Part shown: positions 1-34,851 of the stretch, in pieces
Layout of the letters: every line of letters starts with the position of its first letter
How positions within the stretch are numbered: position 1 is the first letter of the stretch
NCBI GenBank assembly: GCA_045616925.1
Contig: JAZLHQ010000199.1
Location: 1 to 34,851, forward strand
Direction of reading: 5' to 3'
Length of the DNA stretch: 34,851 bases
DNA from: Eubacteriales bacterium
GTDB lineage: Bacteria > Bacillota > Clostridia > Oscillospirales > CAG-272
The notes under the pieces: generated by a model
The model's input: the letters and a program-made list of their open reading frames with translations, nothing else
The model's database searches: none
Told to the model about the DNA's origin: nothing
Made by a program: the position numbers and the translations under genes

Positions 1-178
1 CGCTGTAATAATCGAGCGATTTGCGGACGTTTTCCTCTTCCTCGGGCGTCAGAAGGTCCGCACCGTCGTCAAGCCGCGGGGACGACGACGTGCCGGCCGT
101 TTTCATGCATCCCGTGAAGAGCAGGGAAAGGATCAGAAGCAATACGGCGATCGCCGAGGTCAAGCGTAATCTTTTCAT
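1..178 (-). CDS. Lipoprotein, N-terminal part only (gene runs off the left edge); opening resembles a TPM/YgcG-type domain
   Basis: Too short for the ORF track. A reverse-strand ATG at 176-178 follows a GAGGTG that overlaps the TGA of the upstream gene. The translation MKRLRLTSAIAVLLLILSLLFTGCMKTAGTSSSPRLDDGADLLTPEEEENVRKSLDYYS has a signal peptide with lipobox LFTGC. It is followed by the D-x-A-x-LL-x-x-EE opening typical of TPM domains. Confidence 0.55.
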   Translation of the reverse strand, partial: MKRLRLTSAIAVLLLILSLLFTGCMKTAGTSSSPRLDDGADLLTPEEEENVRKSLDYYS

Positions 179-187
179 CGCGTCACC

Positions 188-1276
188 TCACAGAATGCCG
201 AGCAGGCGGAAGACGACGAATGCTGCCGCGCTGACCGCCGCGAAGATCCCGAAGAACCATTTTGCGTACGCCTTCTTGTCGAGCGGGAGATCGCCGACGA
301 ATTTTCCGGTCTGCCCGTTCATCGCGAAGGTGAATTTCTGATTGTTCCAGGTCGTGTTGAGGATCCAGACCGGATACAGCGCGTAGCGCGTTTTTCCGTT
401 TCTGAAACGCACCGAGCCGCCCTCCGGCGTGACCGTTGCGAATCCTTTGACGGTATTCGAAAAGATCTGCTCAGTCGATTTTTTGATGCGCTCGTTCGCG
501 CGCTCGATGCTTTCTTCGGCGCTGACGTCGTAGCGATCGGCAAGATAGCCCGAAAGGTACGCCGTTCCGAAATCGACCGCCTCACTGAAATCGTAGGGCT
601 CGATGGATTCCATCAGATCGTCCGCCATTTTGGTGGAGCCGTCCACGGGGACGTGCGTAAAACCCACCGATCCCGAGCGGATCGCGGACCAGAACTGCGT
701 TTCGGTGTAAATGTAATTGGAATCGCTCCACGTACGCACGCGCGTCGCGCGGTAGCGCAGATCGGCGTCCGTGTCGGCGTCGAAGAGCCAGAAGGGAACG
801 TAGAGTCCCTTGATCTCGTCGATGTGCGCTTCGCTCTTGAATACCTTGGGCAGAAGCCGCTTTCCTTCGAGATGCTCGGCGAATTTTTGCTTCGCCGCCT
901 CTTTGTCGAGTTTGAACGGAATGACGAAGTCGGGCCGCAGATCGCCCGTGAACTGACCCATCAGAACGATCGGGTTGTCGCAGTACGGGCATCTCGTCGA
1001 AGCGAGGGTGTCGTCGCCGATGATCTCGCCGCCGCAGGATTTGCAGATCCAGACGCGCATATTTTCCTGCTCGCCTTCACTCCACTCGCCGCCCGCGGGC
1101 GTTTCCCACTGCATTTCGTCCTTGCCGTCGGCGCTGAGCGCGTCGTCGTAGGAGAGAAGCGTTTCAACGTCGAATTCCGTGTCGCAGTAGGGGCACTTCA
1201 TCTTCTGCAGATTGCTGTCGAAGGTGATGCCTCCGCCGCAGCAGGGACACTTATATTCCTGAATATTGTCCGCCAA
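188..1276 (-). CDS. Double zinc-ribbon protein with a C-terminal transmembrane anchor (YdjG-like, TFIIB-type zinc-ribbon family)
   Basis: 362-aa ORF. It has two CxxC...CxxC ribbons (CPCCGG..CPYC and CKSCGG..CPYC), a central soluble domain and a hydrophobic C-terminal helix (WFFGIFAAVSAAAFVVFRLLGIL). It lies directly downstream of an SPFH gene on the same strand. Confidence 0.8.
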   Translation of the reverse strand: MADNIQEYKCPCCGGGITFDSNLQKMKCPYCDTEFDVETLLSYDDALSADGKDEMQWETPAGGEWSEGEQENMRVWICKSCGGEIIGDDTLASTRCPYCDNPIVLMGQFTGDLRPDFVIPFKLDKEAAKQKFAEHLEGKRLLPKVFKSEAHIDEIKGLYVPFWLFDADTDADLRYRATRVRTWSDSNYIYTETQFWSAIRSGSVGFTHVPVDGSTKMADDLMESIEPYDFSEAVDFGTAYLSGYLADRYDVSAEESIERANERIKKSTEQIFSNTVKGFATVTPEGGSVRFRNGKTRYALYPVWILNTTWNNQKFTFAMNGQTGKFVGDLPLDKKAYAKWFFGIFAAVSAAAFVVFRLLGIL

Positions 1277-1320
1277 AAGGATCCGTACCCCCTTTCTGCT
1301 TTGCGTCGGGATTTTTGTCT

Positions 1321-2721
1321 TTATCTGATGTCTTTATCGTCGAAAATATCGCCGCATTCGGGGCAGAATCTCGGAGGATTCTTGGGATCGGCGGGCTCCC
1401 AGCCGCACTTGTCGCATCTGTAAAGCGGTGCGCTCTCGGGCTTTTTGGAGCCGCAGTTCGGGCAGAATCTGCCTTTGTTGACGGAGCCGCAGGAGCAGGT
1501 CCAGCCGTCCGCGTCAGCGGGCTTTTTGGCGCCGCATTCGGGGCAGAAGTTGCCGGTGACGGTATTGCCGCAGGAGCATTTCCAGGAGCCTGCGACCTTC
1601 GTTTCGGGCTTTTTGGAGCCGCAGTTCGGGCAGAAGTTGCCGGTGACCGTATTGCCGCAGGAGCATTTCCAGCCGTTTGCGGAAGCGCCTGCCGGAGCGG
1701 CGTTCTGCTGTTGCTGCTGACCCATCGCGAAGAGGCTCTGCGCGTTGTTGCCGCCCGCGTTCATGGCCATTCCCATGCCCATGAAGCCGGTCATCGCGCC
1801 CGCGGAGTTGGAGGCTGCCGCCTTCATCGCGTCTGCCTGTGCGCCGACGAGGTTTGCCGCCGCCATCGTGGGATCCTTGTACATCGCGGTCTTCTGCGCC
1901 GTCTTGATGAGTTCCTGATCCTCTTCGGGCAGGGTGACGGAGCCGAGCGCGACGGAAACGACCTTCAGACCGCGCAGCTCGCCCCACTTCTTCGAGAGGG
2001 CTTCGTTCATGGCGTCTTCCAGTTCGGTGTTGTGCGCGATGATCTGGTTCGGACGGATCTCAAGGTCGGAGAGCTTCGCGAAAGCGGGCTGCAGCGCGCT
2101 GATGAACTCGGTCTTCAGCTGCGTTTCGATCTCTTCGCGCTTGTATTCGTCGGAGACGTTGCCGCAGACATTCGTGTAGAACAGGATCGGGTCTGCGATC
2201 TTGTAGGAGTAGACGCCGTTGCAGCGCAGGGAGACGTCGATATCAAGTCCGAGGCGGGAGTCGACGACGCGGAAGGGGATCGGGTTGGCGGTGCCGAACT
2301 TGTTGTCGATCAGTTCCTTCAGGTTGAAGTAGTAAACGCGCTGACCCTTGCCGGTGTCGCCGCCGTAAGAGATACGCTTACCGATGGTCTTGAAGGTTTC
2401 GAGAATGGATTTGCCGAGTTTGCCGGAGAAGATGCTCGGCTCGGTGGATTTATCCCACGTGAATTCACCCGGCTCGGCGCAAAGCTCGACGACCTTGCCC
2501 TGCTCGACGATGATCATGCACTGACCGTCCGCGACGGCAATGCCGGATCCGTTCGAGATGATGTTGTCGTTGCCCTTCGTGTTGGAAGAGCGGCTCGTGA
2601 TCTTTTTCTGTCCCTTACGCATCAGAACGTTGTTGGGGAGCGCTTCGCAATAGAAGAATTCCTTCCACTGATCCGCAAGAGTTCCGCCGACTGCGCCGGC
2701 AAGTGCTTTGATAAGTCCCAT
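1321..2721 (-). CDS. SPFH/band-7 family protein of the YdjI type (COG4260) with four C-terminal zinc ribbons
   Basis: The start is trimmed to the ATG at 2719-2721 (MGLIKALAGAVGG...), which has GGAGAGGAAG 6 nt upstream. The N-terminal two thirds match the YdjI-like SPFH pattern. After a Q/A/G/M-rich linker, the tail is W[KT]CSCG..(N)..FCP[NE]CG.KKP three times plus a fourth ribbon, YRCDKCG...FCPECG. Confidence 0.85.
   Translation of the reverse strand: MGLIKALAGAVGGTLADQWKEFFYCEALPNNVLMRKGQKKITSRSSNTKGNDNIISNGSGIAVADGQCMIIVEQGKVVELCAEPGEFTWDKSTEPSIFSGKLGKSILETFKTIGKRISYGGDTGKGQRVYYFNLKELIDNKFGTANPIPFRVVDSRLGLDIDVSLRCNGVYSYKIADPILFYTNVCGNVSDEYKREEIETQLKTEFISALQPAFAKLSDLEIRPNQIIAHNTELEDAMNEALSKKWGELRGLKVVSVALGSVTLPEEDQELIKTAQKTAMYKDPTMAAANLVGAQADAMKAAASNSAGAMTGFMGMGMAMNAGGNNAQSLFAMGQQQQQNAAPAGASANGWKCSCGNTVTGNFCPNCGSKKPETKVAGSWKCSCGNTVTGNFCPECGAKKPADADGWTCSCGSVNKGRFCPNCGSKKPESAPLYRCDKCGWEPADPKNPPRFCPECGDIFDDKDIR
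1438..1676 (-). repeat. Tandem in-frame DNA repeats (about 81-87 nt) encoding the zinc-ribbon units of the SPFH protein
   Basis: Three direct copies start with gggctttttgg[a/c]gccgca[g/t]t[c/t]gggcagaa at about 1438, 1519 and 1606. The copies at 1519-1586 and 1606-1673 differ at only a few positions. Confidence 0.8.
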
Positions 2722-2780
2722 AAGTAACTTCCTCTCCGTGCGGCAGAGCCGCACAATTAAATTATATTCATACGCATCAT

Positions 2781-2809
2781 ATTTTATCATAAATCCTGCG
2801 CGATGTCAA
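2781..2809 (-). promoter_or_regulatory. Candidate sigma-A promoter for the SPFH operon
   Basis: Reverse strand reads TTGACA (2809-2804), a 17-nt spacer, then TGaTAAAAT (-10 at 2786-2781). It lies about 60 nt upstream of the start, and the 5'UTR contains a gtgcggc-tct-gccgcac hairpin. Confidence 0.5.
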
Positions 2810-2922
2810 CAGTGCGGAGAGGGAATTACGAAATTCTTTACAATCCGGGCGCCCTTTGCGCGCATATCGGAAAAATTTTGAAAAAAACCTTTCCTGCGGA
2901 AATCTTTTCCGGGTCGCGCATA

Positions 2923-2950
2923 TTGACAAATGAAAATAATGTGGTATAAT
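2923..2950 (+). promoter_or_regulatory. Candidate sigma-A promoter for ald
   Basis: TTGACA at 2923-2928, a 16-nt spacer, then extended -10 TGgTATAAT (TATAAT at 2945-2950). This leaves an 85-nt leader to the ATG at 3037. Confidence 0.5.
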
Positions 2951-3036
2951 GTGTATTGTCCGGGAGTGTTTTGCGGACACAAATTGAAATAACGCGCCGA
3001 AGTGCGCGATTTCCGATACAAAAAGGAGTAATTACA

Positions 3037-4143
3037 ATGAAAGTCGGAACGACGAAGGAACTGAAGAATCACGAGTACAGAGTGGGTCTTACCCCCGATA
3101 ACGTTATGGCGTACGTTGCCGCCGGACACGAGGTGTTCGTCGAGACGGGCGCCGGAGTGGGCGCCGGATTTGCCGACGCCGAATACGCGGCAGCCGGCGC
3201 GAAGATCCTTGCCGGCGCGAAGGAAGTCTTCGACGTCTGCGATATGATCGTCAAGGTCAAGGAGCCCGAAGAGTGCGAATACGGAATGCTGCGGGAGGGT
3301 CAGATCCTCTACACCTATCTGCACCTCGCCGCCAACAAGAAACTCGCCGAGACGCTGATCGAAAAGGGCGTCAAGGCAGTCGCTTTCGAGACGATCACGG
3401 ACGGCATGGGCAATCTGCCCTGCCTGCGCCCGATGAGCCAGATCGCCGGACGTCTGTCCGTGCAGGAGGGCGCGAAATACATTGAACAGTCCTTCGGCGG
3501 ACGCGGCATCCTGCTCGGCGGCGTTCCCGGCGTCGAGAGAGGCAAGATCGTCATCATCGGCGGCGGCGTCGCGGGTACTTACGCTGCGAAGGCTGCGGTC
3601 GGTATCGACGCGCAGGTCACGCTTCTCGACATCAACCCGAACAGACTTGCTTACATCGAGGACATCTTCGGCGCGAGCGTCACGACGCTCTATTCGACCG
3701 AAGCGAACATCCGCAAGGCACTTGCCGAAGCGGACCTCGTCATCGGCTCCGTTCTGATCCCCGGCGGCGCTACGCCGAAGCTCGTCAGACGCGAGCATCT
3801 GAAACTGATGAAGAAGGGCGCCGTGGTCGTCGATATCGCGATCGACCAGGGCGGCTGCTGCGAGTCCTCGCACACGACGACCCATGACGATCCTATTTTC
3901 ATCGAAGAAGGGATCGTCCACTACTGCGTCGGCAATATGCCCGGCGCCGTCCCGCACACGTCGACGGTCGCTCTCGCGAACACGACGATCCGTTACGGTC
4001 TTCTCATCGCGAACAACGGTCTTGAAAAGGCCGTCAAGATGGACGCGGGTCTCAAGAACGGCGTCAACGTTTACAACCACAAGTGCGTCAACAAGAACGT
4101 GGCGACGAGCCTCGGGCTCGCGCTCGGCGAGATCGACGCGTAA
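3037..4143 (+). CDS. ald: Alanine dehydrogenase
   Basis: Start trimmed to MKVGTTKELKNHEYRVGLTP with AAAGGAG 7 nt upstream. The protein is 368 aa with a GGGVAG Rossmann motif and typical Ald conservation throughout. Confidence 0.95.
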   Translation: MKVGTTKELKNHEYRVGLTPDNVMAYVAAGHEVFVETGAGVGAGFADAEYAAAGAKILAGAKEVFDVCDMIVKVKEPEECEYGMLREGQILYTYLHLAANKKLAETLIEKGVKAVAFETITDGMGNLPCLRPMSQIAGRLSVQEGAKYIEQSFGGRGILLGGVPGVERGKIVIIGGGVAGTYAAKAAVGIDAQVTLLDINPNRLAYIEDIFGASVTTLYSTEANIRKALAEADLVIGSVLIPGGATPKLVRREHLKLMKKGAVVVDIAIDQGGCCESSHTTTHDDPIFIEEGIVHYCVGNMPGAVPHTSTVALANTTIRYGLLIANNGLEKAVKMDAGLKNGVNVYNHKCVNKNVATSLGLALGEIDA

Positions 4144-4170
4144 GGCAAGCGACTACCCCTGCAGAGAGAG

Positions 4171-4334
4171 CGCGTTGTTCGTATAAACCCGTAGGGCGGG
4201 GGCTTGCTCCCGCCGTTTCGGATCGCCGAACGGGTCGTCGCGCGCTGCGCTGTCAGCGCCGGCACTTGGCGCCGGTCCCTACGGGTGACCGGATTGTTCG
4301 CACGGACGTCGTAGGGCGGGGGCTTGCTCCCGCC
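4171..4334. repeat. Composite palindromic intergenic repeat, locus 1 (one and a half units)
   Basis: Modules are cgcgttgttcg..(N8)..gtagggcgggggcttgctcccgcc (4171-4214) and gggtcgtcgcgcgctgcgctgtcagcgcc (4232-4260). They are followed by ccctacggg..attgttcgcac..gtagggcgggggcttgctcccgcc (4278-4334). The same modules recur at 6988-7080 and 30295-30380. Confidence 0.75.
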
Positions 4335-4436
4335 GAAAAACGCACGATTATCGAAATATCGGCAAGAAATTTGTCACCAACCGACCGGACGGGCGAAAGC
4401 CCGCCCGGTATGATTATGTTTTCCGGAGTACCACAA

Positions 4437-5459
4437 ATGACGAAAATAGGCATACTCGGCGCGGGAACGTGGGGAAGTGCCCTCGCGGCGACTTTATCCG
4501 GCGCGGGATTCCCCGTAACGCTGTGGTCGGCGCTCGCGACCGAGGTAAATGAACTTAAAAGAACGCGCGTCCATCCGAATCTCCCCGGCGCGGCGATCCC
4601 CGAAGACGTCGCGATCACGGGAGATATCGCGCAAGCGGTCGAAGGGAAGGAACTCGTTCTGTTCGCGGTTCCGTCCGTATATCTGCGCGAAACCGCCGCA
4701 AAAGCGGCTCCGTTTCTCAAAAAAGGGCAGATCCTCGCGGACGCCGCGAAGGGAATCGAACCCGAAACGCTCCTTTTTATGACCGAAGTGATCGGCGACG
4801 CGATAGAGAAAGCGGGAAATCCCGAAAAATTTCCGGTCGTCGCGCTCTCGGGCCCGACGCACGCAGAGGAGGTCGCGGTCGGCTTGCCGACGACGATCAT
4901 CTCGGCGTCGGACGACCTTGACGCCGCGAAATTCGCGCAGTCGCTCTTTGCAAATACCTGCATACGCGCATACACGAATACGGACGTCCGAGGCGTTGAG
5001 CTTTCGGGCGCGCTCAAGAACGTCATCGCGCTCGCCTGCGGCATCTCGACGGGGCTCGGCTTCGGCGATAACGTCAAGGCGGCGATCATTACGCGCGGGA
5101 TCGCGGAGATCGGGCGCCTCGGCGCCGCGCTCGGCTGCCGTCCCGAGACGTTTTCGGGGCTCGCGGGCATCGGCGACCTCATCGTGACAGCGACGAGCCG
5201 TCACAGCCGCAACAACCGCGCGGGCGAAATGATCGGCGCGGGAGCAAAGCCTTCGGACGCCGTCAAGGCGGTCGGAATGGTGGTCGAGGGCGTGAACGCC
5301 CTGCCCGCCGTCATGGAACTCATACGCAGAACGGGCGTCGAAATGCCGATCGTCGAGGCGGTGAACGCCGTCGTGAACGGAGGCAAAGACCCGAAGGAAA
5401 TGGTCACGGTCCTGATGGCGCGCGAAATGAAAGACGAGATCGACGGCTACGCCGTCTGA
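4437..5459 (+). CDS. gpsA: NAD(P)H-dependent glycerol-3-phosphate dehydrogenase
   Basis: Start trimmed to MTKIGILGAGTWGSALA (GxGxxG), with GGAG 8 nt upstream. The protein is 340 aa and carries the GIGDLIVTATSRHSRN signature. The 118-codon upstream extension in the ORF track only reads through the intergenic repeats. Confidence 0.93.
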   Translation: MTKIGILGAGTWGSALAATLSGAGFPVTLWSALATEVNELKRTRVHPNLPGAAIPEDVAITGDIAQAVEGKELVLFAVPSVYLRETAAKAAPFLKKGQILADAAKGIEPETLLFMTEVIGDAIEKAGNPEKFPVVALSGPTHAEEVAVGLPTTIISASDDLDAAKFAQSLFANTCIRAYTNTDVRGVELSGALKNVIALACGISTGLGFGDNVKAAIITRGIAEIGRLGAALGCRPETFSGLAGIGDLIVTATSRHSRNNRAGEMIGAGAKPSDAVKAVGMVVEGVNALPAVMELIRRTGVEMPIVEAVNAVVNGGKDPKEMVTVLMAREMKDEIDGYAV

Positions 5460-5475
5460 CGGAAAGGTAAAACAA

Positions 5476-5991
5476 ATGGAAATAATCGGCAATATCTGCG
5501 GCTGGATCGCCGCGCTCGCGACGATCTTCGTGTTTCTTTCGAAGAAAAGCAAGGGCGTTCTTCTGACGAAGGCGGCAACGGAGGTCTTCTGGGTGCTGCA
5601 CTTCTTCTTTATCGGCGCCTACACGGGCTGCGCGACGAACGGCATCGGCATCTGGCGCGACGTTTCGTACACCTACCTGCGCCCGAAAAACAAAAAGATC
5701 GTGTGGATCATGCCCGCGAACGTGATCCTTCTCTACGCGATCGTGATGATTCTGACGTGGGCGGGGCCGATCAGCCTTCTGCCCATGATCGGCTCGTCGA
5801 TCGACGCGCTCGGCTTCTTCCAGAAGACGAGCAACCGCATCCGCGCGTTCGCGATCCCGAGCTCCATTCTGTGGCTCGTTTACTGCGTTTTCAATGTTTC
5901 GATCCCCGGGATCGTGTGCAACACGCTCGGCATTATTTCGATCGTCGTCGGATTTATCAAAGACGCCAATAATAAGGAGAAAACGGAATGA
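5476..5991 (+). CDS. Small polytopic membrane protein, YgjV-like
   Basis: 171 aa with about five hydrophobic helices. The pattern HFFFIGAYTGCATNGIGIWRD resembles the YgjV inner-membrane family. Its stop overlaps the cysK start (ATGA). Confidence 0.6.
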   Translation: MEIIGNICGWIAALATIFVFLSKKSKGVLLTKAATEVFWVLHFFFIGAYTGCATNGIGIWRDVSYTYLRPKNKKIVWIMPANVILLYAIVMILTWAGPISLLPMIGSSIDALGFFQKTSNRIRAFAIPSSILWLVYCVFNVSIPGIVCNTLGIISIVVGFIKDANNKEKTE

Positions 5992-6917
5992 TTTACGGCT
6001 CTTTTGAAGAATTGATCGGCAAAACGCCGCTTCTCGAACTCAAAAATATCGAAAAAGACCTCGGACTCGAGGCGAAAGTCCTTGCGAAACTCGAATATCT
6101 GAACCCCGCGGGCTCCGCGAAAGACCGCGCCGCGCTCTATATGATCAACGAGGCGGAGAAGAGCGGAAAGCTCAAGAAGGGCGGCGTAATCATCGAGCCG
6201 ACCTCTGGAAACACGGGCATCGGGCTTGCGGCGATCGGTGCCTGCCGCGGCTATCGCGCGATCATCGTCATGCCCGATACGATGTCAATCGAGCGCAGGA
6301 TGCTGATGAGCGCCTACGGCGCCGAGCTCGTTCTTTCCGACGGCAAAAAGGGAATGGCGGGCGCCATTGAGCTCGCGAACGAAATCGCCGCGAAAACGCC
6401 GGGCAGCATGATCGCCGGACAGTTTGAAAATCCCGCGAACGCGAAGGCGCATTTCGAGACGACCGGTCCCGAAATTTATGCCGATACGAACGGCAAAACG
6501 GACGTTTTCGTCGCGGGCGTCGGCACGGGCGGAACGCTCACGGGCGTCGGACGTTTTCTGAAATCGAAGGATCCGAAGATCGAGATCGTCGCGGTCGAGC
6601 CGGAAAATTCCGCCGTTTTGTCGGGCGGATCCGCGGGCGCGCACGGGTTGCAGGGCATCGGCGCGGGATTCGTGCCGTCGCTTCTCGACACGTCGGTTTA
6701 CGACCGCGTCGAAACGGTTTCCGACGAGGAGGCGTACAAAGCGGGCAGGATGCTCGCCCGTCGGGAAGGGATCCTGTGCGGAATCTCGTCGGGCGCCGCT
6801 CTTTCGGCGGCTCTGAAGCTCGCCGCCGATGCGAAGTATAAGGGCAAGAATATCGTCGTTTTATTGCCCGACACGGGCGACCGCTATCTCTCGACGCCCC
6901 TTTTCGCAGAAAATTGA
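5988..6917 (+). CDS. cysK: Cysteine synthase A (O-acetylserine sulfhydrylase)
   Basis: 309 aa. It has the PLP-lysine context NPAGSAKDR, the TSGNTGIGLA loop and GVGTGGTLTG. AAGGAG lies upstream of the start. Confidence 0.93.
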   Translation: MIYGSFEELIGKTPLLELKNIEKDLGLEAKVLAKLEYLNPAGSAKDRAALYMINEAEKSGKLKKGGVIIEPTSGNTGIGLAAIGACRGYRAIIVMPDTMSIERRMLMSAYGAELVLSDGKKGMAGAIELANEIAAKTPGSMIAGQFENPANAKAHFETTGPEIYADTNGKTDVFVAGVGTGGTLTGVGRFLKSKDPKIEIVAVEPENSAVLSGGSAGAHGLQGIGAGFVPSLLDTSVYDRVETVSDEEAYKAGRMLARREGILCGISSGAALSAALKLAADAKYKGKNIVVLLPDTGDRYLSTPLFAEN

Positions 6918-6926
6918 ATTTTATAT

Positions 6927-6960
6927 GCGAAAAACCTCCCGCAATCGGGAGGTTTTTCGC
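6927..6960 (+). terminator. Rho-independent terminator after cysK
   Basis: gcgaaaaacctccc-gcaatc-gggaggtttttcgc forms a perfect GC-rich stem with T-rich 3' flank inside the stem end. Confidence 0.75.
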
Positions 6961-6987
6961 ATATTTGGGCAATTGCGTTGCTTTGGC

Positions 6988-7080
6988 GGGTCGTCGCGCG
7001 CTGCGCTGTCAGCGCCTGACCCCTACGGGATAATCGCGTTGTTCGCACATACCCGTAGGGCGGGCGGCTTGCTCCCGCCG
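6988..7080. repeat. Composite palindromic intergenic repeat, locus 2 (one full unit)
   Basis: Reads gggtcgtcgcgcgctgcgctgtcagcgcc - ccctacggg - cgcgttgttcgcac - cccgtagggcgggcggcttgctcccgcc. ccctacggg can pair with cccgtaggg, and ggcggg..cccgcc forms a second hairpin. An additional cctccctc-accg-gagggagg hairpin follows at 7086-7105. Confidence 0.75.
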
Positions 7081-7120
7081 CCTTGCCTCCCTCACCGGAG
7101 GGAGGAAAACGCGTGCAAAA

Positions 7121-7885
7121 TCACAGATCAAAGAACGCAAGCACCGATTTGGTCGCGGATTCCATACATTTCGGATCCGTGAAGCGGTGATCCGCGTTCG
7201 GTATTTCGACGAATTCGATCGCGTTGTCGTCCGCGAATTGACGCACGTCCTCGGGGTGTACCAGCTCGTCCTTGAGACCCTGAATGATCAGGATCGCGTC
7301 CGCGTGATCGAAAAATTCAGATTTCCGGATGTCGTTTTCCTTGAGTTCGTTAAGATAAGCGGACGTGATCTCGATCTTGCGGTCGAACCCGACGAACGCG
7401 GATTTGCCCTTTTTCAGCTTGTCGAAATCGTCCGCTTTCATCAGATTTTCCGTCGTCGTGCCATACATATAGACGGCGGGGCAGCGCAGAGCGAGTTTTT
7501 CGAACGGACTGCCGAACTTTTCAAGGCAGAGAAGGGCAAGATACCCGCCGAAGCTCGTGCCGTAATAGTAAATTTTCTCGGCGCCGAGCGAGTTTTTCGC
7601 GTAATCCGTGACGATCTTCATATAGGCAAGGCAGTCGTCAAGCGTGAGTTTCTTCTTGACGTCCTGCCCGTGGCACGGAAGGTCGTAAACGACGACGGCG
7701 ACGCCCTTGTATTTGTCGAGCACGCGCTCCGCGAATCTCATCGCGGCGGCGTTTTCTTTGTGCCCCGCAAAGCCGTGCCCGTAGACGACGATCGATTTGA
7801 TTTTCTGCGATTTATCGGCGTAAATGCCGCAGAAGACGTTGTGATCGCCCTCTTTGATCTCGAAATTGCGCATAGAAATTGCCAT
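7121..7885 (-). CDS. Alpha/beta-fold hydrolase (serine hydrolase, specificity unknown)
   Basis: 254 aa with nucleophile elbow GTSFGG, an HG oxyanion motif (YGHGFAGH), and a late D and H (NADHRF). Confidence 0.8.
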   Translation of the reverse strand: MAISMRNFEIKEGDHNVFCGIYADKSQKIKSIVVYGHGFAGHKENAAAMRFAERVLDKYKGVAVVVYDLPCHGQDVKKKLTLDDCLAYMKIVTDYAKNSLGAEKIYYYGTSFGGYLALLCLEKFGSPFEKLALRCPAVYMYGTTTENLMKADDFDKLKKGKSAFVGFDRKIEITSAYLNELKENDIRKSEFFDHADAILIIQGLKDELVHPEDVRQFADDNAIEFVEIPNADHRFTDPKCMESATKSVLAFFDL

Positions 7886-7886
7886 T

Positions 7887-8354
7887 TTACAGAATTTCCT
7901 CCATCGTGTACTGCATGACGTGCATCCCGAGGTGACGGTAGAAGCCGACGGCGTCGGGGTTGCATTCCCACGCGTGCAGGGTGACGTTATGGCAGCCGAT
8001 CTTCTTCGCGTAGTCCTTCGCGTATTCGTAGAGCGCCCGTCCGACGCCCGTTCCGCGCGCCGAGGCGGTGACGCAGAGGTCGTCTATATAAAGATTTTTG
8101 AGCGGGTGGGTCGAGGACGTTTCGGGGCGGTTTTTCACCTGGCAGAAGCAGTGCGCGACGACGCTTGCTTTTTCGTCCTCGTAAACGAAGACGGGGTTTT
8201 CGTCGTCGAGAAGGATCTCCCGAAGCTCCTCTTTCGTATATTTCTGCCCGACGGGCTTGAAAATGTCGGGTCGCCCCGCGTTGTGGACGGCGAGTACTTC
8301 GAGCAGAAGCCCCTCGATTGCTTTGATGTCTTTTATTTCAGCTCTGCGGATCAT
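7887..8354 (-). CDS. GNAT family N-acetyltransferase
   Basis: 155 aa with the acetyl-CoA pocket motif RGTGVGRALYEYAKDYAKKIG and typical GNAT length and topology. Confidence 0.88.
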   Translation of the reverse strand: MIRRAEIKDIKAIEGLLLEVLAVHNAGRPDIFKPVGQKYTKEELREILLDDENPVFVYEDEKASVVAHCFCQVKNRPETSSTHPLKNLYIDDLCVTASARGTGVGRALYEYAKDYAKKIGCHNVTLHAWECNPDAVGFYRHLGMHVMQYTMEEIL

Positions 8355-8369
8355 TTTGTACCTCGTTGT

Positions 8370-10193
8370 TTAGTCAATATTTCTGTTTTTTCCGTAGAAA
8401 ATATTGCCCGCTTCAAGATTTTTGCGGTAGGCACACGCCTTGCTGTATAATTGATTCTCGTGAAGGCAGCGCTTTGCATCGGAACATTCTTCGAATTTTC
8501 CGCAGCATCCGAACGGGGAAGCTTTGGAAACATAGGTGGCTATTGCGTATTTCGTACAATTCTCAACGTATTTTGTCAACGATGATGAATTTGCAGCATA
8601 CAAAACGTGCATATTGATATTATCCGACTGTAATTCCTTAATTTCTGCGTCTTCGGGCGCGTTTATGGCTTTATATTTGTCTTTCGCGACCAGCAATTCC
8701 AATTTGTCGCTGCTTTCTTTGATATTTAAGATGACGGAACTCTTTGACGAGTCTGCGGAAGATTTTGAAAACGGGCTGTCCGGCTCGCAAATACAAACGG
8801 AATAAGATGTGATTTTGCTTTTATCTTGCCCGTAATTCGTAATCAAGCAAAGTGAGTTTTGCGGCAGATTTTGCTCTTTCTCAATTTCGGTTAGTGAATT
8901 TTGGATCGCTGATTTCCAACAAGCGGATGAGGCAGCGGCGACACCCGTTTGGACGTTTTCTTCATCAATTACTTCCATAGCATTTACCATATCCATAAAA
9001 TTAGCCTCTTCAATAATTGTAATATTGGATCCTTTTTTCTGATATTCCATAGCTTTTTGGATTTTTCCTCCGTAATTGCCGGCTTTCCAAGCTTCGCTTC
9101 CTTTGGCACCGACAACAAGGTAGTCCGTAGTCTTTTTCACGCTTTCATCAATAGATCCTCCGTGAGAGATGATTATGCTTTCAACATCCCGTTTTTGCCC
9201 GTAATCAAATTCGCCGGTCAAACAAACGTGTTTTTCCATTAGCGTACAAATGCTTTGGTTGCAATGTTGACTCTTTACGGGGTCTATTATTTCAGAAAAG
9301 ATTTGTTTGATTTCATTGGTTTCATCATCGGAGATCACGCCGTCTTCAAATGCCTTGTCGAGAGTTTCGATTATTTGTTTGAACGGATACCGATCAGAAA
9401 GATATTTGTGCGATTTTTCCCATTGACGCACGGTATCGATCTCCTCGTTGCTCAATATGCCATCGCTCAAAAAGCCGCTCAACATCTCTTTCAGTTCGCG
9501 CAGGCAAATGGTATCTATGGAGTAGTGCGGCTCGGAGCAATAACAATCACTTGACGGCGCAAAAGCCGAGTCTCCGTATTTTGCATATAGAAAATCATAA
9601 CAAGCTTTGGTCGCGTAGCAATCCGACAATGCGCGGTGCGCGTCTGTATTAGTCACGCCGAAACACTCGCAAAGTGTTGAAAGTTTGTAATTTTCGAGCT
9701 CTTTGACCGATCTTCTTGCCGCGTGATACACATCTACATAATCGTTTGAAAAATGAATGTTTCTCAACGACAGCGCCGCGTCGTAAATGTAATTGACGTC
9801 AAACGACGAGTTATTATAACCGACGACAAGATCATTTCCGACAAAAGCGAGAAACTGGTCGATCACTTCGTCCAAAGTCGGAGCGTCTTTTACCATATCG
9901 TCCGTAATATGATTGATTCTTGTCGCTTCTTCAGGGATATGACATCTCGGATTGATAAGCGTCGAGAATTCGTCTACGACGTTGTTGTTTCTGACTTTTA
10001 TTGCGGAAATTTCGATAATTTCAGCTTGACAAACCCCGGTCGTTTCGAGGTCGAATAGGCAATAGTCGGAAACATATTTGCGGGCGTTTTTGCCTTTATA
10101 AGGCCTTGCCACATTAGTTTTAGACTCGTTGCTCATAGAAACGGAAACGTTTCCGCCTTTTTCGGCGCAGATAATGATAGAAAGACCCGGCAT
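8370..10193 (-). CDS. DEDDh (DnaQ/epsilon-like) 3'-5' exonuclease fused to a helical linker, a BRCT domain and a Cys-rich C-terminal domain
   Basis: 607 aa with GGAGG 7 nt upstream of the ATG at 10193. Exo I is FDLETTG, Exo II is GYNNSSFDVNYI and Exo III is HRALSDCYAT. The BRCT-like segment VCLTGEFDYGQKRDVESIIISHGGSIDESVKKTTDYLVVGAKGSEAWKAGNYGGKIQKA follows the LigA BRCT pattern. The C-terminus reads FGCCGKFEECSDAKRCLHENQLYSKACAYRKNLEAGNIFYG. The gene is about 40-45% GC against about 60% in both neighbours (sampled lines). Confidence 0.8.
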   Translation of the reverse strand: MPGLSIIICAEKGGNVSVSMSNESKTNVARPYKGKNARKYVSDYCLFDLETTGVCQAEIIEISAIKVRNNNVVDEFSTLINPRCHIPEEATRINHITDDMVKDAPTLDEVIDQFLAFVGNDLVVGYNNSSFDVNYIYDAALSLRNIHFSNDYVDVYHAARRSVKELENYKLSTLCECFGVTNTDAHRALSDCYATKACYDFLYAKYGDSAFAPSSDCYCSEPHYSIDTICLRELKEMLSGFLSDGILSNEEIDTVRQWEKSHKYLSDRYPFKQIIETLDKAFEDGVISDDETNEIKQIFSEIIDPVKSQHCNQSICTLMEKHVCLTGEFDYGQKRDVESIIISHGGSIDESVKKTTDYLVVGAKGSEAWKAGNYGGKIQKAMEYQKKGSNITIIEEANFMDMVNAMEVIDEENVQTGVAAASSACWKSAIQNSLTEIEKEQNLPQNSLCLITNYGQDKSKITSYSVCICEPDSPFSKSSADSSKSSVILNIKESSDKLELLVAKDKYKAINAPEDAEIKELQSDNINMHVLYAANSSSLTKYVENCTKYAIATYVSKASPFGCCGKFEECSDAKRCLHENQLYSKACAYRKNLEAGNIFYGKNRNID

Positions 10194-10256
10194 AAGTAAC
10201 CTCCGATAATTATTTTTATGTGTTGGCGTTCGGTAAAGGAGAGAATAGTATTTATT

Positions 10257-11009
10257 TCACTTTTTCCTCGCAAGCGTTGCCCAGAAGGTGGGGACGCCGT
10301 GCTCGTGCAGGTAGCCCTCGCCGTTCGTATCGTCAAAGACGTCGAGGATCTCAAAGCCCGCTTTGATCTGCCCCGCGATCTGCTCCCCGATGCCGTGCGA
10401 GAACTGCACGCCGCAGTCCTCGTCTTCGAGGATCTTCATCTGCTCGGGGTCCGTTAGCGGATCGAAAGGCAGTTTCCCCGTGATATGCTCTTCGTCGTCG
10501 CCCTCGAAAAGGTAGTTGATCCCGTTGTCAAGTCCCGCCATCAGGATCCCGCCCTTTTTGAGTACGCGCGCGCACTCGCGCCAGACGTGAAAAACGTCCT
10601 TGATATAGCAGTTCGACACGGGGTGGAAGATGAAATCGAAGCTTTCGTCCTCAAAGGGAAGAGGCTTCGTCATATCGGCGCGCACGGCGTTGATCGCGTA
10701 CCCCTCGCGCTTTGCAACGAGTATTTCGCTTTCGATCTGCCTTTCCGAATAGTCGAGCACCGTGCAGACGGCGCCGTGCGCCGCAAAGACGGGCATCTGC
10801 TGCCCGCCGCCGGAGGCAAGACCCAAAACGCGGCAGCCCTTGAGATCGGGAAACCAGTTTTCGGGTACGGGCTTCGTCGGGGTCAACAAGACCCGCAGCT
10901 TGCCCGCCTTTGCCTGTAAAAATTCTTCGTGGGAAAGGGGGATCCCCCATTCCCAGCCCTCGTCGACCCAGCGGTCGATCGTTTTCGCGTTGATTTCGGT
11001 GTAATCCAT
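10257..11009 (-). CDS. Class I SAM-dependent methyltransferase
   Basis: Start trimmed to MDYTEINAKTIDRW (ATG at 11007-11009), which removes overlap with the upstream gene. Motif I-like VLGLASGGGQQ is followed by the acidic VLDYS. 250 aa. Confidence 0.8.
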   Translation of the reverse strand: MDYTEINAKTIDRWVDEGWEWGIPLSHEEFLQAKAGKLRVLLTPTKPVPENWFPDLKGCRVLGLASGGGQQMPVFAAHGAVCTVLDYSERQIESEILVAKREGYAINAVRADMTKPLPFEDESFDFIFHPVSNCYIKDVFHVWRECARVLKKGGILMAGLDNGINYLFEGDDEEHITGKLPFDPLTDPEQMKILEDEDCGVQFSHGIGEQIAGQIKAGFEILDVFDDTNGEGYLHEHGVPTFWATLARKK

Positions 11010-11022
11010 ATTTTTTCCGATT

Positions 11023-13260
11023 TTATACGATTTTGCTCGTTTCTCCGCGCCTGAGCGCACAGACGACGCGTCTGCCGTCCGGCAGAACGAAGACCTGCTC
11101 AATGTCGGACGCCGCCTTGACCGAGGCGGCGGTCAGAATACCGTTTTCCCATTCAAGATCGAGAAGGTGTCCGCCGCGCACGCGAAGCCCCGTGATCCCG
11201 CCGCGTGCCCAGCGCTGCGGCAGCGCGGGCAGAAGACGGATCTCACCCGCGTGGCTGTGTACGAGCATTTCGAGCATCGCGGCGCCGATCGCCTGCGCGT
11301 CCGAGACCTGCGGCCAGCCGTGCGCGATGAGCATAAGGTTCGGCAGGAGCGTCTCATCCATCATACGGTCGATGACGGCAAGCGAATCGTCGCCTTCCGA
11401 GAGGCGCGCGTAGAGGCACGCGATCCAGCCGTAGCTCCAGCCCTGCCCGTGGTAGTTGTGGGAGAGACGGCGCGCAAGCGATATTTTCGCCGCCTCTTTG
11501 AGCGCGGGCGTTCCGTCGTTGATCTGTGTGCCGGGATAGACCGCGTAGAGGTGAGATACGTGCCTGTGACCGGGGTCGAATTCCTCAAAATCTTCGATCC
11601 ACTCGCGGATGCCGCCGTAGCGCTTGCTGATTTCGATCTCGGGCAGACGCTTTTCGGCGTCGCGCACCTGCGCAAGATATTTGCCCGCACAGCCCGATTT
11701 TCCGAGGCAATCCTCGTAGATCGAGAAGAGATCGCGGGTGATCTCGACGTCCATCGTCGCCGCGTACGAAAGCCACGCGGGATTTCCGTTTTTGTCGAGA
11801 TAGCGGTTTTCGGGCGAGTGCGAAGGGCAGGTGACGAGCTTGCCTTCGCCGGGGATCCCCTTGGGACATTCCACCAAAAAGTCGAGCAGGAAGCGCACGG
11901 CGCCCTCGATCAGCGGAAGGAGCGTTTCCTTCAGATATTTTTCGTCGGGATCACAGAGATAATGCTCGTAGAGCGTGCGGAGCATCCAGATGCCGCCGAA
12001 GGGCCAGATGCCCCATGCGCCGTCCATCGGCTCCGTGCAGCCGTAGATATCGGAGACGTGATGCAGGACCCACCCGCCCGCGTGATAATGGACGGCGGCG
12101 GTCTTCTCGCCGCGTTTTGCTGCCATTTTCATCCATCGGATGAGCGGTTCCACACATTCGGGCAGATTGAAGCCCTCCGCTGCCCAGTAGCTGATCTGCA
12201 GATTGACGTTCGGGTGGTAATCGCTGTTCCAGGGCGCGTTCATACTGCAGTTCCAAATGCCCTGCAGATTGGCGGGCACGCAGCCCGGACGGTTCGAGGA
12301 GATCAACAGATAGCGCAGCCACGCGAAGTACAATTCGCAGAACTGATCCCTCGCCAAAAGATCGGTCCGGCGCTTTTCGAGAAGCTCGGGAATCGTGCAG
12401 TCAATTTCCTGATCCGCGATGCGGAAAGTCTGTCTGCCCGTTTTTTCGCGGAATGCCCCGATATGGCGCGCGCGGAGCTCGTCATAGCCGATGTTTTCGA
12501 CTTTATCGAGCGTATTTCTGCACTTTTCAATGGGATCGCCGCCGTAATAATTCGTCGCGCCCGCGATACGGAGTTCGATCAGACGCGCGTTTTTGATGAT
12601 AATTTCCTTATCACGCGTGACGAGTTCGCCGTCGGTATAGACTCTGACCAAAGCGGCGAAATCGACGCCGCCGCCCTCGACGGTGCCAAAGAGGAAGATC
12701 GCATTGCCGTCTGCGGTGATCTTCACGTCCGACATTCTCCGGACGGAACAGATCGCGTCCTCCGTCACGCGCTCGTCGTCGACGACCCTGCGCCATACGA
12801 TGAGGTCGTCTGCCATATCGGCGAACGCCTCGACGGCGCTGCCCTTATATTCGCGTCTGTCGCCGCGGCGCGTGAAGGCCTGCGTGTAGACGCCGTCGTC
12901 GAGATCGAGCCGGCGCTCGTAATTGTCGAGGATCCCGTAGTGCTCCGCGTGAATCATGACGTCGCAGAGCGGCTGATAGCTCTTGATTTTGCCGGGTACG
13001 CCCAGCATATCCTTGGCGTATTCCTCCGTTTTTTCGGTATCGCCCGAAAAGATCGCTTCGCGGACTTTTCCAAGCGCTTCGTACGCCTTCGGATTCGTTC
13101 TGTCGACGTAATTGCCCGCCCACACGGTCGATTCGTTGATCTGAAGTACCTCGTCGGTCTTCCCGCCGAAGATCATCGCGCCGAGGCGGCCGTTGCCGAT
13201 CGGGAGCGCTTCGCCCCATTGCGAAGCGGGGGATGTGTAGATCATCTGATGCTTTTTCAT
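11023..13260 (-). CDS. Glycoside hydrolase family 95 (alpha-L-fucosidase/galactosidase type), no signal peptide
   Basis: 745 aa with GGAGG 6 nt upstream. The N-terminus SPASQWGEALPIGNGRLGAMIFGG...INESTVWAG is the hallmark GH95 opening. Confidence 0.9.
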   Translation of the reverse strand: MKKHQMIYTSPASQWGEALPIGNGRLGAMIFGGKTDEVLQINESTVWAGNYVDRTNPKAYEALGKVREAIFSGDTEKTEEYAKDMLGVPGKIKSYQPLCDVMIHAEHYGILDNYERRLDLDDGVYTQAFTRRGDRREYKGSAVEAFADMADDLIVWRRVVDDERVTEDAICSVRRMSDVKITADGNAIFLFGTVEGGGVDFAALVRVYTDGELVTRDKEIIIKNARLIELRIAGATNYYGGDPIEKCRNTLDKVENIGYDELRARHIGAFREKTGRQTFRIADQEIDCTIPELLEKRRTDLLARDQFCELYFAWLRYLLISSNRPGCVPANLQGIWNCSMNAPWNSDYHPNVNLQISYWAAEGFNLPECVEPLIRWMKMAAKRGEKTAAVHYHAGGWVLHHVSDIYGCTEPMDGAWGIWPFGGIWMLRTLYEHYLCDPDEKYLKETLLPLIEGAVRFLLDFLVECPKGIPGEGKLVTCPSHSPENRYLDKNGNPAWLSYAATMDVEITRDLFSIYEDCLGKSGCAGKYLAQVRDAEKRLPEIEISKRYGGIREWIEDFEEFDPGHRHVSHLYAVYPGTQINDGTPALKEAAKISLARRLSHNYHGQGWSYGWIACLYARLSEGDDSLAVIDRMMDETLLPNLMLIAHGWPQVSDAQAIGAAMLEMLVHSHAGEIRLLPALPQRWARGGITGLRVRGGHLLDLEWENGILTAASVKAASDIEQVFVLPDGRRVVCALRRGETSKIV

Positions 13261-13357
13261 ACGTTACCTCCGTTTCTTGTGCGGCAGAATAAGCAGCCGC
13301 GAATCATTTTTCGATCAATACTGCCGTCTCCACATATCCGGTGCGATAAGGTCGGTT

Positions 13358-14839
13358 TTACACCTCGAACGTGAGCATATTCCACGAATAAGGATTAAGA
13401 ACGACGTCCTTGCCGATCGCTTTCGTGATCGGCGCGACGCGTTCCTCGTCGGCGGTGTTCACCGCTTTCAGATCGTCGCATTCGAGCGCCGTGTGGCCGG
13501 TCAGCTTGAGATTTTCAAATCCCTCCGCCGCAAGATCGAGCGCAAAGGGATCGCTTGCGGAGCGGTTGACGGCGAAAACGGTCAGCGTTTTTCCGTCCTT
13601 CGACAGTACGGCGGACGCGTCCACGAAGGGGACGTCGCCGATCTTATCCGCCTCGTAGGTGTCCGACGCGCACGAAACGCGCAGGGCATTGCCGCGGCCG
13701 TTCTGCGAAGTGAGGAGGAACGGGTAGTAGATCGTCTGCGCCCACGCCCTGCCGCCGTTCTCGGTCATGATCGGCGCGATCACGTTCACGAGCTGCGCGA
13801 GGCACGCGATCTTGACGCGGTCCGAATGCTTCAAAAGCGTATTCAGAAGGCAGCCGACGAGAAGCGCGTCCTCGAACGTGTAGACGTCCTCGAGGAGCGG
13901 CGGCGCGACGGACCATTTCGGGACCTTTTTGTCCTTGTCGTGACTGTGGAACCAGACGTTCCACTCGTCGAAGGAGAGATAGATCGTCTTGTCGGATTTC
14001 TTTTCCGCTTTGATCTCGTCGCAGATCGCGGCGGTGGTCTCGATGAAACGATCCATTACGAGGGACTGCCCGAGGAACGCGGGCGTATCGTCGGCGGAAT
14101 TGCCGTAATAGCTGTGCAGGGAAAGGTAGTCGATCCTCTGGTAGCACTCGCGCAGAACGGTCCTTTCCCACGAGCCGAAGGTCTCCATCTGCGGGTTTGA
14201 GCTGCCGCAGGCGACGAGTTCGATCGACGGATCCGTCCATTTCATGACCTTGGCGGTCTCGAACGCCGCCCGCGCGTATTCCTCGGCGGTCTTGTGACCG
14301 ATCTGCCACGGACCGTCCATTTCGTTGCCGAGGCACCACGTTTTGATGCCGAATGGCTTGTCAAAGCCGTTTTGACGGCGCTTGTTCGCAAAATAAGTGT
14401 CGGTTTCGGAGTTGCAGTATTCGACGCGCGCCTGCGCTTCCTCCGCGCCGCGCGTGCCGAGATTGACCGCCATCATGACGGAGGAACCCGCGCGCCTTGC
14501 CCATTCCTGAAATTCGTCGATGCCGACTTCGTTGGTCTCTACGGACTTCCACGCGAGATCCATTCTGCGCGGGCGGAGTTCTTTGGGACCCGTGCCGTCC
14601 TCCCAGCGGTAGCCGGAGACGTAATTGCCGCCGGGATAGCGCACGATCGGAACGTTCAGGTCTTTGACGAGCTTCAGGACGTCGCGGCGGAAGCCGCAGT
14701 CGTCGGCATCGGGATGACCCGGCTCGTAGATTCCGCCGTAGACGGCGCGCCCCAGATGCTCGATGAACGCGCCGAACAGTCTCGGGTCGATCTCCGAAAT
14801 GGGATTTTTACGGTAAATTTTCAGTTTCGCGTGTTTCAT
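13358..14839 (-). CDS. abfA: Alpha-L-arabinofuranosidase, GH51, no signal peptide
   Basis: 493 aa. It has IDPRLFGAFIEHLGRAVYGGIY, RYPGGNYVSGYRWEDGTGP and WCLGNEMDGPWQIGH (the acid/base Glu context). Confidence 0.92.
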   Translation of the reverse strand: MKHAKLKIYRKNPISEIDPRLFGAFIEHLGRAVYGGIYEPGHPDADDCGFRRDVLKLVKDLNVPIVRYPGGNYVSGYRWEDGTGPKELRPRRMDLAWKSVETNEVGIDEFQEWARRAGSSVMMAVNLGTRGAEEAQARVEYCNSETDTYFANKRRQNGFDKPFGIKTWCLGNEMDGPWQIGHKTAEEYARAAFETAKVMKWTDPSIELVACGSSNPQMETFGSWERTVLRECYQRIDYLSLHSYYGNSADDTPAFLGQSLVMDRFIETTAAICDEIKAEKKSDKTIYLSFDEWNVWFHSHDKDKKVPKWSVAPPLLEDVYTFEDALLVGCLLNTLLKHSDRVKIACLAQLVNVIAPIMTENGGRAWAQTIYYPFLLTSQNGRGNALRVSCASDTYEADKIGDVPFVDASAVLSKDGKTLTVFAVNRSASDPFALDLAAEGFENLKLTGHTALECDDLKAVNTADEERVAPITKAIGKDVVLNPYSWNMLTFEV

Positions 14840-14872
14840 GATACGTCCTCTTTTCTTCGGAACGGATTCCGA

Positions 14873-16231
14873 TTATTTCAATTTTGTGACGAGGCAGACG
14901 CACTCCACGTGTCCCGTGCGGGGGAAGAGGTCGACGGGGTGCGGGGTGTGGACGCGATAACCGAGATCCGCGAAAGTGCGGCAGTCGCGCCCGAGCGTTT
15001 CCGCGCTGCACGAGATATAGACCACCCGAGGGATCTTCTTTTCGGCGATCTTTTCGATCAGATTTTTCTCAACGCCGCTCCTCGGTGGATCCACGACCAC
15101 CGTGTCGACGCCGTCGAGAATTTCGTCCGAGACGTTCGCGTCCGCGCAGAGAAATTCCGCCTCAAGCCCCGACAAACGCGCGTTTTCCTTCGCCATTTCG
15201 ACGGCGGGCGCGACGATCTCGACGCCTCTGAGCGTAAAATCAGAGCCTTTTTCGCGTGCGAATTTCTTCATCGAGAGTCCGACCGTGCCGACCCCGCAGA
15301 AGAGATCGAGCAGATTTTCCGTCCCCGAAACGAGCGCGAGCTCGGCGGCTTTTTTGTAGAGAACCTCCGCCATATCGTGATTGACCTGGTAGAACGAGAG
15401 CGCGTGAACGCGGAAATCAACGCCGCAGAGATTGTCCTCGATATAATCTTTTCCGTAAAGAACACGCAAGGTCTTGCCCGTGATGACGTTCGTTTTTTCC
15501 TTGTTGACGTTCAGAACGATGCTTTTGACGGCGGGGAAGCGCGAAACGATGTATTCGCAGAATTCCTTTTCGAAGGGAAGCTTGTCCGCGTTGACGACGG
15601 GCATCAGTAAAATCTGCCCGCTCACCTTGCCGATCCGGAGGCACAAATGCCGCAAGATCCCTTTGCCCGTTTCTTCGTCGTAAACGGAGACGCCGCGCGC
15701 CCTGAAAAACGCAGAGGCGGCGTTCGCGACGGGCGAGAGGCGCTCGTCCTGCAGAAGACAGCCGTTTTCGCCCTCGGACTCAAACGGAACGACGCGGTGA
15801 GAGCGGCTCGCAAAGCATCCGATCCGCCCGTCTGGCGCGAAGGGATACTGGACTTTGTTGCGGTAGTGATCGGGAGATCCCGAAAGCACCGGCGGGATCG
15901 AAACCGTGAATCCGTGCTTACGGAAAACGTTCTCGACGTAAGAGCGCTTGAGCTCAAGCTCGTGCTCGTAAGAAATATGGCGGTAGACGCAGCCGCCGCA
16001 GTTTTTGAAAACGGAGCAGTCGGGGTCGACTCTGAAAGCCGACGGCTCGATCGTGTTTTCGATGCGCGCAACGCAGAAATCGCTGCCGATTTTGATGATC
16101 TTCGCTTCGACGACGTCGCCGTCCGCGGCGCCCGAAACGAACACGACCTGCCCGCTATCAAGGCGCGCAACGCCCATGCCGAGGTTGTTGAGGTCGGTGA
16201 CTTTCAACGTGACAAGGTCATTTTTCCGCAT
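14873..16231 (-). CDS. rlmD: 23S rRNA (uracil-5)-methyltransferase RumA/RlmD family
   Basis: 452 aa with an N-terminal TRAM domain, the Fe-S cysteine cluster C..x..CGGC, SAM motif DLFCGVGTVG and the C-terminal catalytic Cys context YISCS. Confidence 0.9.
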   Translation of the reverse strand: MRKNDLVTLKVTDLNNLGMGVARLDSGQVVFVSGAADGDVVEAKIIKIGSDFCVARIENTIEPSAFRVDPDCSVFKNCGGCVYRHISYEHELELKRSYVENVFRKHGFTVSIPPVLSGSPDHYRNKVQYPFAPDGRIGCFASRSHRVVPFESEGENGCLLQDERLSPVANAASAFFRARGVSVYDEETGKGILRHLCLRIGKVSGQILLMPVVNADKLPFEKEFCEYIVSRFPAVKSIVLNVNKEKTNVITGKTLRVLYGKDYIEDNLCGVDFRVHALSFYQVNHDMAEVLYKKAAELALVSGTENLLDLFCGVGTVGLSMKKFAREKGSDFTLRGVEIVAPAVEMAKENARLSGLEAEFLCADANVSDEILDGVDTVVVDPPRSGVEKNLIEKIAEKKIPRVVYISCSAETLGRDCRTFADLGYRVHTPHPVDLFPRTGHVECVCLVTKLK

Positions 16232-16811
16232 TTTTCTTTGCCTTTCTGATGATGTCTTTGATCGTGATCGGGTGCGCGTCGAAGAATTTCTCCGCCTTCG
16301 GCAGCAAAAACAGATTGTAAAGAAGACTGATCGTGAAGCCGACGAGCGCGCCCGCGATGACGTCCGTCAAGAAATGGAGATAGCAGTACATTCTCGAAAA
16401 CGCGATCAGAATGGCGAGGGGAATCATCACGAAGCCGAATTTCTTGTTCGCTTTCGTCATATTGAAGGCGGAGATCGTCGCCGCCTGCGCGTGACACGAA
16501 GGGAAGGAATAATCCTTCGGGACTTTGACGAGCAGGGGAAAATCGGGATTCAGCCAGCAGGGGCGCGGACGCGCGACCGTGAATTTGAGCAGAAGATTGC
16601 CGATCAGAATGCCCGTCAGGAGCGACAGGAGCATAACGAAGCCGTTCTTGCGGTATTTCGGCAGCAAAAAGAGCAGAACGCCGAGAGATACCCACAAAAC
16701 GCCGTTCCCGACGACGCCGAGGGCGGGCATCAGAAAATCAAAAAATCCGCAGCCGAGATGCCCGGCGATCCAGTCGAGTATCCGCAGTTCGCAATTAGAA
16801 AGCGCTTCCAT
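16218..16811 (-). CDS. PAP2 family phosphatase (undecaprenyl-diphosphate/phosphatidic acid phosphatase type)
   Basis: 197-aa polytopic protein with PAP2 motifs KFTVARPRP, FPSCHA and SRMYCYLHFLTDV. It overlaps rlmD by 14 nt. Confidence 0.85.
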   Translation of the reverse strand: MEALSNCELRILDWIAGHLGCGFFDFLMPALGVVGNGVLWVSLGVLLFLLPKYRKNGFVMLLSLLTGILIGNLLLKFTVARPRPCWLNPDFPLLVKVPKDYSFPSCHAQAATISAFNMTKANKKFGFVMIPLAILIAFSRMYCYLHFLTDVIAGALVGFTISLLYNLFLLPKAEKFFDAHPITIKDIIRKAKKNAEK

Positions 16812-16868
16812 ATTTTATTAAAATCCTCTCCGTTTTTTACGAAATAGTACAAACCGGGCAAAATCCGG

Positions 16869-16897
16869 TTGACATTTCCGATAATTTATATTATTAT
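16869..16897 (+). promoter_or_regulatory. Candidate sigma-A promoter for the GH16 gene (and probably the first repeat lipoprotein gene)
   Basis: TTGACA at 16869-16874, a 17-nt spacer, then TATTAT at 16892-16897. It lies about 45 nt upstream of the ATG. Confidence 0.5.
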
Positions 16898-16940
16898 AGC
16901 AGAAAAGGGATATTTCGTCAAGAATAAAGGAGAAACTCAA

Positions 16941-17756
16941 ATGAAAATATACGACGTTGAGAAGCACGAACCGAGCTTTTTGCCGGACGGCGAATGGGAC
17001 CTCGTTTTCGCGGACGAATTCGACGGAAACACGCTCGACAGAACGAAATGGGACTACCGCCTCTCGATGATGGGCAAGGTGCATCCCGCGTGGACGGACG
17101 AGGGCGTCAGACTCGACGGCAAGGGCAACTGCGTCTTCGAACTTATCGAAAAAGACGGGATGCCCGTCAGCTCGCAGCTCCAGACCGGCTACAATTTTAT
17201 GGATCAGCCGCTCGTCAGAACCACCTTCGAGAAGGACGATCTGCAGTGGACGATCGGAAAACTGCACGAAAATCTTTACACGCACACCTACGGCTACTAC
17301 GAATGCCGCTGCAGACTCCAGCAGAAGGAAGGCTGGTGGACGGCGTTCTGGATCCAGTCGCCGATCATCGGCGCATCGCTCGATCCCGCCGAAAGCGGCT
17401 CCGAGCTCGACGTCATGGAGAGTTTTCATCCCGGCGTCGTCTCCCCGCACAACGCCTTTTCGGGCGGATACGGACTTGACAAAAAGAGGATCAAGGTCGG
17501 CGGCGTCACGGTAAACGAGAAGGAATTCCACCGCTTTGGGATCCTCTGGGACGAAACGGGCTACACGTTCTACGTTGACGGAAAAGAGGACGGTAAGATC
17601 ACCGATCTCGTCTCCCGCCGCCCCGAATTCATTCTGATCACGACGGAGCCGAGAGGCTACCGCATGGAGCAGCACTACCCGACCGAGGAAGCTTTCGCGG
17701 CGATCGGCGACACCTTCGTCGTCGATTACGTGCGCGTCTTCGACAAACGCGCCTGA
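16941..17756 (+). CDS. Glycoside hydrolase family 16 (beta-glucanase/laminarinase-like), no signal peptide
   Basis: Start trimmed to MKIYDVEKHE with AAAGGAGAA upstream. It has DEFDGNTLDRTKWDY and the catalytic E-x-D-x-x-E motif (SELDVME). 271 aa. Confidence 0.88.
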   Translation: MKIYDVEKHEPSFLPDGEWDLVFADEFDGNTLDRTKWDYRLSMMGKVHPAWTDEGVRLDGKGNCVFELIEKDGMPVSSQLQTGYNFMDQPLVRTTFEKDDLQWTIGKLHENLYTHTYGYYECRCRLQQKEGWWTAFWIQSPIIGASLDPAESGSELDVMESFHPGVVSPHNAFSGGYGLDKKRIKVGGVTVNEKEFHRFGILWDETGYTFYVDGKEDGKITDLVSRRPEFILITTEPRGYRMEQHYPTEEAFAAIGDTFVVDYVRVFDKRA

Positions 17757-17780
17757 CAAATCTGATTAAGGGGAAATTTT

Positions 17781-20105
17781 ATGAATTTCAAGAAGATTTT
17801 GTGTCTGATCCTCGTTCTGGCGGCGGTTTTGACGCTTGCGTTCACCGCCGTTTCCTGCAAGGATAAGGGCGAAAATGAAGAAAAAGAAGAAAAAAAGACC
17901 GAGAAAAAGGACGATCCGAAGAAGCCCGAAAAGGGCCCGTTCGACGGGGAATACGATTTCCTTTTCGACGATCAAACGGTCGTTTTGACGCTTGCGGGCA
18001 AGAATTTCTCGTTCGCGTGCATCGACGATTATAAGTACCGCGCGGACGAACTGCCGGCGGAATTTTCCGACGGGGAGCAGTACTGGCTTTCGGAGCTTAT
18101 GATCTACAAAGGGGAATTCACCGCCGATGAAGAGACGAAGACCCTGACGGCAAAGATCCCCGATCTGATCCTTGCCTTCCGCACGGGAAGCACCGACGGC
18201 GAAAAAACGCACGTGTTCTCCGAATACCTCGTCAAATCCATGAGGGAAGACGCGGCGAAGTACGAGGACAAAACGATCCGCGAGCAAATACTTGCCGAAG
18301 CGGAGTCTATCGAAAAGGGCACCGACGTTCCCGCCGAAAAGGTCGGCAGGTCGCATCCCGCGCTCACGCTCACGATCAGAGTCGATACAAACGCGCATAA
18401 GGCGTATCTCGTCAAAGAGATCGCCGTGTATCCCGACGGCGAGACCGAAACGACCGGTTTCGACGAAAACGGGAAGCCGACCGAATCGGTCTCGGTCTAC
18501 GAGGACGAGGTCGAAGGCAAGGTCGTCGAGCGCTGCGTTTACGAATACGACGAAAAGGGAGATCTCGTCAAGAAAACCTATACCGACGAGAATGAAAAGC
18601 CGCTTGCCGTCTACCTCTATGAAAACGGCAGAGAAACGCAGGTTTCGCGCTACCGGGACGGCGTTCTTTACAACGACGTCCGGTTCGACGAGAACGGCGA
18701 AACGCTCGAGGAAACCGATTATTACGAAAACGGCAAGATCAAGACCCGTATGCTCTATAAGGACGGCAAAGCCGTCGAAAAGACTTTCTATGCCGAAGAC
18801 GGCACCGTTGAGCGCACGGTGACTTTCGGCGAGGAAAATGAAGAGTCCGAGATCATTTACAAGAACGGTCTGCCCGTTTTGAAGTCCGTCACCGTGAACG
18901 GCAAGCTCATGCTCGAGATCGAATTCGACGAAAAGGGCAACGAATACTACGAAACGAGATACGATTACTACCCAAGCGGCATGAAGAAGAACGTATCGTC
19001 GTATTTCAAAGGCATTCTGAGCGAAGTATCCGATTTCAGCGAGGACGGTCTCAACGAAAAGCAGGTCCGCTACAAGGAAGACGGCTCGGTCTTCCAGACG
19101 ATTTACAGCGTTATGAACTCCGCCGGCAATATCGTGGATCAGAAGTGGTACAATAATAAGGGCGTCAAGATCACCGATATCACCGCAAACGAGAACGGCA
19201 ACGTGCTCCTTGAGATCAATTACGACGACGACGGCACCGAATTCAGACGCGACGAATACGAATACGACGAGAACGGATTCTGCGTCCACGAGGTCTGCAA
19301 GTATCTCGGCAAAGTAATGTCCGAAATGATCTACCGGCCGAAAGACCGTATGCGCACGACCGTTTACTATAACGATCTCGGCGTGCTCGGCAGCAGCACG
19401 GTCGAATATTTCGACGAAAACGGCAAAAAGATCCGCACCGAGAACTGCAAAAGCGACGGCACCGTCTACCGCGAGGAGATCTTCAACGAAATCGAAGAGC
19501 CCGTGACCGTCAATTATTACGAAAACGGCAAGCTCGACTTCGTTTACAGTTATACCTACAACGACCGCAGAATTCGCATAAGGGTCGTCTGCACGAACGC
19601 CGACGGGACCCTGTATTCGGAAAACATCTTCTCCGATAACGGCCGCTCCCTCTCCGAAACGGTTTACGACGAAAAGGGCAATATCACCGAGCAGTATATC
19701 TACGATTATTATCCGAACGGCAATATCAAGTCCTCGCTGCAGTACGGCGCGGGCGGCGTTCTGCGCGCGGAGGTGTACTTCAACGAGGACGGTCACGAAC
19801 TGTACGAGAATCTGTACGACGTAAACGGCAATCTCACCGAGTACGCGAAGTTCGAATACTACGAAAGCGGCGCTTTCAAGCATTATGAGGACGTTTTCGT
19901 CGACGGCGGGCTCTACCGCGAGCGCGACGCGACGGAGGACGGACTCTATTCCATCGACAAATATTACGACGAAGGCGTTCTCTCGATGACCGACGAGATC
20001 GAGTACTATCTGAACGGATTCATCAAATCCTTCGTCGAAAAGAACGGCAGCGGAAAGATCTTCTACGCCGAATACTACGACGAGGAAGGAAACCTGATCG
20101 GCTGA
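17781..20105 (+). CDS. Repeat lipoprotein paralog A (MORN-variant/YD-like beta-hairpin repeats)
   Basis: 774 aa. The signal peptide has lipobox AVSC and is followed by a K/E-rich linker. The N-domain begins FDGEYDF..VVLTLAGK, and the rest is made of Yx(E/D)NG-type units (YYENGKIKTRMLYKDGKAVEKTF...). The start lies 24 nt after the GH16 stop with AAGGGGA upstream and no intervening terminator. Confidence 0.85.
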   Translation: MNFKKILCLILVLAAVLTLAFTAVSCKDKGENEEKEEKKTEKKDDPKKPEKGPFDGEYDFLFDDQTVVLTLAGKNFSFACIDDYKYRADELPAEFSDGEQYWLSELMIYKGEFTADEETKTLTAKIPDLILAFRTGSTDGEKTHVFSEYLVKSMREDAAKYEDKTIREQILAEAESIEKGTDVPAEKVGRSHPALTLTIRVDTNAHKAYLVKEIAVYPDGETETTGFDENGKPTESVSVYEDEVEGKVVERCVYEYDEKGDLVKKTYTDENEKPLAVYLYENGRETQVSRYRDGVLYNDVRFDENGETLEETDYYENGKIKTRMLYKDGKAVEKTFYAEDGTVERTVTFGEENEESEIIYKNGLPVLKSVTVNGKLMLEIEFDEKGNEYYETRYDYYPSGMKKNVSSYFKGILSEVSDFSEDGLNEKQVRYKEDGSVFQTIYSVMNSAGNIVDQKWYNNKGVKITDITANENGNVLLEINYDDDGTEFRRDEYEYDENGFCVHEVCKYLGKVMSEMIYRPKDRMRTTVYYNDLGVLGSSTVEYFDENGKKIRTENCKSDGTVYREEIFNEIEEPVTVNYYENGKLDFVYSYTYNDRRIRIRVVCTNADGTLYSENIFSDNGRSLSETVYDEKGNITEQYIYDYYPNGNIKSSLQYGAGGVLRAEVYFNEDGHELYENLYDVNGNLTEYAKFEYYESGAFKHYEDVFVDGGLYRERDATEDGLYSIDKYYDEGVLSMTDEIEYYLNGFIKSFVEKNGSGKIFYAEYYDEEGNLIG

Positions 20106-20114
20106 CAGCCTCCG

Positions 20115-20156
20115 AAACCTCCCGCGCGGGCAAGACCGCCACGGGAGGTTTTTTTG
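20115..20156 (+). terminator. Rho-independent terminator after paralog A
   Basis: aaacctcccg...cgggaggttt stem followed by a T run (gggaggttttttt). Confidence 0.8.
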
Positions 20157-20164
20157 TATTTTGC

Positions 20165-20193
20165 TTGACAAACCGCAAAATTTATAGTAAAAT
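20165..20193 (+). promoter_or_regulatory. Candidate sigma-A promoter of paralog B
   Basis: TTGACA at 20165-20170, the 17-nt spacer aaccgcaaaatttatag, then TAAAAT at 20188-20193. The -35 and downstream 10 nt (TTGACAAACCGCAAAA) are identical to the paralog C promoter. Confidence 0.6.
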
Positions 20194-20221
20194 GTAAAAA
20201 ATACGAAAAAGAGGTATGATC

Positions 20222-22621
20222 ATGAAACGATTTGCCAAGATCCTCAGCCTGATCCTCACGATCCTGACGGTACTCGCGGCGTTCGCCTCCTGCGCGCGGG
20301 ACGGAGAAGAAGAGGACGACGAAAAGAACGGGAAGAAGGGTTCCTCCGGCTACGACGGCACGTACGACATCGTGTCCGGCGGCGAAGAAGCCGAACTCAC
20401 GATCGACGGCAAGAAGATCACGCTTTCCGCGGCGGAAGAAGAAGCGGACACAGAGGAGCTCATCGAGGAGCTGGGCCTTGACGAGAACGCGGACGTGACG
20501 ATGTCCGAAGTGGTGAGCTACGTCGGCACATGGGAAAAGGACGGCGACGGTACGATCAAGGCGGACTTCACGGAGATGAAGACCGGCGTCACCTTCAAGG
20601 GCAAGGACGCCGATAAGGCGAAGAAAGCGTACATTGGGTATCTCGAGGAAAATCTCGAGTATTTCGGCGACGACCCCGAAGCGAAGAAGGGCATCACCGC
20701 GATGATCGACTCCGTCAAGACCGGCAAGCCTATGAACTATGAGGATATGTACGGCGAAAAGGGACCCGAGATCATCGCCGTCATCGGCCTCGACACGAAG
20801 AACAAGACCGCGAAGATGATCTCCTCGAAGCAGATCGTGCTCGACGAGGACGGCAAGGTCGACTCCTATACGGAAACGAAGTATAACGACGACGGCAATC
20901 CCGTTGAGGAAAGGCATTTCGACGCCGACGGCAGGCTGACCGGCTCGGACACGACCGAATATTACGGGAACGGCAACGAAAAGAAATACACCACCTATGA
21001 CGCAAACGGCGCGATCGAGGCGATCCGGGAATACCACGAAAACGGCAGAGAGAAGGAGCACTCGATCTATATCGACGGCAGGCTCAAATTCGTCGAAACG
21101 TTCGACGAGGAGGGCAACTGCGTCAAGACGCAGTACTACGACGAAAACGGGCAGCCCTACGATCCGTTCGGCCCCGTCGTGCCCGTCGAACCGACGCGGG
21201 ACCCCGACTGCACCTACGACGAGAACGGAAACGTCGTCGAGCGCAGATATTACGACGAAAACGGCAATCTTTCCGTAAAGACCGTTTACGAATACTACGA
21301 AAGCGGCGCGCTCAAACGCGAGACCTCGTACGACGCCGTCGGCAATATGCTCGAGGATCACGAATATTTCGAGAACGGCGGCGATAAAAAGGAGAGCTAT
21401 TACGAGGAAGGCACGCTCATTCAGCGCAGCGAATGGGACGAAAACGGGAATCTTATCGAGGAATATTCCGTTGAATGGGGCGGGCGGATCACCCGCAGGA
21501 CCTTCGTCTTCGACGAAAAGGGCAGGGAGATCGAGTCCTGCCGTTACGCGCAGGACGGCGTGACCGTGAATACGAAGACCGTGACCGAATACTACGAAAA
21601 CGGAAACAAGAAGCACGTCGTCGATTATAGCGACGGCGACGTCGTATTCATCGACACCGAATTCTACGAAAACGGCTTCGAAAAGATCATCAAATGCTAC
21701 TTTAACGACGGAACGCTCTCGCAGGTCATGACGTTCAACGAGGACGGCACGAGAGGCCCCGATACGACATTCGACGAGAACGGCAAGATTAAGAGCGAGA
21801 CCGAATATTATCCCGACATCTCCACGAAGATCGAAAAGACCTACGTGGACGGCAAACTCAGCCACGTTTCCGAATACTATGAAAACAGAATGGAAAAGGC
21901 GAGGATCGACTACTATCCGAGCGGCACCGTTTCCTACCTTCTGCATATCGACGAAAAAGGAAGGGCCATTGAGGAAGCCTACTACGACGAAAAAGGGAAA
22001 GCCACCCGCCATTATCTCCATACCTACGACGAGAACGACAGACTGATCGAGGAAAGCACAGGAAACGACGACGACGGGATGGAAAGAACGGTGTACGAGT
22101 ACGACGAAAACGGCGTTCTGACCGCGGACGTTACTTACGACGCCAAAGGGAAAGTGAAGGCGAAGACCTCCTACTACGCAAACGGGAACCGCCGTATCCG
22201 GGAATATTACGAGGACGGCGTGCTCTATAACAAAATAACGTATGCCGAAAACGGCACACGGATCGAAGACGTGTACGTCCGGTCAGACGGAACTCTCTAC
22301 AGCAAGAGCGTTTACGACGAAAACGACAACGTCGTCGAGATGTTCTATTACGACGAGAAGGAAAACGTCGATCAGCACTACGTCTATACCGACGATGAAA
22401 ATGGATTCAGAATTCTTGAAAGGTACTACGACGCCGCCGGCAATCTGACGGGTTACAGGGAATTTTCCTACGAGAACGGGGAAATGGTCGAAGCCAGGGA
22501 CTATATCAACGAAAACTATATGTGGTGCAAAACGGTTTTCGACGCGAACGGAAACATTACCGAATATTATTACGACAAGAACGGCAATCCGACGGATCCG
22601 TATTATCCGTTCCATGATTGA
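20222..22621 (+). CDS. Repeat lipoprotein paralog B
   Basis: Start set at the second ATG (MKRFAKILSLILTILTVLAAFASC), 7 nt after GAGG. 799 aa. The N-domain is clearly homologous to paralog C, and it is followed by long YxENG repeats. Confidence 0.88.
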   Translation: MKRFAKILSLILTILTVLAAFASCARDGEEEDDEKNGKKGSSGYDGTYDIVSGGEEAELTIDGKKITLSAAEEEADTEELIEELGLDENADVTMSEVVSYVGTWEKDGDGTIKADFTEMKTGVTFKGKDADKAKKAYIGYLEENLEYFGDDPEAKKGITAMIDSVKTGKPMNYEDMYGEKGPEIIAVIGLDTKNKTAKMISSKQIVLDEDGKVDSYTETKYNDDGNPVEERHFDADGRLTGSDTTEYYGNGNEKKYTTYDANGAIEAIREYHENGREKEHSIYIDGRLKFVETFDEEGNCVKTQYYDENGQPYDPFGPVVPVEPTRDPDCTYDENGNVVERRYYDENGNLSVKTVYEYYESGALKRETSYDAVGNMLEDHEYFENGGDKKESYYEEGTLIQRSEWDENGNLIEEYSVEWGGRITRRTFVFDEKGREIESCRYAQDGVTVNTKTVTEYYENGNKKHVVDYSDGDVVFIDTEFYENGFEKIIKCYFNDGTLSQVMTFNEDGTRGPDTTFDENGKIKSETEYYPDISTKIEKTYVDGKLSHVSEYYENRMEKARIDYYPSGTVSYLLHIDEKGRAIEEAYYDEKGKATRHYLHTYDENDRLIEESTGNDDDGMERTVYEYDENGVLTADVTYDAKGKVKAKTSYYANGNRRIREYYEDGVLYNKITYAENGTRIEDVYVRSDGTLYSKSVYDENDNVVEMFYYDEKENVDQHYVYTDDENGFRILERYYDAAGNLTGYREFSYENGEMVEARDYINENYMWCKTVFDANGNITEYYYDKNGNPTDPYYPFHD

Positions 22622-22638
22622 CTTTTTGGGGAAATTAC

Positions 22639-22667
22639 TTGACAAACCGCAAAAAATGTGGTATTAT
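22639..22667 (+). promoter_or_regulatory. Candidate sigma-A promoter of paralog C
   Basis: TTGACA at 22639-22644, a 17-nt spacer, then extended -10 TGgTATTAT (22662-22667). It lies only 17 nt after the paralog B stop, with no terminator between them. Confidence 0.6.
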
Positions 22668-22695
22668 GCAGAAAATACCGAAAAGGAGCAACACT

Positions 22696-23532
22696 ATGAA
22701 AAATTTTGCAAGAATCCTCAGCATCATTCTGGCGATCCTGACGGCACTGTCCTGTCTGGCTCTCGTTTCCTGTAACGAAAAGGACGAAGACGACGAGGAC
22801 GACAAAAAGAGCGGCTCTTCTTACGACGGCGTCTACGACATCAATACGGGCAGCGAAGCTTCCGAAAAGCTCGAGATCAAGGGCAACAAGGTCACTCTCA
22901 GCGGCGGAGACGTAATCGACTCCGAAGAAATGATCAGCGAGCTCGGTCTCGAAGAAGGAACCGACGCGCAGATGATCGAAAAAATGGTTTATACCGGCAC
23001 GTGTAAAGAGGACGGCGACGGTGTGATCATCGCAGAGTTCACGGAACTCAAGATCGGCCACGTCTTCGAAGGCAAGGACGCCGAGAAGGCAAAAAAGGCG
23101 TACGTTGAGTACCTTGAAGGTGTGCTCGCGTTTGCCGAAGACGATCCCGAGACCGCTTCCATGGTCAACGCTATGCTGAAGTCGATCAAGGAAGACAAAT
23201 TCCTCGATTACAAGGACGTGTTTGACGAGATCCCGCCCGAGATCACCGCGACCATCAAGCTCGATACCAAGAAAAAGACCGCGATTCTGACCTCCACGGT
23301 GGACGTCTTCAAGGACGAAAACGGCAAGATCGTCTCCAAAACGGAAAGTAAGTACGACGAAAACGGAAACGAGATCGAATCCAAGGAGTACGACGAAAAC
23401 GGCGAGCTGACCGAGGTCACGAAGATGGAGTACTACCCGAACGGCGAGCTCAAGAAGCGCACGCATTACGATGCCGAGGGCAACGTCACGAGCTCCTGGG
23501 AATACGATGAAAACGGCGACGTTATTTGGTAA
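22696..23532 (+). CDS. Repeat lipoprotein paralog C (short form: N-domain plus only a few repeats)
   Basis: Start trimmed to MKNFARILSIILAILTALSCLALVSC with AAAGGAG upstream. 278 aa. It ends after about six to eight YDENG-type hairpins (...WEYDENGDVIW). Confidence 0.85.
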   Translation: MKNFARILSIILAILTALSCLALVSCNEKDEDDEDDKKSGSSYDGVYDINTGSEASEKLEIKGNKVTLSGGDVIDSEEMISELGLEEGTDAQMIEKMVYTGTCKEDGDGVIIAEFTELKIGHVFEGKDAEKAKKAYVEYLEGVLAFAEDDPETASMVNAMLKSIKEDKFLDYKDVFDEIPPEITATIKLDTKKKTAILTSTVDVFKDENGKIVSKTESKYDENGNEIESKEYDENGELTEVTKMEYYPNGELKKRTHYDAEGNVTSSWEYDENGDVIW

Positions 23533-23562
23533 GATCACTCGAAAACGCGATCGTTTTCATTT

Positions 23563-23598
23563 GAAGCGGAAGGTCAACGACCTTCCGCTTCTTTTTTT
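23563..23598 (+). terminator. Rho-independent terminator after paralog C
   Basis: gaagcggaaggtc-aac-gaccttccgcttc (13-bp perfect stem) followed by TTTTTTT. Confidence 0.88.
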
Positions 23599-23600
23599 GC

Positions 23601-23629
23601 TTGACAATTCGGAAAATGTGTGATAAAAT
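23601..23629 (+). promoter_or_regulatory. Candidate sigma-A promoter of paralogs D and E
   Basis: TTGACA at 23601-23606, a 17-nt spacer, then extended -10 TGaTAAAAT (23624-23629). Confidence 0.6.
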
Positions 23630-23658
23630 AAGAAAAAAGCGCGTGGAGGCATCGGTTT

Positions 23659-25917
23659 ATGAAACGTATTGCAAGAATTTTGTGCATGATCCTTGCGGCT
23701 TTGATGATTTTCTCATCGTTGATCGCGTTTTCGGCGTGCAAAGATAAAAACGACGGCGAAAAGGGCGAAAAGTCAAAGGAAACCACCGAAGAAAAGGGAG
23801 GGGAACCCAATCCCGAGCCGCTCAAAAAGTCGTACGAAACGAAATATTACGGTGGGGACGCCGAGATCCTGCTCGAAAACGGCGTCGCCGAGCTGACGTC
23901 CGGGGAGTTCGGACCTCCCGATATGGCAGCGCTTCTCGAACTTGACGGAAACGACGGCAAGAACGTCGGACGCGTCTATTCGATCACGGGTACTTACAAG
24001 GAGGCGGACGGAAAGGTAATCGCCTCCATGACACAGAAAAAAGTGAAGTTCGTCTTCACGGGCGAGAACGGGCAGAAGTACAAGGATGCCTACCTCGAAT
24101 GGCAGCACAAGTTCGCCGATGCGTGGGATGACGAGTCCGACGCGCTCACGGGACCGAACGCGGTGATCGACGCGATCGAAAACGACAAGTTCGTCGAAGT
24201 CGAAAAGATCGGCATGGACCCGCTGTGCCCGACGACGCTCGAGCTGAAGCTCGACAAAGACGCGATGACGGCGCAAATGCTGGCTATCAAAGAAGAGACT
24301 GCGTACCCGGGCGGCAAGAGCATCACGCTGCTCAATGAAAACGGCGATATGATCGGATTCGAAGATTACGACGCAAGCGGTGCTTTGCTGCTTGTGGAAG
24401 TGTACGACGAAAACGGCAGCTTAAGAAGCGCCGAGAACTACGAAAACGGCATCATCGTCGAAAAATTCGAATACGACGAAAACGGCGATCTTGTCTATAA
24501 AACGCATTACGAGGAGGGCAAGGTCGAATTCGTTGATACTTACGAAAAAAACGCTCTCCTTTACAGAGAATATCCGAGCGAAAACGGGAAAGTCGCGCGC
24601 CGGAAGTATTTTGACGAAAACGGCAGGATCGTCAGAGAGAGCGAGTTCTCCGAGAGCGGCAAACTCGTCAAAATGAGTACCCGTGACGCAAACGGGGTGA
24701 TCGTCGCCGTCAACGAATACGACGAAAACGAAAATCTCGTCCGCACGACCCGCTACGAGGAGGACGCTACGTTCGTTGATACGTTCGACGGGAACGGAAA
24801 ACTCACCGAAGAAACCGTTTACGACACGAACGGCAAAGTCATTTCGTCCGAAAAATACGTTTACGACGACAAGGGAAATCTGATCGAAGTCGGAAAGTAC
24901 GACGAAAACGGCGAACTTCTTGAGAAGGAAAAGTTCACCCTCGACGAAAACGGAAACAAGATCGCAAGTATTACGACCGATGCGAAGGGCACCGTCCTTT
25001 ACGAGAGCGAATTTTACGCAAGCGGCAGACAGAAGACTCTCAAAACCTACGAAGACGGCAAACTTCTGACCTTTGAGACCTACAACGAGGACGGAAACCT
25101 CGTCGAAAAGATCGACTACTACGAAGACAGTCAGAACAGATACGTTTACGAATACAACGCCGCCGGCGTGCGCACGGGCGGCAAGATGTACGACGAAAAC
25201 GGAAACGTTCTCGGCGAATTCACCTACGACGAAAACGGAAACGATCTTTCCGAGCGCTACTACGACGAAAAGGGCAATCTGACCTCCGAGGGGTACTACG
25301 ATCCCGACGGAACGTACCATTGGAAGACCTATTGGGGCGGCAAAATCAGCTATCAGGAGATCCGGAGTGCCAACGAAGTCACTTCGATGTACTACGACGA
25401 ATTCCTCAACTATTACGGCAAAGCGGTCATTCGTTATAACGTAAACAACGAGATCCTCGAAGAGCTCGAATACGACAAGTTCGACAATCTGGTCAGCGAC
25501 CGCGTCAACGTCTACGACGAAATGGGACGTCTCGTCAGTTACACCACGCTCGACGGCAGCGGAAAGAAGATCGAGACGGGCGAATTCGAATATTACGTCA
25601 CGACGGGCGAAATGCGCGTCTGGCGCGTGCGCTATGGGGACGGAGCACTGAAAATCGAGCGCGATTACTACGAAAACGGCGAGATAAGCGCGTATTATTC
25701 CTATTATCCGAGCGGGAAGCTTGAGAATCAGTCCCGCTACGACGAAGAGGGCAACTGCGTTTACGACGCTTCGTACAGCGAACTCGGATTTGCGACGTAC
25801 GAGCGTGTCGTCGGCGAGAAGGACGTGACGGTCACTGCGGCGCACGACGACGGAAAGATCTACCGCATCGAGAAATGGACGCTCGACGGCGAACTGATCT
25901 CCATGGAAGTGTTCTGA
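23659..25917 (+). CDS. Repeat lipoprotein paralog D
   Basis: 752 aa. It has lipobox FSAC, a K/E-rich linker, an N-domain (VYSITGTYKEADGKVIA..FVFTGENGQKYKDAYLEW) and about 40 YxENG-type hairpins by eye. GGAGG lies upstream. Confidence 0.88.
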   Translation: MKRIARILCMILAALMIFSSLIAFSACKDKNDGEKGEKSKETTEEKGGEPNPEPLKKSYETKYYGGDAEILLENGVAELTSGEFGPPDMAALLELDGNDGKNVGRVYSITGTYKEADGKVIASMTQKKVKFVFTGENGQKYKDAYLEWQHKFADAWDDESDALTGPNAVIDAIENDKFVEVEKIGMDPLCPTTLELKLDKDAMTAQMLAIKEETAYPGGKSITLLNENGDMIGFEDYDASGALLLVEVYDENGSLRSAENYENGIIVEKFEYDENGDLVYKTHYEEGKVEFVDTYEKNALLYREYPSENGKVARRKYFDENGRIVRESEFSESGKLVKMSTRDANGVIVAVNEYDENENLVRTTRYEEDATFVDTFDGNGKLTEETVYDTNGKVISSEKYVYDDKGNLIEVGKYDENGELLEKEKFTLDENGNKIASITTDAKGTVLYESEFYASGRQKTLKTYEDGKLLTFETYNEDGNLVEKIDYYEDSQNRYVYEYNAAGVRTGGKMYDENGNVLGEFTYDENGNDLSERYYDEKGNLTSEGYYDPDGTYHWKTYWGGKISYQEIRSANEVTSMYYDEFLNYYGKAVIRYNVNNEILEELEYDKFDNLVSDRVNVYDEMGRLVSYTTLDGSGKKIETGEFEYYVTTGEMRVWRVRYGDGALKIERDYYENGEISAYYSYYPSGKLENQSRYDEEGNCVYDASYSELGFATYERVVGEKDVTVTAAHDDGKIYRIEKWTLDGELISMEVF

Positions 25918-25941
25918 GAAGAATAAGAGGAGCATAACGGA

Positions 25942-27105
25942 ATGAGAAAATCGATTTTTTTGAAAATCACGGCAGGGATTTTGCTTCTGATCGTCCTTTT
26001 AAGTGCGGTTTCCTGCCGTAAGAAGGAACAAAATACGGGCAAGGTCTATTCGATCACAAACGGCAATCCCGATATGACTTTGACGCTTGACGGCGAAAAC
26101 GCGAAGATCACGACTGTCGTCACGACCTCCCTCGGCGATGAAACGATGGAGGCGCTCGGTCTTGCCGACGCGCTCCGCGATACTGTCGTCAAGGAAGTCC
26201 ATACGACGATCCTTGAGGGAACGTTCAAAACGCTCGATAACGGCGGCGTCAGCGGCGTAAGCGTTCGCTGCGCGCATACGCTGCTCGGTCTTGCCTATAC
26301 GGGCGACGGCGCCGAAGACGTTCTCAGAATCGAGATCGAGCGCCATCAAAGTCTCGCCGCAGAGGCGCGCACCGCCGGCGATCCGGACGGCACGGCAAGC
26401 CAGTACGACGCTTACGTCGAAATGCTTGAGAGCGGCGAGCTTATCGAGGCGACGCGCCTCGGCTACGGGCAGTACGACATGGGATACGTCTTTTCGCTCG
26501 ACGAGTCCGAAATGACGGCAACGCTCAAAAAGCAATCCAACTACGATGAAAACGGCGTCGTTTTAGACGAATGCACCTTCTCCGAGGACGGTTCCGTCGT
26601 TTCGGAAAACAAATACGCAAACGGCGTTCTCGTCGAGGCGGACGAATTCTTTGCAAGCGGACGGCTCAGCCACAAGATCGTTTATCAGGCGCCGAACGTG
26701 CCCGATTACGAGCGTTTTTACAACGAAAACGGCGAGATCGTGCACAACGCTCTTTACGACCAAAACGGCAAACTGATCCGCGAGGATTATTACGACGGGC
26801 AGGGGTGCTATCACGGCGTTGACTACTACGAAAACGGGCAGACGCGCGCCGAAGAGCTTTACGACGCAAACGGCGTTTTCTCGGTCTTCCGCGAATTTAC
26901 CGAAAACGGCGATCTGACGTACGAAGAAAAGCCCGTCGGCGACGGCACTTTCGAAGGATTTTTCTTTGAAAACGGCGTCAAAACGGGGAAAAAGATCCTG
27001 AACGGGCAGGGAAAAATCATTTACGAGGCGACTTTTGACGCCTCGGGCAATATCGTCACCGAGCAGAAATACGACGAAAACGGCGAGCCCATCCCCGCCG
27101 TATAA
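25942..27105 (+). CDS. Repeat lipoprotein paralog E (divergent, shorter)
   Basis: 387 aa. It has lipobox AVSC and an N-domain beginning GKVYSITNGNPDMTLTLDGENAKI. The repeats include NYDENGVVLDECTFSEDGSVVSENKYANGVLVE. AAGAGGAG lies upstream and there is a 24-nt gap after D, so it is probably co-transcribed with D. Confidence 0.85.
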   Translation: MRKSIFLKITAGILLLIVLLSAVSCRKKEQNTGKVYSITNGNPDMTLTLDGENAKITTVVTTSLGDETMEALGLADALRDTVVKEVHTTILEGTFKTLDNGGVSGVSVRCAHTLLGLAYTGDGAEDVLRIEIERHQSLAAEARTAGDPDGTASQYDAYVEMLESGELIEATRLGYGQYDMGYVFSLDESEMTATLKKQSNYDENGVVLDECTFSEDGSVVSENKYANGVLVEADEFFASGRLSHKIVYQAPNVPDYERFYNENGEIVHNALYDQNGKLIREDYYDGQGCYHGVDYYENGQTRAEELYDANGVFSVFREFTENGDLTYEEKPVGDGTFEGFFFENGVKTGKKILNGQGKIIYEATFDASGNIVTEQKYDENGEPIPAV

Positions 27106-27111
27106 AACAAA

Positions 27112-27141
27112 CGAAAAAACGCCCGCAAGGGCGTTTTTTCG
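27112..27141. terminator. Bidirectional rho-independent terminator between paralog E and the convergent GH29 gene
   Basis: cgaaaaaacgccc-gcaa-gggcgttttttcg, a perfect 13-bp stem with A/T runs on both sides. Confidence 0.88.
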
Positions 27142-27158
27142 TGGGTGTGTTCGTGCCG

Positions 27159-28415
27159 TCAGATCTTCTGCGCGCGGGCGGCGCCGTCGAGTCTGACGGC
27201 AACGATCGCCTCGCACGGCGCGGGCGCGTTCTCCGGGAGAAAAACGTAAAGCCTGTGCTCGTCGCGCGCCGGCTCGTAGGACTGCGAATATTTCAGATCC
27301 TCGCCCGTCGGAAGGAATCTGACGGACAAAACCTTCGTTTCAAGTCCCGTCAGCAAAATCCTGCCGGGGAATCCCGGGTAGTGCGTCACGTGCAGATAGA
27401 GCGTCTGGCGCTCTTTCGAATAAGTCACCTCGCCGAACGGAAGAAGATAGGGAAAATTCGGGATGTTCGTCGTGCCGAAAATGCTCTCGCCGAAGCGATC
27501 GAGCCATTTTCCGACGTTTTCAAGCACCTCGGCGGATTGCTCGGGGATCTCGCCGTGCTGATCGGGGCCGACGTTGAGAAGAAGATTCCCGCCCTTGCCG
27601 TTGATGCGCGCAAGCGTCGAGATCACTGTTTCGGGGGATTTGAAATCAAAGTCGAAAGAGCTGTAGCCCCACGAGGAATTGAGCGTCATGGGCACTTCCC
27701 ACGGCTCGCTGCTTGAAAGAAGAGGGATCGCGTTGTCCGCCGCCTGCCGGTAGTCGCCGAGGCGGTAGCCGATGCGCCCGTTGATGAGGCAGTCCGGCTG
27801 AAGACGGTGAACGAGCTCGGCAAGCTCGCGGCACAGCCCGATCGGCATATCGTAGGGCGTGTCGAACCAGATCATGTGGATCTTGCCGTAGTTCGTGAGC
27901 AATTCCGTCACCTGCGGAACGACTTTGCCGTAAAAATATTTTTCAAAATGCTTTTCTTTCGGGTCAAAATCCCACGTGTTGCCGTTTCCGTCGGGATCCT
28001 CCCAGTCCTGCATCTGCGAATAGTAGACGCAGAAGGGAAGGTCTTCGGCGTGCGCGGCGTCCGCGAATTCCTTGATGATATCGCGCCCGTAGGGCGTTTT
28101 CATCACCGTATAGTCCGAGACGGCGGAATCGAACATCGCAAAGCCGTCGTGGTGCTTCGACGTCACGCAGAGGTATTTCATTCCCCATTTTTTTGCGTTT
28201 CTGACGTAATAATAGGGATCGAAGCGGTCGGGATTGAATTTTTCCGCGAGTTTTTTATATTCGGAAAGCGGGATTTTCGCGTTTTTCATGATCCATTCGG
28301 TGCCGAAAGGGATCTTTTGGCCCTCCCAGACGCCGCCAGGGATCGCGTAGAGCCCCCAGTGGATGAACATACCGTATTTCGCTTCACGAAACCATTTGAG
28401 GCGGTCGTTTTCCAT
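27159..28415 (-). CDS. Alpha-L-fucosidase, GH29, no signal peptide
   Basis: Start set at the ATG at 28413-28415, which overlaps the upstream stop (TAATG) and has GGAG 7 nt upstream. It has WFREAKYGMFIHWGLYA and KHHDGFAMFDS, the GH29 signatures. 418 aa. Confidence 0.9.
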   Translation of the reverse strand: MENDRLKWFREAKYGMFIHWGLYAIPGGVWEGQKIPFGTEWIMKNAKIPLSEYKKLAEKFNPDRFDPYYYVRNAKKWGMKYLCVTSKHHDGFAMFDSAVSDYTVMKTPYGRDIIKEFADAAHAEDLPFCVYYSQMQDWEDPDGNGNTWDFDPKEKHFEKYFYGKVVPQVTELLTNYGKIHMIWFDTPYDMPIGLCRELAELVHRLQPDCLINGRIGYRLGDYRQAADNAIPLLSSSEPWEVPMTLNSSWGYSSFDFDFKSPETVISTLARINGKGGNLLLNVGPDQHGEIPEQSAEVLENVGKWLDRFGESIFGTTNIPNFPYLLPFGEVTYSKERQTLYLHVTHYPGFPGRILLTGLETKVLSVRFLPTGEDLKYSQSYEPARDEHRLYVFLPENAPAPCEAIVAVRLDGAARAQKI

Positions 28416-29458
28416 TATTCGCTCCACTTCTTTTTGAGAGAATTCAAATATACGTTCCAGTCAAAGCGGCTGAAATAGTGCGTGCCCGCGCGCTTGTGAT
28501 AGCAGATATTGCCGTCGTCGAAGTTGTCGCCGATCACGGGCAGACGGTCGGGATGCACAAATCCGTTCTCTCCCCATTTTACGGACGCCGCGCAGAGGGA
28601 CAGGTACTGCGAATTCGGATCCGCCCACGCGTCTTCTTCGGCAGCTCCCGTCAGAACGAGGCGCGGCGCGATCAGGGAAATCAGCCAGTGCTGGTCGAAA
28701 GCGGGGAGATTTTCCGCGAATTTCGCGTAATTTTCGCAGAACCAGTAGGGAAATCTGCGGATGATGTCGGAAATCTGCTCGCCCGTGTTTCCGCGCGCGA
28801 CGGCGTCGCCGGAGCAGCCCGCGCAGGAGGAAATCACGGCTGCGAAGCGCCCGTCGACGGCGCCCGTCAGGAGCGCCGTTTTGCCGAGGCGCGAGTGCCC
28901 CGCGACCGCGACCTTGTCGGGGTCGATCTCGGGGCGCGAGAAGACGAAATCGAGGACGCGGCGGTTCGCCCACGCCCACATCTGGAGTTTACCCGGGGCT
29001 GACGGAGATCTTTTGCCGTTTTCGAAGAGGATCCCGGCAAGTCCGTTCGTGAAATCGCCGTCGTCGGAGGTAACGTCCTCGTAGCAGAGGTGGAAGAGCG
29101 CAAAGCCGAGGTCGACGATCTCCTCGGCGGGGGTATAGCGCGTCGGGACGTCGCGTGTGAAATCGTTATGGATGACGGCGGGGAATTTCCGATCGCCCTT
29201 CGGGATGATCGCCTCGAAGGGGAAGGAGAATTCCTTGCCGCAAATGACGGTATGCGCCGTGACCTCGTAGAGGATCGCCTTGCCGGCGGCGAAATTCTTG
29301 CCGTTCTTTTTGCGGATATTTGCCTCGAACTCGCATTTTTCGGGCTCGGGGACGGGATAGCCGTATTCGTTTTCAAAGAGTGTCTGCAAAACCGTATCGC
29401 GAGTCGTTGGGAGCGCGGGGAGATCTCGTTTGTTGAGTTCGGATTCTATGAAGTTCAT
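28415..29458 (-). CDS. CE15-like glucuronoyl esterase / alpha-beta hydrolase, no signal peptide
   Basis: Start trimmed to MNFIESELNK (ATG at 29456-29458). The longer track ORF runs antisense through the DUF975 gene and across a promoter. Nucleophile context VAGHSRLGKTALL matches the GxSRxGK motif of bacterial CE15 enzymes. The C-terminal RAGTHYFSRFDW is a His context. 347 aa. Confidence 0.75.
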   Translation of the reverse strand: MNFIESELNKRDLPALPTTRDTVLQTLFENEYGYPVPEPEKCEFEANIRKKNGKNFAAGKAILYEVTAHTVICGKEFSFPFEAIIPKGDRKFPAVIHNDFTRDVPTRYTPAEEIVDLGFALFHLCYEDVTSDDGDFTNGLAGILFENGKRSPSAPGKLQMWAWANRRVLDFVFSRPEIDPDKVAVAGHSRLGKTALLTGAVDGRFAAVISSCAGCSGDAVARGNTGEQISDIIRRFPYWFCENYAKFAENLPAFDQHWLISLIAPRLVLTGAAEEDAWADPNSQYLSLCAASVKWGENGFVHPDRLPVIGDNFDDGNICYHKRAGTHYFSRFDWNVYLNSLKKKWSE

Positions 29459-29489
29459 TCTGTAATTCCTTTCAACGTTTCCTTCGTTC

Positions 29490-29518
29490 ATTATACACTG
29501 CGTTCGGGCGTTTGTCAA
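29490..29518 (-). promoter_or_regulatory. Candidate sigma-A promoter for the CE15-GH29 operon
   Basis: Reverse strand reads TTGACA (29518-29513), the 17-nt spacer aacgcccgaacgcagtg, then TATAAT (29495-29490). This leaves a roughly 25-nt leader with GAAAGGAA before the ATG at 29458. Confidence 0.6.
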
Positions 29519-29577
29519 GAGAGTGCGCGATTTGCGCGGAATCGCGCAAAAAAATCTTATCAAAAGCGTCAAACCCC

Positions 29578-29607
29578 TTGACAGACCGACCGAAAATGAT
29601 GTATAAT
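29578..29607 (+). promoter_or_regulatory. Candidate sigma-A promoter for the DUF975 gene
   Basis: TTGACA at 29578-29583, an 18-nt spacer, then TATAAT at 29602-29607. It is divergent from the CE15 promoter. Confidence 0.55.
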
Positions 29608-29638
29608 CAAATAAACCTATATGAAAAGGAGAAAAAAT

Positions 29639-30238
29639 ATGGTTGCAAGAAAAGAACTCCGCGCAAGAGCAAGACAGCAGCTCGGCGGCGGAATTTTCAA
29701 GACGAATTGGCTGGTTTTCGTACTCGTTGAGTTCGTCGTCGGAGCCGTTGCCGCGGCAGCGGCGGCGATCGGCGGCATCGGAACCTACATCGTGATGGGT
29801 CCGATCGCGTACGGTGTGGCGCGTATGTCCGTCAAACTGATCGCCAACAGCGAAAAGGTCGACTATCAGAGCGTGATCACCGGATTTTCCGATGATTTCC
29901 TGCAGGCTTTCCTGCTCGGACTGCTCACGGGCCTTTTTGAATTCCTCTGGAGCCTGCTCTTCGTCATTCCCGGAATCGTCAAGCACTATGCGTACTCGAT
30001 GGCTCCCTTCATTCAGCAGGACAGCGAAGACAAGAACTGGAAGAAGTGCCTCGACGAGAGCCGGAAGATGATGAAGGGCCACAAGATGCAGCTCTTCCTT
30101 CTCGAGCTCAGCTTCCTCGGTTGGATCATCCTCGGCGCTCTCTGCTTCGGTATCGGTACGCTGTTCGTTATTCCTTACATGGATATGGCGAAGGCGAACT
30201 TCTACGACGAGCTGAAGAAGAACCCCGTCGTCGAATAA
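29639..30238 (+). CDS. DUF975 family integral membrane protein
   Basis: Start trimmed to MVARKELRARARQQLGGGIFKTNWL with AAAGGAGAA 6 nt upstream. 199 aa with four hydrophobic segments. The N-terminal R/K-rich 'ELRARARQQLGG' opening is typical of DUF975. Confidence 0.7.
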   Translation: MVARKELRARARQQLGGGIFKTNWLVFVLVEFVVGAVAAAAAAIGGIGTYIVMGPIAYGVARMSVKLIANSEKVDYQSVITGFSDDFLQAFLLGLLTGLFEFLWSLLFVIPGIVKHYAYSMAPFIQQDSEDKNWKKCLDESRKMMKGHKMQLFLLELSFLGWIILGALCFGIGTLFVIPYMDMAKANFYDELKKNPVVE

Positions 30239-30252
30239 TTTTAGTTTGATGC

Positions 30253-30280
30253 AAAAAGCTCTCCGTGCGGAGAGCTTTTT
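30253..30280 (+). terminator. Rho-independent terminator after the DUF975 gene
   Basis: aaaaagctctcc-gtgc-ggagagcttttt, a perfect stem with a T run. Confidence 0.88.
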
Positions 30281-30294
30281 GCGTTTGGGGATAA

Positions 30295-30380
30295 CCGCGT
30301 TGTTCGCTCCGACGTCGTAGGGCGGGGGCAAGCCCCCGCCCTACGGAGCATGTGCGAACAACGAGAGTATTCCGTAGGGG
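30295..30380. repeat. Composite palindromic intergenic repeat, locus 3 (nested long hairpin form)
   Basis: cgttgttcgc (30298-30307) pairs with gcgaacaacg (30354-30363). Inside it, gtagggcggggg (30317-30328) - caag - cccccgccctac (30333-30344) forms a perfect 12-bp inner stem. A trailing ccgtagggg module follows. It shares the cgttgttcgc and gtagggcggggg modules with loci 1 and 2. Confidence 0.75.
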
Positions 30381-30382
30381 TC

Positions 30383-30430
30383 GGCGGCATCGGCGACCTG
30401 ATCGTGACCTCCACCAGCCGCCACAGCCGC
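30383..30430 (+). pseudogene. 48-nt relic of a gpsA-like gene (encodes GGIGDLIVTSTSRHSR)
   Basis: By manual alignment, 40 of 48 nt are identical to 5163-5210 inside the intact gpsA (AGIGDLIVTATSRHSR). There is no start codon or remaining gene body, and a stop follows 3 codons later. Confidence 0.6.
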
Positions 30431-30463
30431 TTAAAAGCTTGATAATTCAATACCGTCAGGGGC

Positions 30464-31285
30464 TTAATTGAAATCCGCTACCCAACGTGCGGCCAGCTCC
30501 ACCCAGTTCTGCAGATGCGGGTTGACGTAATTTTCCCGCCCGCACGCGGTACTCTCATCGCCAAGGGCGAGACCGTGAGGACCTTCCGGGTAGATGTGCA
30601 ATTCAAAGGGTACGCCCGCTTTCCGCATGGAGGATGCCATCATCAGGGAATTCTCCACGGGCACGCAGTTGTCGTTGAAGGTGTGCCAGATAAAGGCGGG
30701 GCAAGTATCGGCATCCACCTGCTTTTCAAGCGAGAATTGTTCAAGAAGGGCAGGGTCGGCGCCGAACTTCACGCCGGAAACGCGATCGGCGGAACCGCGA
30801 TGCGCAAATTCACCGGTTGTGATAACGGGGTAGCAGAGGATCATGCCGGTGGGGCGGGCGATCTCGTTTGCCACGTTCTCACCGAGAATGGCTCTCACGC
30901 AGGGGTGCTTCCACAAGGTGCCGATAGAGGCGGCGCAATGCCCGCCGGCAGAAAAGCCGCATACGAATACGTAATTTGGGTCTACGTTGAAGGCGGCGGC
31001 GTTTTCACGCACGTATTTTACCGCAAGCGCGGCCTCACAGAGCGGCGCGAAATCGGCGGCACCCTCCTCCAGTGTGTAATCGAAAATAAAGGCGGCGAAA
31101 CCCGCCGCGAGAAATTTGGCGGCAATGGGCTCTGCCTCACGGTCGGAAAGCATGTGATAACCGCCGCCGGGGAATACGATAACGGCACGGCGGGGCGTCT
31201 GACGCAATTCTTCGGTATTGGAGAGGCACATAGCGGTAAGGGTTGCGCCCTCAAAGGGGTGCAGAGTAACGGTGCTTGTAATCAT
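30464..31285 (-). CDS. Alpha/beta hydrolase, acetyl/feruloyl esterase-like (BD-FAE / fold-3 type)
   Basis: Start trimmed to MITSTVTLHPFEG with AAGGAG 10 nt upstream. It has an oxyanion FPGGGY, the nucleophile GFSAGGH, and late DNCVP and GPHGL motifs. 273 aa. Its codon choices (more GCC/ACC/CCC/CTG, fewer NCG) look different from the neighbours. Confidence 0.8.
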   Translation of the reverse strand: MITSTVTLHPFEGATLTAMCLSNTEELRQTPRRAVIVFPGGGYHMLSDREAEPIAAKFLAAGFAAFIFDYTLEEGAADFAPLCEAALAVKYVRENAAAFNVDPNYVFVCGFSAGGHCAASIGTLWKHPCVRAILGENVANEIARPTGMILCYPVITTGEFAHRGSADRVSGVKFGADPALLEQFSLEKQVDADTCPAFIWHTFNDNCVPVENSLMMASSMRKAGVPFELHIYPEGPHGLALGDESTACGRENYVNPHLQNWVELAARWVADFN

Positions 31286-31414
31286 AAAAGCGATCTCCTT
31301 TTCGTTGATAGAACCAGTGTAGCACAATTAAACATAAAATGCAACAACCGAGACAGCAAAATATCTCCTTTTTTGACTACGTAGAATATTTTTCAAAAAA
31401 AATGAAAAAAACAC

Positions 31415-31443
31415 TTGACAAACGCGGAAAAGTGTGATATATT
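31415..31443 (+). promoter_or_regulatory. Candidate sigma-A promoter of the rplJL operon
   Basis: An A-rich UP-like tract (tttcaaaaaaaatgaaaaaaa) is followed by TTGACA at 31415-31420, a 17-nt spacer and TGaTATATT (-10 at 31438-31443). Confidence 0.65.
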
Positions 31444-31446
31444 AGC

Positions 31447-31575
31447 AAGGTACAAGCCGCAGACAGCAGGTTGGATGTGCAAATATCCGGAAATCCTGCC
31501 GAGGTAAGAACGAATCTTCATAGTGATATGTTGTCGTGCTTTCCGGGACGTTTGCGTCCACGGGAAGTTTTTTTG
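31447..31575 (+). promoter_or_regulatory. Ribosomal protein L10 leader with an intrinsic attenuator
   Basis: The roughly 170-nt 5'UTR ahead of rplJ contains the hairpin ctttccgggacg-tttg-cgtcc(a)cgggaag followed by TTTTTTT (31539-31574), about 45 nt before the start codon. This is the arrangement described for the Firmicutes L10 leader (Rfam RF00557). Confidence 0.6.
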
Positions 31576-31619
31576 TTGCTTGTATAAGTCAAGGCAAATA
31601 TTTCAGGAGGTAAAAACAA

Positions 31620-32150
31620 ATGCCCAGCGCAAAGATTCTTGAAGAGAAAAAAGCACTCGTTGCGTCTCTTTCCGAAAAGATCAAGGGTTCCGTTTCCGGA
31701 GTCGTCGTCAATTACCAGGGTATCACGGTCGCGGATGACACCGCACTCCGTACCGCTCTTCGTAAAGCAGGCGTCGAATACAAGGTTTACAAGAACTCGA
31801 TCACCAAGAGAGCTTGCGAAGAAGCCGGTTACGGCGACCTCGCCGAAAAGTTCGTCGGTATGACCGCCATCGCGATCTCCGCTGACGACGCAGTCGCTCC
31901 CGCGAAGGTCCTGAAGGAATACGCAGACAAGATCGAGAGCTTTGAAATCAAGGGCGGCTACGTAGACGGCGGCGTCATCGACGCTTCCAAGGTAGAGGCT
32001 CTTGCAGCGATCCCCGCAAAGCCCGTTCTGATTGCAAAACTGATGGGAAGCATGAAGTCCCCGGTCGCAAAACTGGCTGTATGCCTGCAGGCGATCATCG
32101 ACAAACAGGGAGAGGCAGCTCCCGCAGCAGAAGCACCTGCTGCAGAATAA
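31620..32150 (+). CDS. rplJ: 50S ribosomal protein L10
   Basis: 176 aa, opening MPSAKILEEKKALVASLSEKIK...VVVNYQGITVADDTALR. AGGAGG lies upstream, and rplL follows. Confidence 0.95.
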   Translation: MPSAKILEEKKALVASLSEKIKGSVSGVVVNYQGITVADDTALRTALRKAGVEYKVYKNSITKRACEEAGYGDLAEKFVGMTAIAISADDAVAPAKVLKEYADKIESFEIKGGYVDGGVIDASKVEALAAIPAKPVLIAKLMGSMKSPVAKLAVCLQAIIDKQGEAAPAAEAPAAE

Positions 32151-32207
32151 TTCTGCCGAATACACCAATCTCAAAAAAATATTTGAAGTTAAATGGAGGA
32201 AATTATC

Positions 32208-32588
32208 ATGGCATCCGAGAAAGTTACCGCACTTTTTGAAGAAATCAAGGGTCTGACCATTCTTGAAATGGCTGATCTCGTTAAGGCACTGGAAGAGGAA
32301 TTCGGCGTTTCCGCAGTCGCAGCAGTCGGCGCAGCTCCCGCAGCAGCAGGCGCAGCAGCTCCCGCTGAAGAAGAGAAGACCGAGTTCGACGTCGTTCTGA
32401 AGGCATTCGGCGCGAAGAAGCTTGACGTTATCAAGGTCGTTCGTGAGATCACCGGTCTCGGTCTGAAGGACGCGAAGGATCTCGTTGAGGGCGCTCCCAA
32501 GAACATCAAGGAAGGCGTTTCCAAGGACGAAGCTGACAAGATCGCTGAACAGCTCAAGGCTGCAGGCGCAGAGGTCGAAGTTAAATAA
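32208..32588 (+). CDS. rplL: 50S ribosomal protein L7/L12
   Basis: Start trimmed to [34 protein letters not shown] with GGAGGA 7 nt upstream. It has an Ala/Pro hinge and the C-terminal domain [23 protein letters not shown]. 126 aa. Confidence 0.95.
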
Positions 32589-32611
32589 TTTAACTCCTCT
32601 GTACAAACGAA

Positions 32612-32648
32612 ACGGTGCGGAACGCGTTCAGAGTTCCGCGCCGTTTTA
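32612..32648 (+). terminator. Rho-independent terminator after rplL
   Basis: acggtgcggaac-gcgttcaga-gttccgcgccgt (12-bp stem with one G-U pair) followed by TTTT. Confidence 0.8.
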
Positions 32649-32673
32649 TATTTTTCGAAACGGAGACGATATT

Positions 32674-33513
32674 ATGAGTGAGATCAAACGCGAATATTTT
32701 GTCGGCGAACGCGCGCTTTTCAAGGCACACGACCTTGTGATCAGCGAATGCACGTTCGCGGACGGCGAATCACCGCTCAAGGAAGGCAGAAATCTCACGC
32801 TCGACAACTGCCTTTTCAAGTGGAGATACCCGCTCTGGTACTGCCGCGGAGTCAAGGTCGACTCCTGCACGTTCTTCGAGGACGCGCGCGCCGGCATCTG
32901 GTACACGGACGACGTCGAGATCCGCAATTCGACCCTTTTGTTCCCGAAATCCCTGCGCAGATGCAAAAATATGACGCTTGAAAACGTCACGATCCCGAAG
33001 GCGAGCGAAACGCTCTGGGCGTGCGAAGGCGTGAACGCGAAGAATATCGACGTCACGGGCGAATATTTCGCGATGAATTCGTCGGATTTGACGATCGACA
33101 ATCTGAATCTCGCGGGCAAATATTCCTTCGACGGCGTTAAAAATGTCGTGATCGACCACAGCCGCCTCGTCACGAAGGATTGCTTTTGGAACAGCGAGAA
33201 CGTCACCGTGAAAAACAGCTTCGTGACCGCCGAATACATCGGCTGGAACTCGAAAAACATGACGTTCGAGAACTGCACGCTCGAAAGCCTGCAGGGATTC
33301 TGCTACATCGAGAATCTGAAGCTTGTCAACTGTCGGCTCATCAATACGAACCTCGCGTTCGAGTATTCGACGGTGGACGCCGATATCGTCGGCACGATCG
33401 ACAGCGTCAAGAATCCTCGTTCCGGCAGGATCGTCTGCGACGGCATCGGAGAACTCATTATGGAAGAGTCCGAGGTCGACCCCAAAAAGACGGAGATCAT
33501 CATCCGGAAATAA
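32674..33513 (+). CDS. DUF3737 family protein (predicted right-handed beta-helix)
   Basis: Start trimmed to MSEIKREYFVGERALFKAHDLVISECTFADGESPLKEGRNLTLDNCLFKWRYPLWY, the characteristic DUF3737 opening. The ORF-track extension overlaps rplL and its terminator. 279 aa. Confidence 0.8.
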   Translation: MSEIKREYFVGERALFKAHDLVISECTFADGESPLKEGRNLTLDNCLFKWRYPLWYCRGVKVDSCTFFEDARAGIWYTDDVEIRNSTLLFPKSLRRCKNMTLENVTIPKASETLWACEGVNAKNIDVTGEYFAMNSSDLTIDNLNLAGKYSFDGVKNVVIDHSRLVTKDCFWNSENVTVKNSFVTAEYIGWNSKNMTFENCTLESLQGFCYIENLKLVNCRLINTNLAFEYSTVDADIVGTIDSVKNPRSGRIVCDGIGELIMEESEVDPKKTEIIIRK

Positions 33514-33549
33514 ATGAAAACGCTCCCAAAAGGGAGCGTATTCATTTTG
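33513..33549. terminator. Bidirectional terminator between the DUF3737 gene and the convergent cysteine desulfurase gene
   Basis: aatgaaaacgctccc-aaaa-gggagcgtattcatt, a 15-bp stem with one mismatch and T-rich flanks on both strands. Confidence 0.8.
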
Positions 33550-33552
33550 CTT

Positions 33553-34713
33553 TTATTTTCCCGCTACGGCGAGAAGCTCGGCGTAGACATCGTTGACCGC
33601 TTCGGCGGCTATAAGCATCTCGTCGACCGTGTTTTCGATCGAAGTGCTGACGCGGACAGTCGAAAGCGCGGCGCTTTCGTCGAGTCCGTAGGACGTAAGC
33701 GCGAAACTCTTGTGCCCGCCGTTCGACGAGCAGGCGGAGCCGCCCGATACGCACACGCCGCGCACGGACAAGGCGTTGACGGCGTGCGACGAAAGGACGT
33801 GCGGGAGCGTGATGCTTACGATGTGATCGACGTGCCGTTCGGGCTCGTTGACGACGATCCTTTTATCAAGCGCGCCGAGAAACGCCGAGCGCAGCTCTTT
33901 TGCGTGGGAAAGGTAAGTATCAAGTTCTGCGGCGCCCTGCTTCGAGGCGCCCGCCAAAGCCGCGATCCCGAGAAGATTTTCGGTGCCGGAGCGCATTCCG
34001 CTCTCCTGTCCGCCGCCCAGAAGGATCGGGACGAGCTTCTTCGCCTTCATCACTTTTTCGTCGACGAGAAGAGCTCCGACGCCCTTCGGCGCGTGGATCT
34101 TGTGCCCGCTGATCGTGATCATATCGGCGCCGAGCGAGACGGCGGAGGGCTTCATTTTGAGAAATCCCTGCGTGAGATCCGTGTGCGTGACCGCGTTCGG
34201 AGACAAACGCTTCGTCAGAGCAAACGCGGATTTTACGTCGTAAACGGCGCCCGTTTCGTTGTTGACCGCCATGATCGAAACGAGGACCGTGCGCTCCGAA
34301 AGATTGGAGGCGAGTTCGTTCAGATCGATCTTTCCGCCGACCGTTTTCAGATAGTAAACGTCGATCTTTCCCATTTCGGAGAGCCGTTTCAGCGGCTCGA
34401 GCACCGCGGGATGCTCGCTGTCCGTCGTGATATACTGCGGCTTGAAACGGAAATTTTTGGCAAGATACGTGCCGAAGATCGCGAGATTGTCGCTCTCCGA
34501 TCCGCAGGCGGTGAAGATCAGACGGTACGCTCTCTCGTCACGAACACCGAGCGCCGCCATTACGTCGGCGCGCGACTGATCGAGCAGACGCTTCGCTTCG
34601 ATGCCGAGCGCGTGTACCGACGAAGGATTTGCGTATTTTTCGGTCGCTTCTTTGATTTTTTCAAGCGCACCCGCCCTGAGCGCGGTCGTTGCGCTGTTGT
34701 CAAGATAGATCAT
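33553..34713 (-). CDS. nifS: Cysteine desulfurase, NifS/IscS class V aminotransferase
   Basis: 386 aa. It opens MIYLDNSATT, has the PLP lysine context ISGHKIHAPKGVGAL, RSGTENL, and the active-site Cys loop SGGSACSS. Confidence 0.92.
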   Translation of the reverse strand: MIYLDNSATTALRAGALEKIKEATEKYANPSSVHALGIEAKRLLDQSRADVMAALGVRDERAYRLIFTACGSESDNLAIFGTYLAKNFRFKPQYITTDSEHPAVLEPLKRLSEMGKIDVYYLKTVGGKIDLNELASNLSERTVLVSIMAVNNETGAVYDVKSAFALTKRLSPNAVTHTDLTQGFLKMKPSAVSLGADMITISGHKIHAPKGVGALLVDEKVMKAKKLVPILLGGGQESGMRSGTENLLGIAALAGASKQGAAELDTYLSHAKELRSAFLGALDKRIVVNEPERHVDHIVSITLPHVLSSHAVNALSVRGVCVSGGSACSSNGGHKSFALTSYGLDESAALSTVRVSTSIENTVDEMLIAAEAVNDVYAELLAVAGK

Positions 34714-34851
34714 ATCAGTCGATCACGATCAGGGCGACCATATCGGCGACGTCGGAGGCGTGTCTTTCGTAAAGCGCGGGCGTTGTGATCTACGCGTTGT
34801 CCCAGTCCACGCTTGAGGATGTGACGGTCGAGGACTGCCGAACCAAGGGCG

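Follow-up and report, generated by a model that had tools for sequence, protein, structure and literature searches.

Five paralogous genes (A to E) lie in tandem on the same strand (+) at positions 17781-27105 of the 34,851-nt stretch of DNA that was analysed (hereafter the window), and code for predicted lipoproteins in which a previously undescribed domain (the N-domain), without detectable relative outside a small family, precedes repeats that are homologous to the YD repeats of Rhs proteins and teneurins. We interpret the array, at a probability of about 0.5, as a lineage-specific tandem expansion of rare lipid-anchored envelope or surface lipoproteins that would act as non-enzymatic binding scaffolds in a monoderm, Oscillospirales-like member of the gut Clostridia. 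This placement rests on CysK, which shares 68-72% identity with its counterparts in gut MAGs of Oscillospiraceae, Eubacteriales and Clostridia; promoters of the TTGACA/TATAAT type and GGAGG ribosome-binding sites are consistent with it.

The tandem paralogy described in the first-pass annotation extends far beyond chance by BLASTP, by end-to-end alignment of the N-domains and by a profile of outside relatives. BLASTP between paralogs returned E values of 3e-82 (B-C), 1e-64 (B-D), 1e-48 (A-B) and 2e-6 (A-E), and the short protein C is 50% identical to residues 1-275 of B. All five ORFs are intact and each has a ribosome-binding site (Table 1). The start of B was set at 20222 on the basis of ribosome-binding-site spacing, the ORF being also open from 20216; between residues 307 and 329 this protein carries a Pro-rich insertion of 23 aa. 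Judging by a DNA identity of 40-65% among paralogs, the duplications are old. Diversifying selection, which had been proposed for the family, found no support, as dN/dS is about 0.5 for B-C, the remaining pairs are saturated and no orthologous arrays are available for comparison. Each array protein stands as a singleton in a set of about 15 billion sequences.

Table 1. Positions of the genes, N-domains and candidate regulatory sites of the array and its borders.
Feature	Position	Strand	Remarks
Promoter-like site, sigma-70-type, upstream of GH16	16869..16897	+	TTGACA-17-TATTAT; 11/12 match
GH16 glycoside hydrolase gene	16942..17756	+	Pfam PF00722, E 4.5e-12; no signal peptide; catalytic E-L-D-V-M-E
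Gene A	17781..20105	+	774 aa; lipoprotein, lipobox AVSC (Cys26); most divergent paralog; K/E-rich linker, N-domain, about 45-46 repeat units
N-domain of A	17940..18419	+	residues 54-213; hhalign vs profile of other members
Intrinsic terminator after A	20114..20155	+	hairpin then U7 run; RNA fold -26.1 kcal/mol, z -4.3
Promoter-like site of B	20165..20193	+	TTGACA-17-TAAAAT
Gene B	20222..22621	+	799 aa; lipoprotein, lipobox FASC (Cys24); N-domain, then 49 beta strands (model)
N-domain of B	20351..20830	+	residues 44-203; AlphaFold2 model
Promoter-like site of C	22639..22667	+	TTGACA-17-TATTAT, extended -10 TG
Gene C	22696..23532	+	278-aa short form; lipobox LVSC (Cys26); N-domain and about 6 repeat units
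N-domain of C	22822..23301	+	residues 43-202; E 2.7e-60 to family profile
Intrinsic terminator after C	23563..23598	+	13-bp stem then T7 run
Promoter-like site of D-E unit	23601..23629	+	TTGACA-17-TAAAAT, with TG
Gene D	23659..25917	+	752 aa; lipoprotein, lipobox FSAC (Cys27); strongest YD/RHS signal in array
N-domain of D	23821..24291	+	residues 55-211; family profile
Gene E	25942..27105	+	387 aa; lipobox AVSC (Cys25); short linker, N-domain, about 15 repeat units
N-domain of E	26038..26538	+	residues 33-199; family profile
Hairpin between convergent E (+) and GH29 (-)	27111..27142	.	flanked by A and T runs; RNA fold -25.6 kcal/mol, z -5.6

Each of GH16-A, B, C and D-E has a promoter-like site in front of it (11/12 match), and a terminator comes after A, after C and after E. 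The GH16 gene upstream of A, which lies outside the lipoprotein family, has the ribosome-binding site AAAGGAG before its ATG, as read directly from the sequence. Its 25-nt gap to A contains neither promoter nor terminator, and the promoter-like site before GH16 probably drives a GH16-A operon. After A, none of 200 shuffles folded as well as the terminator. The promoter-like site of B lies within the block TTGACAAnnCGnAAAA, which recurs as a conserved sequence in front of B, C and D (repeat families D17 and D18), and only 24 nt separate D from E. A GH29 gene (-) converges with E, and the hairpin between the two is probably a bidirectional terminator. The five paralogs would form three or four transcription units. 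Of the individual promoters first attributed to the genes, those of B, C and D stand as promoter-like sites of their own, whereas A sits behind GH16 and E behind D.

All five proteins passed a lipoprotein rule of the PROSITE PS51257 type (K/R within the first 7 residues, then a hydrophobic core, a lipobox [LVI..][ASTV..][AGS]-C and the Cys at position 15-35), in agreement with the signal peptides and lipobox cysteines noted on first reading. The signal peptides are of the Sec type. The same rule was passed by five of the six outside relatives tested, the sixth (P0014) having the near-lipobox LPAC. The charged linker reported after the lipobox is present in A to D and very short in E. By this rule alone, the lipobox Cys is predicted to be lipidated and the protein to be exposed at the surface.

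The N-domain, an alpha/beta domain of ~160 aa, follows directly after lipobox and linker in all five paralogs. When the profile of outside relatives was run against the six-frame translation of the window, it detected B (4e-29), C (2e-24), D (8e-12), E (2e-11), with a weak match to A and none beyond these genes. The N-domain of A aligned end to end with the profile of the other members by hhalign (probability 96.7%, E 3.7e-10). An AlphaFold2 model of the N-domain of B (pLDDT 89.8, pTM 0.79) contains 7 strands and two long helices, and the predicted order of elements is b-b-b-a-b-b-a-a-a-b-b. The domain is recognised by a conserved Y (YDI), a G (GTY/W) and F-x-G-x-D-A, with YD-like units following. 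Across 11 members, only Y5, G59 and G84 are conserved, and they form no catalytic-type constellation. The domain had been called uncharacterised, and it matched nothing in Pfam, NCBIfam or PDB sequence profiles, nor did its model find a Foldseek structural match in PDB or BFVD.

The remainder of each protein, up to its last residues in all five and with no C-terminal extension, consists of a 12-aa strand-turn unit with the consensus [YF]-D-E-N-G-N-[LVI]. Autocorrelation detected the 12-aa period in A, B, D and E (z 7-13) and no such signal within the N-domains, bearing out the variable number of Y-D-E-N-G hairpin units that had been described; there are 6 to about 49 per protein, with 47 strand-turn units in the model of B and, by length, about 45 in A and D, about 15 in E and about 6 in C. 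The dual likeness to MORN_2 and RHS/YD repeats was also upheld. PF05593 (RHS_repeat, cut-off 22 bits) scored 62.5 in D, 34.4 in B, 25.6 in C and 14.1 in A, with no score for E; TIGR01643 (cut-off 15.8) scored 32.9 in D and 30.1 in B; and PF07661 (MORN_2, cut-off 29.6) was passed by D (40.6) and B (33.6), leaving E (29.0), C (25.4) and A (15.3) below. The tblastn alignment of gene D with E. coli RHS core proteins extends over about 570 aa at 24% identity (E 1e-8).

An AlphaFold2 model of B (pLDDT 81) shows 49 consecutive strands of 7-9 residues; its pTM is 0.42, from an alignment of 5 sequences, and against Rhs shells it gives a TM of about 0.1 with an rmsd of 36-40 Å. Foldseek nonetheless matched it to Rhs effectors, teneurins and TcB/TcC at probability 1.0 (E down to 2.6e-25), and also to OspA single-layer sheets. 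Only two hydrophobic positions are conserved per 12-residue unit, which fits a coreless single-layer sheet. The repeat part is modelled as a single-layer antiparallel beta-hairpin meander of the YD type rather than the beta-solenoid that the first-pass annotation had envisaged.

Scans against Pfam and NCBIfam found no enzyme, toxin, Rhs core, sortase, SLH or dockerin parts in the five paralogs, and neither these proteins nor the ORFs scanned across the window yielded a transporter, regulator or recombinase module; the absences listed in the earlier annotation thus hold. PHROGs phage models returned signal-peptide-level noise only.

When 1.84 billion representatives were searched exhaustively with a profile of the N-domain, only six related clusters were recovered outside this contig (P0010, P0012, P0014, P0016, P0018 and P0020); P0025 with its upstream neighbour gene, and P0044, were later added. 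The N-domain family is very rare and patchy. Its outside members are lipoproteins of the same design as A to E, mostly single-copy with one tandem pair. Neighbouring genes vary between them and none is common to their contigs, so that genomic context lends no functional support. The wider class combining a lipobox with YD-like repeats gave 270 matches at E<=1e-5, at least 75 of the best 119 having a strict lipobox; it is common in gut Clostridia, where the names on record are 'hypothetical' or 'YD repeat-containing'. Elsewhere, the same repeat module stands behind a TM anchor, a dockerin or in the outside part of Ser/Thr kinases, suggesting an extracytoplasmic module that is re-used facing outward. 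Members of this class, for example the ~675-aa group of P0056 ('hypothetical protein EGQ30_05605 [Clostridiales bacterium]'), likewise have a lipobox and several hundred residues of 12-aa YD-like units, but their N-terminal region is a short helical segment where A to E have the 160-aa N-domain, and they are single-copy in the contigs seen. Among YD-like lipoproteins of Clostridia, only P0025 and P0044 share the N-domain.

Several known systems resemble the array in part. The shell proteins of the Rhs/YD type (RhsA 7q97, TcB/TcC, teneurins) have homologous beta-hairpin repeats, but the array proteins lack their Rhs core, DPxGL motif, C-terminal toxin, PAAR, VgrG and plug modules, are predicted to be lipid-anchored in a monoderm, and have a period of 12 aa and not about 21 aa because every turn is a YD-type turn. 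Borrelia OspA is also lipid-anchored and forms a coreless single-layer antiparallel beta meander, as predicted here; engineered OspA was matched by Foldseek at E 1e-9 to 1e-6 with a TM of up to 0.37 on the target. The two are unrelated in sequence, however, and the 21 strands of OspA, with a globular part at either end, compare with up to 49 repeat strands in the array. In Staphylococcus aureus, Lpl/DUF576 genes form head-to-tail arrays of diverged paralogous lipoprotein genes like A to E, but their fold and sequence are unrelated and no DUF576 match was found in A to E. The Y-Y-E-N-G-x motif of MORN_2/YwqK-type repeats recurs here in proteins of which A, C and E fall below threshold and which add a lipobox and a distinct N-domain. 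Fusobacterium MORN2-domain proteins are exported, paralog-expanded, variable in repeat number and of unassigned function (PMC12940168). The array proteins, predicted to be exported, share the expansion and the variable repeat number, but have no neighbouring toxin or autotransporter and belong to a host of a different phylum.

Other roles were considered for such proteins. If the YD ribbon bound peptidoglycan or a secondary wall polymer, much as choline-binding or CWB hairpin repeats do, and not external ligands, they could be structural parts of the envelope acting as spacer, ruler or tether from membrane to wall, a role suited to a lipid anchor with a ribbon that can number about 49 strands. 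Length is the main difference between members, their composition is very acidic (D+E 18-25%), and a flat ribbon with ~4.8 Å for each strand would extend about 20 nm, equal to the wall thickness. We nevertheless consider a structural role unlikely, since Pfam gave no similarity to CW_binding_1, CWB2, SLH or LysM in the paralogs, the sole cell-wall-binding hint being a non-significant one to Choline_bind_3 (E 0.35), and so rare and patchy a family is unexpected for a core envelope function. Distinctly unlikely is that they are envelope immunity proteins, YwqK/MORN_2-like binders that are lipid-anchored where toxins against wall or membrane act, each neutralising a different secreted polymorphic toxin. 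Immunity genes are often found in arrays and lipoprotein immunity proteins are known in monoderms (e.g., TipC and DUF576/TilA), and here diverged paralogs, some with putative promoters of their own, stand in tandem and include two with YwqK-type repeats above threshold. Yet the ORFs scanned across the 35-kb window yielded no LXG, WXG100, T7SS, Rhs-core or other toxin domain, neither toxin nor T7SS genes were found beside the outside relatives, and PADLOC anti-phage defence models had no match. Three members, at 750-800 aa, are several times the usual size of immunity proteins. Canonical YwqK proteins reside in the cytoplasm, and YwqK antitoxins are small and encoded beside an LXG or polymorphic toxin, a profile that differs from that of predicted exported lipoproteins of 278-799 aa without toxin neighbour.

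The true homology of the repeats to Rhs/Tc/teneurin shell repeats raises the prospect that YD strips, alone or as hetero-oligomers in the manner of TcB with TcC, form a shell around a cargo with the N-domain as plug or cargo. In A, B and D the YD region spans about 540-600 aa, roughly as much as the TcC half of a shell, and D and E are probably co-transcribed. Such encapsulation is very unlikely, given that PF03527 and TIGR03696 (Rhs core) had no match at E<=1 in Pfam or NCBIfam, that the autoprotease motif DPxG[LWFIV] occurs in none of the five paralogs, that they have no C-terminal extension, that the model of B, itself of low pTM, gives a TM of only about 0.1 against cocoons and that C and E have too few units to form a shell. 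Least probable of all is that the genes are decaying or redundant duplicates with no specific present-day role, C being a truncated remnant of a B-like gene. The correspondence of C to the first 275 residues of B, a B-C dN/dS suggesting relaxed constraint and the singleton status of the proteins would fit such decay, but the ORFs are intact with ribosome-binding sites, promoter-like sites and terminators at their units, short forms of ~300 aa recur in unrelated genomes (P0012, P0014 and P0018), and a dN/dS below 1 indicates that the genes are still under purifying selection.

In the binding-scaffold reading that we favour, the lipidated Cys would keep the N-domain tethered near the cytoplasmic membrane, on its outer side. 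The geometry would be unusual for an adhesin, since the conserved globular domain adjoins the anchor and lies away from the tip. The N-domain could be a folding cap or the membrane-proximal base of the ribbon, and may occur with few repeats, as in C, or perhaps with none, as P0020 would suggest if complete. From this base, the acidic YD ribbon would extend into the wall or cross it and serve as a non-enzymatic scaffold to which a glycan or protein ligand binds, and paralogs differing in length and sequence would give the cell different reach and specificity.

Judged from their sequences, the five products of the array, A to E, are paralogous, with BLASTP matches ranging from E = 3e-82 for B-C (50% identity over 276 aa) down to E = 2e-6 for A-E, and the tandem array is thus genuine. 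The architecture described in the first-pass annotation was borne out as well. Each protein has at least one K or R within its first seven residues, then a hydrophobic core, and a lipobox (AVSC, FASC, LVSC, FSAC and AVSC in A to E, respectively) with its Cys at position 24-27. A PROSITE PS51257-type rule was passed by all five paralogs and by five of the six relatives from other genomes. Behind the lipobox, a K/E/D-rich linker of 15-30 residues in A to D, and very short in E, leads to a shared N-terminal domain (N-domain) followed by 12-residue YD units. All five proteins are acidic in composition (D+E 18-25% versus K+R 7-12%).

The array lies on a 34.9-kb chromosomal contig that carries rplJ/rplL, cysK, gpsA and ald, together with numerous genes for glycoside hydrolases and esterases (GH95, GH51, GH16, GH29, CE15 and BD-FAE); CAZymes make up about one quarter of its genes. 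CysK is 68-72% identical to its counterparts in Oscillospiraceae, Eubacteriales and Clostridia metagenome-assembled genomes from animal guts which, together with the promoter and ribosome-binding-site types, supports a monoderm Bacillota as the probable host. Elsewhere on the contig, a 607-aa gene codes for an RNase_T (DnaQ-like) exonuclease with a BRCT domain; GC content around it (positions 8001-10000) is 43-47% compared to 55-60% in the flanks, and this stretch could be a horizontally acquired insert.

Features of the array and of the contig that carries it (contig coordinates; N-domain limits are residues of each product)
Feature	Position	Strand	Product	N-domain	Remarks
Zinc-ribbon proteins	188-1276 and 1321-2790	-			15 kb from the array
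RNase_T/BRCT gene	8370-10193	-	607 aa
Promoter-like site before GH16 gene	16869	+			11/12 consensus positions
GH16 gene	16942-17756	+
Gene A	17781-20105	+	774 aa	54-213
Gene B	20222-22621	+	799 aa	44-203
Gene C	22696-23532	+	278 aa	43-202
Gene D	23659-25917	+	752 aa	55-211
Gene E	25942-27105	+	387 aa	33-199
Pro-rich insertion of B	21140-21208				residues 307-329
Promoter-like site of B	20165	+			11/12 consensus positions
Promoter-like site of C	22639	+			11/12 consensus positions
Promoter-like site of D	23601	+			11/12 consensus positions
Conserved upstream blocks	20149-20274 vs 22623-22748; 20159-20201, 22633-22675, 23595-23637				families D17, D18
Hairpin terminator after A	20114-20155	+			-26.1 kcal/mol, z -4.3
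Hairpin terminator after C	23563-23598	+
Hairpin terminator after E	27111-27142				-25.6 kcal/mol
Antisense ORFs	17766-20171, 20075-22021, 22603-23538, 24421-25935	-			up to 801 aa

Autocorrelation revealed a period of 12 residues in the repeat regions of A, B, D and E (z 7-13); the N-domains were aperiodic. In the AlphaFold2 model of full-length B (mean pLDDT 81), the repeats form 49 consecutive strands, each unit consisting of a 7-9-residue strand and a 5-residue turn, with exactly five residues in 33 of the 47 turns. The consensus in B is x-x-x-[YF]-D-E-N-G-N-[LVI]-x-E. The sole conserved hydrophobics are an aromatic residue preceding the turn and an aliphatic one following it; most other positions are charged or polar, in keeping with a coreless single-layer sheet.

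A resemblance to MORN_2 and YD repeats had been noted earlier, and both families scored above their cut-offs in some of the paralogs: Pfam RHS_repeat in D, B and C (62.5, 34.4 and 25.6 bits, respectively; cut-off 22) and MORN_2 in D and B (40.6 and 33.6 bits; cut-off 29.6), while the NCBIfam match was TIGR01643, the YD repeat. Foldseek searches with the B model retrieved T6SS Rhs effectors (7q97, E = 2.6e-25), Tse15, teneurins and TcB/TcC with a probability of 1.0, as well as engineered OspA single-layer sheets with E-values down to 1e-9. Likewise, a tblastn search of plasmid and chromosome records with D as query matched E. coli genes annotated as "RHS element core protein" (24% identity over about 570 residues, E = 1e-8). 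Taken together, these matches establish that the repeats are homologous to Rhs-type YD repeats. The precomputed Pfam list of D (P0007 in the protein collection) also contains PF27244.1, which the local Pfam-A scan did not report.

Protein C corresponds to the first 275 residues of B, namely the N-domain and about six units. Some 30 residues past this point, a 23-residue Pro-rich insertion, DENGQPYDPFGPVVPVEPTRDPD, modelled with pLDDT <50, splits the repeats of B, and in the relative P0016 the N-domain and the first few repeat-like strands are followed by a long linker rich in S/T/A/P. The positions of this insertion and of this linker suggest that the long forms may consist of a short-form module, a hinge and a second YD block.

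The N-domain spans about 160 aa and aligns end to end in all five paralogs. That of A is the most divergent, yet it aligned over its full length with a profile of the other members (hhalign probability 96.7%, E = 3.7e-10). A profile built from relatives outside the window alone recovered B, C, D and E (E = 4e-29 to 2e-11) and, weakly, A; nothing else in the six-frame translation of the window matched it, and there is therefore no sixth copy. Using the five paralogs alone, AlphaFold2 yielded a confident model (pLDDT 89.8, pTM 0.79) comprising two long helices and seven strands, among them a long hairpin; the final two strands run into the repeat sheet. The first-pass annotation had left this domain unrecognised, and we found no match to it in Pfam or NCBIfam and, by Foldseek, nothing credible in the PDB (best E = 0.16, TM <0.33) or BFVD (best E = 0.09). 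Weak likenesses to calycins, avidin and VtrC were rejected (TM <0.33, probability <0.5), and a helical F-BAR match of the sequence profile to PDB chains (E = 0.0045) was judged spurious.

When 1.84 billion cluster representatives were searched exhaustively with the N-domain profile (HMMER), 15 matches were obtained: four proteins of the contig itself, six true relatives (P0010, P0012, P0014, P0016, P0018 and P0020) and five giant multi-repeat proteins. The latter were dismissed as spurious because they matched in short stretches only and the three that were scanned proved to be Ig-like, Tudor and FN3 repeat proteins. Two further members, P0025 and P0044, were found among the repeat homologues, and the gene adjoining P0025 codes for another, bringing the relatives known outside the contig to nine. 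All members are predicted lipoproteins with the N-domain directly behind the linker, and YD-like units follow it in every one but P0020 (196 aa, entry as recorded). Pattern scans confirmed no relatives in JGI metagenomes or in species-representative genomes, a set that does not include this contig. A broader alignment contained no stretch of sufficient conservation for such a scan. A word-indexed search with the 11-sequence alignment was empty even for the window's own proteins, which single-sequence and exhaustive profile searches both recovered; its outcome reflects a limit of the candidate step and is not evidence. Among about 15 billion proteins, every N-domain cluster is a singleton or nearly so. 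Given its confidently predicted fold without PDB or BFVD match and its nine relatives, the N-domain is a candidate new domain family, undescribed and very rare. Since only Y5, G59 and G84 are invariant or nearly so across 11 members, its conservation pattern speaks against an enzyme and in favour of a role in structure or binding.

Gene A starts 25 nt past the stop codon of the GH16 gene, with neither promoter nor terminator in the gap, and E starts 24 nt past D. The promoter-like sites of B, C and D have the block TTGACAAnnCGnAAAA in common, and the promoter was thus duplicated together with the gene. DNA identity across the promoter block and the signal-peptide coding region of these three genes is 72-77%, and the promoter before the GH16 gene matches the same block at 60%. 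The likely transcription units, as predicted from these signals, are GH16-A, B (possibly with read-through into C), C, and D-E. The long antisense ORFs running through the array showed no independent signal and are not likely to be genes; they are probably by-products of the abundant sense codons GAC, GAA, AAC and GGC, whose reverse complements are free of stops.

Within the array, DNA repeats show 60-86% identity over stretches of just 20-60 nt, and long identical tracts are absent, which led us to reject recent amplification, gene conversion and phase variation. In codon alignments of the compared segments, B-C had a nucleotide identity of 60-65% and the remaining N-domain pairs had 40-48%; the duplications behind the array are thus old. 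Diversifying selection, which had been proposed earlier, was not supported: NG86 dN/dS for B-C amounted to 0.50 (N-domain) and 0.58 (first repeats), all other pairs were saturated (dS 1.1-1.6), and orthologous arrays are absent. These values indicate that constraint on B-C is relaxed but still purifying.

The GH16 enzyme encoded directly upstream of A lacks a signal peptide. A GH127 gene (2-883 of locus L082) similarly precedes P0016 (start 932) by 49 nt on the same strand; this arrangement was absent from the other relatives. P0012 (L081), P0021 (L083-86), P0022 (L088-89), P0044 (L095), P0023 (L096) and P0056 (L090-93) are single-copy with unrelated neighbours, the exception to single-copy relatives being P0025, with a second N-domain paralog encoded before it. 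The GH29 genes near the array and near P0056 code for products that are merely 32% identical, hence there is no synteny, and we rejected this proximity as support for the putative functional link to glycan degradation. Because about one quarter of the window's genes code for CAZymes and the genomes are CAZyme-rich, such adjacency is expected by chance, and the GH genes upstream of A and P0016 may be no more than that. Zinc-ribbon proteins, one of them fused to SPFH/Band-7, are encoded in the window, and another zinc-ribbon gene lies directly and divergently upstream of P0012 (L081 606-2654), probably by coincidence.

To our knowledge, YD/Rhs repeats are known almost solely as toxin-enclosing shells (Rhs, Tc toxins) or from the ectodomain of teneurins. 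Could A to E form Rhs-like shells? Whereas Rhs proteins have a period of about 21 residues, A to E repeat every 12 because every turn is a YD turn. Pfam and NCBIfam detected no Rhs core domain (PF03527/TIGR03696) in A to E, which also lack a DPxGL motif, a C-terminal extension and a toxin. The B model superposed on Rhs cocoons with TM-scores of only about 0.1 (rmsd 36-40 Å), and the short forms would be unable to close. As this model has a pTM of merely 0.42 and derives from an alignment of five sequences, we count the open ribbon as one candidate for the global shape.

Envelope immunity proteins would be another reading; however, no toxin or secretion genes turned up in the ORFs scanned across the window or beside the relatives, PADLOC gave no match, and the proteins are too large. 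A defence-system or phage origin was likewise rejected, with no PADLOC match and noise-level results in PHROGs and phage-genome searches. Wall-binding structural spacers would be expected to resemble known wall-binding repeats, which A to E do not, and the family is too rare for a core role. Nor do the genes look like decaying duplicates, as their ORFs are intact, expression signals are present and short forms recur in other genomes. The best-supported explanation is that A to E are non-enzymatic scaffolds of the envelope or cell surface, anchored by lipid, which have expanded in this lineage. With the Cys lipidated, as predicted, the N-domain would sit next to the membrane, from which the YD ribbon, of tunable length, would project outward as an exposed binding surface. 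Rhs-type YD repeats without toxin machinery, behind a predicted lipid anchor and combined with an undescribed, rare N-domain, are a new combination. We tentatively propose, at a probability of roughly one in four, an undescribed use of the YD repeat: an open, toxin-less, lipid-anchored single-layer ribbon growing from a new-fold cap and used by gut Clostridia as a surface organelle for binding whose length can be tuned, or else a hetero-oligomeric shell of paralogs on the cell surface, with the five genes together covering a range of specificities, be it for plant or host glycans or for neighbouring cells.

The nearest analogue discussed comes from Fusobacterium, in which exported MORN2-domain proteins have expanded; their function is likewise not known (PMC12940168).

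The repeat region of D matched at least 270 proteins at E ≤ 1e-5 among 8000 candidates scored, almost all from Clostridia and named "hypothetical" or "YD repeat-containing". At least 75 of the best 119 passed the strict lipobox rule, and several more of these had mis-called starts or near-lipoboxes. Other homologues have a transmembrane anchor, a signal peptide and dockerin, or a zinc ribbon and transmembrane segment, or carry the repeats on the outer side of Ser/Thr kinases; in P0093, P0107, P0134, P0082 and P0094, all from Clostridia, the YD-like module is fused to Ser/Thr kinase (with a transmembrane segment between), TIR or dockerin domains. Its occurrence behind lipoboxes, transmembrane segments, dockerins and kinases suggests that the YD-like repeat is a common, general extracytoplasmic building block in Clostridia. 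P0056, a lipoprotein of about 675 aa, is found widely in assemblies from the human gut (148 blocks of the collection). None of the D-repeat homologues has a described function, and a literature search combining YD repeat, lipoprotein and Firmicutes found no paper.

For annotation, the outcome is a set of domain boundaries, a profile and a defined member set, and C and E offer small targets for structural or binding studies. Both in this array and in several hundred Clostridia proteins that lack annotation, the YD repeat occurs by itself after a predicted lipid anchor, which points to a class of envelope proteins that is widespread, and as yet unstudied, in abundant gut anaerobes. The finding defines a candidate new domain family and highlights a large unannotated class of Clostridia envelope proteins.
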